Shown: positions 1-64,000 of the stretch, piece by piece
How the letters are laid out: each line of letters opens with the position of its first letter
Position numbering within the stretch: position 1 is the stretch's first letter
Assembly (NCBI GenBank): GCA_949282205.1
Contig: CASDOS010000059.1
Location: 6,135-70,134, forward strand
Direction: 5' to 3'
Source of the DNA: an uncultured Alphaproteobacteria bacterium
GTDB lineage: Bacteria; Pseudomonadota; Alphaproteobacteria; RF32; CAG-239
DNA length: 64,000 nucleotides
Made by a program: the position numbers and the translations under genes
Notes under the pieces: generated by a model
What the model was told of the DNA's origin: nothing
Databases searched by the model: none
Seen by the model: only the letters and a program-made list of their open reading frames with translations

Positions 1-1
1 A

Positions 2-568
2 TCGTGCTACATTGGCTTAGATGCAGAAAAAGAGCATAAATTCGAAGGGACAACCAAACGGGTACTTTCGCCGGAGATAGCTGAAAAGTTTTTCCGCTTG
101 GAAGATGACGATTTGGGACAGCGTTTGATTATGATTATAGCCAAGAGTGTCTGGCGCCAAGACAGTGAAAGTCCGATGAGTGCGTTTCCGTATTTGAACA
201 AAGAGTGTGTTCAATACATGAGTCGCGAATTAATATTGGAATTGCTGATAAATCCGTTGTTTGTATTTAATTTTGAAGAAGATACAAGCGGAGAGGTATT
301 TGAGTTGATGTACCAAAAGGTCGGTGGAGAGCAAGAACAAGAGTTACTGGCAGTCAACAGTTTTCATATTGAAGGCTGGGTTAATCCAACGCGCGAACAA
401 AGAAAGACTGTTAAATTGTTTTTGATGTCATCGCATATTTTCTCAAATGGCGGAGATGAAGAAGCCTGTTTCAGAAAAATGTTCTTGAATTATATTTATG
501 ATATTCAAGAAGGAATGCAAATGATAGATAAACAAATCAAAAAAGAACAGGGAGTTACATTAAATTAA
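2..568 (+). CDS. Hypothetical protein, 5'-partial. The reading frame is open to the window edge and the track ORF starts at an internal TTG.
   Basis: Frame continuous from nt 2; stop at 568; followed by a hairpin terminator. Confidence 0.45.
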   Translation, partial: SCYIGLDAEKEHKFEGTTKRVLSPEIAEKFFRLEDDDLGQRLIMIIAKSVWRQDSESPMSAFPYLNKECVQYMSRELILELLINPLFVFNFEEDTSGEVFELMYQKVGGEQEQELLAVNSFHIEGWVNPTREQRKTVKLFLMSSHIFSNGGDEEACFRKMFLNYIYDIQEGMQMIDKQIKKEQGVTLN

Positions 569-588
569 GGCTTGCTTGCAAAAAAAGA

Positions 589-616
589 AAATCGGAGAGC
601 AATCTCCGATTTTTTT
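589..616 (+). terminator. Rho-independent terminator (7-bp stem tcggaga/tctccga, loop gcaa, U-tract)
   Basis: Perfect inverted repeat 591-597/602-608 followed by T8. Confidence 0.6.
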
Positions 617-697
617 AGTTCTGAAAAAAGGCGCATAAAAGTTGACATCATAAAAAGAGATGCTATGTTTAAGAGGAATAAAATAGGGAGAAAAGAG

Positions 698-1567
698 ATG
701 AAAAGCATCGCGGAAGAACTAAAGGTAAAAAGTCAATATATTATGCCTAAAAGGTTGTTATCGCAGGCGGTAGGCAAGTTAGCCGCGGCAGAAATGGGGA
801 AGGGGACAGAGTTTTTAATCAAAAATTTCATCAAATACTATGAAGTGGATATGAAAGAAGCCAAGACGCAAGACATTGGCAAATACAAGAGTTTTAATGA
901 TTTTTTTGTAAGAGAATTAAAGAAGGGGGCACGTCCTGTTGTAAGCGATAAAAATGCGTTAGCAGAACCCGCCGACGGTATGATAAGTGAAATCGGGGAA
1001 ATATATAAGGATGCGGTTTTACAGGCAAAAGGCCATTATTATAGTTTAGAGGCGTTGCTGGGAGGAGATACGAAAGAAGCTAAATATTTTGAGAACGGCA
1101 GTTTTGTAACCACCTATTTATCGCCGCGCAATTATCATCGGGTTCATATGCCGCTAAAAGGCAAGCTCGAGAAGATGTTGTTTATTCCAGGGGAATTATT
1201 TTCGGTAAATCCGCTGACGGCGCAGAATGTAGATAATTTGTTTACGCGTAACGAGCGCGCCGTATGCTTTTTTGCAAATGAAGAAATCGGTCGTTTTGCG
1301 GTCATAATGGTCGGAGCGACGATAGTATCAAGTATAGCGACGGTTTTTGCCGGGTTATTGGCTCCGTCAAAAGGCAAAGAAGTAACGGTTTACAATTACA
1401 AAGATGATAACATCGTTTTAGAAAAAGGAGACGAATTGGGACGTTTTCTGTTAGGCAGCACGACAATTTGCATTTTCCCGAAAGGCAAGGTTAATTTTGC
1501 AAAAGAATTAAAGCCTGGTACACCGGTTAAAATGGGAGAAAATCTTGGAGAGATAAAGACGAAATAA
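698..1567 (+). CDS. psd: Phosphatidylserine decarboxylase proenzyme
   Basis: Motifs YHRVHMP and C-terminal LGSTT (self-cleavage GST site). Start moved to ATG 698, which has a GGGAGAAAAGAG ribosome-binding site; the longer track ORF from 572 runs through the upstream terminator and promoter. Confidence 0.85.
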   Translation: MKSIAEELKVKSQYIMPKRLLSQAVGKLAAAEMGKGTEFLIKNFIKYYEVDMKEAKTQDIGKYKSFNDFFVRELKKGARPVVSDKNALAEPADGMISEIGEIYKDAVLQAKGHYYSLEALLGGDTKEAKYFENGSFVTTYLSPRNYHRVHMPLKGKLEKMLFIPGELFSVNPLTAQNVDNLFTRNERAVCFFANEEIGRFAVIMVGATIVSSIATVFAGLLAPSKGKEVTVYNYKDDNIVLEKGDELGRFLLGSTTICIFPKGKVNFAKELKPGTPVKMGENLGEIKTK

Positions 1568-1589
1568 AACCGGCAAAAAAGACATAAAA

Positions 1590-1620
1590 AATCACCCACG
1601 GGTTTGCGGGTGATTTTTTT
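1590..1620. terminator. Bidirectional hairpin terminator between psd and the convergent gene
   Basis: atcacccacggg...gcgggtgat followed by T7. Confidence 0.5.
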
Positions 1621-1628
1621 GACCACAA

Positions 1629-2432
1629 CTATTTCCAATATTCGGCAATCCAAAGAGTAGGTTTCACATGTTTATAGAGTTTTTTAAATCCGCGCGGATA
1701 TTTACCGGAAAGCGGATTAAAAGACCAAATCCCGTGAAGAGCTTCGTTAATCCCCGGTTCGCCATGAAAAGCAATCATTTTAAGCCCTTTTATATTAGGA
1801 AGTTTAGGTGTAATAAAGAAGCGTAATAAAGGATGAGGCAAACAATGAAAGCGAAAACTTTTAAACCAATTATCTGGCCAAAACCAGATTTTCCCGAATT
1901 TTTCGAGAACTTTAGCGGAAACATATTGTTGTGTAGCCGTATAATAAGTATCAATAACCTCTTGAGGATGTTTTTCAAAATATTCTTTAATAAAGCCGAG
2001 AGTACCGACCACCCAAGAATAACAGCTGGCTTGTCCGACTTTATTAGCTTTTTTTCCATGTCTATGCGCCCAATCGTTAATGGCGTAAAATCTATCTTCA
2101 ATCGGATAATCAAAAAATTCATCTAAATTTCCGACAATCAAAGAGTCTAAATCAAAAAAGAAGACACGTTGCCCGTTAAGTCCCGCGAGATTATCATCAC
2201 AAAGTCCCGAGGCTTTTCGATGATTTCCGAAAACAAATTGAGGTAGAACGTTAAGTTTCGGAATAGGACGCGCAATAATCCCGTCACTTAGATCTACGGC
2301 ATTATCAGTAAAGCAATAAAAATTAATTTGATAAGAGGTGTTGCGTAAAATTGCCGAATAAAGTTTATTAACGTCTTCGGCATTATACATTGTACCCCAT
2401 TTAATTGTAACAACATTAAAAGATTTAGTCAT
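1629..2432 (-). CDS. Putative DxD-motif glycosyltransferase (family not assigned)
   Basis: FFFDLDSLIV DxD-like motif; context of a glycosyltransferase cluster; no clear family match by eye. Confidence 0.4.
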   Translation of the reverse strand: MTKSFNVVTIKWGTMYNAEDVNKLYSAILRNTSYQINFYCFTDNAVDLSDGIIARPIPKLNVLPQFVFGNHRKASGLCDDNLAGLNGQRVFFFDLDSLIVGNLDEFFDYPIEDRFYAINDWAHRHGKKANKVGQASCYSWVVGTLGFIKEYFEKHPQEVIDTYYTATQQYVSAKVLEKFGKIWFWPDNWFKSFRFHCLPHPLLRFFITPKLPNIKGLKMIAFHGEPGINEALHGIWSFNPLSGKYPRGFKKLYKHVKPTLWIAEYWK

Positions 2433-2450
2433 AAAAAGTCTCCAAACAAA

Positions 2451-3518
2451 CTAAGCGATAGTGGGAAAAGGAAAATTTTGCGGATTAAAGTCATCAGTAA
2501 TTAAATCTGCGACATATTTTCCGACAATCAATTCATTAAAGAGTTCATGATAATGTATCCAACCGCGTTGAGCAACCCAAGAGCGTTGTTTTGTGTTAGT
2601 GCGGTAAAATTCAATTTTTTCGAGCAATTCATCAGTAGAGCTAAAGAAAGCGGCTTCGTCTTCTCCGAACAAATCATTAAAACCGGTACGGCGGTTGATA
2701 TACGTCAGGCAGCCGCAGCCCATAGCGTGCGCCATACGATCGGAAGAGTAGAGATAATCGTGGTTAATGACCGAAAGGTTTAAGACCGAGGCAGATTTTT
2801 GAAAAGTATCAAAATAAGCAGCCCCGTTAATAGCCGGATCATATATTTTGGGGAAAAGAAATTTATTTTGAGGCGCTTTACGCTTTAAGAAATCTGCAAT
2901 TTCCTTGCCATAACACATTTTATCGGCAAATTCGCGTAATTTAACCGGAGAAGCAGCAAATAGCAAGTCATAGTCAGGATGAGGATTTTCAAAAGCTCTG
3001 ACATTTTCAATAGACTTGTCAACGGGGTTAGGAATAAAGCCAATAATATGTTTTTGCGGTTCAAAACGTTCATACAATTTTTTATCAGCCGTCGTAATGA
3101 GCGTAAAGTCAACCGCATCAAGTTTGGAAGTGATATTGCGAATATTGTGGTTCCCCATTTCTGCATAGGGGTTTATGCAGTCAACATTCCACTGAATAAT
3201 TTTTATATGAGGAATTTTCTCACGAATTTTTAAGAGCGTGTCTGCAGAGATAATATCAGCATGTCCTAAAATAATGGCATCTGGAACAATATCAAGGCAA
3301 TACTTTAAGAAGCAATCATTAGTTTTACGAATACTAAAAGGTGTTTTAACCCCCAACCATTCCATAGCCCGATGCACATCTCTATCATTAAAAGAAACAA
3401 CATTATGCCCCAGACGTGATAATCCATTATTAAGTTTATAGGCCATCCCCGCCCAAAAGCAACCGCGAAGGTTAATAGTTTTGAAATAAGCGCAGTGTAC
3501 AATTTTTAAATTTTTCAT
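2451..3518 (-). CDS. Glycosyltransferase, CgeB-like / group-1 fold
   Basis: C-terminal GT-B-like region. Start moved to MKNLKIV, which has a GGAG ribosome-binding site 8 nt upstream; the track N-terminus is a translation of AT-rich leader. Confidence 0.5.
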   Translation of the reverse strand: MKNLKIVHCAYFKTINLRGCFWAGMAYKLNNGLSRLGHNVVSFNDRDVHRAMEWLGVKTPFSIRKTNDCFLKYCLDIVPDAIILGHADIISADTLLKIREKIPHIKIIQWNVDCINPYAEMGNHNIRNITSKLDAVDFTLITTADKKLYERFEPQKHIIGFIPNPVDKSIENVRAFENPHPDYDLLFAASPVKLREFADKMCYGKEIADFLKRKAPQNKFLFPKIYDPAINGAAYFDTFQKSASVLNLSVINHDYLYSSDRMAHAMGCGCLTYINRRTGFNDLFGEDEAAFFSSTDELLEKIEFYRTNTKQRSWVAQRGWIHYHELFNELIVGKYVADLITDDFNPQNFPFPTIA

Positions 3519-3665
3519 GCAAAAAACTCCGGTTGAAAAATATGACCATAAAAAATAAGCAAAAGTTTCAGAAATAAATGTTGATAGAATCAAATAGATA
3601 TTGCGGGTGATAAAGTCTAAATATAGACTGAACAAAAATGGTCATATTTATTCAGAAATAATGAG

Positions 3666-4304
3666 ATGAAAAAGATAGCGCTATCATCAGAAATCTATCA
3701 AATAAAAAGGACGGAACTCCAAGCTTTATCAATAGAACAAGATGTTTTTTGGGATGTGAAATCGGATGAAATTATAGTTCTGTTGGATGAAAAAGGAGAA
3801 GATAAGCTTATTTCAGGAATGGAAAAAGTAAAAACATCATCAGAAGAATTTCTGCCAGTACGCATGGCATATCATACATATCCCGCTTTTCAAGCCTTTT
3901 TTATAAATTTAATAAAGCCGATAAAGCGCAAGTTTTATAAAGTATTTCCTAAAGCATACACCACAACATTAGCCTGTATATTAGAAAATGATGTAATGCG
4001 CGGTGAGCGAAATGAAGCGAATGCCTACCAATGGACCAATAAAAAATGGCAAATCAGTCGCGAAGAGGCGCAAAAGCGTTATCATGACTTGTACAACTCC
4101 ATAAAAGAGCATGGGTACGATAAAAAAAGCCCAATGTTGATAATGTTAAACCGCAAATTTGGCGTAAAGGATCAGATTCTGCAGGGGCACCATCGTATTG
4201 GAATATGTAAAAGTCTGAATGTGAAAGAGGTAAGCATATCGTTTTGGGCTGTTCCCAAATCTTTTGAGTTTATGAAACTACTGATTAAAAGGAAAAAATC
4301 ATGA
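3666..4304 (+). CDS. Hypothetical protein
   Basis: ORF with coding-like composition; overlaps the start of the next gene by 4 nt (operon). Confidence 0.5.
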   Translation: MKKIALSSEIYQIKRTELQALSIEQDVFWDVKSDEIIVLLDEKGEDKLISGMEKVKTSSEEFLPVRMAYHTYPAFQAFFINLIKPIKRKFYKVFPKAYTTTLACILENDVMRGERNEANAYQWTNKKWQISREEAQKRYHDLYNSIKEHGYDKKSPMLIMLNRKFGVKDQILQGHHRIGICKSLNVKEVSISFWAVPKSFEFMKLLIKRKKS

Positions 4305-5428
4305 AAATAATGCTGGTAAGAGATAGAAATGTTTTGAACAATAACTGGCTGGCATATTTAGCAAATTTGTTTTATGAGCGTGGTCACGAAGTCGTAATTG
4401 CATGTGATACATACAAGAAACTAGGAGTATCCGCACCTGGATATGAGCTAAATCCAAAGGTAAGAATTGCAAATGTAAACGGCAAAACATCATCAGCGTT
4501 GGTAAATCTATGGCATAAATTAAGAAGTCCTTTTCCATCATGGTTTTTGTTTGATAAACTGATAAAGAAAGAACAACCCGATGTGATGATTTGCTATTTC
4601 CCCAAAGATTTGTATAACGTAACCCGTTTTCAACATCATAATATTCCGATTGTACAAATGATACACAATTATCCACCGGTACTTTTCCATAAGATATTAA
4701 AAAAAAATAAAATAATTCGTACATTATATAAAAAAAGTTTTCAACAAGTAACTGTTTATCAAGTTTTGATGGACTCTTTTAAAGATAAAATAGATGCTTT
4801 TTTCAATCCACACCATGTGGAAGCAATTGCTGACCCTGTGAAGCAATATGCCGAAGGAGAAATGGTGGATTTAAATAAAGAAAAAAAAAGAATTATTTAT
4901 GTTGCAAGAATAGAAAAAAATATCAAACGTCCACATTTGTTGGTGAAAGCTTTTGCCAAAATTGCTTCGGACTTTCCTGATTGGAAGCTCGAAATTTGGG
5001 GAATGAGCAAATATCCAGCATATGAAAATGAAATCAAAGCATTTATAGCAACACACTATTTAGAAAGACAGGTATCTTTAATGGGGTATAGCACAGATGT
5101 TGAAAGTGTATATAGAAGTGCAGATATTCATGCTTTTCCGAGTGCGGGAGAAGGTTTTGGCTTAGGGCTGGCAGAAGGAATGTCCATAGGTCTACCTTCC
5201 ATTGGATTTAAGAGTGCAACAGCGGTAAACGAAATCATTGTAGATGGACACAATGGATTTTTAGCGGAAGATGTAGATGATTTTGCAAAAAAATTAAAGA
5301 TTTTGATGGAAGACAAAGAATTGCGCATTAAATTTGGGGCTAACGCTCACAAAGATATGGCCGCATATGCTCCGGAAATTTTGATGGATGAGTGGGAAAA
5401 TTTATTAAAGCAGATTGTTAAGAAGTAA
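4301..5428 (+). CDS. Glycosyltransferase family 4 (GT-B, retaining)
   Basis: EGFGLGLAEGMSIGLPSIG motif typical of GT4/Glycos_transf_1. Confidence 0.8.
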   Translation: MKIMLVRDRNVLNNNWLAYLANLFYERGHEVVIACDTYKKLGVSAPGYELNPKVRIANVNGKTSSALVNLWHKLRSPFPSWFLFDKLIKKEQPDVMICYFPKDLYNVTRFQHHNIPIVQMIHNYPPVLFHKILKKNKIIRTLYKKSFQQVTVYQVLMDSFKDKIDAFFNPHHVEAIADPVKQYAEGEMVDLNKEKKRIIYVARIEKNIKRPHLLVKAFAKIASDFPDWKLEIWGMSKYPAYENEIKAFIATHYLERQVSLMGYSTDVESVYRSADIHAFPSAGEGFGLGLAEGMSIGLPSIGFKSATAVNEIIVDGHNGFLAEDVDDFAKKLKILMEDKELRIKFGANAHKDMAAYAPEILMDEWENLLKQIVKK

Positions 5429-5510
5429 TTTAAAAACAATCAAATAAAATAAAAAACTCAGGTGAGATATGAATATTACCTGAGTTTTTTTATGAAAAAT
5501 GAATAGTAAA

Positions 5511-6524
5511 TTATGGCTTAGAACGTAAAACGTCAGAAAGAGATAAGAAACGTTCAGCCATTTTATCTAGCACGTCAAAATCCGGCTTTAACGGGAAAAC
5601 TTTAGACAACAGATATAAATAAAAATCAGCCGTAAAGTAGGGATGTGGTAAATTCTTCTTTACAAATTTCCAGTTATCGGAAAGAGCTTTAGAGAAAAGA
5701 ATAGCAAGAATATTGCGCGGTAAAGTATCCTGATAATCTTTCAAAAAGTAGTAGTGTGCAAAAAAGCGATCATTATCTAATTGGTGAGTATTTTTGCTGA
5801 GATTGTTGGTTTCGCGAGGAACTAAAACAACATGCGCATCCATTTTTATAATGCCTTGCGCCAATCTAGCCGCTCTCAAAGGAATACTTTCATCTTGAAT
5901 AAATACGCGTGTGTCTGCTCCGCCGGCTTCTTGTAAAACGGAACGCTTAATAAGTTGTCCCATACGGGTAAAATGTCCGCCTAGCACAGCTTTTAAGGCA
6001 TTAGGATTATAATTATAACGAAAGTCATTAGGCATATATTCAGCCGCAATATCCATCGGTTCTTTACCAGTTTTTGTAAAAGTTCCATAAACCATATCGG
6101 CTTGATGTTTATCAGCGACCTCAATCATCTTTTCAGTAGAGTTAAGTGGGAAAATGTCATCTGAATCAAGCATCCTAATCCATTTGCCCTGAGCTAAAGC
6201 AATACCTTTGTTAATAGAAATGCTGATACCTTCATTTTTATCTTTTTTCAGGATGATAACATTTTTGACGTCTTTCGTCATTTCTTCAATAATTTGCACG
6301 GAACGATCGCGAGACAAGTCATCAACAAAGATATATTGCGGATTTTTAAGTCCGGTTTGGTTTAAGAGAGCCTTAAGAACGGCCGGCAAATAAAATTCTT
6401 TATTATAAACCGTCATAACAAAAGAAACATCAATTTCCTCAGAAGAGGTACTATCAATCAAACTTTCGTTTTCAGAAATTTTATTAAAATCAGCATTAGT
6501 CATATTCAAATCGTTTCCAAGCAA
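5511..6524 (-). CDS. Glycosyltransferase family 2
   Basis: VSFVMTVYNKEFYLPAVLKALLNQT ... YIFVDDLSRDRS (GT-A N-terminal signature with DxD). Confidence 0.8.
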   Translation of the reverse strand: MLGNDLNMTNADFNKISENESLIDSTSSEEIDVSFVMTVYNKEFYLPAVLKALLNQTGLKNPQYIFVDDLSRDRSVQIIEEMTKDVKNVIILKKDKNEGISISINKGIALAQGKWIRMLDSDDIFPLNSTEKMIEVADKHQADMVYGTFTKTGKEPMDIAAEYMPNDFRYNYNPNALKAVLGGHFTRMGQLIKRSVLQEAGGADTRVFIQDESIPLRAARLAQGIIKMDAHVVLVPRETNNLSKNTHQLDNDRFFAHYYFLKDYQDTLPRNILAILFSKALSDNWKFVKKNLPHPYFTADFYLYLLSKVFPLKPDFDVLDKMAERFLSLSDVLRSKP

Positions 6525-6691
6525 TAAACCTCAGTAAAACTATTAGCGAAAATAATCTGCTATAAGAAAACCTACATTTTTTTTTATCAATATGCAAGCA
6601 AAAAGAAGTTATCCAAAACAGAAGTTTAATAATCAAAATCTCCTAGAGAAAAAAATGTAGGTTAAATTGCATAAATAAAGTAGAGGGACAG

Positions 6692-7438
6692 TTGATGGTA
6701 AAACTATCTATATATATGGTTGTATATAACGAAGAATTGCGTATAGAACGCACATTACAAGCCCTGCAAGGAATAGCGGATGAATTAATAATTGTTGATT
6801 CCGGATCAACCGATAAAACTTTAGAAATAGCAAAAAGATATCATGCAAAAATATATTTTCATGAATGGAAGAGTTATTGCGACCAAAAACATTATGCGGA
6901 GAGTTTATGTACAAATGAATGGGTATTATTGCTAGATGCCGATGAAGTCATATCAAAAGAATTATTGGAAGAAATCAAAACAATAAAAAAGTCTCCGCAA
7001 TATAAAGCATATAAAATCAAAATAGTAGATATGTTTCCCAAAGATAAAAAAGCATCAAAATATGCCCGACAATTTAATCCCGTGAGATTATATAGTCGCA
7101 AATATGGCGTAATGCCAGCGGATAAAATGAATAAAGACCGAGTAGAGTTGCAAGAAGGAATAGAGATAGGTCAGATGAAGAGTTTTATATATCATTATTC
7201 TTTTTTGAATATAGAACAAACTCTAGATAAATATAATCGCCATTCAACAGAACTACAAAAGACATGGAAAAAAGAAGGGAAAAAGGTTGGATGGTTTCGT
7301 CTAATAATAGAGTATCCATGGCAATTTTTGCATTATTACATTGGTCACAGATACATTTTTCGAGGTAAACAAGGATTTATATATGCAAGCTTATTAGCCT
7401 ACTTTCGCTTTTTAAAAGTAGCTAAAAGCTTTGAGTAA
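6692..7438 (+). CDS. Glycosyltransferase family 2 (LPS-core WaaE/KdtX-like)
   Basis: LSIYMVVYNEE...IIVDSGSTDKTLEIAKRY. Confidence 0.75.
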   Translation: MMVKLSIYMVVYNEELRIERTLQALQGIADELIIVDSGSTDKTLEIAKRYHAKIYFHEWKSYCDQKHYAESLCTNEWVLLLDADEVISKELLEEIKTIKKSPQYKAYKIKIVDMFPKDKKASKYARQFNPVRLYSRKYGVMPADKMNKDRVELQEGIEIGQMKSFIYHYSFLNIEQTLDKYNRHSTELQKTWKKEGKKVGWFRLIIEYPWQFLHYYIGHRYIFRGKQGFIYASLLAYFRFLKVAKSFE

Positions 7439-7461
7439 ATACAAAATAGAGTAGTTAACAA

Positions 7462-8352
7462 ATGAGAAGATTGATATATTTGAAAGTATCTCTGATAAAA
7501 ATAATATATAGATTAGTTGTACCAATGTTGTATTCAGATAAACAAGAACGTAAGAAACATTTGAAGCAATGGACCACAAAATCAGAAAAGAAATATTTAA
7601 CACGTTATTTAAATGTGTTGGATGCGGAAAGTAATGAAAAAGAAGGAGAAGAATGTCCTAAAATTATCTGGATATGTTGGTTGCAAGGTATGAATAAAGC
7701 ACCGGAAATTGTGAAAAAGTGTTATCAGAGCATACAAAAGTGGTGTCCGGAATATGAAATAAAATTAATAGATAATGAAAATATATCCAGCTATGTTAGT
7801 ATGCCAAAATACATTATAGATAAATATCAAAAAGGATATATAAGTAATACACATTTTTCCGATTTACTGCGCTTGGCACTGTTAGATGAGCACGGAGGTT
7901 ATTGGATAGATGCGACAGTTTATCTAACCGCCCCAATCCCAGAGAAAATACAAAAAAGTCCTTTTTTTGCATATCATTCCGAAGGCTATTTGCATAATAA
8001 CAGTTGGTTCTTGAAATCCAATAAGGGAAATGCTCTAATTCACAATCTCAAGCAATTATTATTTGAATATTGGAGATATGAAAATTCTCTGATAAATTAC
8101 TTTCTATATCATATATTTTTTGACTTAATGATTGAAAGCAATACAAAACTAGCTGAAGAATGGAGAAAAGTTCCAGTACTATATGATGATTGTTATGAAT
8201 TAGAGCATAGTTTTTTTAAGCCATATGAAAAAGAAAAGTGGTTAGAAATCAATCAAAAAACACATATTCATAAATTAAGTTATAAGTATGACAAAAATAA
8301 AAACATACAGGGAAGTTTTTTAGAATATTTATTAAATGATAAATTGGACTAA
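7462..8352 (+). CDS. GT32 / capsular-polysaccharide-synthesis (Caps_synth)-like glycosyltransferase
   Basis: IIWICWLQG ... SDLLRLALLDEHGGYWIDATVYL (Gly_transf_sug-type DxD region). Confidence 0.6.
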   Translation: MRRLIYLKVSLIKIIYRLVVPMLYSDKQERKKHLKQWTTKSEKKYLTRYLNVLDAESNEKEGEECPKIIWICWLQGMNKAPEIVKKCYQSIQKWCPEYEIKLIDNENISSYVSMPKYIIDKYQKGYISNTHFSDLLRLALLDEHGGYWIDATVYLTAPIPEKIQKSPFFAYHSEGYLHNNSWFLKSNKGNALIHNLKQLLFEYWRYENSLINYFLYHIFFDLMIESNTKLAEEWRKVPVLYDDCYELEHSFFKPYEKEKWLEINQKTHIHKLSYKYDKNKNIQGSFLEYLLNDKLD

Positions 8353-8358
8353 AGATAA

Positions 8359-9414
8359 ATGCGCATAGTAAATGTAATGATAAGTAAAATGAACGGGGGT
8401 GTTGAGCAAGCCTTCTTGGATTATAATTCAGCGTTAAAAATGCATAATCATCAAATTTTAGCGATTGTTGACATAAAAACTAAAGTAAAATCATTTATAC
8501 AAGATACACAGTATATAACAATAAATTTTAATCAATATAATTATTTTTTGATTTTTAAATTGTATAAAACAATCAAAAAGTTTCAAGCAGACATAATCAT
8601 AACACATAGTAAAAAAACAATCCCAATATTGCGTATAGTGGCAAAATGGTTAAAGATTCCACTGATAGGAGTGGCACATAATGATAAATATAAAAAGATA
8701 AATCAATGCGATGCTATTTTTTCAATAACGGAATATCAAAAAGAGTTTTTTATCCAGAAAGGATATCCCAAAGAGAACATATATGTGATTCCTAATATGA
8801 TAAAAGGCAAAATAGAGTATAAAGAAAAGATATGGCATCATCTTCCGGTAATAGGTAGTATGGGAAGATTTGATCCAATGAAAGGTTTTGATACATATTT
8901 GAATGCACTCGCTTTATTACGAAAAGAAGGAATCGAGTTTAAGGCTGTTTTAGGCGGAGATGCCCAAAAAGAATATCCGAAGGAAAAGAGGAAATTGGAA
9001 CAAATAATCATAGATAATCAGTTGGATAAAAGTGTAACATTATGTGGATGGGTAACAGATAAAGCAAAGTTTTTTCAAGATATAGATATATTTGTTCTGC
9101 CATCAAATTATGAGCCGTTTGGGATTGTTTTGCTAGAGGCGATGCAACATTCAACACCAATCGTAACCTCAGGTGCGGAAGGTCCCAAAGAAATATTTGG
9201 AAAAAACAAAGACTGCGTTTATATGTTTGAAAAAGGCAACGTTGAAGATTTAGCAAACAAATTAAGACAAGCTCTTAAAAATAGAGAGGAAACCAATCAA
9301 AAAGCTAAAAAATCATGGCAACTATGTGAGAAAGAATATAACATAACACAGGTATCAGAAAAGATAGATAAAATGATACAAAAGGTAATAATACAAAATG
9401 GTAAAGAAATATGA
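8359..9414 (+). CDS. Glycosyltransferase family 4
   Basis: EPFGIVLLEAMQHSTPIVTS motif. Confidence 0.8.
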   Translation: MRIVNVMISKMNGGVEQAFLDYNSALKMHNHQILAIVDIKTKVKSFIQDTQYITINFNQYNYFLIFKLYKTIKKFQADIIITHSKKTIPILRIVAKWLKIPLIGVAHNDKYKKINQCDAIFSITEYQKEFFIQKGYPKENIYVIPNMIKGKIEYKEKIWHHLPVIGSMGRFDPMKGFDTYLNALALLRKEGIEFKAVLGGDAQKEYPKEKRKLEQIIIDNQLDKSVTLCGWVTDKAKFFQDIDIFVLPSNYEPFGIVLLEAMQHSTPIVTSGAEGPKEIFGKNKDCVYMFEKGNVEDLANKLRQALKNREETNQKAKKSWQLCEKEYNITQVSEKIDKMIQKVIIQNGKEI

Positions 9415-10153
9415 CATTATTTATTCATTAGGTTCAAATTGTGCGTGTGCACTATACTTGAATAAGAATAATTTACGAAATACATCAGGTCCTCTGGACT
9501 GGGTTGTTGGGCTTGATTTTAAGCAAAAAATAGACTTAATATTAAATGATTTTAAGGAATACTGCAACTTAGAAGATTTAGAGATAATAACATCAAAGAA
9601 TGAATGCAACCCCCATATTTCGTGTAAAAATAAAAAAAATGGGTGTTATTTTTTTCATGATTTTCCAATGAATGTTCCTTTAGAAACATCATACCACCAA
9701 GTTGCTGAGAAATACGAAAGAAGAATTAAAAGATTTTATGATAATATATATACTAAAGAAAAAGTACTTTTAGTATGGTTCAGCTTAGACATAGAGACAC
9801 CGCTAGAAGACATAAAGCAAGCAAGCGAAAAGCTAAACAAAAAATTTGGAAAAGAGATAAATTTGCTATGTATAGAGCATAATGAAAATTTATCGGAAAA
9901 AGAAATAAAAATTCAAAAGTTATCTAAAAATGTCACCAAAATAGAATTATATGCTAAAAATCATGAAAACATAGAAGGATTTAGTAAAGGGAATGTAAAA
10001 AAGTGCAACAAAATATTTAAGCAATATGCGCTAAAACAGCCATTTGCTAAAGTTGTCAAGAGACAGGTAATAAAAATTTTATGTAATTTAATACCTATAA
10101 AGAGTTTAAGAAAAAAGTGTCGTAATCAATGGTTATATGAGAAAAATAAGTAG
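9398..10153 (+). CDS. DUF1796-type putative papain-like protein
   Basis: N-terminal YSLGSNCACALYL...GPLDWV signature. Confidence 0.5.
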   Translation: MVKKYDIIYSLGSNCACALYLNKNNLRNTSGPLDWVVGLDFKQKIDLILNDFKEYCNLEDLEIITSKNECNPHISCKNKKNGCYFFHDFPMNVPLETSYHQVAEKYERRIKRFYDNIYTKEKVLLVWFSLDIETPLEDIKQASEKLNKKFGKEINLLCIEHNENLSEKEIKIQKLSKNVTKIELYAKNHENIEGFSKGNVKKCNKIFKQYALKQPFAKVVKRQVIKILCNLIPIKSLRKKCRNQWLYEKNK

Positions 10154-11129
10154 AAGAAAACAAATGCCTAAAATATCAATAATCATACCTGTCTATAATG
10201 CTGAAAAATATCTGGAAATGACATTAAATTCTGTGCGAACTCAGACATTTACGGATTACGAAGTAATTTGCATGAATGATGGATCTACAGATAAATCATT
10301 ACAAATATTAGAAAAATTTGCAAAACAAGATAATCGCTTCAAAATATATAGCCAATCTAATGCAGGAGGTAGTGAGGCTCGCAATAATGCGATAAAAAAG
10401 GCAACTGGTGAATATATTGCATTTTTAGATAATGATGACATATATCACCCAAATTACTTAGAAATATTGTTTTATAATATAGAAAACTACGAAGCAGATG
10501 TTAGTTGTTGTTCATATGTACGTTTTGAAGGAGAGGAGGACTATAAATTTAATCAAGATAAGGATACTAAAAAGGGCATATTTGTTTCAGAAAATCCTTT
10601 TATAGATAAATTTAAGCGAAAAAAGAAAATAGAAACCCTGATGTGGACCAAGCTATATAAAAAAGAATTACTTCAAGAAATAAAATTCTCAGAAAAATTA
10701 CCCGCAATCAATGATATATTATTTAATGTAGAAATATTATTGAAGAGTAAAAAGTTAGTGCAGACGAAAGAAAAATTAATTGCATATCGCATAATTCCAA
10801 CTTCTCAAACAATGAAAAAATTAACATTAAATCGCTTAGAAGAATATAGAAACCTAGCCATAGAGTTAAAACAATTATCAAAAAGATATGAAAAATATAA
10901 CAATATAATAGAAAAAATAACCGCCAACTACATCTATGGAATGTATGTAACAGAGGTAAAAGACAAATATAAAATAGCAGATGAACCAGAACTATACAAA
11001 AAAATCGCACAAAATATAGCAGCCCTAAAAGAACAGAAAATATTTAATCCGCAAAAATTAAAACTTAGTCGACAAATACAATTATTTTTCTTTTTAAGAA
11101 AGATAAAGAAAACAAATGAAGCAGAATAA
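10137..11129 (+). CDS. Glycosyltransferase family 2
   Basis: ISIIIPVYNAEKYLEMTLNSVRTQTFTDYEVICMNDGSTDKS. Confidence 0.8.
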   Translation: MRKISRRKQMPKISIIIPVYNAEKYLEMTLNSVRTQTFTDYEVICMNDGSTDKSLQILEKFAKQDNRFKIYSQSNAGGSEARNNAIKKATGEYIAFLDNDDIYHPNYLEILFYNIENYEADVSCCSYVRFEGEEDYKFNQDKDTKKGIFVSENPFIDKFKRKKKIETLMWTKLYKKELLQEIKFSEKLPAINDILFNVEILLKSKKLVQTKEKLIAYRIIPTSQTMKKLTLNRLEEYRNLAIELKQLSKRYEKYNNIIEKITANYIYGMYVTEVKDKYKIADEPELYKKIAQNIAALKEQKIFNPQKLKLSRQIQLFFFLRKIKKTNEAE

Positions 11130-11139
11130 TAACAAACAA

Positions 11140-11162
11140 AAAAGCTTCCCGAAGGAAGCTTT
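11140..11162. terminator. Bidirectional hairpin terminator
   Basis: aaagcttccttcgggaagcttt palindrome between convergent genes. Confidence 0.5.
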
Positions 11163-11165
11163 ATA

Positions 11166-12041
11166 TTAAAACTCAACAACTTGAATAATTTCACCCTTTT
11201 GGTAAATAACCACTTTGGTTAATTCGCCTTTAGAATTAAATTCCTTAGCAGTTCCGTGCAACAAATCATTTTTACGCTGAGCTAAAATTTTAGGTTTTTC
11301 ATTTTCATAGTAAGAATATGCCGGACCTTCACGTTTGCCGTTAACATATTCCACATAAGTAGTCAAATGATTTTCAGGAGTATAAAAGCGGGAAGGACCA
11401 TGCAATTTTCCTTTTTTGTAAGTAATGGAAGATTTAACGGCTCCGTTGTCGTAATATTCCTCAAACACGCCGTTTTTCTTTCCGTTAATATAGCTCCCCT
11501 TGCGTAACAAATCGCCATTAGGATAATAAGCCAATTGAGCGCCGGAGAGTTTTCCCTTACGAAAATAACTTATTTCCTGTTCAGTTCCATTTTGATAAAA
11601 AGTAATTGTTTTTCCATGAGGAAGACCATTTTTATATTCTGCCTCCATAATCACGTTTCCATTATCATCAAAAGCCTTATAAAGACCGCTGATTTTTCCG
11701 TTTACAAAGTGGATTTCTTCTTTAAGTTGCATATTATCGGCATAATTTTGATAAACACCTGTAATAGGTTTATGAGCGGCATCATAGCGAATACCGTTTT
11801 CTTCAAAAGAAGTGTCATCGGAATAAAGGGTAGTGAGTTGCGCAACATGGCAAGCGGAAAGCAAAAAAAGCACCGCGCCTAAACCGGCGATTTTCCGAAC
11901 AGCAGATTTACTCTGAGCCAGTTTTCGTAAAATCAATTTTCGCAAAGCAATTTTTCTGGTCGCAAATTTCCGCGCAGCGGTAGTTAAAATATCCTTTTTC
12001 GCCATATTACACCTCATCAAAAGCACAAGAAAAATAGTCAT
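11166..12041 (-). CDS. MORN-repeat (YwqK-like) protein, N-terminally membrane anchored
   Basis: Repeated YxNGxxxxExxYxxGKxxG modules; hydrophobic segment near the N-terminus. Confidence 0.7.
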   Translation of the reverse strand: MTIFLVLLMRCNMAKKDILTTAARKFATRKIALRKLILRKLAQSKSAVRKIAGLGAVLFLLSACHVAQLTTLYSDDTSFEENGIRYDAAHKPITGVYQNYADNMQLKEEIHFVNGKISGLYKAFDDNGNVIMEAEYKNGLPHGKTITFYQNGTEQEISYFRKGKLSGAQLAYYPNGDLLRKGSYINGKKNGVFEEYYDNGAVKSSITYKKGKLHGPSRFYTPENHLTTYVEYVNGKREGPAYSYYENEKPKILAQRKNDLLHGTAKEFNSKGELTKVVIYQKGEIIQVVEF

Positions 12042-12157
12042 AAAAAAGTTAAAATAGGGTAAACAAAAATAAAGCTGTAGAAAAAATAAGAAAAAAATGG
12101 CAATTAGGAGAGAGTACGTTATTCTAAAGCGGGAGTAAAAAAAGCGAGGAAGAAAGG

Positions 12158-12628
12158 ATGAAATATAAAAAAGTGTTGTACACCAAGATTTCTCCGGAAA
12201 AAAGCAAGCGTCATCGACAATTTTACGATCGCCGCGTCAAAAAAGCGTTTATTCAATATTTAGCATACAGCGGATGGTTTGACGGCGTATTGGAAGAAAA
12301 AGAAATAGAAGAGGCCAAAAAAGGCTATCTTCCCCCGGATTTGGATGTTCATCACATTTTTCCGTTATCGGGATCAGAATCAATGGAAGTACATTCATTT
12401 ACCAATATGTCGGTTATACACAAATCAACTCATCTGGCGATAAATCGCCAGATTTTTTATCCGCAATTAAAAGATGTGAGTAATATGCAAGAGGGAGAAA
12501 CACGAGAAATACTAATTCCGATATTTAAGCCCGTAGACGCGGGAAGAATAATTGCGATACGCAATCGTCAGACCAAGCGCCCATGGCAAATGTTAAAGAA
12601 TATATCCTTAGCGGGGTATACGCATTAA
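12158..12628 (+). CDS. HNH-motif protein
   Basis: DVHHIFPL...H pattern; weak. Confidence 0.45.
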   Translation: MKYKKVLYTKISPEKSKRHRQFYDRRVKKAFIQYLAYSGWFDGVLEEKEIEEAKKGYLPPDLDVHHIFPLSGSESMEVHSFTNMSVIHKSTHLAINRQIFYPQLKDVSNMQEGETREILIPIFKPVDAGRIIAIRNRQTKRPWQMLKNISLAGYTH

Positions 12629-12692
12629 AGAGAGGAAGCGGATATAACAAAGCGTTTAAAATAAATAATTTAGAAACGAAGGAGCAAGTAAA

Positions 12693-13052
12693 GTGTTAAG
12701 ATTTTTAAGTTTAATAGTCGGCGCCGTTTTAATAACCACGCCGGTGGAAGCTGGTAAGAAGAAACTTCCCGCGTTAGAAGACAATAAAGCCTATGTTTTA
12801 TATTTAGAGGGCTGTCCGATATGCAACCAAGCGCTTGAATATATAAACGAGAGATATTTTACGCGTCCGGATGTTGTCAGAGTAAATATAGAAACGGAAG
12901 AAGGGCAGGCATTATTAAAACAATGCGCCAAGAAGTTTAATTTTACGCGTATATTGGCCCCGGTGATATGTGTTGGCGACAAGTATTTTATGGGGTGGTC
13001 AGGGAGAGCTGCGAAAGACTTTGACCGCTATTTAATAGATTTACATGAATAA
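12693..13052 (+). CDS. Secreted thioredoxin/glutaredoxin-like protein (CPIC motif)
   Basis: Signal peptide followed by LEGCPICNQ CxxC motif. Confidence 0.5.
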   Translation: MLRFLSLIVGAVLITTPVEAGKKKLPALEDNKAYVLYLEGCPICNQALEYINERYFTRPDVVRVNIETEEGQALLKQCAKKFNFTRILAPVICVGDKYFMGWSGRAAKDFDRYLIDLHE

Positions 13053-13114
13053 GGGGAAGGATATATATTGAAAACCGAGAATAAAGTTATATTTAAGAAG
13101 TCAAAGGAGAAGTA

Positions 13115-13792
13115 ATGGAAGAAGAAGCGCTGTTTGCTCTAAGTAATGGATTATACGTTTTGGGAGCAAAAGAAAATGAGAGATATGTAGGTTCGCTGGT
13201 AGACGCCGTTTCGCAAGTCGCCATGGGGCCCGACATGATAATTTTATCGTGTATGAACAGTAGTTATACGAAGCAGGCGATAGAAGAAAGCGGAGTTTTT
13301 TCCATAAGTGTTCTGGCCAAATCGACAGATCCTCTTGTGGTAGCAAATTTCGGTTATCAAAGCAGTCGCGATATAGACAAGTGGAATAATGTGGTAAAAG
13401 AAATCAGAGATGACTTACCATATTTATCAACGGCAATGGCGAAGATACGCGCCCGTGTCGTAAGTAAAGAGGTTTTTCCGAACAATACCTTATTTATAGC
13501 CGAGGTAGAAGATGCCTTTGATTGTAAAAAAGGGGAAAAACCGCTGACGTATCATGATTACAGAAATGGATATAAGGAGAAAGTAAAGATGGCCTATCAA
13601 TCAATAAAGAAAGAGGATGAAGAAATGAAGTCAAAAGGGAGCCTCCAAGCAGGTTTGTCTGAAAAAAAATGGGTATGTACGGTATGCGGATATGTTTATG
13701 ACGGAGACATTTCGTTTGAAGAGTTGCCTGAAGACTGGGTATGTCCGTTGTGCGGAGTTGGTAAGGAATTATTTGAATTAAGAGAAGCCTAA
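13115..13792 (+). CDS. Flavin-reductase-like domain fused to C-terminal rubredoxin
   Basis: C-terminal [13 protein letters not shown]...[10 protein letters not shown] (two CxxC, rubredoxin). N-terminus resembles the flavin-reductase-like FMN-binding fold. Confidence 0.7.
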
Positions 13793-13802
13793 GCGCAAAA
13801 CA

Positions 13803-13830
13803 CCCGTATTCAAGTGAATACGGGTGAATT
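13803..13830 (+). terminator. Hairpin terminator
   Basis: cacccgtattca-cttgaatacgggtg palindrome followed by T-rich run. Confidence 0.5.
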
Positions 13831-13847
13831 TTTAAGCAAAAAAAGAA

Positions 13848-14447
13848 CTATTGAGCTTTCGGATAACCGACAGCTTCAGTCATAACGACTTCTGTATCGC
13901 CGTCAAGATTGAGAGCTTGTTTGATTTCATCACGGTCATAAAGTCCGCGAACGACGCATTTTAAGTTTTCGGAAGCGCAATAGAGGCTTGCATTTTGATA
14001 CATAGAGCCTGCGTGCATTTCACCATATTTTTTATCTTTTGTAACGAATAAAAGATGAACAGGGGCATCAAGTGCAAATTTTTGATCTTTAGCCAAGATA
14101 TAGCGAAAATCATCGGAGCCGAGTTGTTTCAAAGCATTATTTTTAGCATCATAGATATAAGAACCGGAAGGAATCAAGACATATAAATCAATATCTTGCC
14201 GATTTCTGGCGGTAGGAACAACACGTTTACCGTCTTCGGAAGAGATTCCCCAAGTAGCCCAGAGCAAATCGGATAAGTGTTTATCAGAAAGCATTTTTGT
14301 ATCAAAAGTACGTCCGGAACGACGCGCGGCAATAGCATCCATAAGAGGGATACCGCCGGAAGTAGAGGGTTCGGGCAATTTAATATCAGCGGCATAGACG
14401 GTAGAAGCGGAGAGCATCATCATCGCTCCAAGAACAAATTTTTTCAT
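13848..14447 (-). CDS. Secreted nitroreductase-family protein
   Basis: Signal peptide MKKFVLGAMMMLSASTVYA, then RRSGRTF nitroreductase N-motif. Start moved to the ATG that has an AGGAGGT ribosome-binding site. Confidence 0.6.
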   Translation of the reverse strand: MKKFVLGAMMMLSASTVYAADIKLPEPSTSGGIPLMDAIAARRSGRTFDTKMLSDKHLSDLLWATWGISSEDGKRVVPTARNRQDIDLYVLIPSGSYIYDAKNNALKQLGSDDFRYILAKDQKFALDAPVHLLFVTKDKKYGEMHAGSMYQNASLYCASENLKCVVRGLYDRDEIKQALNLDGDTEVVMTEAVGYPKAQ

Positions 14448-14623
14448 AAGACCTCCCAAATAAAAATAGATTACAACGAGTAAAATATAGTCCCCCAAAG
14501 CGTAAAAAGTCTTTAACAAAACCGATTTACCCACAAAAAAGGGGATAAGTGAAGAGAAATATTGCGGATTTGGGCGGTTATGGGGCTAAATAAGGGGAGA
14601 TAAAAAACTAAAAAGGGACGAAG

Positions 14624-15358
14624 ATGAATCGGCGTGAATTCATAATCAATTCGCTGATGACGCTGGGCGGAATGACATTGTTATCGGCGTGTAAGGAAGA
14701 GAAACAGATAAGGGAAAAGAAAGGAGAAGATAAGATGAAAGTATTGATGATAAACGGCAGTGCGCATGAAGAAGGCTGCACCTATACAGCTTTGAGTGAA
14801 GTAGCTAAGGTATTGAAAGAAGAGGGAATAGAGAGCGAGATTATTCAACTTGGCGCCAATGCGTACAGAGATTGTGTCGGTTGCGGCGGATGTCGTAAAT
14901 TGGGACATTGTGTATTTACGGATGATATCGTCAATGAGTTGGTAGAGAAGGCAAAGCGAGCTGATGGTTTTATATTCGGGACACCGGTGTACTATGCGCA
15001 TCCGTCAGGAAGGTTGTTAAGTGTGTTAAATCGCGCATTTTACTCAGGCGGCGCCGCATTTGCCTATAAACCCGGAGCGGCCATAGCATCAGCCAGACGA
15101 GCCGGCACCATTGCATCGGTGGATGTAATAAACAAGTATTTTACGATTAATAACATGCCGGTAATATCCTCAACTTATTGGAACGAAGTGCATGGTAATA
15201 CGCCAGAAGAGGTAAAACAAGATGCGGAAGGAATGCAGACCATGCGCAATTTAGGTAAAAACATGGCGTGGGCCCTAAAGTTGATAGAAGAGGGTAAGAA
15301 GTTGGGTATTCAAACCCCAGAACCGGAAAGAGGAGCAAGAACCAACTTCATTCGCTAA
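14624..15358 (+). CDS. NADPH-dependent FMN reductase / iron-sulfur flavoprotein-like. Alternative start at 14735 (MKVLMINGS) has a strong ribosome-binding site.
   Basis: MKVLMINGSAHEEG flavodoxin-like start plus CVGCGGCRKLGHC cysteine cluster. The upstream 37 aa resemble a Tat/lipoprotein signal (RREFI...LLSAC). Confidence 0.6.
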   Translation: MNRREFIINSLMTLGGMTLLSACKEEKQIREKKGEDKMKVLMINGSAHEEGCTYTALSEVAKVLKEEGIESEIIQLGANAYRDCVGCGGCRKLGHCVFTDDIVNELVEKAKRADGFIFGTPVYYAHPSGRLLSVLNRAFYSGGAAFAYKPGAAIASARRAGTIASVDVINKYFTINNMPVISSTYWNEVHGNTPEEVKQDAEGMQTMRNLGKNMAWALKLIEEGKKLGIQTPEPERGARTNFIR

Positions 15359-15426
15359 AAAAAGATTGACAAAAAAATAAAAAGAGTACAATTTAAAAGC
15401 TGTCTAACAATTAAAGATATATTTTT

Positions 15427-15792
15427 ATGGAAAATTTTATTATGAGTAGTTCCGTACTGCTGAATGCTCAGTGTTGCGGAGGAGATGTTTGGGGGATTTT
15501 ATTATTAGCCTGCTTTCTTTTTCTGCTTGCCGCAATCATAGCAAAGATAGGAGATGTTCGTTGTGAAAGCAAACGACAAGAAAAATTTGCTGATTATTGT
15601 CAGAAACGCTCAGCTTTTTATCGCAAGGAACGAGAAAAAGTTCTGAATTATTACCGAGAAAAGGCTCAAAAAAACGGTCATCTTACGGATAAAGAGCTTG
15701 AGGAAGCCCGTTTCTACATGGAAATTAACAGTGGTGGTGAAGATGGCTGGGAAGAAGAATATAAAAAATTCCGTCAAGAATTACATTGTTAA
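15427..15792 (+). CDS. Small membrane protein (1 TM + charged C-terminal tail)
   Basis: Hydrophobic WGILLLACFLFLLAAIIA; own TTGACA/TACAAT promoter and a terminator of the same type as the J-gene cassette. Confidence 0.5.
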   Translation: MENFIMSSSVLLNAQCCGGDVWGILLLACFLFLLAAIIAKIGDVRCESKRQEKFADYCQKRSAFYRKEREKVLNYYREKAQKNGHLTDKELEEARFYMEINSGGEDGWEEEYKKFRQELHC

Positions 15793-15810
15793 AGCAATCA
15801 AGCAATTAAT

Positions 15811-15845
15811 AAACGCCTCTTGAGAAGGGGCGTTTTGCTTTTTAA
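15811..15845 (+). terminator. Rho-independent terminator (cassette copy 1)
   Basis: aaacgcctcttgagaaggggcgttttgcttttt. Confidence 0.65.
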
Positions 15846-15871
15846 AAAGATGCTACGAATAAACAAAAAAC

Positions 15872-15930
15872 TTGACAAAAGAGAAGAGGGTGTTAGGATA
15901 ATGCCAATTAACAATTATTATGAACCTAAA
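15872..15930 (+). promoter_or_regulatory. Conserved promoter (TTGACA-16-TGnTAGGAT) plus conserved leader CAATTAACAATTATTATGAACCTAAAA with uORF ATG at 15920
   Basis: Near-identical copies upstream of all four J-domain genes. Confidence 0.6.
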
Positions 15931-15941
15931 ACCTTTATGTT

Positions 15942-17474
15942 ATGAAAAGATTATTATTTATTTTGAGCTGTCTAATGATAGTCAGCCTAAGCTATGCAGA
16001 CACAGTTTACGGAAGGTTAGAAAAACTGGAAGGAAACTGTGCAACGGTACATGTATATCCAGACAATGGTACACCGCAAGTTGTTACGTTAAATTTAAAA
16101 GACACCGAAGATAAATATCTGCACCAACCGCTACGAGCAGAGGGGCAAGGTGTTTTTGTTTATAATGGCAATACTTTAAGTCAAGTAGATGAAGATGCAG
16201 CAAGGCGTATTTTACAGGTAACCTTACATGAAATTTTTTGTATGACTTTGGTTCTAGTGGGGGTTGCGTTCATTTTATCTTTGAAATTTAAGCGTATAGA
16301 AGCACAGATTATAAGTAAAAAAAGGCAACTGCTGGTAAAAATACAATATGGCGTACTTTGCCTTTCTTTATTTATAACAGCTAATGGTGTTTTAGGCCTT
16401 TGGTTAAGACCTCAATTAGAGCTAGTGAATTATGGTAGAGTATCCCGACTTGAGCGGTGGGCATATATTATAGAAGATGAAAATGGTAATAAACAAATTC
16501 ATGATATATCGGGATCTGTTTGGGATATCTATTATTACGCCGATGGAACCTGGGGCAATCCGACTACGGAAGGTGGAATAATTAAAGGTGGAAACAGTTA
16601 TAAGCTCTATCAAAGCTTCGGCAAAGATAGAAAAGTGATAGAAGCAACGATACGGTACGTTAATGAAAAAACAGCCTTTCAGCAGCGCGTATTAAAATAC
16701 CTAATGTTTATCGTATGGATATGTACTTTTATACTGTATATACTACCTCTATTAAGGGCAAGAATTAGACATCTGAGGCGTACCAAGGTAGAAACGGCTC
16801 GTCTGAAAGTAGAAAAAAAACGTCAAGAGCAAAAACTCAAAAAACAGCCTGAGTATCGCCGCTTTTGTGAAGAGCTTGTGACAAAGTTCTGGGTTGACTA
16901 TTTAGACAGTCCTGAAGAAACATCGGTATTGTTGGCACGTCTAAAGGTAGCCTTGCAGAACAGCGGTTATCTAAGATGGCAAGAAGAGTTTTATGATGTC
17001 ATAGCCATGCGAGCAAAAGAAAGTACTCGCCCACCGAAAGAGCAACGTCAAAAAGCATCAAATCAAGTAAAAGACGAAGAGTTGGACGATATTCGGATAA
17101 ACTTCAATGGTTTGTTTGTAACGGCTGCGCAGTATCGGATATTAAGCTCTGATATCAACGCTCAATCATTAAGTCTGGAAGATTTGATAATTTACTGTCG
17201 CAAGTTGGCGGAAAAGATGCCGGAGTTTCGGGATTTCTTGAAAGGAAAAATTATCAGAACGCCTCAAGGTTTAATTGATAACAATGAGGCTTATGCGTTG
17301 TTTGGACTGACGTTTGAAACATTGACGGAGGATAAATTGAAACAAGTGTATCGTTATTTTGCACAACTTTATCATCCTGACAAAAATCCAAATGCTAAGG
17401 CAAAGGAAATGTTTCAAAAAGTACAAAGTTACCATGCATATTTAAAAGAGGAACTCCGCCGCAAAGTTGCTTAA
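15942..17474 (+). CDS. Membrane J-domain protein (signal peptide + ~3 TM N-terminal region, C-terminal DnaJ-type J domain)
   Basis: C-terminal ...AYALFGLTFETLTEDKLKQVYRYFAQLYHPDKNPNAKAKEMFQKVQSYHAYLKEELRRKVA (HPD motif). Its C-terminal 220 aa are paralogous to the next gene. Confidence 0.8.
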   Translation: MKRLLFILSCLMIVSLSYADTVYGRLEKLEGNCATVHVYPDNGTPQVVTLNLKDTEDKYLHQPLRAEGQGVFVYNGNTLSQVDEDAARRILQVTLHEIFCMTLVLVGVAFILSLKFKRIEAQIISKKRQLLVKIQYGVLCLSLFITANGVLGLWLRPQLELVNYGRVSRLERWAYIIEDENGNKQIHDISGSVWDIYYYADGTWGNPTTEGGIIKGGNSYKLYQSFGKDRKVIEATIRYVNEKTAFQQRVLKYLMFIVWICTFILYILPLLRARIRHLRRTKVETARLKVEKKRQEQKLKKQPEYRRFCEELVTKFWVDYLDSPEETSVLLARLKVALQNSGYLRWQEEFYDVIAMRAKESTRPPKEQRQKASNQVKDEELDDIRINFNGLFVTAAQYRILSSDINAQSLSLEDLIIYCRKLAEKMPEFRDFLKGKIIRTPQGLIDNNEAYALFGLTFETLTEDKLKQVYRYFAQLYHPDKNPNAKAKEMFQKVQSYHAYLKEELRRKVA

Positions 17475-17493
17475 AAGCTCAGTTAGAATAAGC

Positions 17494-17530
17494 AAAACGC
17501 CTCTTTCAAAAGGGGCGTTTTGCTTTTTTA
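17494..17530 (+). terminator. Rho-independent terminator (cassette copy 2)
   Basis: aaaacgcctctttcaaaaggggcgttttgcttttttaaaaag. Confidence 0.65.
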
Positions 17531-17558
17531 AAAAGATGCCGACAATAAACAAAAAAAC

Positions 17559-17633
17559 TTGACAAAAGGACAAGTCGTGCTAGGATAACACCAATTAACA
17601 ATTATTATGGACTTAAAAATGTGTAAATTATGA
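17559..17633 (+). promoter_or_regulatory. Promoter TTGACA-16-TGCTAGGAT plus conserved leader; 8-codon uORF (MDLKMCKL) whose TGA overlaps the J-gene ATG as ATGA
   Basis: Leader CAATTAACAATTATTATGGACTTAAAA at 17592-17618. Confidence 0.6.
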
Positions 17634-18361
17634 GAATATTTAACGAAAAAACAATGAGCGATTCGGAACGTGAAAGAGCTAGAAAGAAAGTTGAAACAGA
17701 AGTCAAAAAACAAGCGGCGGAGAAACAAGCAGAAAGTTACCGCCTTTGTGAAAAGTTGACAGAAAGTTTCTGGAAAGATTTTTGGAACGGCGCAGAACTG
17801 TCCATACTAGTCAACCGTATAGAGTTTGCATTGCAAAACAGCGGTTACAAAGGATGGAAAGAAGAATTTTTCGATGTAATCGGTGAAAAAATCATAGAAA
17901 TACCGGAACAGTTCATTCACAACAGAGAGAAACTCAACGGGAGTGAACAGGGTTTTGACATAGATAATCTCGGCGATATTCGTATAAACTTTAATGGTTT
18001 GTTTGTAACGGCTGCGCAGTATCATATATTGAGCTGCAATGCGAAAGCACAGTCACTATGCAAGGAAGATTTACTCGTATTGTGTCGTAAGTTGGCGGAA
18101 AAGATGCCGGAATTTGCCAATTTCAAAGAGGAGCATTCAATTCAGCTCTATGTTGCGACAAAATCCACCAATGAAGCCTATGCGTTGTTCGGTTTGACAT
18201 TTGAAACACTAACGGAAACAAGTCTGAAACAAGCGTATCGCCGTTTGGCGCAGATGTATCATCCGGATAAAAACAAAGAAGCCTATGCAGCAGCAATATT
18301 CCAAAAAGTGCAGAAGTATCACACATATCTGAAAAGTGAACTCCGCCGCAAAGTTGCTTAA
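17630..18361 (+). CDS. Soluble J-domain protein (paralog of the C-terminal half of the preceding gene)
   Basis: DIRINFNGLFVTAAQY...LCRKLAEKMPEF... shared with 15942-17474; C-terminal J domain with YHPDKN. Confidence 0.8.
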   Translation: MRIFNEKTMSDSERERARKKVETEVKKQAAEKQAESYRLCEKLTESFWKDFWNGAELSILVNRIEFALQNSGYKGWKEEFFDVIGEKIIEIPEQFIHNREKLNGSEQGFDIDNLGDIRINFNGLFVTAAQYHILSCNAKAQSLCKEDLLVLCRKLAEKMPEFANFKEEHSIQLYVATKSTNEAYALFGLTFETLTETSLKQAYRRLAQMYHPDKNKEAYAAAIFQKVQKYHTYLKSELRRKVA

Positions 18362-18375
18362 AAGCTCAGTTAGAA

Positions 18376-18466
18376 TAAGCACAAATGCCTCTTGAGAAAG
18401 GGGCATTTTGCTTTTATAAGCCAAAGAAAAAAGCTGTTCCAAAGAGGAACAGCTTTTTTTTACTGA
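18376..18466. terminator. Two hairpin terminators. The first is cassette-type (aatgcctcttgagaaaggggcatttt); the second is bidirectional (aaaaaagctgttcc-aaagaggaacagcttttttt).
   Basis: Inverted repeats with flanking T- and A-tracts between convergent genes. Confidence 0.6.
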
Positions 18467-18478
18467 GTTTAGAAAAAG

Positions 18479-19903
18479 TTAATTAATAATCCTATCACTA
18501 TATACCCTCCCGGAATAAGCCCCGGTAAGTCGAGAGTGCCGTTCAGGAGCAGAATAGTGCGCACCTTCGCAAGCATAAGTAGTTTCAATCAATTCTTCGA
18601 CAAGTTCTGCAATTTTGTTATATTTTATGCAGGCTTCTGCGACGGAAAGTTTACCTTCTAAGATTTCTTGTCCAAGTTGCGCGACATCAACGCCGTCAAT
18701 TTTAGCGAAACCGGCGGCCGGAAGAGCAAGAATACGTTGCAATTCCACAGAACGATTTTTTTGCAAGGATGTACCGGCAATATTAATCAAGAAATTTTCA
18801 CCCGAAGAGTAAGCATACGCTCTTTTCTTACCAAGTTTACTCAAGAACTGAGCGGGAAAATCTTTCCCCCAGCGTTCAAAGACTTCCTGCGGTGCGAGAA
18901 TAATCTGTTCATCCCCACAGTCACGGAAGAAGAAACTGGTTCTGACCATCTGAGCATCCAACAATTCTCCTTTTCCGGAAATACAAAACCGTTTGATACC
19001 TTTCCGAGCCATTTGTTGAAGTTTTGTCAAATCTTCCTGACGCACAAGTTGTCGAGCACGATCATACGGTAAATCAGCAAAACCAATTGTTAATTTGATT
19101 TTACAGCGTTTCGTCCGTCCATTTTCGTAAGTAACTTGTTCAAATGTACGCAAATCATCGCTAAGCAAATCGTACTGTCCGTTACGAACGGCCTGAACGA
19201 AAGCGGCAAAGACGGAATGCAAATTTCCGGACATTTCAAATTTTTCATTACACTGAATACCATGTCCTTGAATAGCGCAATTAAACGGAACATAGATATC
19301 CGTATGTTCATCTAAAGCAATAATAAACGAACGCGCCTCCTGATCGACCAAGACATTCATTTTGGCAGGAAGTCCATCAAGAACATTAGGGAAGAGAGTC
19401 TTCGCCTGAGCAACTGGGACAGGTTTCCATCCGGTTAATGGCGGCCGACGAAACATATTAACAATAGTAATCGGTTTCACGGGGCAATACTCACGTTTTC
19501 CGTTGCTGTAATAGTTGACAACATAATCGGAATAGAGTTTTGCCATTGGGACATTAAGCGCCATAATCATCAAATCCTGAAGCGAATACTTTTCGGTATC
19601 AAACATAAGGTTTTGATTAATTCTAAGCCCCCAAACCCGTTCGGAATAGACCTGAACGGCGGGAGATTTACTGTCATACAGAGGCAAAAGACCGGTATTT
19701 GAAGCTAAGAGCTTTGGGTTCTGAGCTCTGACCGGAAATTTCGAAGATCTTCTCTGTAGTTCAGCGACGATAGCCGGATACGAACATTCAGATTTAATAA
19801 CAGCCGTAGAGGACGTTTGGTTCAATCCATTTTGGTCCAAAAGACGAAACACAGCATCAAAGCACAAAGTGCTCATTTTTGCTAAACTCATGTTTTTTTC
19901 CAT
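18479..19903 (-). CDS. Conserved hypothetical ~474-aa protein, 'large paralog A', family unknown
   Basis: Start moved to the conserved MEKN. The 50-aa extension in the track is a translation of the AT-rich promoter, which is shared with J gene 3. Paralogous to 21753-23183 (IKSECSYPxIV, KPITxVNxFxRPP, YVPFNC, KNGQY). Confidence 0.6.
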   Translation of the reverse strand: MEKNMSLAKMSTLCFDAVFRLLDQNGLNQTSSTAVIKSECSYPAIVAELQRRSSKFPVRAQNPKLLASNTGLLPLYDSKSPAVQVYSERVWGLRINQNLMFDTEKYSLQDLMIMALNVPMAKLYSDYVVNYYSNGKREYCPVKPITIVNMFRRPPLTGWKPVPVAQAKTLFPNVLDGLPAKMNVLVDQEARSFIIALDEHTDIYVPFNCAIQGHGIQCNEKFEMSGNLHSVFAAFVQAVRNGQYDLLSDDLRTFEQVTYENGRTKRCKIKLTIGFADLPYDRARQLVRQEDLTKLQQMARKGIKRFCISGKGELLDAQMVRTSFFFRDCGDEQIILAPQEVFERWGKDFPAQFLSKLGKKRAYAYSSGENFLINIAGTSLQKNRSVELQRILALPAAGFAKIDGVDVAQLGQEILEGKLSVAEACIKYNKIAELVEELIETTYACEGAHYSAPERHSRLTGAYSGRVYSDRIIN

Positions 19904-19959
19904 AATAGTAAAAATTAATAAGTGAAACATAGTTATAATTAGGTAGCGTCTAACATAAG

Positions 19960-20076
19960 ACAGTATAAACAGAATGTCAACACATTTGTCAAAATAGCGC
20001 ACAAAAAAACTTGACAAAATGTAAGAAGTAGATAAGATAAAAGCAATTAACAATTATTATGGACTTAAAACTTTAA
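19960..20076. promoter_or_regulatory. Divergent promoter region: minus-strand TTGACA-17-TTTATA for large paralog A; plus-strand TTGACA-16-TAAGAT plus conserved leader and 5-codon uORF (MDLKL) for J gene 3
   Basis: Hexamers read directly; leader copy at 20044-20070. Confidence 0.55.
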
Positions 20077-20081
20077 GGATT

Positions 20082-20888
20082 ATGACAAAATTATTTGTGA
20101 TTATCGTTGTATTGTTCGTTATTGTTGCTTTTGTGGTAGCGCATATATGGAATAAGGCTAGAAAAGAGCGAGAGCAAAAAATAAGACGAATAATAGAAGA
20201 ACAAGAAAAAAAAGAACGTGAAAGACAAGAATTTGAACGACAGGAACGCGAACGTTTGGAACGTGAACGCCAAGAGCGCTTAAAAGAAGAAGCTATGAAC
20301 AGAATGCGTGAACAAAAAGCACGTGAACGCCAAGAGCGCTTAAAAGAAGAAGCTATGAACAGAATGCGTGAACAAAAAGCACGTGAAGAAGCAGAACGTA
20401 TAAAAAACAAGTATGCGAAAGCTAAAGTTTTCTTTCAGGGCATATGGGTAACGCAGCAACAGTTGTCGTATTTGGCTAATTTTTCAGAAATAAGCAGTAT
20501 GCAAGGCAAGAAATTACGAGATTTCTTAAGTAATTTAGGAAAGACCAATCCTCTCTTTGCAGATTTTACCCAAGAAGCTGAAAACAGTCAAAAAGAAAAG
20601 GAAAAAGCAAAGTGGGACAGTTATAGCCAAACGAAACAAAATCATGGTTATAGAACAACTTCCACAAACACTGGTCAGGCCCAAAGCGCAAACGTCAATT
20701 CTTTCTATCAAATGTTCGGCTTAACTCCAGAAACACTGACATCCGAAAGTTTAAAAAGAGCTTATCGAGAGTTGGTTAAAAAGTATCATCCGGATAAAAA
20801 TAAAGAGCCGGATGCTGCCGAAAAATTTCAAAGAGTACAGAGGTGTTATAAATATCTCAAAGGAGAATTACACCGCAAGACAGCCTAA
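20082..20888 (+). CDS. TM-anchored coiled-coil J-domain protein
   Basis: N-terminal TM helix, ERQERLKEEAMNRMREQKAR duplicated, C-terminal J domain (YHPDKNKEPDAAEKFQRVQRCYKYLKGELHRKTA). Confidence 0.8.
   Translation: MTKLFVIIVVLFVIVAFVVAHIWNKARKEREQKIRRIIEEQEKKERERQEFERQERERLERERQERLKEEAMNRMREQKARERQERLKEEAMNRMREQKAREEAERIKNKYAKAKVFFQGIWVTQQQLSYLANFSEISSMQGKKLRDFLSNLGKTNPLFADFTQEAENSQKEKEKAKWDSYSQTKQNHGYRTTSTNTGQAQSANVNSFYQMFGLTPETLTSESLKRAYRELVKKYHPDKNKEPDAAEKFQRVQRCYKYLKGELHRKTA
20261..20380 (+). repeat. Perfect 60-bp tandem duplication (2 copies) inside the J-domain gene
   Basis: acgtgaacgccaagagcgcttaaaagaagaagctatgaacagaatgcgtgaacaaaaagc x2, 100% identical, in frame. Confidence 0.9.
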
Positions 20889-20908
20889 CCGTTCAATCAA
20901 TTAAGTAC

Positions 20909-20942
20909 AAACGCCTCTTGAAAAGGGGCGTTTTGCTTTTTA
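20909..20942 (+). terminator. Rho-independent terminator (cassette copy 3)
   Basis: aaacgcctcttgaaaaggggcgttttgcttttt. Confidence 0.65.
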
Positions 20943-20970
20943 AAGAAGCATCAAGTGTTGCACAAAAAAC

Positions 20971-21030
20971 TTGACAAAATAAAAGAAGGCGATATGATAA
21001 AAGCAATTAACAATTATTATGGACTTAAAA
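20971..21030 (+). promoter_or_regulatory. Promoter TTGACA-16-TATGAT plus conserved leader with uORF ATG at 21019
   Basis: Leader CAATTAACAATTATTATGGACTTAAAA. Confidence 0.6.
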
Positions 21031-21040
21031 TTTAAGGATT

Positions 21041-21691
21041 ATGGCAATCGTTATGATTTATATGCTTTTGATTTTAGTGTTGGCTGCTATAGTTTTTTTC
21101 TTATATCTGATATCCAAGACAATAAGAGAAGATAATGAATACTACAAAAGGCAAGCTGAACAAGAGGCAAAATTCCGCCGAAATGCTAAAGAAAAAAGAA
21201 AACAAGATACTGAAAATATACATCAAAACATAGATGATAGTTTTGAAGAATTACATAAAAGTCTTGAAGAATTACATAATAGTTTTGAAGAATTACATAA
21301 AAGTCTTGAAGAATTACATAATAGTTTTGAAGAATTACATAAAAGTCTTGAAGAATTACTGAAGAGTTTGGAGGAATTAAGAGCGGTTCTGGAAGAAAAG
21401 CAGCGTGCCAGACAAGAATATTGCCGAAATAGTTACAATAACAACAGTAATCGTGGCAGCAATAGTAGTAATGGCGAGAGAACTTACAAAAGGTTAGAAG
21501 GCGTTTATAAAACTTTTGACTTAACTCCCTCGACATTAACCGAAGCAAGCTTAAAGCAATCTTATCGTCGCTTGGTTCAGCTTTATCATCCAGATAGAAA
21601 CAAAGAACTGAATGCAACTGAAAAATTTCAAAAAATACAGTCGTATTACAGTATCTTACAGAAAGAATTGAAAAGTAAAAATGCTAGATGA
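21041..21691 (+). CDS. TM-anchored repeat-containing J-domain protein
   Basis: N-terminal TM; SFEELHKSLEELHN repeats; C-terminal J domain YHPDRNKELNATEKFQKIQSYY. Confidence 0.8.
   Translation: MAIVMIYMLLILVLAAIVFFLYLISKTIREDNEYYKRQAEQEAKFRRNAKEKRKQDTENIHQNIDDSFEELHKSLEELHNSFEELHKSLEELHNSFEELHKSLEELLKSLEELRAVLEEKQRARQEYCRNSYNNNSNRGSNSSNGERTYKRLEGVYKTFDLTPSTLTEASLKQSYRRLVQLYHPDRNKELNATEKFQKIQSYYSILQKELKSKNAR
21239..21358 (+). repeat. 42-bp (2 x 21 bp) in-frame tandem repeats, ~2.8 copies
   Basis: agttttgaagaattacataaaagtcttgaagaattacataat repeated. Confidence 0.85.
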
Positions 21692-21696
21692 AACAA

Positions 21697-21730
21697 AAAA
21701 AAGACGTTCCCTCAAGGAAACGTCTTTTTT
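21697..21730. terminator. Bidirectional hairpin terminator
   Basis: aaaaaaaagacgtttccttgagggaacgtcttttttt palindrome. Confidence 0.6.
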
Positions 21731-21752
21731 TATGATACACGATTAATATGAC

Positions 21753-23183
21753 CTAGTCACTAGGGTGAATGCGACCGGTAATGCATCCAATTCTTTCCGG
21801 AGAAGAGAAATGCACTCCTTCTACAGGCATGGTTGATTCAAAATGATAGGCCAGCGTGTCAAACGCGTTGAAAAGAACTCTACCTAATCCAACCGCGGCA
21901 CAACCTGCGGCACTAACACCGACTTTAGCTACTTGAACACTTAAATGAGATGAAACTTTGGCTCCAACTTTTGCAATACGAGCAATTTTCTTAAGATTTT
22001 TAAACTGTTCAAGTTCATGTCCGGAGATATTGCGAATATAATCGTTGCTATATTGACAATAATCAAATTTTCGGTCTTGCACCAAAAAGTTTAAGACGTC
22101 TTCAGAAAAATCGCGTCCCCAAGATTCATACACAAACTCAGGCATCAAAAGCACACGTCGTTTAGTTGCTTTGAAATTTTTACTGTTGATGATGTTATCA
22201 GAACAGATAATATTTCCTTTCACATCAACAGAGAACAATCTTTCCCCACGCAAAAAACGATTTTTTAATTCAAACTGATCTTGCACCAGAGGAAGAGCCT
22301 GTTCAAATGTCAAATCAACATATCCAACCTTAAGTTCCAACTCATTTGTACCGGAATAAAGGGTAGAAGAGTAGGGTTCTCTGGTATAGTAACCACGTTC
22401 AAAGCAGTGAAGATTTGGATTTTGTGCCACTTGCTCATATTGTCCGTTTTTAAGCATGAGAGCAAACTCATGGAATAAGGGTTGCAAATTACCGAAACCG
22501 TTAAGTTTTTCAACAATCGGATCGCAGAAATCCGTATTAATCGGATTGCCGTTAATCATACAGTTAAACGGTACATAGTGATCAGAAGTTTCATCCTGAG
22601 CAATAACCAGAGTTTCAGCATTAGGGTCAGTCAGCAAGCGCCAATTTTTAGATAAGACATCCGGATAATCTTGAGCGAGCTTAGCAGTTTCTTCAGGGAA
22701 GAAGCGTTTGGCGTCATCAAAATCAATTCTGAACCAATCAGCCATCGGAGGTCTTTTAAAACGATTAACCAAGGTAATCGGTTTCGCATTTTTTACCACG
22801 CGTCGTCCGTTGGCATGATAGCAAACAATTTTGTCGGAAAAGACCTTTGCCATAGGAATATTAAGGGCATATCTCATTAATGAACCCAAGGCATAGTTAC
22901 CGGCATCAAAAGCAAGCATATTACCGATTTTTAACCCCCAGATACGTTCACGCAGAACAACCGGAGAAGTTTCCGTTCCAACTTTTGCCGGAAGCAAATT
23001 TGCATTAACCTCAGGCAATTCGATTACCTTATCATGTAAAGCCGGAACAATTTCGGGATAAGAGCACTCAGACTTAATCAACGCAATGTTGCAAGATTTT
23101 GGCTGAATTTTTTGCAGTTCAAAAATAGATTGCAGACAAATCCAATAGGCTTGCGCAAGAGTTAAACTTGTATTTTTTTCCAT
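21753..23183 (-). CDS. Conserved hypothetical ~476-aa protein, 'large paralog B'
   Basis: Start at the conserved MEKN. Paralog of 18479-19903; its own TTGACT-16-TATACT promoter is on the minus strand. Confidence 0.6.
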   Translation of the reverse strand: MEKNTSLTLAQAYWICLQSIFELQKIQPKSCNIALIKSECSYPEIVPALHDKVIELPEVNANLLPAKVGTETSPVVLRERIWGLKIGNMLAFDAGNYALGSLMRYALNIPMAKVFSDKIVCYHANGRRVVKNAKPITLVNRFKRPPMADWFRIDFDDAKRFFPEETAKLAQDYPDVLSKNWRLLTDPNAETLVIAQDETSDHYVPFNCMINGNPINTDFCDPIVEKLNGFGNLQPLFHEFALMLKNGQYEQVAQNPNLHCFERGYYTREPYSSTLYSGTNELELKVGYVDLTFEQALPLVQDQFELKNRFLRGERLFSVDVKGNIICSDNIINSKNFKATKRRVLLMPEFVYESWGRDFSEDVLNFLVQDRKFDYCQYSNDYIRNISGHELEQFKNLKKIARIAKVGAKVSSHLSVQVAKVGVSAAGCAAVGLGRVLFNAFDTLAYHFESTMPVEGVHFSSPERIGCITGRIHPSD

Positions 23184-23361
23184 AAAAGTAAAAATTAATA
23201 GTGAAACAAAAAGATAAATAAAACACAAGAAGTATAGGATAGTTAGACAAAAAGTCAAGTAAAAAATAAAATTAGAAACTCGAGAAAACATCATTGACAA
23301 AAGAAGAAAAAAACTTCACAATAATAAGAAAGGAAAGAAAAAGAGGAAAGGAGAGGACACG

Positions 23362-24045
23362 ATGGCGCAAAAAGTATGTTTAATCACCGGCGCGACCGGT
23401 TTTGTCGGGCAAGAAATTTTAAATGAACTGGTGTCATCAGGTCGAAAAGTTTTGGCATTGGGAGATTCAGAAGAAGCCTTTAGTCCGTTGTTGGCCAATA
23501 ATAAGATGATTAAAGCGACGTCAGCGTTGCCGATAACGGCGGAAGCGTTCAAAGAGCACAATGTGCAATTTTGCTTTGGAGATGTGGCGGATATTTCTTT
23601 TCTGGCCTCAATATTTAATACAGCGTCCAAAAGCGGTATAGAAATCGAGTTTGTGCTGCACTTGGCAGCCGTCAAAAAAGGGCGGCAAGTTGCGTTAATG
23701 GGCGATGGCACGGCAAATTTATTGGAAGTCTGCCGCGCGTATTGGCAGAGCAATCCGGAAACATTTAAGGGCTTTTTCTATGCGGCGGGAGAAGGAGATA
23801 TAATTCGCAAATTTTCGCAAAAAGACGGTTTTCCGGTAAAGTTTTATAAATTGCGTTCGAGTTTTGCCGAGAATAAAGAAAGTGAAGTGCCGAGCGAAAA
23901 TCTGTACCGTTTATTTACGCCGGTAGACATGCCGATATTGAAAAAATATCAGAGCAAGAGCGTCGGTAAAAAGGCTTCTGTCAGCGATAACACATATATA
24001 AAAGACCTATCGCAAGCCATAGGGCGTTTGTTAAATAGTATATAA
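23362..24045 (+). CDS. NAD-dependent epimerase/dehydratase-family (atypical SDR) protein
   Basis: ITGATGFVGQEIL Rossmann motif. Confidence 0.6.
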   Translation: MAQKVCLITGATGFVGQEILNELVSSGRKVLALGDSEEAFSPLLANNKMIKATSALPITAEAFKEHNVQFCFGDVADISFLASIFNTASKSGIEIEFVLHLAAVKKGRQVALMGDGTANLLEVCRAYWQSNPETFKGFFYAAGEGDIIRKFSQKDGFPVKFYKLRSSFAENKESEVPSENLYRLFTPVDMPILKKYQSKSVGKKASVSDNTYIKDLSQAIGRLLNSI

Positions 24046-24060
24046 GGCAGAACTGTTGTA

Positions 24061-24666
24061 TCAGTTATTAAGCGCGATAATTTCGAGAGCACCTGTGTCG
24101 AGATTGAAGTACCAACCATGCAAATCAAGAGTTTTGTTAAAGACCGCCTCTTTGATAAAAGGGAAGGTCATTAAGTTAGCCATAGAAATACGGATAGCTT
24201 CTTTTTCACACAAATTGCAAGCCACATCGTGAGAGTGATGAGTACAAATATCACGAATTTCAGGCGTATCGGCGATATCAAGCCAAGTATCAATAAAAGT
24301 ATGCTCATGTTTATGAGCGGAAACCAGAGTGTTAATGCCGCCGCAGTGGCTATGGCCGAGAACAACGATATTTTCTACTTTTAAGTGTATAACGGCATAT
24401 TCGATAGCGGCAGAAGTACCGTGGCAATGGCTCATATCGGAATCAAACGGAGGAACCAGATTGGCGACATTGCGAATAACAAAAATATCACCGGGGTTGG
24501 TATTAAGCAAAATAGAAGGATCAACCCGAGAGTCACTACAAGCAATAACCAAAGTTTTAGGGGCTTGTCCATCTCGAACCAAAGTTTGATAGATTTCGGG
24601 CTGGTCAACAAAATATTGTTTATAAAAATCCTGATATCCCTGTAAAAGTTTTGCGATTTTAACCAT
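24061..24666 (-). CDS. Beta-class carbonic anhydrase
   Basis: CSDSRVDPS ... GHSHCGG zinc-ligand motifs. Confidence 0.85.
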   Translation of the reverse strand: MVKIAKLLQGYQDFYKQYFVDQPEIYQTLVRDGQAPKTLVIACSDSRVDPSILLNTNPGDIFVIRNVANLVPPFDSDMSHCHGTSAAIEYAVIHLKVENIVVLGHSHCGGINTLVSAHKHEHTFIDTWLDIADTPEIRDICTHHSHDVACNLCEKEAIRISMANLMTFPFIKEAVFNKTLDLHGWYFNLDTGALEIIALNN

Positions 24667-24797
24667 CTTTATTAACTCCGGTAAATAACACCCGCAAAAT
24701 AGAGGTAAGAAAATAGAAAGTCAAGTAAAAGATGAAATCGGGAAAACATTGACTTAAATAGATAAATAATATAAAATTACCCTATGGGAGAAAGGAT

Positions 24798-25982
24798 ATG
24801 ACGCGCGAGGAATTAAAACAAGATTTAAAGAAAGCTGCAATAACCGCAATGACAGTACTGTCTACGTTAAACGCGCCAACAGCACAAGCCTCCGAACAAG
24901 CGCCAATGGAAGACGATAAAATCATCGAACGCACAGAATACGTTGTCCCCAATAAATATCCCCAAGATGACCGAGTTGCTGTCAGAGAAATAGATATAAC
25001 AGTCCCTAATGCGGGTTCACGTGTTAAAATAACAGGACAAGAAGAAAGTTACAAAGAATATACCCCAGAGTTAAGTGAAGAAAATAAAGTAGAACAACAG
25101 CGAGAAGAGTATGATAGAAAGAACCGCCTGCGTTTAAAAGAAGATTTAAAAATGCAAGCCAATAATCACGAAGCAAACGCTTTACAGCGCATGTATGGCT
25201 ATGGCAATAATAGTTCATATGGCAATTATCAATATAGCCAAGATGAATATGATAAAAAAGGTCGGGTAACAGAAAACCGAGTACATAGTGGTTTTTATGG
25301 AAACTCTGCAAGTCTGATGAGTGATATAGTTGTAGACGGGCGTCGAGGCAAAGATATATATAAAGATGGTAATAGAGCTTTGGACGATACGTTTGAGGTT
25401 AGACATTTTGATGGTCCGAATAAAAAAGAAACCAGTGTGATTTATACGGATTATAATCGCAGAGGTGAACAAAAAGCAGAATATACAGGTACCTACAGTG
25501 AAGGGAGTGAAAAATATACCAAAGAAAAGGGCGATAAATTTACGGAAGTTTCCTTTGTTGGCGGTAAATATAAAGGTCATGTTAGCGAAGAAGACGCTGA
25601 TGGCGAGATGAAGACTAAAGAATTAAGCGAGCGCAAAGTTAAACGACAGGTAAGAAAGATACGTAATTTATTAGAGCGAAAATTGAAAAAAGAAACCGGT
25701 GCAAAAAGCATAGAAGGATATGAAGATTTAGCAATACCAAGGGATACCAGAACACAAGTTCCATTAAGTATAGGATTTGATGGAGATTTCTCTCAAGAAA
25801 AATACGATGCCACCCAAGCAGAGATAACTCAAGAAAACTCAGACTTGACTTCAAAACTAGAAAAAGGCGAGAAGGTTATTGTAACCAAGCGGGAGTCAGA
25901 AGAAACCAAACGCCGAGGTAGTTTGAGCAATGAAGAAATGCGAGAAATTATGCGTCAAAAATTAATCAAGATGCAAGATTAA
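24798..25982 (+). CDS. Secreted highly charged low-complexity protein (K/E/D/Y-rich)
   Basis: Signal peptide ...TAMTVLSTLNAPTAQA; no enzymatic motifs. Confidence 0.5.
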   Translation: MTREELKQDLKKAAITAMTVLSTLNAPTAQASEQAPMEDDKIIERTEYVVPNKYPQDDRVAVREIDITVPNAGSRVKITGQEESYKEYTPELSEENKVEQQREEYDRKNRLRLKEDLKMQANNHEANALQRMYGYGNNSSYGNYQYSQDEYDKKGRVTENRVHSGFYGNSASLMSDIVVDGRRGKDIYKDGNRALDDTFEVRHFDGPNKKETSVIYTDYNRRGEQKAEYTGTYSEGSEKYTKEKGDKFTEVSFVGGKYKGHVSEEDADGEMKTKELSERKVKRQVRKIRNLLERKLKKETGAKSIEGYEDLAIPRDTRTQVPLSIGFDGDFSQEKYDATQAEITQENSDLTSKLEKGEKVIVTKRESEETKRRGSLSNEEMREIMRQKLIKMQD

Positions 25983-26157
25983 AATATTTGCCTTCAAAAA
26001 CATTTTGTCCAAATTTCAAATAAAATCGCTTGCATAAAACAAGAAAAAGCAGTATAATAAAGCTCTGTGAATAAGAATTATCTAAATAATTATAAAAACC
26101 CGTCTATGCCTTAGGCAAGTATGGAAGAGTAGGGTAAATGCCTAAAATTATAAAAAA

Positions 26158-26976
26158 ATGAATGAACAAGAAATTATGGATTGTAACGTAAAGAATGCGT
26201 ACATTAGGGGACTGGAAAAACATTTTCGTAATACAGCACGCAAGCTCTTTGCCTCAGGCGCCGGTCTGGAGGAAGTACACCGCAAAATTTCGGAACTTCG
26301 TCATCAAAATGACAAATGGCGTCCGCTCAGAGATGAAGAAAAAAAACTTTTGAAAACTTTGGATAATGAGCTACGCAAAGAATGTTATATGGCATTGATG
26401 AGCGGAGGAACATTAGCAAAGATACAAAAGCTCATCAAAGAGCGTCAGCAACAAAGAGCTGTTCGTGCCGTGAAGAAAGAAACCGTCATTCAGATGGAAA
26501 AGAGCATCACGCATCTGCAAAAATTGAAAGTGCAAATCCCGATGGCTTATTTTGAAGTCATGTTTGATTTGGATATTTTCAATGAAGGCAAGAGCACAGA
26601 GGAAGAATATTCAATTTTATCCAAAATGGGGCTTATCATGCTGAGTACCTATGATCCCAAAGGAAAAGGAGAGTATTACAACAAAGTAAGAGCCTTTATG
26701 TTTGCGAAAATAGAAGAAGCCTTTGATAAGGGGATAATTCCTCATCCGCTGATGTTTGAGTTCATGCTCAAAGGCGATTGGATAAGTGAGAATACTTTTA
26801 TGGTGTTGCATATCCACGCCGAAGAGTTAATAGAACGAGGATTAAGCGGAATGTTGGCTCTTCCTCTGGAAAGAATGTACGAAAAAAGAAAAAAGGATGA
26901 AGATCCTCAGCATCCGTTCAGCAAAAGAGAGGAGCACTATTTTATCTCACTGATAAATCTTTTTAAGAAGAAATAG
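26158..26976 (+). CDS. Hypothetical protein
   Basis: ORF only. Confidence 0.45.
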   Translation: MNEQEIMDCNVKNAYIRGLEKHFRNTARKLFASGAGLEEVHRKISELRHQNDKWRPLRDEEKKLLKTLDNELRKECYMALMSGGTLAKIQKLIKERQQQRAVRAVKKETVIQMEKSITHLQKLKVQIPMAYFEVMFDLDIFNEGKSTEEEYSILSKMGLIMLSTYDPKGKGEYYNKVRAFMFAKIEEAFDKGIIPHPLMFEFMLKGDWISENTFMVLHIHAEELIERGLSGMLALPLERMYEKRKKDEDPQHPFSKREEHYFISLINLFKKK

Positions 26977-27035
26977 CAGAGAGATAAACAAAGAACACCT
27001 ACCGCTCAAGCGATAGGTGTTTTTTTTTTACGATA

Positions 27036-27662
27036 TTAAAGATTGTTCATCACGCAAAGAGAGAGTAATTTTTCAGCAATAGATTTATCGGTAAAATAGT
27101 CGGGAATGATGCGTTCGGGCGTCAAAGAGATAGGTGCAATTTGCTGCGATTGTATTAATCGTTCACGGGCAGTAATGGTAGAGGTTTGTTGAAGAATAAG
27201 CGCAATAAAATCACCTAAATCCACTTCAATAAGGGATTTAACTTCATTATCAAGCGGACACAAAGATAAAGTGTCTAAAGTTTGCGTTGTGAGAATAGCG
27301 AAGAAATATTGAAATTCGCGAATAATATAAGAAGGTGATGGATTAGTTTTACAAATTCGGATACCGAGAAAAGTAAGTTGTTGAGCGGTAATTGACAACC
27401 CAAGTTCTTCCTTCGTTTCCCGAAGAGCCGTTTGTACAATAGTTTCGTTATTTTCAACATGTCCGCCGACACTAAAATCAACAAAATCCGGACGTTCAAA
27501 ATCATACGAGTTTTTAGGAAAGATAGTTTGCAAAAAGATTTTATTTGTATCGGGATTAAATAAGATACCTGTAAACACCTTATGCCATAAACCTTTTTGA
27601 TGTACGATTTTTTTATCTTCAAAAGAACGAGGTTTCATATCCGGTGAATAAGTTTGTATCAT
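27036..27662 (-). CDS. NUDIX hydrolase
   Basis: GGHVENNETIVQTALRETKEELGL Nudix box. Confidence 0.75.
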   Translation of the reverse strand: MIQTYSPDMKPRSFEDKKIVHQKGLWHKVFTGILFNPDTNKIFLQTIFPKNSYDFERPDFVDFSVGGHVENNETIVQTALRETKEELGLSITAQQLTFLGIRICKTNPSPSYIIREFQYFFAILTTQTLDTLSLCPLDNEVKSLIEVDLGDFIALILQQTSTITARERLIQSQQIAPISLTPERIIPDYFTDKSIAEKLLSLCVMNNL

Positions 27663-28207
27663 AAAGAGTTCTCCGTCGAATAGGGAGGGGAATTTTGAAT
27701 TTCGGCAAAGACTTTAGGATAATCTCTAAAACTTTTGCATTTTATTACTTTAAAAGAGTTATTTGCGAGGAAATCTTTAATTTCCGCATTAATTTCCTGT
27801 CCGGTAACATCATAATCGCGAATTTTGGTAAGAGTGATTTTGCGATAATGGTAGGCTTGCACGGGTAAATCTTTATCAATCGTTTTGCCGATAAGTTTTT
27901 TTGCTTTAATAAAGCGAGTTGTGAAGCGCCACATGGCAACAAGTCGATTGACACGCATATCAACAATCAAATCAGGACACATTTTTTCGTAAAGGTAACG
28001 TTGGCACCCCTCAGCCACCCAAAAGGGATGGGTATGAAGAAAGTCATAAAGTTTATCAAATTGTTCCTCACGAGGATAATAAGAACCGTCATAAGGTCGC
28101 CGACAAATTTCATCTAAATTCAATCTCGGCAGGTTGAATTTTTTATTAATAGCGTAAGCCAAAGAAGATTTTCCTGCCCCCAGAGGGCCAATGATAAGTA
28201 TTTTCAT
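27659..28207 (-). CDS. P-loop NTPase / nucleotide kinase-like protein
   Basis: MKILIIGPLGAGKSS Walker A motif; ATGA overlap with the NUDIX gene (operon). Confidence 0.6.
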   Translation of the reverse strand: MKILIIGPLGAGKSSLAYAINKKFNLPRLNLDEICRRPYDGSYYPREEQFDKLYDFLHTHPFWVAEGCQRYLYEKMCPDLIVDMRVNRLVAMWRFTTRFIKAKKLIGKTIDKDLPVQAYHYRKITLTKIRDYDVTGQEINAEIKDFLANNSFKVIKCKSFRDYPKVFAEIQNSPPYSTENSL

Positions 28208-28316
28208 AAGCCTAAGAATATAACAAGAAAAAAGAAAAGCAAGCAAAAGTAAGGAGAAATTAACGAAAAATTAGCAAGTTATATGTTAAACGGCGCCGCA
28301 AGAAAGGGAGAAAGAA

Positions 28317-28961
28317 ATGCGTTATTTTTATCAAAACAATCAGTCGAAAGAATTAATCGTATTTTTTGCGGGGTGGGGATGCGATGAAAATCAGTTTACG
28401 AACTTGCAAGATAACAAAGACGTATTAATTTTGTATGACTATCAAGATTTAGAGTTAGATTTTGAATTTTCGAGATACAATCGGATAGATGTAATAGCAT
28501 ATTCTGCCGGAGTATTTATAGCCTCAATCATGGCAGATAAAATTCCGAATGTGCAAAAACGAGTAGCCGTATGCGGAAATCCATATTTATTGGATGAAAA
28601 TTTAGGCGTATCAGCAAGAACATTAAGATGGTTTAAGTCGATAAATTTGGAAAATTATTTGGAATTTCGCCGTGAATACATGGTATCGACCGACGAAGAA
28701 TATAAGCGTTATAATGCGATGCAATCATTGAGAAGTATAGAGAGCTGCCAAAAAGAGCTGACAAGTTTGGAAAATCTGTATCAAGAACATAAAGAAGAGA
28801 TAAATCCATATTTTGATAAAGCCTTAATGGCGGAAGACGATGTTTTGTTTAAGTTAGCGGCGCAAAAAGATTTTTACCGAGAGAGAATGCATATTATACC
28901 GCGTGCCAAACATCATGTTTTCTTTCATTTTAACAGTTTCGAAGAAATTTTATCGGTGTAA
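28317..28961 (+). CDS. Alpha/beta-hydrolase, DUF452/BioG-like (tentative)
   Basis: ELIVFFAGWGCD start is typical of DUF452; not verified. Confidence 0.35.
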   Translation: MRYFYQNNQSKELIVFFAGWGCDENQFTNLQDNKDVLILYDYQDLELDFEFSRYNRIDVIAYSAGVFIASIMADKIPNVQKRVAVCGNPYLLDENLGVSARTLRWFKSINLENYLEFRREYMVSTDEEYKRYNAMQSLRSIESCQKELTSLENLYQEHKEEINPYFDKALMAEDDVLFKLAAQKDFYRERMHIIPRAKHHVFFHFNSFEEILSV

Positions 28962-29050
28962 AAACTTCTGTGAATAAATAGATAAGTTTCCGTTTCTTTA
29001 AAACAAAAAAGTCCCTAAGAAAGGGACTTTAATAAATAGCTAGCAGAAAG

Positions 29051-30028
29051 TTATGCTAAGAATCTATAAGAGCACTTAACAAAAACTTTAAGAGCGGCAA
29101 CATTACCTAATAACCAATCATTCTCATCTTCTTTTTTCAAAAACCCAAAAGGAAAGTGATAAAAATAATCGTTTCCTAAACAGATGAAGTTATTGTGTAA
29201 AGAATGTAAACCTAAAGCACGCACCGTATAGTCAAAGTCATAGCGCTTTTTAGCTAAAGATTTGGCAAAATGCAAATCCATAGGCACATAATCGTTTGAG
29301 CAAGAAGAATCAAATTTTGGCGAGTTGGGGTTAAGAAATTCGACATTGACGGCTATATATCTATTAAGATAAATAGATATCGGACGAATTCCCTGACGTA
29401 ACTTATAAGTTTTGACTCCATCGGCATATTCGACCGGCAAAGGAAGTTCATGCATTTTCAGAGAAAAATACTTCCACCAACTGATTTTTGCAATTAAGAC
29501 CAAATGATGAGATAGTCCCAAATTATTATATTTATCAAGTTCGTAGTACCGTTCTTGAGTTATAAAGTCAGCTGTATTTTTGTTCCAATGGATTTGGCAA
29601 AAAAGTCCCGCAGCCCAAAGACATCTTCCTAATTTAGTATTAAAAAAAGAATTCAGATATAAAAATCTTCTGATTTTCAAAGCCGAAGCCAAACAAAATC
29701 TAGGTTTTATCCGAGCATATTGCGGCGAATAGGTAACAAATTTTCGTGTATCATCGGCAATTTGTCTGGAAGCATCATAATACAAATCATAAAGATAATC
29801 CGGTTTAGCGATGACAAATCCCAATAGACCTGCGGAAATAACCGTTCCGTATGCATCATTTTCTTTGGGTTGATAAGAAGAACAAAATCCTTTACCAACA
29901 ACAAAAGTTTTAGCAAAAAAGCGAATAAAAATTAAGGAGCTGAGCAAAATAAAAAGACCGATAACGCCCCCAGTCACCCAAGGGTTAATAAGGCAAATCC
30001 AATTTTTGAATTCAACTAACATTTCCAT
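29051..30028 (-). CDS. Hypothetical membrane-anchored protein
   Basis: N-terminal TM helix; ORF only. Confidence 0.45.
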   Translation of the reverse strand: MEMLVEFKNWICLINPWVTGGVIGLFILLSSLIFIRFFAKTFVVGKGFCSSYQPKENDAYGTVISAGLLGFVIAKPDYLYDLYYDASRQIADDTRKFVTYSPQYARIKPRFCLASALKIRRFLYLNSFFNTKLGRCLWAAGLFCQIHWNKNTADFITQERYYELDKYNNLGLSHHLVLIAKISWWKYFSLKMHELPLPVEYADGVKTYKLRQGIRPISIYLNRYIAVNVEFLNPNSPKFDSSCSNDYVPMDLHFAKSLAKKRYDFDYTVRALGLHSLHNNFICLGNDYFYHFPFGFLKKEDENDWLLGNVAALKVFVKCSYRFLA

Positions 30029-30421
30029 AATGATAAAATTAAAAAAGATTAAACAAAATAAGAATTAACTAAGCGCAATTTAGCACAGATTTATATTTTG
30101 TCAATTTTTTTAGAAAAGATATTTTACAAGTAGGGATGGATAAAAGAAAAAGGCTCTCGATATTTTGAAAGCCTTAAATTTTAATGGTTGTGCTTTCAAC
30201 CCAAAGTGAGGAAAAATATAAGAAATAATGCCTTGATTCTGCATAATATTAAAAAATATCAAACCATTAGCAAAAATCAGCCACCTCAGACCTTCAAAAT
30301 CTTAAATATTCCAAAACCATATATATAAATCCATTATATTTCCTCCAATTAATTTGAAAAAAAAACAAGATTTTTGGGAATTTAAATAATATCATTTCCA
30401 CCTGATAATCAACCATAATAC

Positions 30422-31174
30422 CTAAAACAAGCATCCTTTTGTAGGTATTTGTTCATTATGTCTATTAAGGACGAATATTACAGATATTAATGCTGTGTAT
30501 ATTCCTGTTAATGCGACATTTCGATGGTTCATCATTTGTTCTTCAAATAATTTGTCCTGTACTGAAAATGTATTGCCGACAATAAAGGGGGATAAGTGCT
30601 TAAAAGAGCACAAAGTTTGATAATTTTCATAGAGTAGATCAATATCTAAGTTTTCTTCAAAAAAACTAATACCTTGATTATGAAATAATTCTTTAAAATG
30701 AGGAAAAGCAATCTTGCTTAAATCTTTGATGCTGTTTGCAAAGCTTTTATACCAATTTTTATCATAACTATTGAAATCTGCTGTGTTTTTACCTTTTCCA
30801 TTATAAAATCGTTCACAATTATAATAGTGCATACGTTGTAGAGTTTTTTCTTGCCAGTGTGGATTTATAGGTAAACTTTTTAGTTGTTCTATAAAAGCAA
30901 ATTCATAATAATCCCGACCTTTGGTATCATACAGTTTATCAATGCACAGTAGTTGTATTTGGGCTTCAGTTGCCTGGCAGACTAAAGAACAAGCAGTAAA
31001 TATACGATTGTTTTCCAATAAAGAAAAAGCATCTCGGCAAAGAGCCAAAATTGCACTAGATAAAATTCTCAGAGATAAAAGCGCTGTACTATTAGTTTTC
31101 TTAAATTCTATATTTCCCATAATATTAGTTAAGGCCTGTTTAATCAGAGGAACAAAATTTTTTTCAGAGGTCAT
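30422..31174 (-). CDS. Hypothetical protein, last gene of the Fic/PTP operon
   Basis: Overlaps the stop of the PTP gene by 11 nt. Confidence 0.5.
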   Translation of the reverse strand: MTSEKNFVPLIKQALTNIMGNIEFKKTNSTALLSLRILSSAILALCRDAFSLLENNRIFTACSLVCQATEAQIQLLCIDKLYDTKGRDYYEFAFIEQLKSLPINPHWQEKTLQRMHYYNCERFYNGKGKNTADFNSYDKNWYKSFANSIKDLSKIAFPHFKELFHNQGISFFEENLDIDLLYENYQTLCSFKHLSPFIVGNTFSVQDKLFEEQMMNHRNVALTGIYTALISVIFVLNRHNEQIPTKGCLF

Positions 31175-31640
31175 TGTTCAAATTTCCTTTTAAATACTCT
31201 AAAAAAGCCTGACAACCCTCAACAATATCCCAGTAAGTCTCGTCAAAATTCCCGGTGTACCACGGATCTTTAATATTGCGCGGATGGTCTGTAAAGTCCA
31301 GCAGACGATAGATTTTGTGTTCGGTATCCATGCCAATCAATGATTGAATGTCTTCAATATTGCTGTCATCCATTGCCAGGATATAATCAAAATACGCATA
31401 ATCATGTGGGCGTATACGACGGGAATAATGCTCTTCAAACGGTATATGCATGGATTTCAGCATTTGGCGTGTTCCATGATGAATACCGGCATGGCACATC
31501 TCGTTGTAACTTTCCGTTGCCGCGGAATCTATTTCAAACTTATCTGCCAGCCCTTTTTCTGCGACCATTTGTTTCAACACAAACTCCGCCATCGGTGACC
31601 GGCAAATATTTCCAAGACAGACAAATAAAACTTTAATCAT
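31164..31640 (-). CDS. Low-molecular-weight protein-tyrosine phosphatase (arsenate-reductase fold)
   Basis: VLFVCLGNICRSPMAE P-loop CX5R. Confidence 0.8.
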   Translation of the reverse strand: MIKVLFVCLGNICRSPMAEFVLKQMVAEKGLADKFEIDSAATESYNEMCHAGIHHGTRQMLKSMHIPFEEHYSRRIRPHDYAYFDYILAMDDSNIEDIQSLIGMDTEHKIYRLLDFTDHPRNIKDPWYTGNFDETYWDIVEGCQAFLEYLKGNLNNDL

Positions 31641-31646
31641 TGCACC

Positions 31647-32696
31647 TTATTTCTGATCATTCAAGACTTCCCAGTGGCCACCTTTGTCCGGTCCGATACG
31701 GCGAATAAGCCCTTTTTCTTTCAATAAGGCAATTTGTTTAGCAATAGCCCGGCGGGAAATATTTAAAAGTTGGGCTAATTCCGTGGTTGTTATTTCCGGA
31801 TTTTGTTTCATCAATTCTAAAATTTTCTGTGAACTTTTCTGTGAACTTTTCTGTGAACTTTCTTTTCCGGACATTGTACTGTCTTTTATCTGCATTTCGC
31901 GATTATCCAACAGATTCTTTTCACCTAACAACAGATTCCCGAAAAATTTATTTAGATATTCCATTGTATAATAAATATCTTGATTCAGATTTTGATAATT
32001 TGCCCGTACCAAAGCATTACGAAAATACTTGGAATTTTGCTCAAAAAGATCGTTATTGGTTACAAATCCCAAAGTATAAAGATATTTAATGATAAAAACC
32101 GCAGTTGCACGGGTGTTTCCCTCACCGAAGGGATGGATTTGCCAGATTCCAGACGTAAATTTAGCCAGTTGTTCCACTTTTTCACGTTTAGACAGCCCTT
32201 TATAATTAAACTTTTTTTCCTGCCCAAAATCATAATCAAGCGTTTCCATAATACTGTCAGCCCGACCGTAAATAACCGTATCACCGTTTAATATCGGTTC
32301 TTTTTTGGTAATATCGTATGCGCGGATTTTGCCGGCAATTTCATCGTCAAATATTCCGCTAAATAAAGCCTTATGAATGGAAATTAATTCAGCGGGACTG
32401 AAAGAAAAAGTATGTGTGCTTAAAAGTTTTGCAATTCGGGCAGAAACCTCATCCGCTTCTTTTTCATTATGCTCCTTGAGGGTTTTGGCCGGATTTTTTT
32501 TGTAATACTGACTGACCTGTTCGCCGGCCTCATCAATAGAGATTTTTCCTTCAATATTATCCTTTGCAACTTCAATCAGATATTTGGACGGGGTCAGATT
32601 ATCAACCTGCTGTAAACCAATGGCAATACCCCAGTTTTCAGCCTTTTGTGATTTTTCCGGCTCCCCCTGCTTTTTATACTCTTCAAAATGTTCCAT
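31647..32696 (-). CDS. Fic/Doc-family protein with C-terminal winged-helix domain
   Basis: HPFGEGNTRAT Fic motif; the C-terminal wHTH is shared with the 34462-34977 product. Confidence 0.8.
   Translation of the reverse strand: MEHFEEYKKQGEPEKSQKAENWGIAIGLQQVDNLTPSKYLIEVAKDNIEGKISIDEAGEQVSQYYKKNPAKTLKEHNEKEADEVSARIAKLLSTHTFSFSPAELISIHKALFSGIFDDEIAGKIRAYDITKKEPILNGDTVIYGRADSIMETLDYDFGQEKKFNYKGLSKREKVEQLAKFTSGIWQIHPFGEGNTRATAVFIIKYLYTLGFVTNNDLFEQNSKYFRNALVRANYQNLNQDIYYTMEYLNKFFGNLLLGEKNLLDNREMQIKDSTMSGKESSQKSSQKSSQKILELMKQNPEITTTELAQLLNISRRAIAKQIALLKEKGLIRRIGPDKGGHWEVLNDQK
31825..31860 (-). repeat. 12-bp x 3 perfect in-frame tandem repeat (ttctgtgaactt) encoding SQKS-type repeats in the Fic gene
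   Basis: Read directly. Confidence 0.9.
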
Positions 32697-32775
32697 AATA
32701 CCTCCGGCAATAACTGGCTAAGTATAACCAAACAGACGGTAAAAATCAAGTTAACAAGACAAATTACAAGCAATT

Positions 32776-33498
32776 TCAGCGGATAAACTTATTTATTTGC
32801 ATATCATACGTTGTTTCGTCCATATCATACCAATTCGGCTGTTTAGACAGATCAACGAAGTATTTTTTTGTCAGTTCTCGCAAATCATACTCTCCTTGAT
32901 CCCAAATGACAGGATAGCCTAATTTTCTAAGCCGTATAAATGCACGCATGGCATAAACAGTATTGCGGTGACAGCGGGAAAAATAGAAAACCCATTTGTT
33001 GGAGGCATACTGCTGATAATTCTTTTTATCATAGCCTACATTTTTGTGATTATAGCCTTGTTTCCATAAAAAGCCTGGATTAAAGTTACCTACAGACGTT
33101 TCCCAGGGATGCCCCAGATGGACATAGTTAAACAGCCACCACTTGAACTCTTCTGGACTATCGTGGTCTCGGTCGGCCAAAACACCTTCCGGATGTCCGT
33201 AGTCAGAATAAAACATTTGCCTTCCATCCATTGTCCTTCGTGCAACTTCTTCCGCCTCCATGTTTTTGAAATTAACCAGTCTATCTTCATATCCAAAACG
33301 TTTTGAAAAACCATTCTCATCGCAAAAAGCCAATTCTATTTCTTTAACCAGTTCAAAATATTTGTTTAAGGTTAAATTTTCGATAGGCTGTGGAAGTTTG
33401 CCTTGCAACTGCATCATTAAATATCTATGGACTTCTTTTCTTTCTTCATCTGATAGGAAAAAACTTCCCAATCCGAATACTCTTTTTGTTCTACTCAT
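32776..33498 (-). CDS. Hypothetical protein
   Basis: ORF only. Confidence 0.45.
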   Translation of the reverse strand: MSRTKRVFGLGSFFLSDEERKEVHRYLMMQLQGKLPQPIENLTLNKYFELVKEIELAFCDENGFSKRFGYEDRLVNFKNMEAEEVARRTMDGRQMFYSDYGHPEGVLADRDHDSPEEFKWWLFNYVHLGHPWETSVGNFNPGFLWKQGYNHKNVGYDKKNYQQYASNKWVFYFSRCHRNTVYAMRAFIRLRKLGYPVIWDQGEYDLRELTKKYFVDLSKQPNWYDMDETTYDMQINKFIR

Positions 33499-33578
33499 TT
33501 AATTTACCTTTCTATCTCTCAGTTTATCCATCTGCATGCGCGCTTCCTTAAGCAATCAGAATACCTGTTTCAAGAGAC

Positions 33579-34136
33579 TTAATTGTTATGTTCATTTCTT
33601 ATTCTCCGTTTTTCAAACCATTGCTCAGATTTGGTTTCCGTATTCATTTCCCATAATTCCTCAAAACGCTGTTGATAAATTTTTGCATAATCAGGTTCAT
33701 TTATCAAAAACAAGCAATTTTCGCTGTTTTTGCTGGTAGCGGCATTCGTCCAGTTGAACGAACCGGTTGATGCGGATTTTCCGTCAAAGACAGCAAATTT
33801 GTTATGTTCAATCTTATTTTTTGTATGCACTCGGATATTCAGGCCATTGCTATGCATTTCCTCAACTTTTGAGTACTTTCCAGAAGCTTGCAACTTATCT
33901 GTCAGGATACGAATGGAAACATCCCTTTGTCTGGCTCTGTACAGGGCATCTATAATTTGTTGATTGTTTATGGAATACACAGCAACATCAATAGAGCTCT
34001 GGCTGTTATTAATAAATTCGATAATTTTTTCTTCACACACTTTTGACGGAGTAAAAGCTATTTCCACCACGGGATGGGCGGTCTGAACCGTTAAGCAGTA
34101 ATATAAAAGTGCATAAAAAAATATTTTTAGCATCAA
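33579..34136 (-). CDS. Secreted phospholipase-D-family (HKD) nuclease, Nuc-like
   Basis: Signal peptide; HNKFAVFDGKSASTGSFNWT HxK(x)4D motif. Confidence 0.7.
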   Translation of the reverse strand: MMLKIFFYALLYYCLTVQTAHPVVEIAFTPSKVCEEKIIEFINNSQSSIDVAVYSINNQQIIDALYRARQRDVSIRILTDKLQASGKYSKVEEMHSNGLNIRVHTKNKIEHNKFAVFDGKSASTGSFNWTNAATSKNSENCLFLINEPDYAKIYQQRFEELWEMNTETKSEQWFEKRRIRNEHNN

Positions 34137-34461
34137 CCCACATATAAAAAGACCACCTTGGAATTAAGGCGGCCGGAGAGTTAAGAAATCATCCTTATGA
34201 GTTGATCCTTTTAGCCTTTTGAAGTCCGGGGACTCCTGTTGCATACGCTAAAAGCTCCCCGACCAAAACACAGTTTCAATCGGGGATATATTCATCACCG
34301 CCCGCAAAATGCAGACGACAAATCTAACGGCGAATATCCCACGCCGCATAAGGAAAGGTTTCTTACGACCTCCGCGCCATTTTTCCGGCGCTAAGCACAG
34401 ACAGTAAACCCATGCCTATGCATACACTACAATAATAATGTAAAAAATCAATAAAGAAATT

Positions 34462-34977
34462 TTATCTCCGAACCAGCCACATGCCGTTTTTTGCAGCGCC
34501 TATTCGGGCGACTTTCTTCTCTTTAACAAGCTGATACAGCCTCCATTCCACCGATTTTGGCGTAATTTCAAGAGCCAGTGCCAGCTCATTCATTGTCATT
34601 TTCGGATTATTTGAAAGTAAATCAAGGATTTTCTTACGTATTTCTTCCCTGTTTTTCTTTCCTGTTATCCGATTATTGGGGATGATTTTTCTAAAACCGA
34701 GAAAATTACGAATAAAGTCGTAGTTTTCCAACAACTTGAGCAAATCATAGGCCTTCAATCCAGTACCTTTGTTGTACCAGTTGCGTACTGTATACAAATT
34801 TAGGGAAAGATCATGAGCGACATGTTTTGATACATTGCGCCGATAATGCTCTGCCAGCATTCTTTTCAGCGCTTCAGATAAATCTCCGTTGTTTGTAAAA
34901 ACAATGACGTCAAGTGTTTTTTTGCACCACTTCTGGTGCTTTTTAGTATTAGACATTTTATATCCTTTCATTAACAA
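34462..34977 (-). CDS. Winged-helix DNA-binding regulator
   Basis: C-terminal KMTMNELALALEITPKSVEWRLYQL wHTH; divergent from the recombinase gene. Confidence 0.5.
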   Translation of the reverse strand: MLMKGYKMSNTKKHQKWCKKTLDVIVFTNNGDLSEALKRMLAEHYRRNVSKHVAHDLSLNLYTVRNWYNKGTGLKAYDLLKLLENYDFIRNFLGFRKIIPNNRITGKKNREEIRKKILDLLSNNPKMTMNELALALEITPKSVEWRLYQLVKEKKVARIGAAKNGMWLVRR

Positions 34978-35033
34978 TTAAAAAGAAATGGTACAATGCC
35001 ATTGAAAATTTTTAATGTTAAGAAGAGAAAAAT

Positions 35034-36587
35034 ATGCTGTTAAACTATACAAAAATGGAGGAGAAAACAAAAGCGGCCGCATATGTACGCATGTCGACGG
35101 AACACCAGAAATATTCCCCGGAAAATCAAATGGCGGCAATACGAGACTATGCGGATAAGCACGGCTACGAAATAATACAAATATATTCTGATGAGGGGAA
35201 AAGCGGTTTAAATATTGCCGGTAGAGCATCTTTGCAACGGATGATTGATGATGTTCAAAACAAAAACGTCAAATACAAGGCCATATTGGTTCTGGATGTC
35301 ACGCGTTGGGGAAGATTCCAAGATGCGGACGAAAGCGCCTACTACGAATATATATGCAAACGTTCCGGGGTTCGCGTGCAGTACTGTGCCGAGCAATTTG
35401 AAAATGACGACAGTCCGATATCCACTATTGTCAAAGGCGTGAAAAGAACAATGGCCGCAGAATACAGCCGGGAACTGTCGGGCAAAGTATTTACGGGACA
35501 GTCAAGGCTTATAACACTGGGATACAGACAGGGCGGCCCCGCCGGGTACGGCTTGAGAAGAATGTTGATTGATGAATATGGAAATCATAAGGGAATTTTG
35601 GCACGGGGTGAACATAAGAGCATTGCAACAGATCGGGTAATCTTGGTGCCGGGATCTGAAGAAGAACAGGAAAACGTCCGTTGGATGTACAGGGCGTTTG
35701 TCTGCGAAGGCAGAAACGAAGGATGGATAGCTGATGAACTGAACCGCAGGGGTGTTAGAACGGATCTAAACAAAGAGTGGACTAAAGCAACGGTTCGGGA
35801 AGTTCTCAGCAATGAAAAATATATAGGGAACAACATATTCAACCGCATATCATTTAAGTTGAAAATAAAAAGGGTACGCAATCCAGAAGACATGTGGATC
35901 AGGAAAGATCAGGCTTTTCAGGGTATCGTCGACCCCAGTCTATTTTTTATGGCTAAAGGGATATTTGCCGCCCGATGCAGAAAACTCTCCGATGAAGAAA
36001 TGTTGCAAAAACTTAAAGAATTGCAGGATAAAAAAGGATATTTATCAGCCATAGTCATAGATGAGGCAGAAGACATGCCTTCCAGCGCAGCTTATTCGGG
36101 ACGGTTTGGTGGATTGGTACGCGCCTACCGGCTGATTGGTTTTGATCCGGGACGGGATTTCAGATATGTCGAGATTAACAGATATTTGCGGGAGTTGCAT
36201 CAGGAAAATATCCAAGACACCATACAAAAGCTTATGGATTGCGGAGCGGAGGTTAAACTAAATGAAAGTGGAAATTTGCTTAATGTTAACGATATGTTTT
36301 CTGCATCTTTGGTCATTTGCCGATGCAACAGCCTAAACAACGGAAAATACCGCTGGAAAGTACGCTTTGACACGATTCTCAATCCTGATGTAACCATCGC
36401 CGTCAGGATGAAGGCGGATAATGCCAGCGTGTTAGACTATTACCTGCTTCCTTCACTGGATTTTAGACTTCCAAATATAAAATTGGATGAACACAATGCG
36501 GGATTTATCGATTCTTACCGTTTTGAGAACATGGACTATCTTTACGAAATGGCGAAATGCATATCTATCCGGGAGGTAAAACAATGA
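35034..36587 (+). CDS. Large serine recombinase (resolvase catalytic domain + recombinase + zinc-ribbon region)
   Basis: AAYVRMSTEHQ...SPENQ...GKSG catalytic serine region; 517 aa. Confidence 0.85.
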   Translation: MLLNYTKMEEKTKAAAYVRMSTEHQKYSPENQMAAIRDYADKHGYEIIQIYSDEGKSGLNIAGRASLQRMIDDVQNKNVKYKAILVLDVTRWGRFQDADESAYYEYICKRSGVRVQYCAEQFENDDSPISTIVKGVKRTMAAEYSRELSGKVFTGQSRLITLGYRQGGPAGYGLRRMLIDEYGNHKGILARGEHKSIATDRVILVPGSEEEQENVRWMYRAFVCEGRNEGWIADELNRRGVRTDLNKEWTKATVREVLSNEKYIGNNIFNRISFKLKIKRVRNPEDMWIRKDQAFQGIVDPSLFFMAKGIFAARCRKLSDEEMLQKLKELQDKKGYLSAIVIDEAEDMPSSAAYSGRFGGLVRAYRLIGFDPGRDFRYVEINRYLRELHQENIQDTIQKLMDCGAEVKLNESGNLLNVNDMFSASLVICRCNSLNNGKYRWKVRFDTILNPDVTIAVRMKADNASVLDYYLLPSLDFRLPNIKLDEHNAGFIDSYRFENMDYLYEMAKCISIREVKQ

Positions 36588-37453
36588 ACAGAGAATTGCG
36601 CAACGTGGAAATCAATAAAATTTTCGTGCTGAATCCCAGAGAACGTAACAAACAAATAGCCAAAGAAATCCGTCAGAATATTGAAGATGTTGGATTAAAG
36701 CGCCCGATTACGATTTCAAAAAAAGCTGTTCCACAAGATGGATATGAATATGATTTAGTTTGTGGACAAGGCAGGCTTGAAGCCTATATGGCAAAAAATC
36801 AAACAACTATTCCTGCTATTATTGTTGATGCCAATGAGGAAGATTCTCTTATCATGAGTCTGGTTGAAAACATCGCCCGCAAAAATTACCAGCCGTATGA
36901 GCTTTTTAAAAATGTGAAACAGCTGAGAGACAATGGTTACAATTCCAATGAAATAGCGGAGAAAACAGGATTGGGAAAGGATTACATCAACCAAATGTTA
37001 AAATTGCAGGATCGTGGCGAAGAAAGATTAATTAATGCCGTTGAAACAAACAAAGTGCCGCTGAACGTTGCAATTCAAATCATAGAAACGCCGGACAGTG
37101 AAATGCAATCACTGTTGCAGGATGCCTATGAACAAAATCTAATCCGCGGAAATAAAATCGGACAAATAAAAAAAATCATAGAACAACGTAAAAAAAGCGG
37201 AAAAGGCCTGCGCTCAAGAGCGCATCAGCACAAACCTCTATCTCCGGCGGATTTAAACAAGATATATGAACAGGAAATAAGCAAAAAGCGTTTGCTAATC
37301 AGGAAAGCGGATAAAGTAGAAAGTACGCTTATATTCTTGATTGAAAGTTTTAAGAAACTTTTGGCAGATAGTAATTTTGCCAACCTGCTAAAAGCTGAAA
37401 ATTTAGAAAAATTGCCGCAATTTATATCGGAAAAGGTCAATCAAGATGTCTGA
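36557..37453 (+). CDS. ParB/Srx-fold protein with HTH (ParB-like 1)
   Basis: GLKRPITI...CGQGRLEAY...VENIARKN ParB boxes plus HTH. Confidence 0.6.
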   Translation: MHIYPGGKTMNRELRNVEINKIFVLNPRERNKQIAKEIRQNIEDVGLKRPITISKKAVPQDGYEYDLVCGQGRLEAYMAKNQTTIPAIIVDANEEDSLIMSLVENIARKNYQPYELFKNVKQLRDNGYNSNEIAEKTGLGKDYINQMLKLQDRGEERLINAVETNKVPLNVAIQIIETPDSEMQSLLQDAYEQNLIRGNKIGQIKKIIEQRKKSGKGLRSRAHQHKPLSPADLNKIYEQEISKKRLLIRKADKVESTLIFLIESFKKLLADSNFANLLKAENLEKLPQFISEKVNQDV

Positions 37454-38351
37454 ACAACTATTGCTTCCCGCCTTTGAAAACGAAATTCTCGAGATTAATA
37501 TTGAAGAATTGCATTTTTCTAAGGACATTCCTCCTCAATTATTAATGGGTAGAAAATTTCAGGTTATTCTCGCCTCAATAAAGGAAGTAGGAATTATCGA
37601 ACCTCCCGTTGTTACGGTGAAAAATGGAAAATATCTCTTGCTTGATGGACATCTGAGAGTTTCAGCGCTCAAACAACTTGGTTTTTCAATGGTCAGTTGT
37701 CTAATGTCCAAAGATGATGAAGCCTTTACCTACAATAAACATGTCAATCGTCTATCCAATGTCCAAGAGCACAAAATGATCGTCAAAGCCATAGAACGCG
37801 GAGTCACGCCTGAGCGGCTCGCAAAAGCCTTGGATTTTGACGTTGCAAACATTATCAGAAAAAAGAACCTGTTAGATGGTATCTGTGCCGAAGCAGCGGA
37901 AATACTCAACGATAAAATCATCTCCGGCAGTGTCTTCACATATTTAAAGAAAATGAAGCCGCAACGCCAAGTCGAAGCCGCGTACCTTATGACGGACATG
38001 GGAAATTTCAGCGCAAAATTCGCTCGTTCCATTTGGCTGGCAAGTTCTGACAAACAATTGGTAAATCCTATTAAACGTTCTTGCACGTTGGACATGGAAA
38101 AGCTTGGACGGCTCGAAAATGAAGTGTCTAAAATCCAAGGAGAATACAAAATTATGGAAGACAAATACGGTATTGACGTCCTCAATCTAACTTTGGTAAA
38201 AGGATACATTAGAAGTATTTTTGCCAATCCCAGAGTTGTCGGATACCTCAAAACGCACGAACCGGAAATTTATCAGCAGTTTGCCTCTATAGTGGAGCTT
38301 GACAGCATCAATACCGACAATGACAACCTTATTCAAAGAGCGACATTTTAA
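37446..38351 (+). CDS. ParB/Srx-fold protein (ParB-like 2)
   Basis: GIIEPPVV...LLLDGHLRVSALKQLG. Confidence 0.55.
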   Translation: MSEQLLLPAFENEILEINIEELHFSKDIPPQLLMGRKFQVILASIKEVGIIEPPVVTVKNGKYLLLDGHLRVSALKQLGFSMVSCLMSKDDEAFTYNKHVNRLSNVQEHKMIVKAIERGVTPERLAKALDFDVANIIRKKNLLDGICAEAAEILNDKIISGSVFTYLKKMKPQRQVEAAYLMTDMGNFSAKFARSIWLASSDKQLVNPIKRSCTLDMEKLGRLENEVSKIQGEYKIMEDKYGIDVLNLTLVKGYIRSIFANPRVVGYLKTHEPEIYQQFASIVELDSINTDNDNLIQRATF

Positions 38352-38356
38352 TCATT

Positions 38357-39205
38357 TTGGGGAATGACGGAAGCAATTATATGAAAATACGCATTTTATC
38401 TGATTTGCATCTGGATATAAACCAGAAAATTCCCTTTTTATTGGAAGACAAGGAAATTTTTACAGTATTATGCGGTGATATTTCAGGAAATCCCGAACAA
38501 ACAATAGAATGGATAAATCAAAACATAAAACAAGGCGTTTTTGTTGAAGGCAACCACATTGGCTACGATTCGCAACATTCAATCCAGTATATAGAGAACC
38601 TCTTGTCCTCCGAGTATCCAACCACCGCCACGGTGACATACCTCAAAAATGGTTTCAAAATGGTAGACGACATTGTTTTTGTCGGTGGAATTTTATGGAC
38701 GGATTTTAACTTATATGGCAAAGCATTTCAGACACTGCATAAATTATATGCTTCTCAGTTGATGAATGATTTTCGCTATAACTACACCAACACCAAACAT
38801 ATCAAAGAAGAAAACAGAAAAAACTTTCAGGAATTGGTGGCCAAAGAATGGATTCGCCAACTTCGTCCCAACGATACTGAAAAAATGTTTAACTCCACTC
38901 TGAAAAGCATAGATCATGCATGCCAAAAATTTTCTAACAAAAAAATTGTTGTGGTTACGCACCATGCTCCAAGCATAAAGTCCATTCCAGATATCTATCT
39001 TTCTGACAAAACAACTCCGGCCTTTGCCAGCAATCTGGAACAATTTATCTTGAACCGCCCCAATATTAAACTTTGGTGTCATGGCCACATTCATACTGCC
39101 TGCGACTATCATATAGGCAATTGTCGCGTGGTTTGTAATCCTAGAGGTTATGTACAACTCAGAGAAAGTAACCAATTTAACAATAATTGGATAGTTAAAA
39201 TGTAA
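38357..39205 (+). CDS. Calcineurin-like metallophosphoesterase
   Basis: LSDLHLD, GDISGNP, GNHIGYD, VTHHAP, GHIHT motifs. Confidence 0.7.
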   Translation: MGNDGSNYMKIRILSDLHLDINQKIPFLLEDKEIFTVLCGDISGNPEQTIEWINQNIKQGVFVEGNHIGYDSQHSIQYIENLLSSEYPTTATVTYLKNGFKMVDDIVFVGGILWTDFNLYGKAFQTLHKLYASQLMNDFRYNYTNTKHIKEENRKNFQELVAKEWIRQLRPNDTEKMFNSTLKSIDHACQKFSNKKIVVVTHHAPSIKSIPDIYLSDKTTPAFASNLEQFILNRPNIKLWCHGHIHTACDYHIGNCRVVCNPRGYVQLRESNQFNNNWIVKM

Positions 39206-39269
39206 CCCATCTATACTATACCACATAAAAAATAATTTTGATCACTATCTACTAAAACAAACAGTCTTC

Positions 39270-40448
39270 CTATATAGCAAGCAGGTAAGAACTTTGATTA
39301 TAATCAATCAGAAGAGAAATCGCTTTTCTAATCTGCGATCGAACAGAAGAGGATAAATGCTGAAATTCTATGCACTTTTCAAGTTGATAAAGGTAAAAAT
39401 CATCAACCATCTTTTGTGGTGGTAATATTCTAAAAGCTCTCTGAAGTCTTGAATAGATATCGCATAATGTCCGTTCTGAATAACAATATCTTTGACCTAT
39501 CCATGACAAAAAAGTAGATTTTTCAACAAGATATTGTGGAGAATTATCTTCAATAAAAGACTTTAAAATTTTAGCAACAAATTCCGCCAACTTTACAGGA
39601 ACAGCATTGCCAATCATTTGTTCTATTTCTGTTTTTGAGCCAACCCATTTAAAATCGACCGGAAAAGTTTGAATTAGAGCCCTTTCCAAAAGAGTTAAAG
39701 CTCTAATTTCTTCATTTAAAATACATGCATCATGGGGATGTCCTGGATATCCTTTAGGAACAGGACGATTTACACCTCGAATAGTTGGAGAAGGTTCATC
39801 AATAGAAAAAATAGCTCGTCTATCATAATTTCTAGGATGTCTATAGTAATACTCAAAACCTAAAGAGTTTCCAAAATAATCACGAAGGGTCATTTCTTTT
39901 GAGGATAGATTTTGAGAAATCAAATTTAAAGCAAAACCATCATCTTTCCCTTTTATTCCCATGCAAAAAAAACGCTTTCGCCTTTGTGGTACACCACAAA
40001 AACTAGCATCCAACACAATTTCCGTTAAACCATACCCCGCGTTCTTAAAAATATTCCTTGCAGAACTATAAGCGTGACTTTTTTGAGCACGATCCACATT
40101 TTCCATTAAAAAATACTTGGGACTGATTTCTTTAATTATATTTGCATAGGCCTCCGTTAAACTAGCTCTACTCGCTTCAATTCTTTTTCCTGCATGTGAA
40201 AAATCTTGGCAAGGAGGGCCACCTATAATCACCTCAGGATCTAAAGCCGATATTTCTTGAACAGCAGTACTGATTTGGGATAAATCAGTTGAAAATACGG
40301 GATGATTAAAATTTTGCCGATAACATTCCGCTGCAGCATTCCAAAATTCGAAAGCTCCCACAAGCTGAAAACCAGCATTTTCAAAACCTTTTGATAATCC
40401 GCCACATCCAGCAAATAAATCAACAACTCTCATTTTTTCCCTTTGCAT
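39270..40448 (-). CDS. DNA (cytosine-5)-methyltransferase
   Basis: Motif I DLFAGCGG, motif IV GGPPCQDFS, ENV motif. Confidence 0.85.
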   Translation of the reverse strand: MQREKMRVVDLFAGCGGLSKGFENAGFQLVGAFEFWNAAAECYRQNFNHPVFSTDLSQISTAVQEISALDPEVIIGGPPCQDFSHAGKRIEASRASLTEAYANIIKEISPKYFLMENVDRAQKSHAYSSARNIFKNAGYGLTEIVLDASFCGVPQRRKRFFCMGIKGKDDGFALNLISQNLSSKEMTLRDYFGNSLGFEYYYRHPRNYDRRAIFSIDEPSPTIRGVNRPVPKGYPGHPHDACILNEEIRALTLLERALIQTFPVDFKWVGSKTEIEQMIGNAVPVKLAEFVAKILKSFIEDNSPQYLVEKSTFLSWIGQRYCYSERTLCDIYSRLQRAFRILPPQKMVDDFYLYQLEKCIEFQHLSSSVRSQIRKAISLLIDYNQSSYLLAI

Positions 40449-40538
40449 TTTAAAATATTTAGATATAGGCTTATAATAAAATTAAATTTGAAGACGTCAA
40501 GTTGTTGACGCCAATTGTGCAAAACTATGAGGAAATAA

Positions 40539-41594
40539 ATGTCAACAGGATTATTTGGGATAGAACATTCAAATCGTATGCCTGAAGATCATTGGGGAAA
40601 GAATTGTTTCAATTCAAGTTTCCCAACTGCCATGGCTTGTTATATGATGAAGAATAATATACCTGCCATTTATAATAAAGTAGTATCGGATAACACAGGA
40701 AATTTGAAAGTAGTTTCAACGGAAATTCCTATTCAAAACGTTTTTAACTGTAATACCACAGATTCTCACGAACTTGATTTCCATTTTGAATCAATATATA
40801 AAAATTATCAAAATTTTTCTTTTGATCCAATTGATGGTATTGATCTCGTTGTCAAAAATACAGCAGGAGAGTTCCTCGCTCCATTAGAAGTTAAATTAAC
40901 TGTTTTACCAACAGATTCTACAAGTCGACAACCTGAAGAAAAATGGGGATGCGAATTAGTAATAAGATCTGCAACTACTTCATACTGTGCTCTTGGTATG
41001 TTTGATGCGGTTAAAGAAGAGGCATTATCCGTACGAGAGATTTTCGAGAACAATTGTGCATCTATTCAAAATTGGGACAATGATTTTGAAATGACTCATA
41101 AAACACCTAATTTAAGTCAATGTCTAGATGCTTTTCAAAAAAGGTATTATTTTCGTCAAAAGCCTCTTTTATTACAAGCCATATGGAAAACTAAAGGAAA
41201 ATCTCCTCTTCTAGCTGATCAAGCCTTTGATATTGTAGTCTGGAGTGATTATGCTTTTTCACGCTTGTTTATAGATAGTTCTTATAATATAGAAAATACC
41301 ATGAGCCGTCCCATGCGTGCTACAGCACGTCTAGCAAGATGTTTATGGGAATTAAGTAAGTCTAACAAAATTAGATTAATGGATATATATCGTCAAATGG
41401 CTTTTGGAAATCAAACCGATAAGGAGTTTGCTATTAACGGAGCAAAATGGAGAAAATATGTAGCTTCAGATAGAATTCTTAGCCCAAAATTATCCAAAGA
41501 TGTTATTCAAGAAATTATTGAGCCTGGATATATTGAACGATTAAGTCCTGAAAGGCGATTTGATCAATCACTATATTTTACTTATAGGATATGA
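40539..41594 (+). CDS. Putative type II restriction endonuclease partner of the C5-MTase
   Basis: Divergent from the MTase; candidate PD-(D/E)xK (D...LAPLEVKLT). Assignment by context only. Confidence 0.4.
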   Translation: MSTGLFGIEHSNRMPEDHWGKNCFNSSFPTAMACYMMKNNIPAIYNKVVSDNTGNLKVVSTEIPIQNVFNCNTTDSHELDFHFESIYKNYQNFSFDPIDGIDLVVKNTAGEFLAPLEVKLTVLPTDSTSRQPEEKWGCELVIRSATTSYCALGMFDAVKEEALSVREIFENNCASIQNWDNDFEMTHKTPNLSQCLDAFQKRYYFRQKPLLLQAIWKTKGKSPLLADQAFDIVVWSDYAFSRLFIDSSYNIENTMSRPMRATARLARCLWELSKSNKIRLMDIYRQMAFGNQTDKEFAINGAKWRKYVASDRILSPKLSKDVIQEIIEPGYIERLSPERRFDQSLYFTYRI

Positions 41595-41865
41595 TTAAAG
41601 ATGAGAATTCACTGGCTAATGCCGTGGTATCGTATCATTTTAGTTCAAGCTAACCTTACCCTATATTTTCATGGTCTTGGTGTTTTATATAGCACTATAT
41701 AGCTATCTCATTGAATATAAACAGTACTGATAAAATACCCATCTACCCAAACACTTTCTTTGCCGAAATAACATTTCTAAGAAAAGGATATATTTCCCAT
41801 ACTAGATTTAATTATATTACATTCATCTAAAAAAATAATATCAATCAAATACCGTTTTTTTATTG

Positions 41866-41904
41866 TTTTTTATGTATTCTATAATTTTTTATGTATTCTA
41901 TAAT
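41866..41904 (+). repeat. Tandem ~20-bp direct repeat (tttttatgtattctataat x2), each copy carrying a TATAAT box, 25 nt upstream of the 493-aa gene
   Basis: Read directly. Confidence 0.8.
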
Positions 41905-41928
41905 ACAATATAAAAAAAGGAGTTATTT

Positions 41929-43410
41929 ATGTATGCAACATGGTTGTATTTTGTAGGAACAAAAAAAGATCCTACCAAGTTTTTTATATATGGACTATCT
42001 ATTCCTACTAAATGCCCAATAGAATATTCTTTAAAACAAGAAGACCTCGGAAGTATTGCTGACGGTTTGCGATTATATGTTTTTCGTGCTGTAAAACAAA
42101 TCGCTATACCTATTCCTCCTGATGTTATAGATTTAAGCCTGTTTTATGACACACTAGAGTATCATATTAAACATATACTCACACCATTATATTGCGAAAA
42201 ATTTATTCAAAAAAAAGAAAGTTGTCATTTTGATAAAGAAATAGAAAGTCCTATATCTTCATTAGTAAATATAACATCATATTATACAAAAGAAATTTTG
42301 GAACTTAATTTTAATTATAAAAATTATATCAAGTTATTGCAAAAACTTTCAGAACATTCCAACCAACCATTCTATGGTAATTATCTTAATAGATTAGGAT
42401 GTCTTGAAATAGCTCAAACACAACCATGGTCTGAGAGTTTTCGTCCTTTTGGCATAGAATATGATAAAGAAGAAAAAAAATATTACTTCTATCGTCAAAC
42501 AGAATTTTTAGAAGATATATATGTAGTATTTAAATGTTATCAAACATCAATCGAAAAAAATTATGAAAAGCTTATATTTATCCCTGCAAAAACGACAAAA
42601 TACTACTTCGATTTTAATGTTGAGAATGAATGGGGATATAAATGTTCTGTTTATAATCAATTTGGTGAAATACTAGATGAAGATTGTGTATCATATATTC
42701 GTAGTGTAAATATCAATATATCTACTATATCTGGCATACGAAAAATAAAAGATGCTTTTTCAGAAAGAGATCCTGAACTATCCAAAATTCCTTGCAATAT
42801 TAGTCAATCATTTACTATACAAAATCCTAATTTAGAAACAAAGAAAAAAGAACTTGAAGATTTTTACACATATTTAGAAAGAATCATAAAAGAAGACAGC
42901 ATCAGTGAACAAGAAGGCTTCTGGTTCAAACGAGGACAACATAAATTAAGCGACATAATAAAATATTTAACAACACAATTTCCCAATCCTGATGAAATTA
43001 TAATAATTGATCCATATGCAGACATTGACACAATATCTCTTTCTATAAGGCTTCCTGCAAATAAAATAATAGTCATAGCAAACAATAAAGCTCTATCCAA
43101 CAAAGAAAATGTACACAAAATAAAGCTAGTGAAAAAACGAATAAAAGAAGCATCAGGAATTTCTGATAGGTCAACCTATTATTACATCAATAAAGAATTT
43201 CATGATAGATTTATAATTTTCAAAAAAAACGACATAATCGAAGTTTATTGTTTTCCTAATAGTATTAACGCAATATTAAAAAATGATGACTTTTTAATAT
43301 TGCGTTTACGAGGAAAAGTAAAAGAAGAAGCAATACAGCATATGAATAATCTAATATCTTTATGTGGTCCAAATAATACATTAGAAAGTATAAACAATGA
43401 ATCTGAATAA
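41929..43410 (+). CDS. Hypothetical 493-aa protein (very AT-rich gene)
   Basis: ORF; AGGAG ribosome-binding site; no recognised motifs. Confidence 0.5.
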   Translation: MYATWLYFVGTKKDPTKFFIYGLSIPTKCPIEYSLKQEDLGSIADGLRLYVFRAVKQIAIPIPPDVIDLSLFYDTLEYHIKHILTPLYCEKFIQKKESCHFDKEIESPISSLVNITSYYTKEILELNFNYKNYIKLLQKLSEHSNQPFYGNYLNRLGCLEIAQTQPWSESFRPFGIEYDKEEKKYYFYRQTEFLEDIYVVFKCYQTSIEKNYEKLIFIPAKTTKYYFDFNVENEWGYKCSVYNQFGEILDEDCVSYIRSVNINISTISGIRKIKDAFSERDPELSKIPCNISQSFTIQNPNLETKKKELEDFYTYLERIIKEDSISEQEGFWFKRGQHKLSDIIKYLTTQFPNPDEIIIIDPYADIDTISLSIRLPANKIIVIANNKALSNKENVHKIKLVKKRIKEASGISDRSTYYYINKEFHDRFIIFKKNDIIEVYCFPNSINAILKNDDFLILRLRGKVKEEAIQHMNNLISLCGPNNTLESINNESE

Positions 43411-44641
43411 TGAATTGGGTTTTGCAGAATTATCTGAAAAAATAATAGCTGAGAATACAGAAGATGTTTTTTGTTGCTTACAAAAAGAAACTCTATCATT
43501 AATCCAATTTGTTGGAATACTATCCCTTTTTGCACACAAACATATATCAAATAAATACATTTCTATCGCGTCTGAAATATTAAAAAAAAGGTATATGAAC
43601 AATATTTATATAGAATTGGAAAAAATTCCTGAACTATTTAATGAAGCATCTCATATTGCATATGAAGACATACAAAAATTTTTTGAAAATGATTTCTCTT
43701 TAACCCTCGTCCATACTATAGCTTTCTCTGAACAAATTAAATTCAATGCATCAAAATCAATTTGGGGGTTAATCTACTTATATACACTGTTGTTAAAATT
43801 AGATCTTAAAAATTTTGAAATATGGATAAAAAAAACAAAAAGAATTGATTTCAAAGTTATATTTCTAAATCTCTTATTTAACCACATTCAGAATGAAAAT
43901 ATTGATGTAGATAAGCTAAAAGATGCACATTTAGGTATTCTACAATCTTTCCATGTGCTGGTAACCTATGGACTGGAACCTAATTCTCATAATGTATGGT
44001 CTAGACAATCAAAAAATATTGAAGAAATTTTAAATAGCCCCTTAGCAGAAAAAGTAAAATTTTTAACTATTCTCAAATATATAACAAAAAAATATTGCGG
44101 TACCTCACTAAAAAAATTAGATCAAGATGAAAACTTACCTCAACTAATAAAACTATTATATGCTACTGATTATAATTTCACATGGGACGACTTGATGGTG
44201 TCAACAGGCATTCGTGAATCTTGTATTTACTATCGTATTATACAATTATTGCCAGAAACAAATACAAATAAAGTAAATTATTTTGAAAGACTGCTTGAAA
44301 AAATACTAAACTATCTAAAAGCAGAAATGTTTCAAGAATACAATTTAGATTATGCTGAATTAATAGGCAGAATATCGACTGAAATATCATCTTTAGAAAA
44401 ATTGGAAGCCTTATTTAAAAAAGAATATAAACAACTTTCTTTTCCTTATAGCTTTTGTAAAATAAAAAACTGGCAGGAAAGAATTTCTTTCTGCCTCTAT
44501 TTATTGGTAGGAATTTATATCTATAAAAAAAATAATAATGAAGAATTTAATACATATATTGATAAATTTAGATTCATAAAATCAGAAAAACATCACTATT
44601 TCGACCAGAGAATAGAAGAATTATTATTGTCATTGACATAA
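43397..44641 (+). CDS. Hypothetical 414-aa all-alpha protein, in an operon with the preceding gene
   Basis: 14-nt overlap with the upstream gene. Confidence 0.5.
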   Translation: MNLNNELGFAELSEKIIAENTEDVFCCLQKETLSLIQFVGILSLFAHKHISNKYISIASEILKKRYMNNIYIELEKIPELFNEASHIAYEDIQKFFENDFSLTLVHTIAFSEQIKFNASKSIWGLIYLYTLLLKLDLKNFEIWIKKTKRIDFKVIFLNLLFNHIQNENIDVDKLKDAHLGILQSFHVLVTYGLEPNSHNVWSRQSKNIEEILNSPLAEKVKFLTILKYITKKYCGTSLKKLDQDENLPQLIKLLYATDYNFTWDDLMVSTGIRESCIYYRIIQLLPETNTNKVNYFERLLEKILNYLKAEMFQEYNLDYAELIGRISTEISSLEKLEALFKKEYKQLSFPYSFCKIKNWQERISFCLYLLVGIYIYKKNNNEEFNTYIDKFRFIKSEKHHYFDQRIEELLLSLT

Positions 44642-44675
44642 CAAAACTTGTGTAAATAAAGTGCAATGAATTTAT

Positions 44676-45089
44676 TTATATCTCTCTATCTAAATTATAT
44701 TTTATTAACGAAGAACTAATATTAGGAGTTCTTTGTAAACGGACAACTCCTTTGCCATTTTGGCGGCAATACTCTATCGCACTAATAAATCCAGAATGAT
44801 TTTGGTCTGCTCCAACGGCAAAAATATCAAAGTCAATATGCCTCACTATTTCACTAACATCTGTATAAGAAATAACTTTATCTACGCAACGTAATGCCCC
44901 AACCAGTTCACATCGAACATCAGTTGAATAAAAAACATCCGCCTCTGGTTTATATTTTTTTATAAATTCAGATTTTTGTACTGCTACAATTAAAAATCCA
45001 TCCGAAACAATATTTTTTGCCTGTTCAAAAAGTTTTAAATGTCCATAATGGAAATAGTCAAAAACACCTACTGTTAAAATCCTTTTCAT
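44676..45089 (-). CDS. tagD: Glycerol-3-phosphate cytidylyltransferase
   Basis: GVFDYFHYGHLKLFEQAK (HxGH) motif; 137 aa. Confidence 0.75.
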   Translation of the reverse strand: MKRILTVGVFDYFHYGHLKLFEQAKNIVSDGFLIVAVQKSEFIKKYKPEADVFYSTDVRCELVGALRCVDKVISYTDVSEIVRHIDFDIFAVGADQNHSGFISAIEYCRQNGKGVVRLQRTPNISSSLIKYNLDREI

Positions 45090-46375
45090 TTTTTCAGCTC
45101 CAAGGAATTTGTCAGAAATTTAATAATTTTTGATGCAGAAGAAATTTCTGAATCGAATAAAATATGTATCTTAGACAGACGTTCCTCCTTTTTGATATCC
45201 TGATTTTCAAAAATAACTTTTTTAAAAATTTCTTCCAAATCAGAAATATCATAAATTTGATAGAGACTATCAATAAATGATTTCGCGAAATTATTAAATT
45301 TGGCCGCTGGAGAAATCAGATGAAAAATCGGATTCTTGCTCGGCAGATATTCTCCTAAAAATGAAACACAATCTGTTATTAAAGCATCTGAATCTGCAAA
45401 TAATTGTATATAATCACCACTGTCATAAATTGTACCTAGATTTTCCCATTGACGGTAATAGGTGTTAATTTCATCTTCCGACATAATATTATTGCAAACA
45501 ACTGCCGTCTTAAATCTCGGATGAGGCTTAAACACCCAATTGATATATCCCTGATATTTTTGTGCCAAGGAGAGAATATCCATGCCATTTTTATGAAAAG
45601 TTGCACAATTTAATCCATTAATTTCAAAAGAATGATGTGGAGCATAAATAATAGTTTTCTTTTTATTTTTAGTAGCCTTGATTTTACGATAAGCATCGAG
45701 CCTGGGGTAGCCCACATAACAAGCATTAACATTATTTTTACCTGTTATTAATTTTATCCGATTAATTTGTTCGCTATCCTCAACAAACATACACCATAAA
45801 AAATTATCAGTATAAATTGCGCTATTTTCCATAAGATGCAATCCATATGGAACGTAGCATGTCAATGCTGATTTTGATGCATTTACAGGATGTTGGGAAG
45901 CATCAAGCTCCCAAGGCTGTTGATAAAAAAGAATATCGACCCCAAAATCTTTGGCGGGCATATACTCTTTCCGATCCTTGTCATAAACATAAAACACTTT
46001 TAGACCTTTTGATTTGAAGAAATTATAGCAATCATCAATAGTTGCATAAAAATGTTTTTTCCCTCTATGAGCCAGGAGCAATTGCGTTACCAAAACTACT
46101 GGCTCAAAATAATCGCTTTTTTCCATTTCTTCATAAAGGGATTGATATTGCCACTTTGCCGGTTCATTAACTAAAAAGCCCACCTTAATTTTGCGCTTTC
46201 CAAACTCTTTTTGTAATTCGGTCAACTTCCGTGCATAATTTACAGAAACTTTCTTTCTGTAGTCATGTTTTATAGAAAATTTAATACCTAAAATGGTGAT
46301 TTTTGTTTTTGGAAATCCTTGTTTGAAGTCAAATATTTTCATGATTGCCGCCATACTAATTAAAACTTTTTTCAT
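45086..46375 (-). CDS. CDP-glycerol glycerophosphotransferase-family (TagB/TagF-like) protein
   Basis: YAPHHSF resembles the TagF YAPTWR region; operon context with the tagD-like gene; tentative. Confidence 0.5.
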   Translation of the reverse strand: MKKVLISMAAIMKIFDFKQGFPKTKITILGIKFSIKHDYRKKVSVNYARKLTELQKEFGKRKIKVGFLVNEPAKWQYQSLYEEMEKSDYFEPVVLVTQLLLAHRGKKHFYATIDDCYNFFKSKGLKVFYVYDKDRKEYMPAKDFGVDILFYQQPWELDASQHPVNASKSALTCYVPYGLHLMENSAIYTDNFLWCMFVEDSEQINRIKLITGKNNVNACYVGYPRLDAYRKIKATKNKKKTIIYAPHHSFEINGLNCATFHKNGMDILSLAQKYQGYINWVFKPHPRFKTAVVCNNIMSEDEINTYYRQWENLGTIYDSGDYIQLFADSDALITDCVSFLGEYLPSKNPIFHLISPAAKFNNFAKSFIDSLYQIYDISDLEEIFKKVIFENQDIKKEERLSKIHILFDSEISSASKIIKFLTNSLELKK

Positions 46376-46961
46376 CTTTTAATTTTTCAAAATGCACTTT
46401 GTCGCGATATTTGAATACTTTTGCTGGATTGCCGCCGGCAATAGCTAAAGGCGGAATTTCTCCATGGATAACCGCTCCGGCTTGAATAATTGCTCCATCA
46501 CCGATTTTGGTTCCCGGAAGAATGGTTACTCTGCTACCAATCCAAACAAAATTACCAATTTCAATATCTTTATAAATGTAATCCTCGGGAGAATATGGTA
46601 TATGTTGGCCATGGTCATAATTATGGTTTTGTGCAATGATAAGTAATTCTACACCGCTGTGAAAATGGTTGCCAATAGTTACTTTTCCTGCACCGTGTAT
46701 CTCACAACCATTGAAACAGCAATGTGTTCCAAGAAATGTATTTTTTGTAAGCAGAGTTTTGCCACCGCACCATAGTCGTTCTCCAACTTGGGGGCATTCT
46801 CTATAAATTTTTTGTGTCCATATATTATTATATCCATCAAATTTATCATTTTTGACTTTTAGAAAGGGAATAAGGCCAAATAAATAGTATTTTTTTCGAT
46901 GCTCATCTTCTTCTATTCTACATATCGGAAGACATGAAAACAACTTAACAACTTTACTCAT
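46356..46961 (-). CDS. Hexapeptide-repeat O-acetyltransferase (maltose/galactoside acetyltransferase-like)
   Basis: Left-handed beta-helix repeats GSRVTILPGTKIGDGAIIQAGAVIHGEIPPLAIAGGNPAKV. Confidence 0.75.
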   Translation of the reverse strand: MSKVVKLFSCLPICRIEEDEHRKKYYLFGLIPFLKVKNDKFDGYNNIWTQKIYRECPQVGERLWCGGKTLLTKNTFLGTHCCFNGCEIHGAGKVTIGNHFHSGVELLIIAQNHNYDHGQHIPYSPEDYIYKDIEIGNFVWIGSRVTILPGTKIGDGAIIQAGAVIHGEIPPLAIAGGNPAKVFKYRDKVHFEKLKDEKSFN

Positions 46962-47763
46962 TGGAAAGCTCCTTGCTTCTATATACTGTAATGCCTAATA
47001 TTTTTATCCGCCGATGATTGTTTTTGATGTTATTGCGGTAGAAAAATTTCTGCAATTTGGCACACAATCTATAAAATTTCATTTTCGGATACTTTTTCAG
47101 AAGTTTTGTTCTCAACATTAAAGAATGCTGAGCCATCTGTTGTTTATTTCTTGATTCAAATAAATTTTTTATTCTGTAAAAAAACAAAATATCAGGAACT
47201 CTGTAGACCTTAAGTTTATGAATTAAAACCATATTAAGCCATAAATCGTAATCTTCTAATCCAAGAACAAAATCCTCATCGTAACCTCCGGCTTTAATAA
47301 AATCAGTTTTCCTGAATAAAGCCGAATTTACTAAACAGTTATTGACAGACAAATGATAAGGTGTTGGGGAATGCAATACCATTTCTCCCGTTTCTTTTCC
47401 AAATTTAAGGACTCGTGAAGTTATGATATCACCTTTACCATTTATTATAGCATTGTACAGTTTTTCTAAGCACTCAGGTGTTATTTTATCATCAGCATCC
47501 AAGGGATAAATATATTTTCCCTTCGCTTTGGAAATAGCATTATTACGAGCAAAAACAACTCCCTGATTGGATTGATCGAGCAAGCGAAAATTTTTATATT
47601 TATTTGTATATTGTTTGATGATTTTCAAAGAATCGTCTGTTGATCCATCATTGACGATAATCACTTCATAATTCGTAAATGTTTGTGCCAAAACAGAATC
47701 TAGGCATTCTGCAATATATTTTTCCTGATTAAAACACGGAATAATAACTGAAATTTCAGGCAT
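46954..47763 (-). CDS. Glycosyltransferase family 2
   Basis: ISVIIPCFNQEKYIAECLDSVLAQTFTNYEVIIVNDGSTDDS; start moved to MPEIS, which has an AAGGA ribosome-binding site. Confidence 0.8.
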   Translation of the reverse strand: MPEISVIIPCFNQEKYIAECLDSVLAQTFTNYEVIIVNDGSTDDSLKIIKQYTNKYKNFRLLDQSNQGVVFARNNAISKAKGKYIYPLDADDKITPECLEKLYNAIINGKGDIITSRVLKFGKETGEMVLHSPTPYHLSVNNCLVNSALFRKTDFIKAGGYDEDFVLGLEDYDLWLNMVLIHKLKVYRVPDILFFYRIKNLFESRNKQQMAQHSLMLRTKLLKKYPKMKFYRLCAKLQKFFYRNNIKNNHRRIKILGITVYRSKELSNE

Positions 47764-48625
47764 ATTGCTTTCCTTTAAGCTTACACGACCATTTGTAGGA
47801 AAAGAGAAGAATTTTTTCAAACAGATAGAATCTTGTTTTATTTCTCCAGGATCTGATTGTAATCAAAGGTAGAAAACCAAATAAGTTAATCCGATAAGTA
47901 TGGAGACCTTCCATTTGAAAAAAATTATACAATGCAGGATTCTCTGCCTGAACTTGAGCGCGGATAGCAAAAGAAGCTATCGACATTTTTTCTTGTTGTG
48001 TTTTTGAGGTGTTCGTACCATGGTCGCGGTATTTAAATAAAACATCAGGAAGGTTATGAAATTTAGTATAAGGTATCAGCCGACACCACAAACGATAATC
48101 TTCAGCAGGAGAAAAATAAGCTTCATAGCGAATACTGTTTATCATAAGGATGTTCTTTTTTATCATAGAAGCCGGATGAACAATAGCACAAACACTCATA
48201 AGAGATGCCTTAATTTCCTCATCAGTGAGTGGATGAGTAATTATTTTTTTCTTTTTTTGAAAAACTTCTACAGCACAACCGACAACGCCTATTTCAGGAT
48301 GTTCATCTAAATATTGAGATTCTTTTTCAAGCCTTTCTGGTAAAGAAATATCATCATGGTCAAAAACAGCCAAATATTCACCTTTGGCCATATCAATCAA
48401 TTTGTTGCGGCTGGCGGAAATACCAAGATTTTTCTCATTTTTGAAATATTTAATGCGTTTGTCTTTATAGGATTTAACAACAGCCTCTCGATCATCTTCT
48501 GGACAGTCATCCAAAATCAAAAACTCAAAATCGGCAAAAGTTTGTTTTAAAATGCTTTCTATTGCCTCTCGCAAATAAAGCTCGGGTGTTTTATACACTG
48601 GCATTAAAACTGAAATTTTGACCAT
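47756..48625 (-). CDS. Glycosyltransferase family 2 (first gene of the operon)
   Basis: ISVLMPVYKTPELYLREAIESILKQTFADFEFLILDDC; start moved to MVKIS, which has a GGAGG ribosome-binding site. Confidence 0.8.
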   Translation of the reverse strand: MVKISVLMPVYKTPELYLREAIESILKQTFADFEFLILDDCPEDDREAVVKSYKDKRIKYFKNEKNLGISASRNKLIDMAKGEYLAVFDHDDISLPERLEKESQYLDEHPEIGVVGCAVEVFQKKKKIITHPLTDEEIKASLMSVCAIVHPASMIKKNILMINSIRYEAYFSPAEDYRLWCRLIPYTKFHNLPDVLFKYRDHGTNTSKTQQEKMSIASFAIRAQVQAENPALYNFFQMEGLHTYRINLFGFLPLITIRSWRNKTRFYLFEKILLFSYKWSCKLKGKQYA

Positions 48626-48774
48626 AAAACCTCCTGACATTAAAAGGCCAAATAGTGTCGGGACGGTGACAAATGTCTGTAATAATTTAGATGTAAAAAG
48701 ACACCTTCCGGTTTTTAGAAGCAAACCTCTTGAACATAGCCGGAACATCCCGAACGTGAACATTAAACATGGGC

Positions 48775-48922
48775 GTTTAACGAACGTTAGGCGGCTACAA
48801 TGGACTATTTGCAAAGGAAAACGTTTACTAAATTGAAAATATAAAATTATTTGTATAAAAACAGATAAAAAACTTGAGATTTTTTATAACTAGTTTATAA
48901 AGAAATCTAACGTTCGTCAGAT
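48775..48922. promoter_or_regulatory. Candidate invertible promoter segment flanked by inversely oriented recombinase-type sites. Left: gTTTAACG-AA-CGTTAGgc at 48775-48792. Right: ATCTAACG-TT-CGTCAGAT at 48905-48922. Plus-strand TTGAAA/TATAAA and TTGAGA/TATAAA promoter-like hexamers inside.
   Basis: 11-bp perfect inverted repeat ACGAACGTTAG. Each site is internally palindromic around a 2-bp core (AA vs TT); core-to-core distance is about 130 bp. Adjacent serine invertase gene. Confidence 0.35.
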
Positions 48923-48969
48923 TTTGATAGCCAAAAAAAAGGTTTATACCTTTTGATATCCATATAATT

Positions 48970-49566
48970 TTAACCGTTTCCTCTTTCTAAAAAATTATAG
49001 ATTGTAGTAACACTAACCCCCATCATTTTTGCAACTTGCGTTTTAGGAACACCTTTATTTAACAATCTGGCAATACTTTGTTCTCTTCCATCAAGAATAT
49101 GCTTTTTATTGCGACTGCCAAATTCCCGCCCAAGCTTTCGGCCACTGGCTCGGATTCGATGCAAAGCCTCTTTGGTTCGTTGACTGATGAGATTTCTCTC
49201 AATTTCAGCAGAGAGTGAAAAAGCAAATGCAAGAACTTTGCTTTGAATATCAACACCCAAACGATAGTTGTCTTTAATTGTCCAGACTTGAGATTCTTTT
49301 TTCATACAAATATTTAAAATTGTCATGATTTGTAAAAGGTTGCGTCCAAGGCGGGATATTTCAGAACAGATTAAGATATCTCCTTTTTTCAATTTTTTAA
49401 GAAGTTTTCCGAGTTTACGTTTTTCAAAATCTTTTGTACCACTGATTGTTTCCGTAATCCATTTGTCGATTGAAATGTGTTCTCTTTCGCAAAAAGTTTT
49501 GATTTCAAATTCTTGATTTTCCAATGTCTGTTTATCGGTGCTTACTCGTAAATATCCGTAAATCAT
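48970..49566 (-). CDS. Small serine recombinase (Hin/Gin/resolvase family DNA invertase)
   Basis: MIYGYLRVSTDKQ...ENQ catalytic N-terminus, C-terminal HTH (GVPKTQVAKMMGVSVTTIYNFL); 198 aa. Confidence 0.85.
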   Translation of the reverse strand: MIYGYLRVSTDKQTLENQEFEIKTFCEREHISIDKWITETISGTKDFEKRKLGKLLKKLKKGDILICSEISRLGRNLLQIMTILNICMKKESQVWTIKDNYRLGVDIQSKVLAFAFSLSAEIERNLISQRTKEALHRIRASGRKLGREFGSRNKKHILDGREQSIARLLNKGVPKTQVAKMMGVSVTTIYNFLERGNG

Positions 49567-49612
49567 ATCACTCTCCTAAAATTTAGATATAAAAAAAGTC
49601 CTCCAGCTATTG

Positions 49613-49813
49613 CTAACTGGAGGTACATATTTCATCATATATTATGTTATTCCTGTCAATTTGCCGAATTGTTTCCGGTGTGTCATGTTCATAGTCAGCA
49701 TAGACAGGTTCATATAAAAGGCAGTAATTACCGTTTATATTTGCCGTGCAGGCGGTTAATACACTCATTATCAGACAAGCTGTTGCGAGCTTTTTTAGCA
49801 ATTTTGAGAGCAT
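49613..49813 (-). CDS. o-spanin (Rz1-like outer-membrane lipoprotein)
   Basis: Lipobox LTAC; overlaps the i-spanin gene in a different frame. Confidence 0.55.
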   Translation of the reverse strand: MLSKLLKKLATACLIMSVLTACTANINGNYCLLYEPVYADYEHDTPETIRQIDRNNIIYDEICTSS

Positions 49814-49937
49814 TGTTTTCTCCTTTTAACTGTTCTTTTTCTGCGGTTTCCTTGGCGTGACGATAACCAAACAGATATAAAAAAAGAGCGAAGGCCGCAA
49901 AAACCACCGCTTTAAATTTCTTTAGAATTTCCATCAT
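49728..49937 (-). CDS. i-spanin (Rz-like: N-terminal TM + periplasmic coiled coil)
   Basis: TM AVVFAAFALFLYLF followed by a charged helical region; 86-nt out-of-frame overlap with the lipoprotein gene. Confidence 0.5.
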   Translation of the reverse strand: MMEILKKFKAVVFAAFALFLYLFGYRHAKETAEKEQLKGENNALKIAKKARNSLSDNECINRLHGKYKR

Positions 49938-50130
49938 CTTTTTTTCTCCTGCTCATTCCAATATCCCGCACGCCACTGATGCCAAGCATTATACCCAGAC
50001 TGGTCAGCAGTTGCTCCCAATCTACAAGTTCCACATCAAAATATGGTGCAATCACGCAGTTGTTGAGGAACCCATAACACAAAATCCAGCCAATCAGCGG
50101 AATCCATGAACGTTTATTTAATTTTGGCAT
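49912..50130 (-). CDS. Holin-like 2-TM protein
   Basis: 72 aa, two hydrophobic segments; position in the lysis cassette. Confidence 0.4.
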   Translation of the reverse strand: MPKLNKRSWIPLIGWILCYGFLNNCVIAPYFDVELVDWEQLLTSLGIMLGISGVRDIGMSRRKKDDGNSKEI

Positions 50131-50537
50131 AATTCAATCCCCTGTTGGATAAGCTCATCCGAATATGGCTGAATACCGTTTTCCATACGGATAACGGCTT
50201 TAATAAACACTGTCAGCACACCGCGTTCCTCAATATCTATAACCGTGTCCGGATAAACCCCGAGTTGTTTCGCAACCGACTGAATATAGGCGGTGGTTTG
50301 GTTTTCATTTGGCGGCGCATAGCGGCTGACAATCTGGCGAACCGTATTTAACCCATGGATTCGTTTGTAGTTTATCAGAACTTTTGCCAACGCCCGGATT
50401 CCATAGACCGGAGCCGTAAAAACACAAAAGGCGGAATCCATATTCCGCCCGTTTGGATTTAACCCCAGCCAGTTCGCTCCATGCCGTATGTTTCCCGGAT
50501 TATTGTTTCTTATGCCTCTTGGCAACTGCTGATTCAT
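50118..50537 (-). CDS. Phage protein with RGIRNNNPGNIR motif (annotated elsewhere as 'structural protein P5'-like); possible endolysin by position
   Basis: Motif recognised from prophage proteins; function uncertain. Confidence 0.35.
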   Translation of the reverse strand: MNQQLPRGIRNNNPGNIRHGANWLGLNPNGRNMDSAFCVFTAPVYGIRALAKVLINYKRIHGLNTVRQIVSRYAPPNENQTTAYIQSVAKQLGVYPDTVIDIEERGVLTVFIKAVIRMENGIQPYSDELIQQGIELCQN

Positions 50538-50730
50538 TGTGCAACTCCCATATCATTTCTCTTAATTCGTCAATTTTCAGCTCCAGACGGTTGATATGTA
50601 CCTGCGTAGCATATTCGCGCGCCACCTGAACCTTAAAATCGTTAAGTTCCTTGCGCATTTCGCCGAATTTATAAACCAGCCAGACAAACGCCGGAACACA
50701 GACGATCTGTAAAAACTGTAGCCAATCCAT
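50500..50730 (-). CDS. Small TM + coiled-coil phage protein (holin/antiholin-like)
   Basis: N-terminal TM VCVPAFVWLVYKF; 76 aa. Confidence 0.4.
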   Translation of the reverse strand: MDWLQFLQIVCVPAFVWLVYKFGEMRKELNDFKVQVAREYATQVHINRLELKIDELREMIWELHNESAVAKRHKKQ

Positions 50731-52955
50731 TATGTTTTGTAGACCTCCTCACTTTCATTGACACAGGATATCTCCACCGTGTCGCCGCGCGGACGTACAC
50801 CGATAACCTTTGCCATCATGGACATTTTACCTTTTGTTCCAAAGGCAAAATGCGTCCGTTCCCGGGCTGTACCGGTATAAATTTCAAAATCAGGCATTGT
50901 TGGCAGAACAGCTTCACTGTCTACCGCTCCACGAGTAGCAGGAAAAGCGCTGCTCATTGAACCGTCCGCCAGTCTGAAACTGATAAAATGTTCTTCGCCA
51001 GGTTTCCAAATCAAATTTTCGGAAAGTTTTAAAATATTGCCGATACCCGACAATACTTCGCCTCCTTGCCCCCATTCACACATATCGTGAACTATGCTGA
51101 TTAAATCACCATATGTCGGAATCAATCCCTCCAGTTCAGTCTGGAAAGTAATATATTTGCGGCGATAACGGTTGCAGGCACACATATAATATCCCTCGCG
51201 CTCGGCATGATCTTTGTCGGTACAGCCAAACAGATCCACATTAGCCGGATTTTCTTCTGTGCTGTCGGAAAGTTTGGTAACGACATCGTCATATTTCCAG
51301 TATTTATTGGAAAAATACTGCACTTTGACGCTGTCTGCCGTATCTTCAGACGGCATAATATATTCTATCGAAAAGCTGTCCTTAATAATATTCCGCGGCG
51401 TAAACATCGCTGTCGGTATGGTTTTGGGTTCATCACGGATAATCCGTACCATACCCGATTGTAAAATTGGTAGCGCTCGGCCACAACGTGCAACTTTGGA
51501 AACAGCTTCCCAGATGGTTGTGGCACTGTCAAAAATCCCGTCAAAATAATCGCCGCGGCTCTCCCAAACTTGATCTAACTGTTCCAATTCCATCAGATGA
51601 ATACGTTCATCCGGCAATCTGCCGCCGTATTGCGCTTTTAGAATATCGGCGATTGCCCAGGCAATGGAACGACTGGCAACAGGTTCACTCCAACCACTTT
51701 GACTATTCCATTTTCTAACCTTACGAGTAATAATGGCATTGATTTTACGGCTGGAGTTGGACGACAGATTGTTGGTTGCCCGCATTTTGATAGCCAGCAA
51801 TGTCATTTCGCCAAAAGTCGCAGGTGCTTCCATATGCCCTTTCAGGCTTTCCCAATATATGGAATGTGCCGCCCGGGCGCTGGTGTCTTTGACATCAAGT
51901 CTGGTTGTGCGAACCTCATAGCGTCCCATATCCACACTATAATTATAAGTGAGGCGGATGGGCTTATTTTGTGCCGCCGAATAAGTTTCCGTTCCAAGCA
52001 CGAACCAATCATCCACAGCATTACCTTCATCATCTATTGTTCTGGCCTCAATTTGCCACTGAATGGATTTTTCCGACAAACCGCCGCTGTCGTTGGCATA
52101 ATATAAACCGGCACTCATAACGACATCTATGCTGATTTTATTGATTTGCGTGTCTTCCGGATTAACGACAAAACCGCCGACATATTCATCTTTCAGCAAT
52201 TCTTGTCCGGCAATTTCCGGAGCCATAACGACATTGGGATTAAAAAGTGTCACTTCCCGATTCGGTTCGACAATTTCATACTCTACCTCGGCAAAACTGC
52301 TAATCGGCGTATCATCTATACGAATTTGTTCCACCTCACAGTACTCTTGGGTTAAGACATGCAACTGACATAAATACTGTTCATTGTCTTTATATTCGGT
52401 GTATGGTTTGGCGGCAAAGTCAGGATAAATAATGTGCCGGCCATATAAAACAGGAATGACACCGCCGAGTTTGGCCTGATTACCTTGGGCATTTAAGGAG
52501 TAAGTCGGGCTGGTTTCCAGAGAAGAAGAGGAATAAGACGAACTTAAACTGCTGGATGGAGACGGAATGACGGCATTGACCAACATTGAACCGCCAACGC
52601 TGACAGCCGTTGCCGCGGCCGCTCCGGCAAAAGCGCCGTACGCACCGGCAGCAATACCGCCGGTGTAATATGCCGCCACCATAACTGCCACCGACAAAAC
52701 CACCTTTAGAGGATTGGAACCTCCTCCGCCACCACCTTGCGGCAAGCAGAGAAAAGCAAGGTGGTCAGTCATTCTGGGGTTGATATTCCAATATTGCCGC
52801 AACAAAGGCTCACCATTAAAAAAACAGATAAACGGTAAATTTTGCGGACTGACGTTATATTCTGTGACAATTTCCACCACACTCATCTGTTTTGGACAAT
52901 AAAAAACCTCGCTATCCGCGAGGTTGAAAGGATTTTGTATTTTAACTATTTGCAT
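50730..52955 (-). CDS. Tail-tip protein: gpI-like N-terminus fused to a truncated gpJ-like host-specificity protein
   Basis: N-terminus matches the lambda gpI pattern (GGGG..., VLSVAV...GAAA..., IPVLYGR); the rest aligns to the gpJ N-terminal half (SIAWAIADIL.../ARCGRALPIL...). Confidence 0.7.
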   Translation of the reverse strand: MQIVKIQNPFNLADSEVFYCPKQMSVVEIVTEYNVSPQNLPFICFFNGEPLLRQYWNINPRMTDHLAFLCLPQGGGGGGSNPLKVVLSVAVMVAAYYTGGIAAGAYGAFAGAAAATAVSVGGSMLVNAVIPSPSSSLSSSYSSSSLETSPTYSLNAQGNQAKLGGVIPVLYGRHIIYPDFAAKPYTEYKDNEQYLCQLHVLTQEYCEVEQIRIDDTPISSFAEVEYEIVEPNREVTLFNPNVVMAPEIAGQELLKDEYVGGFVVNPEDTQINKISIDVVMSAGLYYANDSGGLSEKSIQWQIEARTIDDEGNAVDDWFVLGTETYSAAQNKPIRLTYNYSVDMGRYEVRTTRLDVKDTSARAAHSIYWESLKGHMEAPATFGEMTLLAIKMRATNNLSSNSSRKINAIITRKVRKWNSQSGWSEPVASRSIAWAIADILKAQYGGRLPDERIHLMELEQLDQVWESRGDYFDGIFDSATTIWEAVSKVARCGRALPILQSGMVRIIRDEPKTIPTAMFTPRNIIKDSFSIEYIMPSEDTADSVKVQYFSNKYWKYDDVVTKLSDSTEENPANVDLFGCTDKDHAEREGYYMCACNRYRRKYITFQTELEGLIPTYGDLISIVHDMCEWGQGGEVLSGIGNILKLSENLIWKPGEEHFISFRLADGSMSSAFPATRGAVDSEAVLPTMPDFEIYTGTARERTHFAFGTKGKMSMMAKVIGVRPRGDTVEISCVNESEEVYKT

Positions 52956-52968
52956 CTGTGTTCATTTG

Positions 52969-53985
52969 TTAAGAATGTTCTTCTAAAAGTAAAGAATTTT
53001 CTTTAGCAATCATTTCCGCCAGTTCTTCCTCTGTTGGTAAAACGGTTTTATATTTGCTGGCAAAAATCTGCTTGCTTTCATTAAGAACCGAATACTTGAC
53101 CATCGTTTCACTTTTATCGGTGCAGAGAATTATTCCGATTGTCGGATTATCATCCACACCACGTTTGAGACTGTCAAACATTCTGACATACATATCCATC
53201 TGTCCGATATCCGCATGCGTGAGCTTGGTTGTCTTCAGATCGACCACAACAAAACATTTCAAAATATAGTTGTAGAAAACCAAATCAGCGTAAAAATGGT
53301 CAGTTTCCGTACTGATACGTTGCTGTCTGGCCACAAAAGAAAAGCCTTTGCCTAATTCCAGCAAAAATTTCTGCAAATGCGTAATCAGCTCTTTTTCAAG
53401 CAGACTTTCCTTACCTTCCAGATTTTCAGGGATATTCAAAAATTCCAGAACATACGGATCTTTAATAAAGTTTTCAGTGGACTGACATACAGGAAGATTG
53501 TTTGAAACATCAACAGTTTTCTGTGTAGACAGTAGCCGATGATAATAACCTGATTTAATATTACGTTCCAATACGCGGGATGACCAATTTTCCGCGCTGG
53601 CTTCTTTTAAATAATAGTCTCTTTCTTGAGTATTATCCAAACGCATAATTAAACGAATGTTGGTCCACGAAAGATTCGTTACGCAGTGCGTATCAAATTC
53701 AGGAAAAGTCTGATAAAAAGTTCTCATATTTCTTAGATTAGCCTCAGAGAAACCTTTGCCAAAGGAATCTGTTAAATAACGGGAAAGGCTTTCAATCAAT
53801 TTATCTCCATATTCCGCTCGAGTTTTGCCATTTTGTTCTTCTTCAACAATTCGCCGACCGATTTTCCAATAAGTTTCAACCATAATAGAATTGACGGTGC
53901 GATAAGCATTGGAACGGGCTTGAGTCAGCAATTCTGCAATATCAGCAAAAAACGGCATATTTTGTGTGGATATTTCTGTTGTCAT
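52969..53985 (-). CDS. DUF1016/YhcG-type PD-(D/E)xK nuclease (moron in the tail module)
   Basis: C-terminal VVDLKTTKLTHADIGQMDMYV PD-ExK core; occupies the slot between the K-like and I/J-like genes. Confidence 0.65.
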   Translation of the reverse strand: MTTEISTQNMPFFADIAELLTQARSNAYRTVNSIMVETYWKIGRRIVEEEQNGKTRAEYGDKLIESLSRYLTDSFGKGFSEANLRNMRTFYQTFPEFDTHCVTNLSWTNIRLIMRLDNTQERDYYLKEASAENWSSRVLERNIKSGYYHRLLSTQKTVDVSNNLPVCQSTENFIKDPYVLEFLNIPENLEGKESLLEKELITHLQKFLLELGKGFSFVARQQRISTETDHFYADLVFYNYILKCFVVVDLKTTKLTHADIGQMDMYVRMFDSLKRGVDDNPTIGIILCTDKSETMVKYSVLNESKQIFASKYKTVLPTEEELAEMIAKENSLLLEEHS

Positions 53986-54041
53986 CTGGATACCTCTCTT
54001 TTATTGTGTCCCTAGCAAACAATGAGTTGAAAGTCAAGATT

Positions 54042-54431
54042 TTAGGTTTCTTCATACTCCAAAATCTCCATAATCTGCCAGCCGTTCATTTTAAGTTCCG
54101 GCAGTTTTTGAAATACCACGCCGACACCCTGCATATTATGCAAAATACCGCCGCCGTCAGCTTCACAGTATACACCGACATGACAAGGATATTTATTCTG
54201 GGTTAAAATGACAATATTTTTATCCTTAAAATCAGAAGTTTCTTTTAAGTGGTTATAATTAGATGATTTTCTGAACTCTGATAAAACATCGCGCAGATTT
54301 GTTGCATCGGCAACAATTGGCGACAACTCTATCCGAAGTTCATTTTTATAAACATCCCGAACCAAGCCCCAACAGTCATAATCGCCGTTAATCCAAGACT
54401 TTCCGATATATTTGACAGCCCAATGTTTCAT
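54042..54431 (-). CDS. Tail assembly protein gpK-like (NlpC/P60 / JAB-type)
   Basis: GDYDCWGLVRDVY start is typical of lambda K homologs. Confidence 0.7.
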   Translation of the reverse strand: MKHWAVKYIGKSWINGDYDCWGLVRDVYKNELRIELSPIVADATNLRDVLSEFRKSSNYNHLKETSDFKDKNIVILTQNKYPCHVGVYCEADGGGILHNMQGVGVVFQKLPELKMNGWQIMEILEYEET

Positions 54432-54432
54432 T

Positions 54433-54957
54433 TTAGCTTACTAACCCCATAAATTTTGATAAACGATAAGTTTCATTTGGAAACGTTTTGTTACCGATAT
54501 CGGTCATTCTGGCCTTGGCTGTGATTTTGTAAACATCGCCGCTGACTTCTGTAACTGTCAGGCTGACCGGTGGTATCATCTGTGGTGTTTCCAAATCTGT
54601 TGATAGATACGGCCGGTAAATCAGCTCGGTTTTATGTTGCGAGGAGGCGGCACTATCTAAATGCTTGATAATTTCCCGGCTGACATTGTCAATTTCCACT
54701 GTGATTTCAGGCACTGCCGAAGTATCCACCGGTGGCAGTTCCAAATTAAAGCACATTGCGAAAAACTCGACTTTTTCACCGTTTTCAAGCTTGGCCGTGA
54801 TATTTTTGAATCCCTGAACCAGACGGATAGTAGTTGGATTTCCGTCATCATCCATAAAATCCGGATGTTTTATTTCTAATGTATGATAGATAAACACATC
54901 GCTTGGGCATGAAGCATAAGCTTCTTTGATTGCCTCCTGCAAAACATCATTTGGCAT
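54433..54957 (-). CDS. Minor tail protein gpL-like
   Basis: Position and N-terminal similarity to lambda L. Confidence 0.55.
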   Translation of the reverse strand: MPNDVLQEAIKEAYASCPSDVFIYHTLEIKHPDFMDDDGNPTTIRLVQGFKNITAKLENGEKVEFFAMCFNLELPPVDTSAVPEITVEIDNVSREIIKHLDSAASSQHKTELIYRPYLSTDLETPQMIPPVSLTVTEVSGDVYKITAKARMTDIGNKTFPNETYRLSKFMGLVS

Positions 54958-54966
54958 TTTGTTCTC

Positions 54967-56466
54967 CTAATAACCGACAGCAAACCATGAAACATAACCC
55001 TGTCTGGCACCATCACTGTCTGAATCTCTATAGCGGATTTTAAAAGACTGTGCTGTAATGGAAACAGCAACCGCCAGATAATTAAAATCAGATGTGGGAC
55101 TCGACGGCTGGTTGTAAGGAGTAAGCAGAACAGCAATCGGCGCTGTTGTAAAAGCCAAAGGAAATGTCACGGAAAAATCTGAATTTGCATTGACATTAAC
55201 ACGGCCGCCCTGTTTAATTAAGCCGGTTGCAAGATTTTTTTCATACCACGAGGTGCTGCTTTTTGATGATTGAAAAATTTTGGAATTAAAAGCAGAAACT
55301 GAAATATTGCTTAAAGAAACGTCAAGTTTATTAGTCAAACCGCTGCGTAAAACCGATGTATCCTCTTCTGACAGTGGACGACTGATATCGGCGCACTTTA
55401 TATATACCAGCTCATAATATGATTTTGGTCTCGTTTCTGCTCCAAAGCGCGGTGTACCGTTTTTTCCGTCCGTTTTGGGATCAAGAACATACATATTTGT
55501 CCCATCTTTTTGCAGTCCCTCATCTGCGCCGGAACTGGTCATAATAGCGGCACCATCGCCTGAACCATACGTATCCGTACGTATTTGGTTGGAATGATAG
55601 TGTCCCTGAAATTGGTCGTTTAAAACCGAACCGGTATTATCAGTCGTCCCGCTTCTGGCATAGTTCAGCAACAACGGCAAAATAACAGTATCATTGTCCA
55701 CTTTGACATAGGATGCGCACATACCGTAGCTTTCAACCTGGCTGTCATATGTCGCTTCATCAACAAACACTAAATAATCTGTGTCAACCAACTGAGTAAA
55801 AAAATCAGGATATCTGGCGCGGGTAATGGTGTTTTTGTACCACACCGGCTCGTAACCGTCCGGAACTTTTTTGTTCGCCGGAACAGACAGGCGGGAACCG
55901 AGCGGCGCAGGCGCACAGGATTCTGCATAATATTTTGCCTGATTGGCTTGGGCTTGAGCCAACGCAACCTGATTTTTACCTTCGGCTTTAACATTGGCAA
56001 CCTGCGTATTCCCGGCTGAATTAACCGCATTGACTTGTGTCTCGCCGTTATTCTGTATTATTGAAACCTGCGTTGTGCTTTCATTTTGAATAGTTGAAAC
56101 AGCTGTATCGGTGGCCGATGAGATGTCGTTGAAAATCTGGTTTGCCTGATTCTTTATATTTAAAGTATCTTCTTTTAACTTTTCAACATCCGATTTTATG
56201 GTATTTGTCTCTGATTTAATTTGTTCTGTTGAATTTTGGGCTGCAATCGCCGCATCCCGGGCATTCTCTGCTTCTGCAACCACATCCGACACACCACCGG
56301 TTATGGCCGTGCGGATGTCTTTGAGTTGTTTGGCAACGGTCGGAACATCGCCGCTTTCCACAGAAACATTCGTATTTTCATCACCGTGAACGATAGCGTG
56401 CCACTTTTCACCATCACTTTCGGCCTGAACAACAACGGCTTCCAGCCTTTCTTCCATATTAGCCAT
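54967..56466 (-). CDS. Putative tail fiber/receptor-binding protein (coiled-coil N-terminal half)
   Basis: Inserted between the M-like and L-like genes; T/Q/N-rich coiled-coil segment. Confidence 0.35.
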   Translation of the reverse strand: MANMEERLEAVVVQAESDGEKWHAIVHGDENTNVSVESGDVPTVAKQLKDIRTAITGGVSDVVAEAENARDAAIAAQNSTEQIKSETNTIKSDVEKLKEDTLNIKNQANQIFNDISSATDTAVSTIQNESTTQVSIIQNNGETQVNAVNSAGNTQVANVKAEGKNQVALAQAQANQAKYYAESCAPAPLGSRLSVPANKKVPDGYEPVWYKNTITRARYPDFFTQLVDTDYLVFVDEATYDSQVESYGMCASYVKVDNDTVILPLLLNYARSGTTDNTGSVLNDQFQGHYHSNQIRTDTYGSGDGAAIMTSSGADEGLQKDGTNMYVLDPKTDGKNGTPRFGAETRPKSYYELVYIKCADISRPLSEEDTSVLRSGLTNKLDVSLSNISVSAFNSKIFQSSKSSTSWYEKNLATGLIKQGGRVNVNANSDFSVTFPLAFTTAPIAVLLTPYNQPSSPTSDFNYLAVAVSITAQSFKIRYRDSDSDGARQGYVSWFAVGY

Positions 56467-56948
56467 TACAAATTCTCCAACTGTTTAAAGCAGGTTATAT
56501 TTACATATTTATGAAAAAGGTCTCCTGAACGGGACAATTTATCAAAATCATTGGAAAGCAGGATGTCTAAAGCCCCCTCTGACAGGGTAGGGCGCTCTCG
56601 TATTTCCAATTCCGATGTTATCACCCACAAAATTCCGTTTTGTAATTTAGCGGTAAACTGTTGGGTAAACCTTGCTTCCTGCTCAATCAGACCCAACCCG
56701 CCTAAAAGAGGAATAACAAACCACTCAGCCCCTTCTTTGGCATGATACTTATACCAAGCCTCAAAGAGAGAAAACTGCGAAGCGTTCATAAACCATTTGA
56801 CGGTAATCCGGCTCGGAACTGAATCAAAACGTCGCCGTTGCCGCGCCGTTCCGGATTCCATCTGGGTGCGGATAATCGCTTCATTGGGGGTAATGGAATA
56901 TTCCTCTACCAGAGGCAAAGGAAGCAAATCCGGAAATTTTGTTGCCAT
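56466..56948 (-). CDS. Minor tail protein gpM-like
   Basis: Position after the tape measure; W/F-rich core resembles M. Confidence 0.45.
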   Translation of the reverse strand: MATKFPDLLPLPLVEEYSITPNEAIIRTQMESGTARQRRRFDSVPSRITVKWFMNASQFSLFEAWYKYHAKEGAEWFVIPLLGGLGLIEQEARFTQQFTAKLQNGILWVITSELEIRERPTLSEGALDILLSNDFDKLSRSGDLFHKYVNITCFKQLENL

Positions 56949-56962
56949 AGAGTATCCTCTGA

Positions 56963-59581
56963 TTAACCATAACTGCCGTATGCGGGATTAAGACCGTAGC
57001 GGCGTTCCAACGCCGGAGCCAGTCCCGTACCTTTGGAAACATTCCGCGACATGGAATTTTCAATTTTCTCAATCATAATATCCAGATTGAACTTTCCATT
57101 GCCCTGATCTGACTTGGAAACAGAAGTTTTGACGTCTGAAGCGGCATTATTGATTACATTGACGCTGATGTTGACATTTGTTCCGTTATCGCCAAGCGCT
57201 TTCATCTGCTCTCGGGTAAAAATGCCTTCGCCTCTTTTGGCAATAATCGGCACTTCGTCTCCTACGATGCCGCCGGAATGAAATCTGGGTGCATTGGCAA
57301 AAAACAACGGGCTGGCGGATTTTGCCGCCAAATTGTCCGCGCCAATGATTCCGCCGCCATGAGCCATGGAAAATCCAAAAAATCCGCCGATTCCTTCCAT
57401 CAAAGGTTGGGTTATGGCCTGCCTGATGGCAATGCGGGACAAATCGCTGACAACCGCATCGGCAAAATCGGAAAAATTTATTTTTCCTGTGGTAACAAAA
57501 TTTGCAAGAGCGTCTTCCATACCGGAAAAAGCGTTTTTAACCGCATTTTCAGCCAAGCTGGCAAAATCGCCGATTTCATCCTGAATGTTCCGAAAACCGC
57601 GTTTAAAGCCATCTTCCAAAGATTTGGAAGAATTAAGCGCCGTCTCATCGGCCTTTTTAACCATATCGTCATAAACCAGCGCAATCTGTTCTTTATAGGT
57701 TTCATAATCAGCCGAACTGGCATCCAGATTTTTAAGGGCGTTAGCCCGCCACTCGTCCGCTTTTGCCATCGCCTGTTCATACGGCGATTTCAGTTCCAAA
57801 AGCTTTTGTTTGATGTCTTCAAGCGTCTTTTTATATGCATCGGCGTTAGCGGAAGATTTTGGCGTGGCGGTTGTCTCTGTCTCCACTTCAATCTTCGGCC
57901 GCAGTTCTGGATTTTCAAGATATTTCAGCTCCTCCTGCGCCGTCCATGCATCCTGTTCGGCCGCTTTCAGCAGTAAAAGCTTGTTCTGAATTTCCTGCGC
58001 CTGCGGTTGAAAATCCGGATATTCCGCCGCAATTTTCCAAATTTCTCTTTCGTATTGCTCCAAATCTGTCTTTGATTGGCGCAAAATATCTGCCCAGTCC
58101 TTGGCATAAACCTCATAATCCTTGAGCAGGGCGTTCGGTGTGAGGCGTGTAACAAGAGACAAACCGCCGGTATTTTTCAGCTCTTTACGCAAATCACGGA
58201 CATTTTGTTCGGCGGTTTTGAGTTTCAAACCCCACTCCGCCAACGCCATGTCTTTTGTCTGTTCCGCGGAAAAACTCGCCGCTTCTTCAGCCGTGGCTTT
58301 CAACTCGCCCTGAAGTTTTTTCAATGTCTCGGCATGGTCTTCCGCCGCTTTTTTGGCAACATCATGGCTGTCAACCAGTTTATAAATCGCCATTCCGGCC
58401 AAAACCGCCAGCCCCGCCGGTCCGCCGACAAGAGCCAAAGCGCCTTTCAAAACACCGGCGGCTGTTGCCATCAAAGCCATTTGTGCCGCCGCCAATTTGG
58501 AAACATTGCTCATCATCGCAATGCCGGCAACCGCCGATTTGGCGGAAATAGAAAGCCCGGCCATGGATACCTGTACATATCCGATTCCGGCTCGCAACAG
58601 ATTTAATCCACCCAAGATTGCCGATGAACCAAGCCGTGCCGCCAGCAGAACCAGCGCCGCATCGGCATGCTCCGCCAGCAGGAAAAAAGCATCCGCCGCA
58701 ACGGTTACCGCGCTTGCCAAAGTTTTACCAACAACATCAGCCGCACTTTCGCCTCTTTCCACCAATTCGTTAAAACGGGTAAAAGTGGCTTTTAAAGCGT
58801 CATTCAAACCACTTTGGCCGACTTGACGGTAAAGTTTTTCAAAACTGTCCTCAATGTTGGACAGCACGCCGTTCATGGTTTTCATCTGCTCGTCCATTGC
58901 TCCGGCGAACTGGACATTTCCCAAAGAACGGAGATATTTTTCTATATCCGCGGCGTTTTTCTTAACTGTTGTCGTAACTCCGGCAAAAGTAAATTTGACT
59001 TCATCAGTCAGGGTATTGGCTTTGATTCCAAAGCTTTTAAGGCGTTCAAACTCTCCGACTGTTGCATCAGCGACTGCCTCCACAAAATCAATCATATTTC
59101 TGCTAAACGCCGATGCCGTATTTCCATAAGAAGTCAGAGCTTCTTCAGACGGATCAAGCCCTAAAGCCTGTAACCGGATAAAAGCCTCCACAATTTCGTT
59201 GAGCTGGTACGGTGTGTCAACGGCAAATTTTTCAATCAGGGCAAAAGCCTCCTGTGCCGCTTCCTTTGAGCCGGTAACCGTTTTAAGCGATGCCGAAAGT
59301 TTTTCAAAGGTCGTGTTGGCGCTGAAAATAGCGGAAAAAGTATTTTTGAGTCCCTGAGAACCCAGATACGCGCCAAACAACGCCGTTCCCTGACGGATGA
59401 CTTCATTGAAAGACCGGGCGGTTGCATCCAGAGCTTTTAAATTATCATTGGCCGGCTGAATAACCTGTGTAATCCGCCGAAAAGCCCTGTCGCCATCCGC
59501 TCCTAAGCTTTTGAACTCCCGCCGGACTTTATCGCCGCCCACCGCCGATAACCTGATATTTAAATTCTTAACCGCACTCAT
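56963..59581 (-). CDS. Tail tape-measure protein
   Basis: 872 aa, alpha-helical, A/L/K/E-rich; immediately downstream of the G/GT genes. Confidence 0.85.
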   Translation of the reverse strand: MSAVKNLNIRLSAVGGDKVRREFKSLGADGDRAFRRITQVIQPANDNLKALDATARSFNEVIRQGTALFGAYLGSQGLKNTFSAIFSANTTFEKLSASLKTVTGSKEAAQEAFALIEKFAVDTPYQLNEIVEAFIRLQALGLDPSEEALTSYGNTASAFSRNMIDFVEAVADATVGEFERLKSFGIKANTLTDEVKFTFAGVTTTVKKNAADIEKYLRSLGNVQFAGAMDEQMKTMNGVLSNIEDSFEKLYRQVGQSGLNDALKATFTRFNELVERGESAADVVGKTLASAVTVAADAFFLLAEHADAALVLLAARLGSSAILGGLNLLRAGIGYVQVSMAGLSISAKSAVAGIAMMSNVSKLAAAQMALMATAAGVLKGALALVGGPAGLAVLAGMAIYKLVDSHDVAKKAAEDHAETLKKLQGELKATAEEAASFSAEQTKDMALAEWGLKLKTAEQNVRDLRKELKNTGGLSLVTRLTPNALLKDYEVYAKDWADILRQSKTDLEQYEREIWKIAAEYPDFQPQAQEIQNKLLLLKAAEQDAWTAQEELKYLENPELRPKIEVETETTATPKSSANADAYKKTLEDIKQKLLELKSPYEQAMAKADEWRANALKNLDASSADYETYKEQIALVYDDMVKKADETALNSSKSLEDGFKRGFRNIQDEIGDFASLAENAVKNAFSGMEDALANFVTTGKINFSDFADAVVSDLSRIAIRQAITQPLMEGIGGFFGFSMAHGGGIIGADNLAAKSASPLFFANAPRFHSGGIVGDEVPIIAKRGEGIFTREQMKALGDNGTNVNISVNVINNAASDVKTSVSKSDQGNGKFNLDIMIEKIENSMSRNVSKGTGLAPALERRYGLNPAYGSYG

Positions 59582-59871
59582 TTATCTCTTGATTTCCTAA
59601 AATAGCAAATATTCCTATCGGCAAAAGTTCACTTATCAGCTCCATATCAAACCCAAGGTTTTGAGCAAGATTAAGAGCCAAGGGTAAATCAGGCTTAAGA
59701 AGTTTCAGCAAAATTTCCCACGCCTGATATCCGACATCAGTTCCCAGCGCTGTTTCTATATATCGGCATTTGTGGAACGGGCAGAAGGTTTTGCCGTCTT
59801 CTCCGCATCCTCTGCAGTAGCTTCGCCCATCGCCGAAGTGCCATCTGGCGCGGGCGTAGAGACGTTTTTTT
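59568..59871 (-). CDS. gpT-like -1 frame extension (expressed only as a G-T fusion by programmed frameshift)
   Basis: Open ~100-codon -1 frame beginning exactly at the slippery A_AAA_AAC (rc of 59864-59871) and ending at a TAA that overlaps the tape-measure ATG. Confidence 0.5.
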
Positions 59872-60283
59872 CAGCTTCTAATACCTCCCTCAAACCGCAA
59901 TACTGGTTGCGGAAGTTTTCCGCCACCGCCCAAAAATTGGAAAACAGCTCGTCAATCTTACTTTCCGTTAGCGGTGCAGATTTGTCTTCATCGGCCTCCA
60001 TCACACCATCCCATTCTAAAATGCCGGCAATCCCCAGGCCGATAAGCAAAAACTTATCCGCCAACGCCTCACATTTGACAGGATTTTCAATGCTTTCTGC
60101 TGTCCCGTCTTCGATTCCCGCCTCTTTATTAGCCTTATAAGTTTTAGCCAATTCCGCCAACTTACTATTCATGTAGGCTTTGGCCTCATAAAAAACGGCC
60201 GAAGTACACGGCTTAACCTTGACTTTCACACCGTAACCAAGCTCCAGCCAGTACGGTTCTTTTTGTATTTTTAATTTCAGCAT
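59756..60283 (-). CDS. Tail assembly chaperone gpG-like
   Basis: Position between the tail tube and tape measure; acidic C-terminus; slippery site near the 3' end. Confidence 0.65.
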   Translation of the reverse strand: MLKLKIQKEPYWLELGYGVKVKVKPCTSAVFYEAKAYMNSKLAELAKTYKANKEAGIEDGTAESIENPVKCEALADKFLLIGLGIAGILEWDGVMEADEDKSAPLTESKIDELFSNFWAVAENFRNQYCGLREVLEAEKNVSTPAPDGTSAMGEATAEDAEKTAKPSARSTNADI

Positions 60284-61228
60284 TTAGTATTCCTCCACAT
60301 CATTAACCAGTGTTACCGTCATCATTTTGCCCAAGTCCTGATCTTTTGCTCCCTGAAAATCATACGAACATTCGATTCCACCCGGACCGTCAATTGAGCG
60401 TTTGGGTTTGGGCAGATAGACTTCATGGCAGGAAATAACAAGCTTCATTGTTTCCGAAAGCTGATAACCCAACTCAATGTCCACCGGCGTTCCGGCTCTG
60501 GCTTTGTCAAGCAGAACATTATCGGCATATTTTGCGGAAATGCTGCCGGACAAACTCGCCACGCCCAAATCAATCGCCTCAACCTTGCCATCGTTACGGA
60601 TGGTTTCGATTTTTTCCAGATTGTTGGAATAAGTGGCGTTTGCTGAAACAATATTGGCCAAAAACTCACCACCGCTCTTTATATATCCCTGAAATTGCGA
60701 CACACGGGTGTAGGGATAAATTTCCGGAGCCGTGTCGATAGCCGTTTCCGAGCCGCTTTCACCCTGCGCCATCAGATTGATAGTTGCCTGCGCTTCTCCA
60801 GATCGTTGAAAATTAAAAGCAATGCTGTTGGCGCGCACACCGGAAAACCTGATAAACTGCGGAATTTCCGGCAATCCGACCTCCAGCGAATAACTCGGAA
60901 CAGATGTTTTCCCGCTTTCAAAAATATGAGTAAAACTCCCGTCTTCATTGTTAGTTGTGGCCGGTGCGCCGAACACAGCCTTCAGCCAAAGGCCAATGTT
61001 GCGCATATCCAACGGGACGGCCATATCTCCATCTACGTTGATGACATCCTGAAAAGGCTGTGTCGGGTCGCGTCCCAATCCCAGAACATTGGACGACACA
61101 AGATTTTGCTCGCTGTCCAAAGATGAGGAAATAAACGGGATTTTCCGATAATTTTCTTCCGGCGGCACGCCGTACTCATTTTCTTCAGCAATTAAAAGCT
61201 GGGCATTCCAGCCATAGGCTCTGCTCAT
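60284..61228 (-). CDS. Major tail tube protein (gpV-like)
   Basis: Position; 314 aa; beta-rich composition. Confidence 0.6.
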   Translation of the reverse strand: MSRAYGWNAQLLIAEENEYGVPPEENYRKIPFISSSLDSEQNLVSSNVLGLGRDPTQPFQDVINVDGDMAVPLDMRNIGLWLKAVFGAPATTNNEDGSFTHIFESGKTSVPSYSLEVGLPEIPQFIRFSGVRANSIAFNFQRSGEAQATINLMAQGESGSETAIDTAPEIYPYTRVSQFQGYIKSGGEFLANIVSANATYSNNLEKIETIRNDGKVEAIDLGVASLSGSISAKYADNVLLDKARAGTPVDIELGYQLSETMKLVISCHEVYLPKPKRSIDGPGGIECSYDFQGAKDQDLGKMMTVTLVNDVEEY

Positions 61229-61244
61229 AGGGTATTCCTTTCAC

Positions 61245-61673
61245 TTAAGTCAAATTTGAATCAGAAACATATTCCAGTGTTACCGGCACAATGGCCGCTT
61301 TGATGGTTAATCCCCCCTCAACCGGCTGTTCGATAAACTCCGGCGGTTCTGCATGCATGTGATCAATTAATCCGGAGAGCGTCACATCAACCGTCAATAA
61401 ACGCCCAACAGCTTCCAACAGACGGTCAAGTCTGGCATCATTATCGGCATCGTCTGTTTTTTGCACCAGAACCTCAATCTCTGCCCGATGATGGAACACA
61501 TAACACACCGGTGACAGCAAAATCTCCGGTTCGCCGATATTTCCATCCCGCAGGACCACCAGACCTGAAGAAGGAATTTTAACCGGAAGCGAGATATTGC
61601 GTCTGACTTCCGTGTCCGGCAACGCAGAAAGCTTGTCAAACAGGGCCTGTAAAACTTGTTCACGTTTGCTCAC
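61245..61673 (-). CDS. Tail terminator gpU-like
   Basis: Position and size. Confidence 0.5.
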   Translation of the reverse strand: MSKREQVLQALFDKLSALPDTEVRRNISLPVKIPSSGLVVLRDGNIGEPEILLSPVCYVFHHRAEIEVLVQKTDDADNDARLDRLLEAVGRLLTVDVTLSGLIDHMHAEPPEFIEQPVEGGLTIKAAIVPVTLEYVSDSNLT

Positions 61674-62253
61674 GCCAATTCTCCAAAATTAAAGACGGCA
61701 GTTTTGCCTGCCATTTTGCACCTTCCGCGGCAAAATTAATCAGTTTGGGCATTCTAACCTGTGGCACAAGAACAAAAGCGACGATTGTTTTCCTTTTTTG
61801 TTCATGCACCAAAAGCGACGCGCCGTTTTTCCGATACACGAACCGCAGACGAACACCTTTTGACCTTTCATATAAAGCCGGCGTCATGCGTTTGTTGCGG
61901 ATTCGTTTGGAAATGGCGGCAGTCGGTATCACCAGCCACAAGCCGTTTTTGCCGCGAATAACTGTCTGATACTCAAAGCCTTCCATAATTTTCTGAGCCT
62001 TGGTATAGACCACGCCGGCGGCGGAAATGCTATTTTTAGCTTTTGGATAAATATCCCCCCGCCAGGTGTTGGCCAGTCTTGAACCAAGTCCCGCGGATTT
62101 GACCTGTATTCGCATGGCGGTCTTTAAACCATTGGCGGCAAGAGACACCCCTTTAGTCACTGCTCTGGCACAGTTTTGATACTCTCGTTCCATATATTCC
62201 ACCAAACTGCCTTCCACAGCCGCTTTTAAACGCATACCAGATTGCAACTCCAT
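61660..62253 (-). CDS. Tail completion protein gpZ-like
   Basis: Position and size (~190 aa), basic. Confidence 0.45.
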   Translation of the reverse strand: MELQSGMRLKAAVEGSLVEYMEREYQNCARAVTKGVSLAANGLKTAMRIQVKSAGLGSRLANTWRGDIYPKAKNSISAAGVVYTKAQKIMEGFEYQTVIRGKNGLWLVIPTAAISKRIRNKRMTPALYERSKGVRLRFVYRKNGASLLVHEQKRKTIVAFVLVPQVRMPKLINFAAEGAKWQAKLPSLILENWREQT

Positions 62254-62522
62254 ATCAGATTATGGATGTCTGTGACAGGTTCGGAACGGACAGCATAAAT
62301 TTTGCCGTCCATTCCGATTTTATCACCAACTCTTAAATCCGGCGCATCGGAAATTCTGATCTTTGCCCGATGTGTGCCGGAATGGGCATTGACAAACCCG
62401 ACTTCGGTTATCTCATCAGGCTCGCTTAAAATCAGGCGGACAGAATTATTTTTGTATATTGCCGTCCGTCCCAGCCGGTTGAACAAACTGTCCGCTGCCG
62501 TTTTCATCGGGTTTACCGTCAT
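62226..62522 (-). CDS. Head-tail joining protein gpFII-like
   Basis: Similarity pattern to lambda FII (SLF...LRxGDxIxxxGxxY). Confidence 0.5.
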   Translation of the reverse strand: MTVNPMKTAADSLFNRLGRTAIYKNNSVRLILSEPDEITEVGFVNAHSGTHRAKIRISDAPDLRVGDKIGMDGKIYAVRSEPVTDIHNLIWSCNLVCV

Positions 62523-62712
62523 TTTCCTTATTCTCCGCTTGCTTCTTACCAGAGTCGGACGCAGAATTCGTCGCCGACCCTTTGATTAATTTTTCCGCAA
62601 ATCCCAAAGAAATCAGCCGATTGGCTTCCGTTTCGCTGACATCGCAGATATTGCCAGGCAATATTTCTTTATTTTTACCGATAACCAGAGTAATCAAAGC
62701 CCTTATTTTCAT
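62446..62712 (-). CDS. Small acidic head protein (FI-slot); start moved to MKIRAL, which has a GGAGG ribosome-binding site
   Basis: The track ORF started inside the capsid gene; the internal ATG has a strong ribosome-binding site. Confidence 0.4.
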   Translation of the reverse strand: MKIRALITLVIGKNKEILPGNICDVSETEANRLISLGFAEKLIKGSATNSASDSGKKQAENKENDGKPDENGSGQFVQPAGTDGNIQK

Positions 62713-62723
62713 TTTTGCCTCCT

Positions 62724-63752
62724 TTACCCAATGGTTACGCACATGGAGGCGTTCGGCCGATACGGAACAACCAGCGGGGCGGACTGCAGCAACAGCCAGC
62801 GCACACTGGGATCTTCTTCTATCCACGACTTTGTAAAATAGCGGCTGGCCGTCCAGTTGGCTTTTTCATCATGAATGGCACCGTAGCAGCGTGTTCCCTC
62901 CAGTCCATCGCGAGATCCGAGCAGTACCGTCTTTTCCGGCAGAAGCTTTGCCGTCTGTCCGGCGTCATTGATGTAGGTGTCGTTATAAACCCAGATATCA
63001 AAATCGCCGATTGAACCGATATAACGGGCTTTGGCATCTTCCGAACGCAACATCGGATCGATGGAAAGACTGTTGTTTGTGCCACGGCGGACGTCCAGAT
63101 ATTTCTGCACGATGTCATTGCCCCGGAAAATTTTCCACGCCTGCGGATCCATAACCACGGTTTTGGCGACCACGCCGGATTTGTCCTGAATGGCAATCGC
63201 CCAGTCTTCCAGATTGTCAATCGGATTGACGACGGCGGTTTCCCAGGTTGACGAACCGCTCAAAGCCTTGGTTAACGTCTCATCTCTCCCGAAATCAACC
63301 GTCTGCGCCGGATAGCCGTCCCCGGATACGATAACTTTGCCGGTGCGCAGAATTTCTGCCGCCATCACTTCCTCGCGGCGGGTCAGATTGTCTAATTGAT
63401 CCTTAAGATGCGTTGCCAATGCCCGTTCATAACGCTGAGCCGGGGACAAAGAACCGCCAATTGCCTCGCCGGCAACACGTTTATAAGGTATATTGGCATC
63501 AAAGCGGCGTTTGTCCTTGACATACGCCGGTTTAAACGATTTGGTCTGATAACCGCCGCCGTCAACGACCTTTCCCGGCAGCAGGGGCGACACAAACGGC
63601 GATATTCTCGGTTTGCTGTCCGTCACATCAAAGAAAATCTCTTCCTTGTCGGAAGTCTGAACATTTGGAAAAAACGTATCCAAAAGAAATGACGGCGGTG
63701 TCCGCAGGCGTTCCACCACTTTGACCAACACTTGGGTTGAAAAAATATCCAT
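62724..63752 (-). CDS. Major capsid protein, lambda gpE family
   Basis: Length 342 vs 341 aa; conserved blocks LDVRRGTNNS / EGTRCYGAIHD / QSAPLVVP match lambda E. Confidence 0.85.
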   Translation of the reverse strand: MDIFSTQVLVKVVERLRTPPSFLLDTFFPNVQTSDKEEIFFDVTDSKPRISPFVSPLLPGKVVDGGGYQTKSFKPAYVKDKRRFDANIPYKRVAGEAIGGSLSPAQRYERALATHLKDQLDNLTRREEVMAAEILRTGKVIVSGDGYPAQTVDFGRDETLTKALSGSSTWETAVVNPIDNLEDWAIAIQDKSGVVAKTVVMDPQAWKIFRGNDIVQKYLDVRRGTNNSLSIDPMLRSEDAKARYIGSIGDFDIWVYNDTYINDAGQTAKLLPEKTVLLGSRDGLEGTRCYGAIHDEKANWTASRYFTKSWIEEDPSVRWLLLQSAPLVVPYRPNASMCVTIG

Positions 63753-63764
63753 CTGTTTATGCTC

Positions 63765-64000
63765 CTAATATGCTTGGTTGTTTTTGATAAAAATGCTTTT
63801 GGCGCGGAGAGCGTCTTTCAGGCCATCGACCGTAAGCCCACTCCCGACAGTCAGCGCCGCCGCGTTGAACTCCCCGGTCAGATAAACAACGGCCTGTTTG
63901 TCTTCTTCCGATGCATCGACCGCTTCCGCCAGAACGGCGTAAGCATCCTTTGAACCATCCGTTGCCGCCGATGTGCAAATCGTGCATTTGCCGCTGGCCG
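63765..64000 (-). CDS. Head decoration protein gpD-like (3' part only; continues beyond window)
   Basis: Open frame ...TGEFNAAALTVGSGLTVDGLKDALRAKSIFIKNNQAY* ending 12 nt before the capsid gene ribosome-binding site; this differs from the track ORF frame. Confidence 0.4.
   Translation of the reverse strand, partial: ASGKCTICTSAATDGSKDAYAVLAEAVDASEEDKQAVVYLTGEFNAAALTVGSGLTVDGLKDALRAKSIFIKNNQAY

Follow-up and report, generated by a model that had tools for sequence, protein, structure and literature searches.

J-domain proteins switch on the Hsp70 chaperone DnaK. In DjlA a TerB-like central domain separates the TM helix from the J domain, and in auxilin/GAK a membrane-binding part and a client-binding part are followed by a C-terminal J domain that recruits Hsp70. 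HopI1 of Pseudomonas syringae also has a C-terminal J domain. AtcJ shares its gene cluster with its partners, otherwise unknown proteins. That a J protein is encoded next to a partner of its own is a well-known arrangement (PMC8215388; PMC6715715). Auxilin is an example of class C (PMC10410713), and J-domain effectors are mentioned in PMC6802931. Three membrane J proteins, DjlA, DjlB and DjlC, are found in E. coli (PMC8215388), so that the view taken in the preliminary description of the present locus, that membrane-tethered J domains normally occur once per genome, does not hold.

The window, which is the whole stretch of 64,000 nucleotides that was analysed, contains a fast-evolving cluster of J-domain and L genes from an uncultured gut alphaproteobacterium. 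Six open reading frames had been placed in the cluster, and ORF calling returned the same coordinates: four J genes alternating with two L paralogs. Four J genes within 7.5 kb are far beyond chance. The genes are as follows.

15427-15792, plus strand, J-less family member of 121 aa with a TM helix and domain A
15942-17474, plus strand, J1, 510 aa
17630-18361, plus strand, J2, 243 aa
18479-19903, minus strand, L1, type-1 orphan protein of 474 aa
20082-20888, plus strand, J3, 268 aa
21041-21691, plus strand, J4, 216 aa
21753-23183, minus strand, L2, type-2 orphan protein of 476 aa

The four genes had been described as encoding a C-terminal J domain with an intact HPD motif, and this was borne out by Pfam. 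J1-J4 all matched PF00226 (DnaJ) at the extreme C-terminus with E-values of 7e-9 to 7e-15 and scores of 36-55 bits, above the gathering cut-off of 27.8 bits. Y25, H33-P34-D35 and F47 (E. coli DnaJ numbering) are invariant in J1-J4, and H33-P34-D35 is invariant in their relatives too. These are DnaK-contact residues, and the J domains, which keep them and score above the Pfam threshold, are canonical. The four proteins belong to class C (type III), since DnaJ and CbpA models match the J-domain part only. Whole-protein scores against the DnaJ and CbpA equivalog models were far under the cut-offs, and no G/F region, zinc-finger region or DnaJ C-terminal beta-sandwich domains were found in J1-J4 by profile searches.

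Outside the J domain the family is modular, with TM, coiled coil, domain A, domain B and J as building blocks. Domain B, of about 45 aa and located upstream of the J domain, is common to J1, J2 and J3 (motif [FL][NQ]G[ILV][FW][LFV]T..Q ... LAEK.PEF..F), and domain A is common to J1 and J2 (motif FW.DF...LL.RLK..SGY..W..EF). The J domain is therefore not the sole common part, as had been supposed. The idea of four unrelated N-termini was overstated. J4 contains neither domain A nor domain B. J1 consists of a signal peptide, two periplasmic segments, three TM helices, a charged coil, A, B and J, in that order, with a +7 charged flank after the third TM helix. J2 is a soluble protein with zero TM helices, made up of domain A, domain B and the J domain. 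It is 56% identical to residues 284-510 of J1 and is a copy of that protein's cytoplasmic half, in agreement with the paralogy first noted. In J3 an N-terminal TM helix is followed by an E/R/K/Q-rich coiled coil, domain B, a low-complexity linker and the J domain, and in J4 by a coiled coil, an N/S-rich linker and the J domain. In both proteins this single helix is followed by a positively charged flank. Topology prediction thus agrees with the signal peptide and three TM helices recognised earlier in J1 and with the TM segments of J3 and J4, and tandem repeats were confirmed in the coiled coils of J3 (60 bp x 2.1) and J4 (42 bp x 3.4). TM anchors and positive-inside flanks fit a cytoplasmic J domain. 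Pfam matches besides DnaJ were absent from J1 and J2 and were coiled-coil noise only in J3 and J4.

The 121-aa ORF contains one TM helix and domain A and is without a J domain. It matched a 187-aa J protein at the syntenic position of a related locus, L015, with an E-value of 3e-15, and its position is matched in L003, L005 and L008. By homology and synteny it is a fifth member of the J family in which the J domain has been lost, and the ortholog of the TM-domain A-J proteins of 187-191 aa in related genomes.

L1 and L2 align over their full length at 32% identity (E 3e-75). They had been described as full-length paralogs without a recognisable domain, and a hit to a well-known family had been named as the result that would speak against a new system. 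No match of L to curated protein families was obtained by sequence or by fold, and the predicted fold is without a known match. An alpha/beta core was confidently predicted for residues 80-375 of L1, followed by C-terminal helices and a disordered tail with the motif S-x-P-x-R-x(2-4)-L-T-G. L2 has the same core, and a Gly/Ala-rich amphipathic segment precedes its tail, where the motif reads SSPERIGCITG. Gly/Ala/Val-rich hydrophobic C-terminal regions or true TM tails are present in type-2 and more distant L proteins. The tail motif was also found in some distant L relatives without a nearby J gene, and is thus not specific to the link with J. No HSP70 signature was found in L by profile searches, no nuclease, protease, NADase or pore-former domain was recognisable, and no conserved polar or catalytic residues were seen in an alignment of the wider L family. 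Searches of phage, plasmid and IMG/VR collections returned no L protein.

According to predicted promoters and terminators, the J and L genes are convergent and separately promoted, without an operon. Each J gene is preceded by one copy of a terminator-promoter-leader cassette, and these consensus matches support the earlier proposal that the J genes are independently promoted and terminated. J1-J4 have a common promoter and a conserved 27-nt leader, which is also kept in other genomes, including that of L005, whose L is ~54-55% identical to L1. The following elements were located.

15811-15835, plus strand, terminator-like hairpin, first cassette element
15865-15931, plus strand, J1 promoter (AAAAAACTTGACAAAA ... 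TAGGAT) and 27-nt leader with 2 mismatches
17494-17529, plus strand, terminator-like hairpin after J1, homologous to those at 15811 and 20909
17552-17618, plus strand, J2 promoter and 27-nt leader, exact copy
18383-18459, unstranded, two facing terminator-like hairpins between convergent J2 and L1
19904-19980, minus strand, L1 promoter-like site (19980-19952) and leader common with L2
20004-20070, plus strand, J3 promoter and 27-nt leader, exact copy
20909-20933, plus strand, terminator-like hairpin after J3, near-identical to 15811-15835
20964-21030, plus strand, J4 promoter and 27-nt leader, exact copy
21696-21731, unstranded (scored on the minus strand), terminator-like hairpin between convergent J4 and L2
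23184-23258, minus strand, L2 leader (common with L1) and promoter-like site (23258-23231)

The hairpin after J1, overlooked by the pattern scan, is homologous to the other two. The hairpin between J4 and L2 has a 16-pair stem with A and T runs on either side and could thus act in both directions.

A family J gene was located at most 2 kb from a close L gene in 39 of 40 assessable loci, a count which is heavily non-independent, most of these loci being syntenic copies sampled from a small number of closely related gut species. The J genes are thus tightly linked to L and are not scattered djlA/cbpA paralogs, which was the check on linkage called for in the preliminary description. The linkage was seen in at least three different neighbourhoods: the window-type slot, a region next to an integrase, a zeta toxin, a GH108 gene and a methylase (L001), and a site by RtcB and an alpha-2-macroglobulin gene (L012). 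Both convergent and divergent pairs were found, in genomes of 34% to 52% GC, and all other surroundings differ in L001 and L012. For L051, a close L homolog, neither a J gene nor a J remnant was found within 8 kb. Distant L relatives had no J gene in the surrounding DNA examined (up to 8 kb a side), which suggests an ancestral role of L independent of J. In the loci examined, the partner of type-1 L was always an A+B-type J protein and that of type-2 L always a coiled-coil+B-type J protein, and both module types occur together in the window and in UMGS1453. The J domain apart, no conserved domain other than B is carried by an L-linked J protein in every locus examined, L012 (50% GC) included. 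The array consists of two old module types, L1 with an A+B-type J and L2 with a coiled-coil+B-type J, and of lineage-specific extra copies; the module types were duplicated as J+L units. The J-L pairing is matched by no described system.

Between genomes, a single chromosomal slot was found to have variable content, with type 1 only, type 2 only or both. Comparison of L005 with the window gave 54% identity for L and 37% for J, against 86-93% for the flanking enzymes, and the J stalks are polymorphic in repeat length. The slot is flanked in most genomes by ordinary redox and sugar-metabolism genes, and almost all sampled members of a common gut lineage carry the module. The genome survey suggested earlier thus showed J and L copy number to vary between related genomes. 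Variable copy number, divergence faster than that of the flanks and J-L linkage together support the diversifying, linked system that had been proposed. The source organisms are gut-metagenome MAGs, and related MAGs are labelled "uncultured Rickettsiales". An ankyrin-repeat protein is encoded three genes from one distant L relative.

We put at about even odds (roughly 0.5) the reading that the locus is made up of two copies of a J-L module specific to this lineage, each pairing a membrane class C J protein with its cognate L, and likewise that the J proteins are dedicated class C co-chaperones which bring DnaK to the cognate L at the inner membrane. The J proteins would be placed in the inner membrane with the C-terminal J domain on the cytoplasmic side, where the HPD motif would be expected to activate ATP hydrolysis by DnaK, the housekeeping Hsp70. 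Domain B, directly before the J domain, would act as an adaptor binding L, together with domain A in type-1 modules. J4-type and 187-aa-type J proteins lack domain B, and thus not every J would be able to use such an adaptor. DnaK focused on L at the membrane face may remodel, assemble or disassemble, or insert L, with the L tail motif as a candidate docking peptide, following the logic of HscB-IscU-HscA or auxilin-clathrin-Hsc70. In favour of this reading are the canonical J domains, the topology, the J-L linkage in different neighbourhoods and orientations, the match of L subtype to J architecture, the presence of domain B in every locus, the lack of J genes around distant L relatives (up to 8 kb a side), the common J promoter and leader, and the precedent of J proteins with a dedicated neighbour. 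We infer the DnaK partnership, the cytoplasmic L-J contact, the L-binding domain and the role of L; the first proposal, that the J proteins direct DnaK to different partners or compartments with L as client or effector, is likewise a hypothesis. Several observations count against co-chaperone function: the very fast divergence of J and L, unusual for a housekeeping chaperone-client pair, the lack of an operon, the J-less L051 and the tail motif that is not J-specific. The wider L family, without conserved polar or catalytic residues, also gives no hint of a DnaK target.

A possible but doubtful alternative is a conflict module, for anti-phage defence or toxin/immunity, with L as an effector whose Gly/Ala-rich C-terminal segment perhaps acts on membranes. 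The membrane J proteins would draw on DnaK, or sense how much of it is available, and keep L inactive until infection or another insult alters the supply of chaperone. The variable content of one fixed slot, the divergence of L and J far beyond that of the flanks, the stalk polymorphism, the surroundings of the L001 pair and the hydrophobic C-termini or TM tails of type-2 and distant L proteins all fit this scenario. In addition, a bacterial NLR-related protein is reported to sense phages by way of host DnaJ (PMC12169576), and predicted conflict systems are known with a component typically fused to a DnaJ domain (PMC7159879). Against it, PADLOC-DB v2 models gave no match in L1, L2, J1, J2 or J3 and only weak coiled-coil matches in J4, and L has neither an effector-type domain of the kinds sought nor relatives in the mobile-element and viral collections. 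In most genomes the slot does not lie in a defence island, and a module near-universal among the sampled members of the lineage looks core and not accessory. It is similarly tentative that this would be a new chaperone-gated conflict system, in which a novel-fold effector L attacks the membrane via its Gly/Ala-rich C-terminal part and is held or triggered by membrane J via host Hsp70, the hot-spot modules being swapped under phage or competitor pressure.

It is unlikely that L is a CbpM-like regulator gating the access of J to DnaK, with the J clients elsewhere. The cbpA-cbpM pair, a J gene adjoining that of its specific inhibitor, is a precedent (PMC8215388), L subtype matches J subtype, and a family without conserved catalytic-type residues fits a binding protein; however, L, with ~475 aa and an unmatched predicted fold, is nothing like the small CbpM (PMC8215388), some L relatives have no J gene in the surrounding DNA examined (up to 8 kb a side), and J and L are not co-transcribed by promoter prediction. 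Equally improbable is the absence of any functional link, J and L having been co-inherited because their region rearranges slowly within a narrow lineage, and the array being a local tandem duplication of unrelated fast-evolving genes. The non-independence of the 39/40 count, the separate promoters and terminators and L051 favour such an explanation, but the pair is kept in at least three unrelated neighbourhoods and in both orientations, persists across the GC range while its surroundings change, and was duplicated as J+L units with L subtype tracking J architecture. Very improbable, finally, are host-delivered effectors, in which J, and perhaps L, would hijack a eukaryotic host Hsp70 as HopI1 does. 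The position of the J domain, the Rickettsiales labels and the ankyrin-repeat neighbour are in its favour. The N-terminal TM anchors with positive-inside flanks and the polytopic, signal peptide-bearing J1 instead point to the bacterium's own inner membrane, the J domains keep bacterial DnaJ-like contact residues, no secretion-system genes were seen among the scanned window genes, and the organisms were recovered from gut metagenomes.

Among the known systems, DjlA resembles J1, J3 and J4 in its N-terminal TM anchor and C-terminal cytoplasmic HPD J domain (J2 has no TM helix) and in its presumed DnaK partner at the inner membrane, as proposed here. The J proteins differ from DjlA in having coiled-coil stalks, the novel domains A and B, 4-5 paralogs and an orphan partner gene, and the TerB-like domain was not found in J1-J4 by Pfam. 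Identity with DjlA was rejected, as NCBIfam PRK09430 scored 24-26 bits against a cut-off of 162 and covered the linker and J domain only. DjlB/DjlC-HscC of E. coli likewise combines clustered paralogous membrane J proteins with a partner gene (PMC8215388), but those proteins are tail-anchored beside an Hsp70 paralog. This identity was also rejected, L having no HSP70 match and the J proteins an N-terminal anchor and C-terminal J domain. In CbpA-CbpM a J gene adjoins the gene of a protein acting specifically on the J protein. CbpA, however, is a soluble, DNA-binding class B protein and CbpM a small inhibitor from the same operon, whereas L is large, of unmatched predicted fold and separately transcribed. 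AtcJ-AtcABC of Shewanella offers a short class C J protein with a dedicated function in a co-chaperone network for cold adaptation (PMC6715715), but AtcJ is soluble, its J domain is followed by a 21-aa C-terminal extension, and its partners are unrelated to L. NCBIfam NF050028 scored 22-23 bits against a cut-off of 150, and AtcJ was rejected as an identity. GAP1-N2 systems share a J domain fused to a non-chaperone in a diversifying neighbourhood, but their defining feature is a GTPase accompanied by HSP70 and GrpE genes of the system (PMC7159879); no GTPase, HSP70 or GrpE genes were found in the window locus or the related loci examined. HscB-IscU-HscA is without sequence relationship, and here the locus has no dedicated Hsp70 gene and the client family L is novel; it is nevertheless alike in that the non-J domain of a class C J protein binds one specific client, as proposed here, and in that the client is encoded nearby and has a short conserved Hsp70-binding peptide, for which the L tail is a candidate. 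Auxilin/GAK, although eukaryotic, with clathrin as its known client and without sequence relationship, has the same order of membrane-binding part, client-binding part and extreme C-terminal J domain bringing Hsp70 to one assembly.

Four genes of the array encode proteins J1-J4, each of which ends in a DnaJ-type J domain scoring above the Pfam gathering threshold (4/4). They alternate with the genes of two large orphan paralogs, L1 and L2, and a smaller open reading frame stands at the head of the array:

15427-15792, + strand: 121-aa transmembrane (TM) protein without a J domain, first gene of the array
15942-17474, + strand: J1, 510 aa
17630-18361, + strand: J2, 243 aa
18479-19903, - strand: L1, 474 aa
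20082-20888, + strand: J3, 268 aa
21041-21691, + strand: J4, 216 aa
21753-23183, - strand: L2, 476 aa

Alignment with E. coli DnaJ showed that Y25, H33-P34-D35 and F47 are kept in J1-J4, in agreement with the preliminary description of four C-terminal J-domain genes with an intact HPD motif. J1-J4 are members of the J-domain family and belong to class C by architecture. By hydropathy, J1 combines a signal peptide with three TM helices whose cytoplasmic flanks are strongly positive. In both J3 and J4 a single N-terminal TM helix leads into a positive stalk rich in E, K, R and Q, and J2 has no TM helix. Because of this TM layout and the positive flanks, the J domains are predicted to be cytoplasmic. 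Strains differ in how many tandem repeat units the stalks of J3 and J4 contain. Speculatively, the two periplasmic segments of J1 could couple an envelope signal to the J/DnaK machinery.

The N-termini of the J proteins had been described as unrelated, and the TM layouts do differ, but two blocks upstream of the J domain were found to be shared. Domain B, a block of about 45 residues directly upstream of the J domain with the pattern [FL][NQ]G[ILV][FW][LFV]T..Q ... LAEK.PEF..F, is common to J1, J2 and J3. Domain A, with the pattern FW.DF...LL.RLK..SGY..W..EF, is common to J1 and J2. J2 is 56% identical to the cytoplasmic half of J1, so its earlier description as a soluble paralog of half of J1 stands, but the J domain is not the sole common part as had been supposed. 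The 121-aa open reading frame upstream of J1 was recognized as a fifth member of the J family, carrying a TM helix and domain A (E 3e-15); its J domain has been lost and is kept in the 187-191-aa counterparts of related genomes. When the non-J region of J2 was used as query, only five near-identical clusters were matched, and domains A and B therefore have no wider relatives detectable by this search.

L1 and L2 are divergent paralogs, as had been proposed, with a full-length identity of 32% (E 3e-75). The claim that they carry no recognisable domain was borne out by the lack of any match to Pfam, NCBIfam, PHROGs or PADLOC. A Pfam domain was found in none of 30 members of the family, the family profile had no match among PDB sequences at E values up to 10, and a Foldseek search of BFVD gave no match. 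A word-indexed search of 5.8 billion proteins returned 10 clusters, and exhaustive searching of 1.84 billion representatives with a profile yielded 45 matches. About eight of these 45 reach the C-terminal end of the profile; the others, mostly 350-450 aa, cover the core only (approximately residues 80-375). When the 5.8 billion proteins were searched with a profile of the broad L alignment, nothing further was added among the matches listed.

An AlphaFold model of L, built with a 30-sequence alignment, had a mean pLDDT of 77 and a pTM of 0.69; most of the core was above 85, and the first 80 and last 35 or so residues were disordered. The positions that are near-invariant across the wide family (W91, Y131, G135, R137, F171, F232, G274, A283 and W345) are of hydrophobic or structural kinds with a single arginine, and as a set they do not have the look of an enzyme active site. 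By analogy with DjlC-HscC, L was also considered as a hidden Hsp70 paralog; this was rejected, as neither sequence nor fold gave an HSP70 signal.

Every close homolog of L carries the tail motif S-x-P-x-R-x(2-4)-[LIM]-T-G; some distant relatives have it too, either complete or in a looser version. The segment between core and motif is variable, being helical in type 1 and Gly/Ala-rich and amphipathic in type 2 (the two module types are described below), and in some relatives a true TM tail anchor takes its place. Two larger relatives, of 581 aa (locus L039, 7998-9743) and 556 aa (locus L013, 3963-5633), have a Gly/Ala/Val-rich, glycine-zipper-like hydrophobic C-terminal region of about 70-150 residues. 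The SxPxR...LTG motif ends the L013 protein and is absent from the L039 protein, and no J gene was found in the fetched flanks of either. An open reading frame beside L039 appeared Cas1-like by eye. Downstream of the distant relatives P0040 (L048, 8001-12300) and P0027 (L049, 8001-11423), a gene on the same strand encodes a large orphan protein, of 820 aa in the former case and 706 aa in the latter, and an Ldh-family gene adjoins each relative. This may be a different conserved pairing of the ancestral L core.

By genome and metagenome scans, the L family was assigned to human gut Alphaproteobacteria that are uncultured, possibly the lineage named RF32 in GTDB; its sources include "uncultured Alphaproteobacteria", "uncultured Rickettsiales bacterium UMGS1453" and many human gut metagenome contigs. 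The contig of one distant relative carries GapR, an alphaproteobacterial nucleoid protein. A phage or plasmid origin of L was rejected, as no match was found in the phage and plasmid collections INPHARED, PLSDB and IMG/VR. J and L genes were mapped by HMMs over all 51 fetched loci with L relatives (L001-L051). A J gene of the family was observed within 2 kb of 39 of the 40 assessable close L genes, a count inflated by near-identical gut strains, and at 0 of 11 loci with distant relatives. The sole exception, L051 (8001-9506), is a close homolog (446 bits) with the tail motif present; no J gene lies within 8 kb of it, and tblastn detected no J remnant. The J-L pair was found in separate lineages, whose GC ranges over 34-52%, and its neighbourhoods are of at least three unrelated kinds. 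At the chromosomal slot of the window array, an epimerase gene lies on one side and flavoprotein and nitroreductase genes on the other. At L001, where J and L are divergent, the pair stands between a porin/PEMT region and an integrase/zeta-toxin/GH108/methylase region, and at L012 between sugar-metabolism genes and RtcB with an alpha-2-macroglobulin gene.

Two kinds of module were distinguished. Type-1 L proteins (window L1, L001, L005 and L006a, the last being one of two L genes of its locus; mutual identity 44-57%) always adjoin a J protein in which domains A and B are both present, and type-2 L proteins (window L2, L003, L008, L006b and L015) always adjoin a J protein made of a TM helix, a coiled coil and domain B. 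Since the window and UMGS1453 (L006/L014) each have both types, the duplication is old. In L003, L007, L008 and the common L015 group the slot holds type 2 only, in L005 type 1 only, and in L006, L009 and the window the two together. Given this variation the window array, with two modules, the extra soluble copy J2, the lineage-specific J4 devoid of domain B and the J-less relic, is the fullest seen. A survey of related genomes for co-occurrence and copy number, as suggested by the preliminary description, thus gave close linkage with variable slot content.

The modules diverge far faster than their flanking genes, in keeping with the earlier view of a diversifying family. Compared with L005, the FMN reductase, epimerase, carbonic anhydrase and nitroreductase flanks are 86-93% identical, whereas identity falls to 54% for L and 37% for the J1-type protein. 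Compared with L003, the flanks are 92-95% identical, against 49% for J4, 82% for J3 and 89% for L2. Just past the array, two orphan open reading frames without a Pfam, NCBIfam or PHROG match (24798-25982, 394 aa; 26158-26976, 272 aa) are also fast, with 55% and 61% identity in L005 compared to 86-93% for the flanking enzymes.

Other features were observed elsewhere in the window. The region 49000-64000 is a prophage tail module with a GC content of 0.45-0.50, compared to 0.35-0.40 elsewhere, and a serine recombinase and a Dcm-type methylase (35034-40448) may mark a mobile-element boundary:

35034-36587, + strand: large serine recombinase
39270-40448, - strand: Dcm-type cytosine methylase
50730-52955, - strand: prophage tip attachment J-like protein
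54967-56466, - strand: prophage tail fibre
56963-59581, - strand: prophage tape measure protein

Two stretches of very low GC (0.27-0.32), 6000-12000 and 42000-46000, look like horizontally acquired surface-polysaccharide loci. Glycosyltransferase open reading frames (2451-5428) lie just upstream of the former, and an open reading frame with a CDP-glycerol glycerophosphotransferase domain (45086-46375) lies within the latter.

By consensus matches, one type of cassette precedes each J gene. It opens with a putative GC-stem terminator, continues with a putative promoter (AAAAAACTTGACAAAA and TAnGAT, separated by a spacer) and closes with the 27-nt leader CAATTAACAATTATTATGGACTTAAAA, which includes a tandem CAATTA repeat. 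Each leader copy lies downstream of the -10 box and ahead of the start codon:

15905-15931, + strand: leader of J1
17592-17618, + strand: leader of J2
20044-20070, + strand: leader of J3
21004-21030, + strand: leader of J4

The leader is identical at J2, J3 and J4 and has two mismatches at J1; by chance, no copy of it would be expected. It was also found upstream of J genes in L003, L004, L005, L007, L008 and L009, and L005 keeps it though its L is only about 54-55% identical to L1. An RNA thermometer or other structured element was rejected, as the AU-rich leader folds no better than shuffled sequence (z +1.7 to -0.7) and an Rfam scan of the window, leader included, gave no match. The leader ATG as a true start or conserved upstream open reading frame was rejected as well, since the frames and the stops after MDLK vary between copies. 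The leader is therefore a putative DNA or RNA site and not a peptide or thermometer. L1 and L2 have a common leader of their own, different from that of the J genes. J and L genes point towards or away from one another, and by consensus matches each has a separate promoter-like site and terminator.

Hsp70 specificity comes from class C J-domain proteins and, to our knowledge, most bacterial ones have no known client. The reading we favour, with a probability of roughly one half, is that J proteins tethered to the inner membrane act as class C co-chaperones which recruit DnaK to their cognate L. The canonical HPD J domain would engage DnaK, domain B, together with domain A in type 1, would be the adaptor contacting L, and the conserved L tail could be a docking peptide for Hsp70 or J. 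The analysis itself shows the J domains with their predicted topology, the linkage, the agreement of L and J subtypes, the common regulatory elements of the J genes and the lack of any known family for L; the partnership with DnaK, the contact of L with J, the domain responsible and the role in the cell are inferred. The main alternative, a conflict module (defence or toxin/immunity), is unlikely. The hot-spot behaviour, fast divergence and repeat polymorphism would suit it, as would the mobile-element context of L001 and those C-terminal regions of certain L proteins that look membrane-active. However, no defence model was matched, the flanks are ordinary metabolic genes and presence is near-universal within the common lineage.

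Two further explanations appear improbable to a similar degree: that L modulates the J proteins in the manner of CbpM, and that the linkage is synteny inherited without function. That J and L proteins are host-directed effectors is very hard to credit, as the inner-membrane topology disfavours it. For a whole J subfamily the genome points to a candidate client or partner, an orphan L that has no detectable fold relative and travels with membrane J proteins, and it becomes directly testable whether a bacterial membrane J protein delivers DnaK to one dedicated partner, and why. If the conflict reading were true, a chaperone-gated mechanism would be added to bacterial immunity. The taxonomic range is very narrow, and the module flags a hot spot of rapid evolution in a human gut lineage that is uncultured and for which, as far as we know, almost nothing functional has been established.

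Membrane-tethered J domains had been thought to occur once per genome, but E. coli has three such proteins, DjlA, DjlB and DjlC (PMC8215388). [quoted passage not shown] They are neither DjlA (scores of 24-26 bits where the cut-off is 162, and no TerB-like domain) nor AtcJ (22-23 bits against 150), nor are they like DjlB/DjlC, which have the opposite polarity; no Hsp70 gene neighbours the window J genes. The array resembles DjlB/DjlC-HscC and CbpA-CbpM in that a J protein gene lies beside a partner gene (PMC8215388), and AtcJ in having a dedicated co-chaperone network (PMC6715715). The GTPase, HSP70 and GrpE genes of DnaJ-containing conflict systems (PMC7159879) are absent from the window locus. 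The logic of the proposed J-L-DnaK mechanism parallels that of HscB-IscU-HscA and auxilin-clathrin-Hsc70. The J-L array is a real feature, beyond chance, with no description in the searchable libraries or papers, and we rate it as a dedicated class C J protein with a partner of unmatched predicted fold. The novelty lies in the conserved pairing of the J proteins with an orphan family, in domains A and B as modules and in the expanding array.

Follow-up and report, generated by a model that had tools for sequence, protein, structure and literature searches.

Tandem gene families in which a conserved 5' expression region precedes variable coding bodies are known from the vlp/vsp lipoprotein genes of Mycoplasma and the omp-1/p28 genes of Ehrlichia and Anaplasma. 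AU-rich leaders that work independently of a Shine-Dalgarno (SD) sequence and S1-dependent enhancers act through their base composition, while CIRCE has an inverted repeat and ROSE has stable hairpins. On the protein level, Escherichia coli DjlA combines an N-terminal membrane anchor with a C-terminal J-domain. DnaJ, CbpA, HscB, DjlA, DjlB and DjlC are listed as J-domain proteins (PMC8215388).

Here, we describe a cluster of fast-changing, membrane-bound chaperone-helper genes from an uncultured gut alphaproteobacterium. It is located in a 64,000-nucleotide stretch of DNA (GCA_949282205.1 CASDOS010000059.1:6135-70134), to which we refer as the window in the following, with positions counted from its first nucleotide. 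Four J-domain genes are found on the + strand: J1 (15942..17474; 510 aa), J2 (17630..18361; 243 aa), J3 (20082..20888; 268 aa) and J4 (21041..21691; 216 aa). Their products all carry the J-domain at the C-terminus, preceded in J1 by a signal peptide and a multi-TM N-terminal part, in J3 by a TM segment at the N-terminus and a charged repeat region, and in J4 by a TM segment and a coiled coil. The Pfam DnaJ family matches the C-termini of J1-J4 with 36-55 bits (cutoff 27.8), in J1 at residues 451-508 and with the HPD motif present, and this motif is found in all complete family members. The J proteins are class-C co-chaperones with a DjlA-like layout. As DjlA orthologs they were rejected, with 24-26 bits in NCBIfam NF006948 against a cutoff of 162. 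While a sequence-only reading of the window had described the coding sequences between the repeats as unrelated, J1-J4 are related by alignment (J1 and J2 with 56% identity over 230 aa, J2 and J3 with 38% over 154 aa, J3 and J4 with 57% in the J-domain only), and it is just their N-terminal parts that differ. J3 contains a perfect 2 x 60-nt repeat (family D8), and the coiled coil of J4 is made of 21-nt tandem repeats (family D1).

Across loci, the J family comprises 1-5 tandem paralogs with variable N-terminal parts, in many cases paired with an orphan protein of ~475 aa. In the window, two such orphans are encoded on the - strand, namely large paralog A (18479..19903; 474 aa), which is convergent with J2, divergent from J3 and without matches in family searches, and large paralog B (21753..23183; 476 aa), which is 32% identical to A. 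The two have a conserved leader and start region in common (19884..19929 and 23163..23208, both on the - strand). The array further includes a small TM protein gene on the + strand (15359..15792; CDS 15427-15792; 121 aa) without a J-domain.

All four J genes are preceded by the same promoter and leader. The 27-mer CAATTAACAATTATTATGGACTTAAAA occurs with 0 mismatches at 17592, 20044 and 21004 and with 2 mismatches at 15905, and no further copies at up to 3 mismatches exist elsewhere in the 64 kb (chance expectation 0); AAAAAACTTGACAAAA is found exactly at 15865, 17552, 20004 and 20964. A consensus scan returned TTGACA-16-TAGGAT/TAAGAT/TATGAT at these four promoter sites, each with 10-11/12 hexamer positions matched and a spacing of 16 nt, as expected of sigma-70-type promoters. 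Pattern search and scan thereby bear out the proposal of a TTGACA-16-TAGGAT-type promoter with a 27-nt leader at four sites. The same scan detected terminator hairpins at 15811, 20909 and 18383, to which a repeat finder added a copy at 17496, the copies forming repeat family D6. They have an 11-pair stem and, 3' of it, TTTTGCTTTTT, the arrangement of intrinsic (rho-independent) terminators.

In order along the + strand, copy 1 comprises a terminator 3' of the small gene 15427-15792 (15811..15846; 11-pair hairpin and T-run, family D6), a promoter (15865..15899; A-tract and TTGACA at 15872, 16-nt spacer, TAGGAT) and a leader (15905..15941), whose conserved 27 nt span 15905-15931 with the 2 mismatches and whose upstream ATG (uATG) lies at 15920. 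Copy 2 consists of a terminator (17496..17531; family D6, inverted repeat I4 with arms 90% complementary), a promoter (17552..17586; TTGACA-16-TAGGAT) and a leader (17592..17629), and copy 4 of a terminator found by both repeat finder and scan (20909..20944), a promoter (20964..20998; TTGACA-16-TATGAT, 11/12 hexamer matches) and a leader (21004..21040; uATG at 21019). Copy 3 has a promoter (20004..20038; TTGACA-16-TAAGAT) and a leader (20044..20081), and it lacks an upstream terminator because the site is a divergent promoter region. Promoter and leader are thus present in four copies as first described, whereas the terminator, which had been assigned to all four, precedes only three. A fifth terminator (18383..18418, + strand; family D6 and scan) lies 3' of J2 with no promoter after it, and its hairpin is preserved by compensation, as a C-G pair of the stem has become T-A. 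The small TM protein gene, whose terminator is that of copy 1, has a degenerate promoter and leader (AAAAAGATTGACAAAA ... TAACAATTA ... TTATGGAAAA). As had been observed, TTATGGAAAA marks the starts of the small gene and the large paralogs (15425, 19896 on the - strand, 23176 on the - strand); it occurs 6 times in the window against 0.89 expected.

When the four window copies are aligned, block identity reaches ~0.93-1.0 in the -35 block and 0.96 in the leader, and drops to 0.45 in the 13-nt promoter spacer and 0.51 in the post-leader stretch. The flanking blocks are near-identical, with a 1-nt difference in A-tract length and the two leader mismatches of copy 1 as the exceptions. This pattern of conserved blocks and variable spacers recurs in 16 copies from at least 5 genomes, and all related loci retain the hexamers at 16-nt spacing. 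The cassette is confined to one clade of uncultured Alphaproteobacteria: GTDB holds 9 exact matches in 4 MAGs of this group, 7 of them before complete HPD-motif genes and 2 before J1-like starts cut by contig ends, and in a leader-profile scan over 188 kb all matches lie upstream of J genes except one, which belongs to a small membrane-protein gene within an array. In neither search is the leader a genome-wide companion of unrelated genes, the observation that the sequence-only reading had named as contrary to its proposal.

Most clade-I copies were retrieved by a search whose pattern contained the leader, so the apparent leader invariance in this clade is inflated; unbiased checks come from locus L014 and from a promoter-only scan. 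In L014, which was reached via protein homologs and in which large paralog A is 72% and J4 49% identical to the window, both J genes carry the leader at 27/27 identity. The distant arrays L016/L019, L017 and L018 were sampled through protein homology rather than the leader pattern; their J proteins are 40-46% identical, and they retain TTGACAAAA-16-TAnnAT-AAAGYC-CAATTAAAAATTATTAT. Compared by eye with the sigma-32 type (CTTGAA, CCCCATNT), the -35 of the cassette reads CTTGAC and the -10 TAnGAT; the canonical dnaJ adjoining the L016 array has CTTGCA-N15-CCCTAAAT.

We consider it likely that the repeat serves, as a co-duplicated cassette, the expression of a lineage-specific tandem family of membrane-anchored proteins with C-terminal J-domains. 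Each J gene would then be its own transcription unit with an intrinsic terminator, driven by a presumably strong sigma-70-type promoter with an A-tract directly 5' of a perfect TTGACA, a 16-nt spacer and TAnGAT. Judging from the spacing, transcription would start at the first A of AATTAAC and yield a 5' UTR of ~37 nt, predicted to be AU-rich, unstructured and without a usable SD, with its first ~17-27 nt conserved far above the neighboring sequence. An SD-like motif is found in 34 of the 59 window genes and is absent from J1, J2, the large paralogs and the small gene. The cassette may have been copied together with the genes and held by purifying selection and occasional gene conversion, and it would constitute one common expression signal for all family members, such that the repeats may mark one co-expressed gene family; for promoter, transcription start and co-regulation alike, this prediction builds on consensus matches. 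Most likely, the cassette would be read as DNA from -45 to about +20 by RNA polymerase or a regulator, and/or the leader as single-stranded RNA for SD-independent ribosome loading. The exact conservation of 17-27 nt exceeds the need of a generic AU-rich S1-type enhancer, which suggests a specific partner; dyad symmetry, a known operator consensus or an antisense partner that might hint at it was not found in the window.

The same reading had suggested that the cassettes shuffle by homologous recombination, and this is what strain variation indicates. In three indel comparisons between strains or species, the junctions lie within the promoter-leader repeat: L007 and L014, which are 97-99% identical, differ by a 2.39-kb deletion whose junction, 70 nt long, is the promoter-leader, and in L004 and L008 the window's J1, J2 and large paralog A are missing, with junctions (105 and 67 nt) in the same promoter-leader cassette. 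A fourth junction, in variant L002, falls in the second conserved leader, common to large paralogs A and B, where two alignment blocks overlap by 46 nt (19884-19929). The cassette repeats are places where strains gain and lose genes. Being direct repeats with a length of 67-105 nt according to the junction overlaps, the copies can act as crossover points, at which promoters would be deleted, duplicated or re-paired with different coding bodies; such crossovers would make the array hypervariable between strains. Spacer 'signatures' have also been exchanged between genes. L007 combines a J4-like coding body with a spacer of the J2 type, and in L008 and L010 two promoters of one genome have the same spacer, so part of the cassette identity reflects gene conversion rather than selection. 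A mobile repeat (MITE/REP) or an integron cassette was rejected: inverted repeats are limited to the terminator stems, cassette orientation and position relative to the array genes are always the same, the indel junctions lie in the promoter-leader and not in the hairpin, and no integrase was found beside the arrays except at the distant locus L011.

The shared spacers of L008 and L010, the exchanged spacer of L007 and the indel junctions, which show that the repeats do recombine, would all fit an identity without a function of its own, which recent duplication and gene conversion among the tandem paralogs left behind. Such conversion tracts, however, would homogenize the 13-nt spacers too, and these are only 23-69% identical pairwise between near-identical blocks within one genome; moreover, the blocks persist across lineages in which the coding regions are down to 40-50% amino-acid identity. 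We therefore regard concerted evolution as an improbable explanation. A dedicated DNA-binding regulator, for which the leader would serve as an operator at +1..+20, overlapping the RNA polymerase footprint and switching the whole J family, is possible, if on balance unlikely. The conserved block adjoins the -10 directly, and the untranscribed discriminator AAAGYC and the A-tracts flanking the -35 belong to it, which argues for constraint at the DNA level. As read from the sequence, its core has AATT-N3-AATT, i.e. palindromic 4-mers ~7 bp apart, and its conservation persists across clades whose J proteins are just 40-46% identical. Yet extended dyad or direct-repeat symmetry is absent, by eye the block does not match CIRCE, CtrA (TTAA-N7-TTAA), the DnaA box or the sigma-32 consensus, and none of the loci has a regulator gene linked to its array.

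Control could also be exerted by a short upstream ORF (uORF), with initiation at the leader ATG (MDLK...) and J translation via termination-reinitiation or coupling. This ATG is invariant in 16/16 clade-I copies, it is embedded in ATTATTATGGA, similar to the TTATGGAAAA at the SD-less true starts of neighboring genes, its distance to the gene ATG is a constant 21-24 nt, and in copy 2 the TGA of the uORF (17607-17633, MDLKMCKL*) indeed overlaps the J2 ATG (ATGA). In copy 3, however, the uORF (20059-20076, MDLKL*) ends 5 nt before the J3 ATG, not 3 nt as had been stated, and the uATGs of copies 1 (15920) and 4 (21019) open out-of-frame ORFs of 64 and 38 codons. Within the clade of the window, uORF lengths are 5, 8, 26, 31, 38, 42 or 64 codons, and in-frame fusions to the J gene occur in L006 and L008; the full set of loci spans 2 to 64 codons, and all three frames (0, 1, 2) relative to the J gene are used, with differences even among orthologs. 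Distant arrays keep the leader core, yet the ATG reads ATA in L016/L019 (3/3), in J305 as one of the three L018 J genes and in J328 as one of the five L017 copies; the remaining two L018 leaders and the L012 leader have no ATG at this position, and of the four L017 copies with an ATG, two contain only ATG-AAC-TAA. The start codon is thus not conserved across homologous leaders, its conservation is no greater than that of the surrounding 26 bases, and there is no conserved peptide or stop-to-start geometry. As distant leaders often have ATA and uORF length and frame are free, a conserved uORF mechanism is not supported, and we deem it quite unlikely. A structured cis-regulatory RNA, such as a ROSE- or fourU-type thermometer or a riboswitch, would be plausible for chaperone-related genes, and copies 3 and 4 allow a weak AU hairpin (CUUAAA/UUUAAG) touching AAGGA just 5' of the start codon. 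This hairpin sits in the variable part of the leader, though, and RNAalifold does not detect a single conserved pair among 11 copies, i.e. no covariation-supported secondary structure. Single-sequence folds have z-scores from +1.8 to -0.6 (+1.7 and +1.8 in two copies), for copies 1 and 2, shuffling gave a better fold in 197-199 of 200 sequences, and Rfam matches nothing on the leaders at the gathering score and only the terminator hairpins at E <= 1. The structured-RNA reading is already largely refuted and the most improbable of all. Of the proposed post-transcriptional control, neither uORF coupling nor, by folding and Rfam, an RNA element is supported; the shared cassette itself is.

Read as a co-duplicated expression cassette, the repeat resembles several known systems in part. 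Like CIRCE/HrcA and ROSE, the J leader is a conserved element between promoter and start codon of chaperone-related genes, but it has neither the inverted repeat of CIRCE nor the stable hairpins of ROSE. With attenuators and ATGA-coupled mini-ORFs it shares an ATG and, in copy 2, the ATGA overlap; unlike in leader-peptide or uORF coupling, peptide, length, frame and stop are not conserved and the ATG is missing in many members. Similar to S1-type enhancers, it is short, unstructured and AU-rich and precedes genes without a usable SD, but it conserves a specific 17-27-nt sequence, which implies sequence-specific recognition. The encoded proteins share the N-terminal membrane anchor, C-terminal J-domain and HPD motif of DjlA; they are not orthologous to it and occur in tandem with 1-5 members per locus, often beside the ~475-aa orphan. 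As in the vlp/vsp and omp-1/p28 families, a near-identical promoter and leader precede each J paralog individually, the coding regions are fast-diverging and carry in-frame tandem repeats, and copy number and order shift by recombination between conserved flanks. Unlike in these families, the J promoters have no phase-variable tract between -35 and -10 and no site-specific recombinase lies near the array; the conserved protein end is the C-terminal J-domain rather than a signal peptide, and the array encodes cytoplasm-facing J-domain co-chaperones instead of surface antigens.

The region 15300-21800 of the window holds a promoter-leader module in four copies, each preceding a gene for a protein with a C-terminal DnaJ domain (Pfam) and an HPD motif: J1 (15942-17474), J2 (17630-18361), J3 (20082-20888) and J4 (21041-21691). 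The 27-nt leader CAATTAACAATTATTATGGACTTAAAA occurs without mismatch at 17592, 20044 and 21004 and with two mismatches at 15905; no further match exists in the 64 kb at up to three mismatches, and none is expected by chance. The sequence AAAAAACTTGACAAAA is found exactly at 15865, 17552, 20004 and 20964, and a consensus scan calls TTGACA-16-TAGGAT/TAAGAT/TATGAT at the four promoter positions. Terminator hairpins were called by consensus scan at 15811, 20909 and 18383, and a repeat finder added one at 17496; the hairpin at 18383 is a fifth terminator copy, which lies 3' of J2 with no promoter after it, and copy 3 of the module is preceded by no terminator, owing to the divergent gene that it faces.

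The coordinates and sequences of the sequence-only reading were correct, apart from the end of one short reading frame in copy 3 and the statement that the coding sequences between the cassettes are unrelated. J1 and J2 are in fact 56% identical over 230 residues, J2 and J3 38% over 154 residues, and J3 and J4 57% over the J-domain, and the differences among the four proteins are confined to their N-terminal membrane and coiled-coil parts. The coiled coil of J4 is encoded by about seven in-frame 21-nt tandem repeats (21231-21379; EELH[KN]S[LF] heptads), whose number differs between the window and the related locus L004 (216 vs 195 residues, the L004 orthologue being 21 residues shorter inside the repeat), and J3 contains a perfect tandem duplication of 2 x 60 nt (20261-20380); the length of the coiled coil is therefore variable between relatives. 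The encoded proteins belong to class C of the J-domain proteins and have a layout like that of DjlA (for the J-domain protein repertoire of E. coli, see PMC8215388), and orthology to DjlA was rejected at an NCBIfam score of 24-26 bits against a cutoff of 162. In a PADLOC search, the J4 coiled coil matched low-complexity models weakly and the remaining proteins had no match; no defence system can therefore be assigned. The small gene upstream of the array (15427-15792), which codes for a transmembrane protein, bears no detectable sign of being a J-family remnant.

Conservation within the module is uneven. Averaged over all pairs of the four window copies, identity is about 0.93 in the -35 block, where A-tract length is the sole difference, falls to 0.45 in the 13-nt spacer, rises to 0.86 in the -10 hexamer, drops to 0.60 in the discriminator, reaches 0.96 in the 27-nt leader and declines again to 0.51 in the stretch between leader and start codon. 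The same mosaic recurs across 16 copies drawn from five genomes or more; the leader-based search biases this set, and additional loci were sampled via protein homologues. Locus L014, found through its large-paralog protein (72% identical to the window copy; these orphan proteins are described below), has the leader at 27 of 27 positions and the -35 block before each of its two J genes, even though its J4 shares no more than 49% identity. More distant arrays, reached through J2 homologues of 40-46% identity, comprise three tandem J genes adjoining canonical dnaJ (L016/L019), five tandem J genes (L017) and three in a human-gut metagenome (L018). All of them show a terminator hairpin, TTGACAAAA, a 16-nt spacer, TAnnAT, AAAGYC and a leader beginning CAATTAAAAATTATTAT, as well as (A/G)ATT immediately 5' of the gene ATG. 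Because variable spacers are flanked by invariant blocks, this pattern argues for purifying selection on the conserved blocks, beyond gene conversion alone. Gene conversion also occurs, as promoter pairs within one genome share their spacer in L008 and in L010.

A search for the leader pattern in one genome per GTDB species returned nine exact matches on seven contigs of four MAGs, every one titled uncultured Alphaproteobacteria. Seven of the nine lie 5' of complete genes for C-terminal J-domain proteins and two 5' of J1-like starts truncated at contig ends, and a promoter-only search of these loci revealed one extra copy, with a 1-nt insertion in its leader. Over 188 kb of fetched sequence, a leader profile hit the upstream regions of J genes only, bar one exception in L009, where a diverged copy (GATTATTATGAACTTTAAATTTAAGGATTATGG, 5079-5109 (-)) precedes a 135-residue multi-TM gene without J-domain (4674-5081 (-)), located immediately upstream of a J gene; so within arrays the leader can also precede a gene of another kind. 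Neither search found the leader to be common upstream of unrelated genes, and the repeated module, with its consensus promoter and terminator features, is specific to one gene family. Two patterns had no match in viral contigs, and a degenerate leader pattern gave 14 matches in JGI metagenomes, all of them AT-rich chance hits without promoter or J gene; that collection appears not to contain the window's lineage. Among ENA metagenome scaffolds are some that encode the J2 protein. Neither the J-domain family nor the leader motif is described in the literature that was searched, while the underlying principle is familiar.

The cassettes are also the places where arrays change. Four independent comparisons of strains or species place indel junctions within conserved leaders. 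L007 and L014 are 96.8-99.1% identical, L007 being without 2.39 kb in which L014 has J2, large paralog A and the promoter of J4; the 70 nt common to both alignment blocks are exactly the promoter-leader, and the J4-like gene of L007 now has a J2-type spacer. Relative to the window, L004 and L008 are both without J1, J2 and large paralog A, with overlaps in the cassette of 105 nt and 67 nt, respectively. L002, 99.6-99.9% identical to the window, is without 19930-23162 (3.2 kb), where the window has J3, J4 and the paralog B coding sequence. Its 46-nt junction (L002 4312-4357) falls in a second conserved leader, common to paralogs A and B: about 46 nearly identical nucleotides that take in the 5' leader and the first codons (...TTAATTTTTACTnTTATGGAAAAAAA; 19884-19929 (-) and 23163-23208 (-)), present despite only 32% identity between the two proteins. 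Between the small gene upstream and an epimerase gene downstream, arrays vary from one to four J genes and from zero to two large paralogs. Comparative evidence of this kind, with junctions in leaders and variation of the arrays, thus supports the cassette shuffling by homologous recombination that had been proposed from the sequence. Rejected by eye were an integron attC site, promoter inversion, since there are no flanking inverted repeats, and phase variation via the A-tract, which lies upstream of the -35 element, so that changes in its length leave hexamer spacing unaltered. The cassette is not an integron or MITE-type element. Separately, L005 and L006, from the same MAG (SI.A54 bin112), match completely from the -35 block on into a J1-like gene and differ upstream; this difference, with its break at the cassette, looks like an assembly fork at the repeat or strain heterogeneity.

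Each J gene would form a monocistronic unit under a strong sigma-70-type promoter, with transcription probably starting at the first A of AATTAAC and the conserved segment +1 to +17/27 serving as a putative common expression signal for all family members. The A-tract directly 5' of the perfect -35 element resembles a proximal UP subsite. In the sequence-only reading, the leader ATG had suggested possible translational coupling through a conserved upstream frame (uORF). In the window's clade this ATG is invariant, but so are the neighbouring bases. The frame spans 5, 8, 26, 31, 38, 42 or 64 codons or continues in frame into the gene (L006, L008), and stands in frame 0, 1 or 2 relative to it, with orthologues disagreeing: the J3-type uORF has 5 codons in the window and 31 in L010, and is an in-frame fusion in L008. 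In copy 3 it does end upstream of the gene, as previously read, but 5 nt and not 3 nt away. In the distant arrays, the ATG is replaced by ATA in all three copies of L016/L019, in J305 of L018 and in J328 of L017, is absent from the other two L018 leaders and from that of L012, and heads no more than ATG-AAC-TAA in two L017 copies. Neither a conserved peptide nor a conserved coupling geometry is therefore supported. The upstream ATG may nevertheless act locally as a ribosome-loading site: its context ATTATTATGGA is like that of the true starts of neighbouring genes without a Shine-Dalgarno (SD) motif, and it lies at a constant 21-24 nt from the gene ATG.

An SD-like motif precedes 34 of the 59 long ORFs in the window, and about 42% have none, with AT-rich sequence upstream; those without include J1 and J2, the small gene and the two large paralogs, and in J3 and J4 AAGGA lies just 2 nt from the ATG. 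The element TTATGGAAAA occurs six times against 0.89 expected (15425, 19896(-), 23176(-), 4683(-), 13298(-) and 45825(-)), three of the six being starts of SD-less genes in the array locus. The leader itself is an unstructured AU-rich segment. RNAalifold predicts no pairs across 11 copies, 199 of 200 shuffles fold better than the 71-nt 5' end of J1 and 197 better than that of J2 (z = +1.7 and +1.8), and the 5' ends of J3 and J4 fold no differently from shuffles. Rfam gave no match to the leaders at gathering score, and at E <= 1 only terminator hairpins were matched. A sub-threshold Thr_leader match (18373-18462; 35 bits against a cutoff of 55) was dismissed as a hairpin and U-run artefact of two adjacent hairpins, one being the terminator of J2 and the other a bidirectional terminator (18427-18459) used by large paralog A. 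The cassette is not a member of any Rfam family, and it is not a conserved leader-peptide system.

The common signal could act on DNA, as the untranscribed discriminator and the -35 flanks are also conserved, or on RNA, the leader being SD-less and unstructured. A tentative proposal, which we regard as possible but rather doubtful, is that the leader core CAATTAAMAATTATTAT (+1 to +17) is the site of a dedicated trans-acting factor (an RNA-binding protein, small RNA or repressor) that gates a rapidly diversifying family of membrane J-domain co-chaperones in Alphaproteobacteria of human and animal guts. If so, the core would be a new cis-regulatory motif that marks out a 'J-domain regulon', and it might be tied to the orphan protein of about 475 residues. 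The leader showed no dyad symmetry and no known operator consensus, and neither a linked regulator gene nor an antisense partner turned up. Within the window, the 27-mer has no minus-strand match at up to three mismatches, and a 14-mer has only two at up to two mismatches, about as many as expected by chance; CtrA box, DnaA box, IHF site and CIRCE were rejected by eye. In L016 (982-2290) and L019 (3693-5001), the J array is divergent to canonical dnaJ (372 residues, with Zn-finger and C-terminal domains), upstream of which a sigma-32-like CTTGCA-N15-CCCTAAAT was seen by eye; it differs from the family promoter, which suggests that the J family may not simply belong to the heat-shock regulon.

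The orphan proteins in question are encoded by the large paralogs A and B (18479-19903 (-) and 21753-23183 (-)), whose relatives stand alongside many J arrays. Only 10 clusters match this family among 5.8 billion proteins, and neither Pfam, NCBIfam nor PADLOC gives a match; the AlphaFold model is poor (pLDDT 56.6), and a Foldseek search with it against the PDB gave no match at E <= 0.001. In L011 (8948-21461), a J gene is paired with a large paralog that shares 56% identity with paralog A. Neighbours of this distant pair encode a GH108 lysozyme-like protein, a zeta toxin, a phage-type integrase and a type I restriction-modification methylase, in what looks like a mobile-element context.

The cassettes open no new class of mechanism, but they offer a clean natural example of short conserved expression cassettes that remodel and probably also co-regulate a tandem gene family, here one that encodes specialised Hsp70 co-chaperones of an uncultured gut lineage, with strain-level gain and loss of genes directly readable at the repeat junctions. 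The leader motif provides a handle for finding further family members, for tests of SD-independent initiation in Alphaproteobacteria and for fishing for a regulator. Classical bacterial multigene families of this type are Mycoplasma vlp/vsp and Ehrlichia omp-1/p28. Unlike these, the J array has no phase-variable promoter tract or recombinase, and its products face the cytoplasm; like them, it combines a conserved 5' expression region with a variable, repeat-bearing body and recombination in the flanks.

Follow-up and report, generated by a model that had tools for sequence, protein, structure and literature searches.

Two overlapping genes in a human-gut prophage, designated here A and B, probably constitute a two-gene anti-phage system, a divergent relative of the VPA1262 (Juno) family that is split into two proteins and carried as an autonomous low-GC cassette. 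The pair lies directly 3' of a Dcm/HindVP restriction-modification (R-M) pair, within a prophage accessory region with a large serine recombinase (Table 1). The open reading frame of B starts inside the end of A, and the two share 14 nt. GC content falls from 0.33-0.34 at 40.5-41.5 kb to 0.26-0.28 at 41.5-45 kb of the window (the whole stretch of DNA analysed, 64,000 nucleotides). By module, it is 0.262 for the cassette, 0.338 for the R-M pair, 0.402 for the recombinase module, and 0.459 for the phage structural genes. An earlier note on this DNA, made from the letters alone, had described two overlapping genes with products of 493 and 414 aa, a sharp fall in GC from about 41.6 kb, and a site beside a Dcm methyltransferase and a putative restriction enzyme in a serine-recombinase element; both reading frames, the fall in GC, and all three neighbours are confirmed, the last with the Pfam assignments given in Table 1. 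Scans of the window with Rfam and for tRNA genes found no match.

Table 1. Features of the A-B locus, with positions numbered from the first letter of the window.
Feature	Positions	Strand	Description
Large serine recombinase	35034-36587		
Dcm methyltransferase	39270-40448	-	PF00145, E=2e-66
HindVP-type restriction enzyme	40539-41594	+	PF09519, E=3.5e-83
Whole A-B cassette	41850-44686	+	Short promoter region, A, B, and the 45 nt that follow B; limits from L001/L002 identity
Tandem duplication	41866-41904	+	Period 19 nt; two 20-mers TTTTTTATGTATTCTATAAT with one common base
Shine-Dalgarno AAAGGAG	41916-41922	+	Read from sequence; 6 nt upstream of gene A ATG
Gene A	41929-43410	+	493 aa, ATG start
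PLD-fold domain of A (about residues 330-480), predicted catalytic effector	42916-43368	+	Foldseek on AlphaFold model
H425-D426-R427 codons, HxR variant of PLD HxK	43201-43209	+	100% conserved in 137 family sequences
N444-S445-I446-N447 codons, counterpart of PLD GSxN	43258-43269	+	N444 97%, S445 99%, N447 84% (137 sequences)
Gene B	43397-44641	+	414 aa, ATG start

Gene A and the VPA1262 N-terminal region

Against NCBIfam model NF040700 (VPA1262_N_dom), A scores 70.7 bits (E=1e-19), with residues 133-476 aligned to positions 109-476 of the 478 in the profile. This is short of the curated cutoff of 80, a level exceeded by bridging relatives (P0030 at 147 bits, P0048 at 229 bits). A is nonetheless clearly homologous to the N-terminal half of VPA1262 proteins, if distantly so. 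The full-length model, NF040699 (1,026 positions, cutoff 325 bits), has no match to A or B at E≤1, and no NCBIfam model matched B.

The absence of recognisable motifs reported in the earlier note stands for Pfam, PADLOC, and PHROGs, none of which gave anything usable for A or B, and falls for NCBIfam, by the match to NF040700, and for predicted structure. PADLOC-DB v2.0.0 returned for A only Csx19 (E=0.0077, no stretch passing alone), and nothing for B or for the fused relative P0074. Sequence searches of the PDB with A and with B found no match. Close homologues of A number 20 among 5.8 billion clusters, and a collection of 1.84 billion proteins yields 188 cluster representatives of A homologues. 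The N-terminal region of about 115 residues differs between clades, and many distant matches begin at profile position ~113-138. In predicted architecture, A has a beta-rich N-terminal part of about 300 residues and, after it, a PLD-like domain that reaches the C-terminal end; AlphaFold models A with pLDDT 80 and pTM 0.51, which makes the packing of the domains uncertain.

Gene B and the C-terminal region of fused proteins

The AlphaFold model of B (pLDDT 83, pTM 0.83) is all helical, a predicted alpha solenoid, for which fold searches of PDB and BFVD returned only weak ARM/HEAT-like similarity (E>0.1). In a profile-profile comparison of alpha-helical proteins, hhalign matched the B-family profile to the C-terminal regions of fused family members at 93%, not above 99%, with E=3e-7 over 260-388 collinear columns, a link that appeared only once partners of intermediate relatives had joined the B alignment. 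Of the controls, the reversed one came out at E=0.8 and the ten block-shuffled ones at E=0.2-0.8. The B profile had no significant match to cl3 and cl4, two small clusters of C-terminal regions from fused proteins (E=0.09 and 0.86), or to three singletons, and direct HMM or phmmer searches with B itself among the fused C-terminal regions were not significant either. The partner of P0048 does match such regions in BLASTP, at 8e-8. Partners of distant A homologues match B at E=4e-20 to 3e-3. Profile comparison thus relates B, as an apparent homologue, to the C-terminal half of fused VPA1262-like proteins of ~1,000-1,300 aa. Since A corresponds to the N-terminal half and B to the C-terminal half of such proteins, A and B together would represent a split Juno-like system.

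Among the best 150 of the 188 representatives, 35 are 840-1,300 aa in length with an N-terminal A region and 77 are 450-560 aa, and by this count fused proteins make up about a quarter of the family. The fused proteins align well into the C-terminal half of the 1,026-position NF040699 profile (P0118 over positions 6-870, at 293 bits; P0074 over positions 12-827), at scores of only 101-293 bits, below the cutoff of 325. The single polypeptide characteristic of VPA1262, an N-terminal domain followed by a C-terminal region of ~500-700 aa, is not what the window encodes; the two halves are instead two overlapping genes.

Pairing, distribution, and cassette exchange

Whether the two genes travel together had been put forward in the earlier note as a check. 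They do: in all of the 13 A/B pairs examined the two reading frames share 4-44 nt, and the genes co-diverge, the pairwise identities of A co-varying with those of B (r=0.983, Mantel p=2e-4). A further member, L007, has a longer, non-overlapping partner and adjoins SIR2 and an integrase. The neighbours of the pair overall are R-M, Olokun, HipAB, and transposase genes, on prophages, conjugative elements, and recombinase elements. Relatives on a conjugative element that encodes a type IV secretion system adjoin MmeI R-M, and others adjoin Olokun with HipAB, Mrr, or a serine recombinase, or else Bsp6I/Dcm. HipAB adjoins the pair in L009-L011, and R-M cassettes adjoin it in the window, L001, L003, and L015. 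The family was not found in a plasmid collection searched in DNA and protein mode, a phage collection searched in protein mode, or IMG/VR. A scan of GTDB gave one match in 185,579 species genomes, a metagenome scan one locus, and a word-indexed search that started from a broad alignment of B only one new protein.

The A-B cassette of the window recurs at 99% identity in a related prophage (L001 and L002, from other samples), where the flanking cassettes differ on both sides and the R-M system adjoining A-B is a different one. A-B is a discrete, horizontally exchanged cassette that has moved as one unit. Co-inheritance with the Dcm methyltransferase and the HindVP enzyme was tested and not found. 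At the four cassette junctions, no common recombination motif was seen beyond AT-rich 9-12-mers. The prophage accessory region shows clear modular exchange, involving R-M, A-B, and glycosylation cassettes, between phages that are otherwise 96-99% identical. A role for A-B as an accessory or extra subunit of the adjacent Type II R-M system was considered and rejected, because the cassettes are swapped independently.

A PLD-type domain with a variant motif

Foldseek comparison of the modeled C-terminal domain of A found SauUSI (7clg, E=3.3e-5), TrmBL2 (E=3.4e-5), and PPK1 (E=1.5e-4), followed by BfiI (2.6e-3), Tdp1 (4.6e-3), and Zucchini (1.1e-2), with probability 0.99-1.0 for all matches listed. 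The domain has a PLD alpha/beta fold, a finding that belongs to the predicted structure only. In the sequence itself, the strand-helix pattern IIIDPYAD...R is a typical PLD-domain start. Across 137 family sequences the only invariant or near-invariant residues (D361, P362, H425, D426, R427, N444, S445, and N447) all fall in the PLD domain, giving the family signature DP...H-D-R...N-S-x-N, which is a variant HKD motif. HDR[FY][LI] followed by NSxN, the invariant VPA1262/Juno motif, is present in A. The canonical HxK(x)4D(x)6GSxN is absent; A reads H-D-R...(16 residues)...N-S-I-N, with R for K and N for G, and each chain has one HxR half-site motif.

Canonical PLD enzymes have K where the A family has R, and some PLD-fold domains are non-catalytic, the C-terminal domain of TrmBL2 being an example. 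However, the conservation of H, D, R, N, S, and N at PLD-motif positions, in sequences down to 17-25% identity, argues for catalysis. The C-terminal domain of A, with its predicted PLD fold and DP...HDR...NSxN residues, is the probable catalytic centre of the family. Pfam models PLDc, PLDc_2, and RE_NgoFVII match none of 18 clade members, even at E≤10. The window also encodes a separate Nuc-like PLDc_2 protein; hhalign aligns it to A in the correct register, setting H-D-R of A on its H-N-K, in a weak match (E=0.024-0.36).

Comparison with known systems

The VPA1262 family ("Juno") is a single-gene anti-phage system, validated as defence only in August 2026; four coliphages were each held back more than 100-fold by VPA1262 and by a homologue from Pantoea, the validated proteins are fused and come from Gammaproteobacteria (Vibrio, Pantoea), and the text consulted assigns neither a mechanism nor domains (bioRxiv 10.64898/2026.08.01.741415). 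A is homologous to the N-terminal ~480 residues of Juno proteins, with the universally conserved HDR...NSxN signature common to both; the profile comparison above ties B to the C-terminal half; and both A-B and Juno are cargo of mobile "armoury" islands with R-M and other defence systems. They differ in that A-B is two overlapping genes rather than one polypeptide of ~1,000 aa, that A is under both curated cutoffs and B without an NCBIfam match, that A-B comes from an uncultured low-GC human-gut prophage/bacterium rather than from Gammaproteobacteria, and that the A-B clade is rare, by the counts of close homologues and GTDB species genomes given above. Of the checks suggested in the earlier note, PADLOC supplied no model, while remote homology and structure prediction brought out the NF040700 match, the PLD-type fold, and the kinship of B with fused family members. 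Its description of the pair as candidate novel defence cargo is supported as to defence cargo by the exchanged cassette, the constant pairing, and the defence neighbours, and gives way as to "novel" before the VPA1262/Juno homology. Rather than an unrelated new system, A-B is a divergent version, in two genes, of a kind described only very recently.

The Juno family, then, also occurs in two-gene form, in gut-associated mobile elements outside the Gammaproteobacteria, and the natural separation of its two halves is an experimental handle on effector versus sensor or regulator. PADLOC v2, Pfam, and the NCBIfam cutoffs all miss the A-B clade, which is therefore under-represented in inventories of defence systems from gut phages and bacteria.

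With the PLD nucleases (Nuc, BfiI, SauUSI, NgoFVII, and Zucchini), A shares the predicted fold of residues ~330-480, one half-site motif per chain, the position of the His nucleophile, a similarly spaced Asn/Ser pair, and an association with restriction or defence. It differs from them in having H-D-R rather than H-x-K, in the Pfam models that fail to match, and in adding an unrelated beta-rich N-terminal part of ~300 residues and a solenoid partner. SauUSI has a helicase domain, which A lacks, and BfiI a B3-like DNA-binding domain, of which none is identifiable in A. Sensors of the Avs type carry repeat arrays. The second protein of GAPS6 joins TPR and PINc domains (bioRxiv 10.1101/2023.03.28.534373). 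A-B would resemble these in pairing a nuclease-type effector with an alpha-helical repeat module, probably recognising a phage component, but it has no sequence or fold kinship with them and no NTPase or STAND module, and the resemblance is one of design, not membership.

Proposed mechanism and alternative explanations

The analysis establishes the homology and architecture of A-B, the joint inheritance of its genes, the mobility of its cassette, and its setting among defence genes; its defence activity, complex formation, catalysis, substrate, and trigger are inferred, as follows. Translational coupling would supply A and B in fixed proportion, and the pattern of fusion and splitting suggests that the two assemble into a unit equivalent to the single-chain fused proteins. 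The alpha solenoid of B may serve as a sensing or regulatory scaffold. A would be the effector, through a phosphodiesterase domain of PLD fold in which each chain supplies a single H-x-R...N-S-x-N half-site. In the PLD nucleases Nuc, BfiI, and Zucchini, the active site is made from two half-sites brought together, and two A domains would have to meet in the same manner. On infection, the complex would most likely cut nucleic acid, with phage DNA as its target or else with no discrimination, as in abortive infection.

The high rank of SauUSI and BfiI, both PLD restriction enzymes, among the structural matches, the R-M cassettes beside the pair at several loci, and the clade-variable N-terminal ~115 residues of A, which would fit a variable target-recognition module, are consistent with a restriction-like PLD nuclease acting directly on foreign DNA (Type IV or Type IIS-like), with B as specificity or regulatory subunit and with neither abortive infection nor a protein sensor. 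We consider this unlikely, for no methyltransferase or self-protection gene moves with the pair and the neighbouring R-M cassette is swapped independently; in addition, A-B has no helicase/NTPase domain, unlike SauUSI, and B looks like a protein-binding solenoid rather than a known DNA-recognition fold. Such an enzyme would depart from the anti-phage system proposed above only in trigger and outcome. A maintenance or addiction module of the mobile element, in which a PLD-type toxin A is restrained by B and anti-phage action is not the main function, seems very improbable. Roughly one quarter of the family is fused, which is hard to square with an unstable antitoxin freed from a stable toxin; A and B are large for a type II pair, and fused relatives expressed alone protect against phage. 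In favour of such a module are the constant location of the pair on mobile elements (prophage, conjugative element, recombinase islands), the tight coupling and overlap of its genes, and HipAB as an occasional neighbour.

We give hardly any credence to a non-defensive phage or mobile-element accessory, whether its PLD-like domain is non-catalytic, as in a TrmB-like ligand-binding regulator, or A is a PPK1-like phosphotransfer enzyme. TrmBL2 and PPK1 do rank level with the nucleases among the fold matches of A, the canonical HKD lysine is missing, and no Pfam PLD model matches; but the six residues at PLD active-site positions are conserved in 137 sequences across the divergence noted above, the neighbourhoods are consistently defence-related, and anti-phage activity has been demonstrated for homologues. 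Returning to a split Juno-like defence system, it is conceivable, if rather doubtful, that the HxR PLD-like domain is not an ordinary DNA nuclease, and that the fused and split family has a new effector chemistry with the solenoid as a new type of phage sensor. The domain might cleave or make a nucleotide-derived molecule, or might act on RNA or phospholipid. If so, the natural split would make sensor and effector available as separate proteins with which to work out the mechanism of the whole family.

The promoter region

Upstream of A, the earlier note had marked a tandem 20-bp repeat with a TATAAT box in each copy as a feature of the promoter. The repeat and boxes are real, with copies at 41866-41885 and 41885-41904, each ending in TATAAT, but the true period is 19, the copies having one base in common. 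The 99%-identical cassettes L001 and L002 have a single copy, and the 19-bp duplication therefore appears recent and specific to the window. A conserved operator or promoter element was rejected, since the nearest relatives are without the duplication; a consensus promoter scan at the repeat found no -35/-10 pair, and the repeat is better regarded as a strain-specific duplication than as a designed regulatory element. The Shine-Dalgarno sequence of gene A is rated strong, and is kept in both L001 and L002.

Homology of genes A and B

The two AT-rich genes, A and B, are found in the ORF listing as the earlier note had described them, on one strand and overlapping, here by 14 nt, with a strong Shine-Dalgarno sequence (AAAGGAG) ahead of A. 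That they carry no recognizable motifs holds for both genes in Pfam, PADLOC and PHROGs, and for B in NCBIfam and in PDB sequence searches as well. It does not hold for A in NCBIfam, where the sole match is NF040700, "VPA1262 family N-terminal domain" (E=1e-19). A residues 133-476 align to profile positions 109-476 of 478, scoring 70.7 bits, below the cutoff of 80.

VPA1262 of Vibrio parahaemolyticus is located in the GMT island VPaI-6. An August 2026 preprint notes that the function of the family had been unknown and renames it Juno (bioRxiv 10.64898/2026.08.01.741415); no statement on domain content or mechanism was found in its text. A-B is a split variant of this family, low in GC and scoring below its cutoff. 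The earlier reading of the pair as candidate novel defence cargo stands in part: defence is a predicted function well supported by homology and context, but the genes are not unrelated to known systems. The two-gene architecture, the partner family B and a PLD-type (phospholipase D) HxR signature are new, as is the fact that the system is borne by gut prophages and mobile elements.

An exhaustive search of 1.84 billion cluster representatives with an A profile found just 188 relatives at E<=1e-3. Among the best 150 of these, 77 are 450-560 aa long, and 35 are fused forms of 840-1,300 aa in which the A-like region is N-terminal. Every ~500-aa family member on a readable contig has a partner gene directly 3', so the two genes do travel together, as the earlier note had proposed to check. 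Homologues 41-99% identical to A (metagenomic loci L001-L004 and L009-L014, and protein pairs P0002/P0022, P0003/P0024 and P0007/P0026, paired by their same-sized longest contigs) have partners of 412-420 aa. Those 17-25% identical (L006, L015, L016, L018) have partners of 365-472 aa with homology to B (BLASTP 4e-20 to 3e-3; HMM E=2.4e-34 for L006). In L007 the partner has 658 aa and follows after a 98-bp gap. The genes overlap by 4-44 nt in 13 of 13 pairs, and the A and B pairwise identity matrices are strongly correlated (r=0.983, Mantel p=2e-4).

The L007 partner directly matches fused C-terminal regions (P0074, 8e-8; P0080, 3e-7; P0151, 2e-5). A B-family profile of 16 sequences aligns with the main cluster of such regions over 260-388 collinear columns (hhalign 93%, E=3e-7; reversed template, E=0.8; ten block-shuffled templates, E=0.2-0.8). 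The fused proteins themselves reach far into the C-terminal half of NF040699, "VPA1262 family protein" (1,026 positions), P0118 covering positions 6-870 with 293 bits and P0074 positions 12-827. From these sequence comparisons we conclude that A is equivalent to one half of a VPA1262-type protein and B to the other. Two small clusters of fused proteins, as well as three singletons, went unmatched by the B profile; C-terminal halves may therefore be replaceable.

Predicted structure and function

Structure prediction, suggested in the earlier note, assigned a PLD fold to the C-terminal domain of A and an alpha-solenoid to B. The AlphaFold model of A (pLDDT 80, pTM 0.51) has a beta-rich N-terminal region of ~300 residues, a helical linker, and an alpha/beta domain at ~330-480. 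In Foldseek searches against the PDB, this last part matches the PLD superfamily: SauUSI (E=3.3e-5), TrmBL2 (3.4e-5), PPK1 (1.5e-4), BfiI (2.6e-3), Tdp1 (4.6e-3) and Zucchini (1.1e-2). Among 137 aligned domain sequences, D361, P362, H425, D426, R427, N444, S445 and N447 are conserved at 84-100%, and HDR[FYLIV][LIVF] is present in nearly all full-length members. The family pattern H-D-R...N-S-x-N is the counterpart of the PLD half-site HxK...GSxN, with Arg in place of Lys. The HDR aligned on the HNK of the window's own Nuc-like PLDc_2 protein, but this profile match is non-significant (E=0.024-0.36), so the predicted PLD assignment draws on modeled structure and motif pattern rather than sequence statistics. 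The model of B is confident and all helical (pLDDT 83, pTM 0.83), with just weak ARM/HEAT-type likeness in fold searches of PDB and BFVD (E>0.1).

Like every functional statement on A-B, the following mechanism is a prediction. The gene overlap and the existence of fusions suggest that A and B would form a stable complex. In Nuc, BfiI and Zucchini, two PLD half-sites pair into an active site; with one half-site per chain, two A domains would have to pair likewise. The solenoid B would likely be the sensing or regulatory part, and the N-terminal ~115 residues of A, which vary between clades, could help in target recognition. The most likely output would be nucleic-acid cleavage, targeted or abortive. 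Alternatively, A-B might act as a direct restriction-like enzyme or as an addiction module, or the PLD-like domain of A might be non-catalytic.

Host element and cassette exchange

From ~34.8 kb to its end the window is a prophage or phage-like element, ~90-95% identical to uncultured human-faecal phage contigs, which also carries tail fibre and tail tube genes. The Dcm methyltransferase and restriction enzyme that the earlier note placed upstream of A-B, and the serine recombinase of the element, are all found.

Features of the window
Feature	Position	Strand	Description
Two DnaJ-domain proteins	15942-17474, 20082-20888		J domain C-terminal
Fic-domain protein	31647-32696	-	C-terminal HTH, SoFic-like; PADLOC PDC-S72, E=6e-120
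Nuc-like PLDc_2 protein	33579-34136	-	185 aa; DrmC-like (E=5e-14)
Large serine recombinase	35034-36587		517 aa
Two ParB-like genes, metallophosphoesterase	36557-39205		ParB-like genes in tandem, 298 and 301 aa; 3' of recombinase
Dcm methyltransferase	39270-40448	-	
HindVP-family restriction enzyme	40539-41594		
Tandem repeat	41866-41904		period 19; two exact 20-mers overlapping by one base, TATAAT at end of each
Gene A	41929-43410	+	493 aa
Gene B	43397-44641	+	414 aa
Glycosylation and invertase genes	44676-49566	-	
Tail tip J-like protein	50730-52955		
YhcG/DUF1016 PD-(D/E)xK nuclease	52969-53985	-	candidate system PDC-S02 (PADLOC), E=4e-139
Tape measure protein	56963-59581		
E-type major capsid protein	62724-63752		

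The reported fall in GC near 41.6 kb is borne out by computed values of 0.26-0.28 from ~41.5 kb. The 0.262 of the cassette compares with 0.338 for the adjoining restriction-modification (R-M) pair, 0.402 for the recombinase module and 0.459 for phage structural genes. Compared with L001, a 48.6-kb metagenomic contig, the window is 98% identical at 34788-39154 (HTH gene, recombinase, both ParB-like genes, phosphoesterase), 99% at ~41850-44686 (A-B) and 96% at 49626-50731 (small genes ahead of the tail gene), while 44687-49625 is replaced in L001 by 256 bp with a small sigma-70 region-4 gene. A-B thus forms a discrete cassette (~2.84 kb) that is swapped independently of its neighbours. The accessory region (window 39155-49625, L001 4368-13014) consists of independently swappable R-M, A-B, and glycosylation and invertase cassettes between backbone segments 96-99% identical; no common recombination motif was found at four cassette junctions.

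The tandem promoter repeat is real. Its 19-bp unit is single-copy in L001 and L002, and the repeat is therefore a recent, strain-specific duplication. With it the promoter region gains a second TATAAT box, and the sequence upstream lies 19 bp farther from the start codon; compared with L001 and L002, the A-run ahead of the Shine-Dalgarno motif is also longer by one A. Together these changes may alter cassette expression in this strain.

Neighbouring genes and candidate defence cargo

Relatives of A-B have neighbourhoods characteristic of defence islands. L003 has a type IV secretion/relaxase conjugative element, then MmeI-type R-M, DEAD helicase and T5orf172 genes; L004 a serine recombinase, HTH, PLD nuclease, HxsD/radical-SAM genes and AAA_15; L007 SIR2_2, a DUF4011 helicase and an integrase; L015 Bsp6I/Dcm R-M and a MazG-like gene; L016 and L017 a transposase, with HEPN-Toprim also in L017. 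L009-L014 carry Olokun (PADLOC: OloA E=4e-15, OloB E=9e-31), along with HipAB, Mrr, an SLFN-like helicase or a serine recombinase. In this clade, 46-47% identical to A, the A-B pair is always divergent from the Olokun genes (~615 and ~590-600 aa), which lie on the - strand directly upstream of the A homologue (for example L014 6321-9933; OloA 3.8e-15, OloB 8.8e-31). The arrangement is constant across three different contexts, which may reflect co-mobilization or cooperation.

Within the window, the Fic and PLDc_2 genes just left of the recombinase module may be additional defence cargo, and the YhcG/DUF1016 gene is inserted among tail genes. The DnaJ-domain proteins have otherwise uncharacterized N-terminal regions and are surrounded by ORFs without a Pfam or NCBIfam match. 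The prophage-borne genes downstream of B encode a cytidylyltransferase, a CDP-glycerol glycerophosphotransferase-like protein, a hexapeptide acetyltransferase and two GT2 glycosyltransferases, along with an invertase of the Mpi family that scores above the cutoff of NF009949, "master DNA invertase" (309 bits). This looks like a phage-encoded, possibly phase-variable module for surface-polysaccharide modification, and is missing from the related prophage L001. The ParB-like genes and metallophosphoesterase, which have no PADLOC match, are kept with the recombinase at 98% identity in L001.

Follow-up and report, generated by a model that had tools for sequence, protein, structure and literature searches.

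Among promoter inversions at capsular loci, those of gut Bacteroidales are the best characterised. In B. fragilis, the serine recombinase Mpi inverts 13 regions, among them seven promoters of capsular polysaccharides (PMC4747536), and its repeat motif is ARACGTTCGTN (quoted in PMC8375218). The CPS promoters of B. intestinalis lie on segments of 183-186 bp that are flanked by GTTCGTTTAA and have their transcription start inside a repeat (PMC8375218).

The locus described here is located in a window of 64,000 nucleotides, i.e., the whole stretch of DNA that was analyzed. Its host is an uncultured gut alphaproteobacterium and not a Gram-positive bacterium, as the gene names tagD and tagF of the first-pass annotation might suggest. 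The locus is an on/off switch for a surface-polysaccharide operon and is in the off state in the window; it very probably works as a site-specific invertible promoter (inverton) controlling this glycan operon, the activity of the promoter itself being predicted. An uncultured gut alphaproteobacterial lineage here uses a recombinase of the same family, and repeats with the same motif, for what would be the same task, and the Mpi-type polysaccharide inverton of these bacteria is a Bacteroides-type inverton in another phylum. The literature was searched for invertons in this gut alphaproteobacterial lineage and none were found described; surveys like DeepInverton may include such loci.

The invertible segment and its orientation in public assemblies

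The intergenic region 48626-48969 (about 343-344 bp) is bordered by minus-strand genes on both sides and contains two sites sharing a perfect 11-bp inverted repeat (Table 1). Each site is an imperfect palindrome, with AA at the centre of one and TT at the centre of the other. The first-pass annotation had proposed this pair, including the repeat and the AA/TT cores, as hix/gix-like crossover sites of an invertase. Sequence and coordinates of both sites could be confirmed, and the geometry fits the comparison; the site sequence itself is neither that of hix nor that of gix. The segment length of ~130 bp given there is valid from centre to centre (130 bp), and the repeat arms are 116 nt apart. 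Allowing up to one mismatch, no further copy of the 11-mer was detected within the 64 kb, and neither a further pair of crossover sites nor a second recombinase was found in the same sequence.

When the intergenic region (343 bp) was shuffled 2000 times, a perfect inverted repeat of 11 bp or more with a spacing of 50-300 bp arose in 33 cases (1.65%). The 11-bp repeat alone is therefore only mildly unusual, and its shortness was, together with the shuffle rate, counted against the inverton reading. The decisive evidence is comparative and does not come from the repeat.

Table 1. Features of the switch region and of the adjacent operon, with positions in the window
Feature	Position	Strand	Remarks
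Mpi-family small serine DNA invertase, 198 aa	48970-49566	-	assigned by Pfam, PHROG and NCBIfam
Weak hairpin with T-run, 3' of the recombinase stop codon	48933-48954	-	7-bp stem AAAAGGU/ACCUUUU, then U8
Recombinase-proximal crossover site, ATCTAACG-TT-CGTCAGAT	48905-48922	.	repeat arm CTAACGTTCGT at 48907-48917; breakpoint of the natural inversion
Predicted sigma-70-like promoter, TTGAGA-16-TATAAA	48874-48901	+	same position as TTGACT-18-TATAAG in related loci
Invertible segment, 116 bp	48791-48906	.	L009 and L004 are exact reverse complements here
Operon-proximal crossover site, gTTTAACG-AA-CGTTAGgc	48775-48792	.	repeat arm ACGAACGTTAG at 48780-48790
Untranslated leader between switch and first gene, ~155 nt	48626-48779	-	no minus-strand promoter-like site
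Five-gene operon	44676-48625	-	
GT2 glycosyltransferase, 289 aa, first operon gene	47756-48625	-	Pfam Glycos_transf_2 (E 5e-31); gene calls of L001-L010
Second GT2 glycosyltransferase, 269 aa according to gene calls of public assemblies	46954-47763	-	Pfam
Hexapeptide-repeat O-acetyltransferase, 201 aa	46356-46961	-	Pfam Hexapep
TagF-like protein of the CDP-glycerol glycerophosphotransferase family	45086-46375	-	Pfam Glyphos_transf (27.7 bits, cutoff 22.1)
TagD-like cytidylyltransferase, 137 aa, last operon gene	44676-45089	-	Pfam CTP_transf_like

For the comparison, 23 public assemblies covering the same locus were retrieved (L001-L010, L070-L071 and L072-L082). The segment has the orientation of the window in 22 of these same-species assemblies and the opposite one in L009, so that, including the window, 23 of 24 sequences are OFF and one is inverted. 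Between L009 and L004, both flanks are 100% identical and the 116-bp interiors are exact reverse complements. The breakpoints fall inside the 11-bp repeats, which places the exchange only within the 11 bp of identity. In the inverted orientation, the junctions read ...GACGAACGTTAG followed by GCGGCTAC... and ...AAGAAAT followed by CTAACGTTCGTTAAACG....

The same was observed beyond this species. The loci L035 and L036 of another species have an 18-bp repeat in common, and only when one interior is reverse complemented do the two reach 96% identity. In a further related species, the segment of L024 runs opposite to those of L065 (96%) and L025 (93%). By comparison across assemblies, both orientations are therefore found in three species groups, with the breakpoints in the repeats. 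The segment inverts naturally at exactly these sites, which bears out the inversion proposed in the first-pass annotation, with the exactly flipped L009 within the species and both orientations in two others.

Assemblers normally use k-mers longer than 11 bp. A repeat of this length is shorter than the usual k-mer, and the flip can for this reason not have been created by an assembler; inverted molecules presumably dominated the sample behind L009. Among human gut metagenomes with this organism, the assembly is ON in SAMEA3664573 and OFF in SAMEA3665167, SAMEA7045407, and ERZ16268217. The inversion is verifiable from public assemblies alone.

The exact recombinase protein is present on hundreds of public contigs. 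A scan of metagenome_contigs with the operon-side repeat and its flank resulted in two loci only, both of them OFF, and a scan of viral_contigs with a 17-mer gave no match. For the species of the window, the ON state was found in one assembly, which was counted against the inverton reading, and with 23 of 24 sequences OFF this state is rare or disfavoured here. For another species, three assemblies were seen (L011, L086, and L087), each of them ON. The OFF bias of this species and the all-ON state of the other one suggest locus-specific set points, as reported for the promoters of B. fragilis (PMC10403206). The locus will show up as structural heterogeneity in metagenomes, and existing human cohorts can be used to score its ON/OFF ratio.

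Recombinase, predicted promoter and adjacent operon

The gene adjoining the switch encodes a small serine recombinase with the Pfam domains Resolvase (positions 1-144/145, E 6e-33) and HTH_7. The catalytic motifs YLRVSTDKQ and SRLGRN are present, as is EIERNLISQRTKEAL, the Ser/Arg motif is intact, and a helix-turn-helix (HTH) is located at the C-terminus. The 198-aa protein matches PHROG 125 ("DNA invertase") and the NCBIfam model NF009949 ("master DNA invertase Mpi family serine-type recombinase"), an equivalog model with a curated cutoff of 272 bits, which it exceeds with 309.1 bits over positions 1-195 of 203. Proteins with 83% identity from Alphaproteobacteria MAGs carry the label "master DNA invertase Mpi family" at NCBI as well. 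A further homologue, P0042, with 84% identity, belongs to a different MAG. The best match among solved structures is the Gin invertase (E 7e-15), followed by the Tn3 and gamma-delta resolvases (E about 1e-11). The small serine invertase of the first-pass annotation is thereby corroborated by three databases. The designation "Hin-type" used there holds at the level of superfamily and geometry; the family is Mpi, to which the system belongs by protein, by site and by behaviour. The distance from the gene end to the right site, given there as 48 bp, was measured as 47 nt.

It is presumably this adjacent recombinase that catalyses the inversion, and a specificity for these sites is likewise predicted. 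A promoter of its own could not be recognised for the gene, which is located directly behind a terminator; this, too, was counted against the inverton reading. The fold energy of the hairpin downstream of its stop codon is not significant (48918-48975, minus strand; z -1.24), and the element of hairpin and T-run is conserved in all same-species loci. It may act as a terminator and shield the switch against read-through.

When a single genome of each species was scanned, recombinase homologues (52-88% identity) were found at 59 loci, nearly all of them in MAGs that are titled uncultured Alphaproteobacteria and come from the guts of humans, primates, rodents and ruminants. Several related MAGs contain two or three copies, and some of the paralogues have an adjacent switch. 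In ~18 of the closer homologues, a pair of inverted repeats with the core (T)AACG-WW-CGTT starts 45-60 bp past the stop codon, and the related switches commonly measure ~131 bp from centre to centre (range about 119-157). An alignment of the sites yields the idealised palindrome ATCTAACG-WW-CGTTAGAT, which the recombinase-proximal site of the window matches. The genes following these switches encode polysaccharide-synthesis enzymes throughout, including DegT aminotransferases, GT2, GT1 and GT8 glycosyltransferases, epimerases, dehydratases, nucleotidyl transferases, RgpF, and WbqC. Many related loci carry a catalytically dead invertase paralogue as the first gene behind the invertible promoter.

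Within the segment of the window, two hexamer pairs are located on the plus strand and face away from the operon, in agreement with the first-pass annotation: TTGAGA (48874-48879) and TATAAA (48896-48901) with a 16-nt spacer, given there as 16/17, as well as TTGAAA (48833-48838) and TATAAA (48854-48859) with a spacer of 15 nt. The former pair, with its -10 hexamer ending 4-5 nt short of one repeat, corresponds in position to a TTGACT-18-TATAAG promoter that is conserved in at least 11 related switches. In 11 related loci, this element is always found 4-5 nt from a repeat in either orientation, pointing toward the downstream genes in L011, L020, L025, L036, and L065 and toward the recombinase in L018, L021, L022, L023, L024, and L035. 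Of the two promoters proposed originally, the TTGAGA pair is thus conserved, and the TTGAAA pair has only a faint counterpart elsewhere. Module and promoter are conserved across species.

A generic promoter scan flagged nothing within the segment, which was counted against the reading, as was the fact that the hexamers TTGAGA and TATAAA are weaker than those of the relatives. The scan missed the pair because its rule demands a final T in the -10 hexamer, where an A is present here. It also detected no alternative promoter on the minus strand, i.e., that of the operon. The hexamers are treated as a candidate promoter, the activity of which is predicted from sequence. It points away from the operon in the window and toward it in L009. 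Since the predicted promoter faces away from the operon, the locus had rightly been described as "currently OFF".

The operon consists of five genes (Table 1). Its first gene starts with ATG at 48625, rather than at 48626, behind an AGGAGG ribosome-binding site. The acetyltransferase has WbbJ/WcaF-like NCBIfam matches under their cutoffs, and the TagD-like protein reaches 56.5 bits with TIGR01518, under the equivalog cutoff of 165. Genes for a flippase, a polymerase or export were not found in the operon, which suggests a module for building or decorating a glycan that contains glycerol phosphate. This putative product and a phase-variable surface-glycan phenotype are deduced from the gene content. 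The search with Rfam gave no family anywhere in the window, so that no riboswitch or known leader RNA is present.

Proposed mechanism and alternative explanations

In the proposed mechanism, dimers of the Mpi-family recombinase would bind the two palindromic sites in inverted orientation, cut at the central AA/TT and rotate the 116-bp segment. Cleavage at this dinucleotide is assumed because serine recombinases cut in this way. In the OFF state of the window, the promoter would fire toward the 3' end of the recombinase gene and the five-gene operon would be left without a promoter. In the ON state, as in L009, transcription would begin within or beside the operon-proximal repeat and cross the ~155-nt leader before reaching the operon. 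The outcome would be phase-variable synthesis or decoration of a surface polysaccharide containing glycerol phosphate.

This geometry allows another use of the promoter. In the OFF state, promoter and recombinase gene are convergent with only the weak hairpin between them, and the main output could be an antisense transcript that damps the recombinase and locks the switch OFF, with control of the glycan operon in addition. The strong OFF bias among the assemblies of this species is in line with such a lock. The basis is purely geometric, however, the ON state is common in other species with the same geometry, and the hairpin could terminate the antisense transcript. We regard antisense damping as the main output as quite improbable.

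The surroundings of the recombinase gene raise the question of whether the invertase belongs to a phage. To its right, a lambda-like prophage is located, with GpA terminase, gpW, portal, S49 protease, gpD, the capsid protein gpE, tape measure, and TipJ, and the recombinase gene lies at the end of it, directly after the tail and lysis genes. The lambda-like gene content indicates a prophage or prophage remnant; a gene transfer agent of the RcGTA type, considered because the host is alphaproteobacterial, was rejected in view of GpA, gpW, Phage_portal_2, S49 protease, gpD, and gpE. The invertase might be the prophage's own and serve the phage as Gin, Cin and Pin do, either as a tail-fibre or host-range switch or with switch and operon as a lysogenic-conversion cassette; the role in chromosomal polysaccharide control would then be secondary. 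This would agree with the position of the gene immediately past the tail and lysis genes, with the recurrence of the recombinase-prophage synteny in several species in which TipJ is only 47-52% identical, and with the small size of the operon, which lacks flippase and polymerase genes like modification cassettes do. Furthermore, among the annotated proteins of the phage collection, the DNA invertase of the Bacteroides phage B124-14 is the closest homologue (62% identity); no Mpi-type sites were found within 3.4 kb beside the gene in that phage. On the other hand, the 116-bp promoter segment is the only inverting DNA, and there is no pair of crossover sites in or near the tail genes, for which reason a Gin-like tail-fibre switch is unsupported. 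Many related modules of recombinase, switch and polysaccharide genes have no phage genes within 6 kb, and the G + C content is lower in the region of switch and operon (27-35%) than in the prophage (41-50%). An invertase in the service of the phage is therefore considered unlikely; a phage-linked origin or a role as conversion cassette would be compatible with an inverton and is possible.

Finally, the imperfect palindromes could be operators of a dimeric HTH regulator or, given the resemblance of the protein to the Tn3 and gamma-delta resolvases noted above, res sites of a cointegrate resolvase. Both readings were rejected, as they are contradicted by the inversions observed in three species groups, the breakpoints of which fall in the repeats. 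In addition, the sites are inverted rather than direct, there are two single sites instead of res regions with three subsites, a transposase is absent from the vicinity, and the curated family is that of the Mpi invertase. The probability left to operators or res sites is close to nil. The Tn3/gamma-delta resolvase class is likewise set aside by the two single inverted sites and the absence of a transposase nearby, and the class of tyrosine-recombinase invertons (FimB/E, Tsr) by the adjacent enzyme, a serine recombinase.

The inverton controlling the glycan operon is retained as the most probable explanation of the locus. A more far-reaching version of it can be offered tentatively, as a minority possibility: uncultured gut Alphaproteobacteria would have taken up Mpi and its repeats from Bacteroidales, probably by phage-linked horizontal transfer, and rebuilt them into their own multi-locus network for the phase variation of surface glycans, with host-type promoters and one cis-encoded invertase per locus. 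Many loci would add the dead paralogue of the invertase, which would be produced in the ON state only and would coordinate or lock other switches by binding to their sites. If this is true, the layer of dead paralogues would be a kind of regulation not described for any inverton system.

Comparison with known inversion systems

With fimS of E. coli (FimB/FimE) and Tsr19/BF2766 of Bacteroides, the locus has in common a short invertible promoter, the ON/OFF control of a surface structure and a locally encoded recombinase. It differs in the enzyme, which is a tyrosine recombinase there and a serine recombinase here, and in the repeats, which are unrelated.

The likeness to Hin/hix of the Salmonella flagellar switch and to the phage invertases Gin, Cin, and Pin comprises the small serine recombinase with a C-terminal HTH. 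As in Hin and Gin, the sites are imperfectly palindromic with a 2-bp AA/TT core and stand in inverted orientation. As in Hin, the invertase gene adjoins the segment and the segment carries a promoter, here a predicted one, and as in Gin and Cin, the invertase gene is located beside phage tail genes. In contrast, the sequence similarity to this group is distant (E 7e-15), the sites differ in sequence from the 26-bp crossover sites of the hix/gix type, and the invertase gene is located outside the segment. The segment measures ~1 kb in Hin and 3 kb in Gin, compared with 116 bp here. Mechanistically, the Hin/Gin/Cin/Pin family is defined by a Fis-bound enhancer.

The closest likeness is that to Mpi of B. 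fragilis and the invertible promoters of its capsular polysaccharide loci (PSA-PSH), the recombinase family being equal according to NF009949. The comparison with Bacteroides made in the first-pass annotation turned out to be exact rather than loose, since the curated cutoff of this model is passed and the Mpi motif is present in the repeats. Both arms in the window read TAACGTTCGT(T/C), which agrees with ARACGTTCGTN at 10 of 11 positions, and the operon-side site contains GTTCGTTAAA (9 of 10 positions); the repeat core is thus ARACGTTCGTN or GTTCGTTTAA in Bacteroides and TAACGTTCGTT and GTTCGTTAAA here. Further features in common are the short segment with a promoter, here a predicted one, the predicted start in or next to the operon-side repeat, the surface polysaccharides as putative targets and several loci per genome, the latter in related MAGs.

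The differences concern the host, a gut alphaproteobacterium instead of a member of the Bacteroidota, and the predicted promoter, which is TTGACA/TATAAT-like and not of the Bacteroides type. UpxY/UpxZ genes, unlike in Bacteroides loci, were not seen downstream. Whereas Mpi of B. fragilis acts on 13 distant regions, the recombinase here is encoded in cis, 47 nt away, and in related genomes paralogues come, in several cases, with a switch of their own. The segment is shorter than in B. intestinalis, with 116 bp (138 bp including the repeats) compared with 183-186 bp. Taken together, these likenesses across two phyla point to a sharing of the complete switch module in the gut. The locus offers a tractable entry to the surface biology, and probably to the phage and immune evasion, of a group represented by MAGs only.

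Recombinase expression and flanking genes

A strong intrinsic terminator, consisting of a 10-bp stem with 5 G-C pairs followed by a T-run, is located immediately 5′ of the ribosome-binding site of the recombinase (window 49590-49623, minus strand). Between this terminator and the ribosome-binding site, no recognisable promoter was found. Due to this arrangement, expression of the invertase may depend on read-through from phage late or lysis genes.

The recombinase is adjoined by a lambda-like prophage (window 49613-64000, minus strand), which continues past the window (locus L084). It contains genes for GpA terminase, gpW, portal, S49 protease, gpD, gpE capsid and tail tube, as well as an 872-aa tape measure, NlpC/P60 and a 741-aa TipJ-family protein. 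The GC content of the prophage is 41-50%, compared to about 35% in its neighbours. The prophage-recombinase synteny was found again in other species, where TipJ is just 47-52% identical.

Left of the glycan operon, a restriction-modification pair is encoded (window 39270-41594), followed by two overlapping plus-strand genes with a very low GC content of 27% (window 41929-44641). The first of these (493 aa) has a VPA1262-family N-terminal domain whose score of 70.7 bits falls short of the cutoff (80), and for the second (414 aa) no family match could be obtained. The pair and these two genes may together constitute a defence island that separates the operon from the core genes.

Spacing and number of crossover sites

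In the related loci L011-L065, the centre-to-centre spacing of the crossover sites forms a tight cluster around 131 bp, and in the window it is 130 bp. The value is kept across species with differing repeat sequences. This suggests that the spacing is constrained by helical phasing or looping on so short a segment.

Two related loci carry additional sites. L045 (841-1051) contains the repeat in three copies: a single proximal one is accompanied by two distal ones, at 104 and 181 nt. Alternative inversions would be possible with this set. In L061, a second Mpi-type site pair is located 5.7 kb 3′ of the recombinase (12268-12399) and may be another switch on which the recombinase acts in trans.

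Seven contigs with the alphaproteobacterial module (L024, L025, L033, L048, L028, L051, and L065) are titled Bacteroidaceae, [Ruminococcus] gnavus, Holdemanella biformis or Eubacteriales (one 'cleanbin' assembly set). The discordant titles are probably binning or naming errors and not the true hosts.

Genes downstream of the invertible promoter

Among the public assemblies L001-L010 of the window's own locus, the recombinase, switch and first GT2 are identical, whereas the downstream cargo differs between L001 and L003 on the one hand and L002 and L004-L010 on the other. One version comprises three GT2 genes and a Polysacc_synt_2 epimerase, the other GT2, acetyltransferase, TagF-like and TagD-like genes. 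This difference is a cassette replacement behind a constant switch.

Coordinates of invertase paralogues in related loci and of the restriction-modification genes in the window
Feature	Location	Strand
Invertase paralogue	L011:6828-7421	
Invertase paralogue	L012:6854-7450	
Invertase paralogue	L015:6837-7391	
Invertase paralogue	L020:6818-7417	
Invertase paralogue	L021:1931-2530	
Invertase paralogue	L023:6831-7424	
Invertase paralogue	L024:6818-7420	
Invertase paralogue	L034:6857-7444	
Invertase paralogue	L035:6873-7451	
Invertase paralogue	L037:2670-3257	
Invertase paralogue	L086:3328-3921	
C-5 cytosine methyltransferase	window 39270-40448	minus
HindVP-family restriction endonuclease	window 40539-41594	plus

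Many of the related loci encode an invertase paralogue of 185-200 aa in the first gene 3′ of the invertible promoter; the window's switch is without one. The paralogue shares 18-30% identity with the invertase and retains the C-terminal HTH. Its Resolvase domain is barely detectable by Pfam. The catalytic residues have been lost: the SRLGRN arginines and the Arg preceding the catalytic Ser are missing, and this serine is frequently absent as well. Production of the paralogue would be confined to the ON state, and it might act as a regulator or lock of switches.
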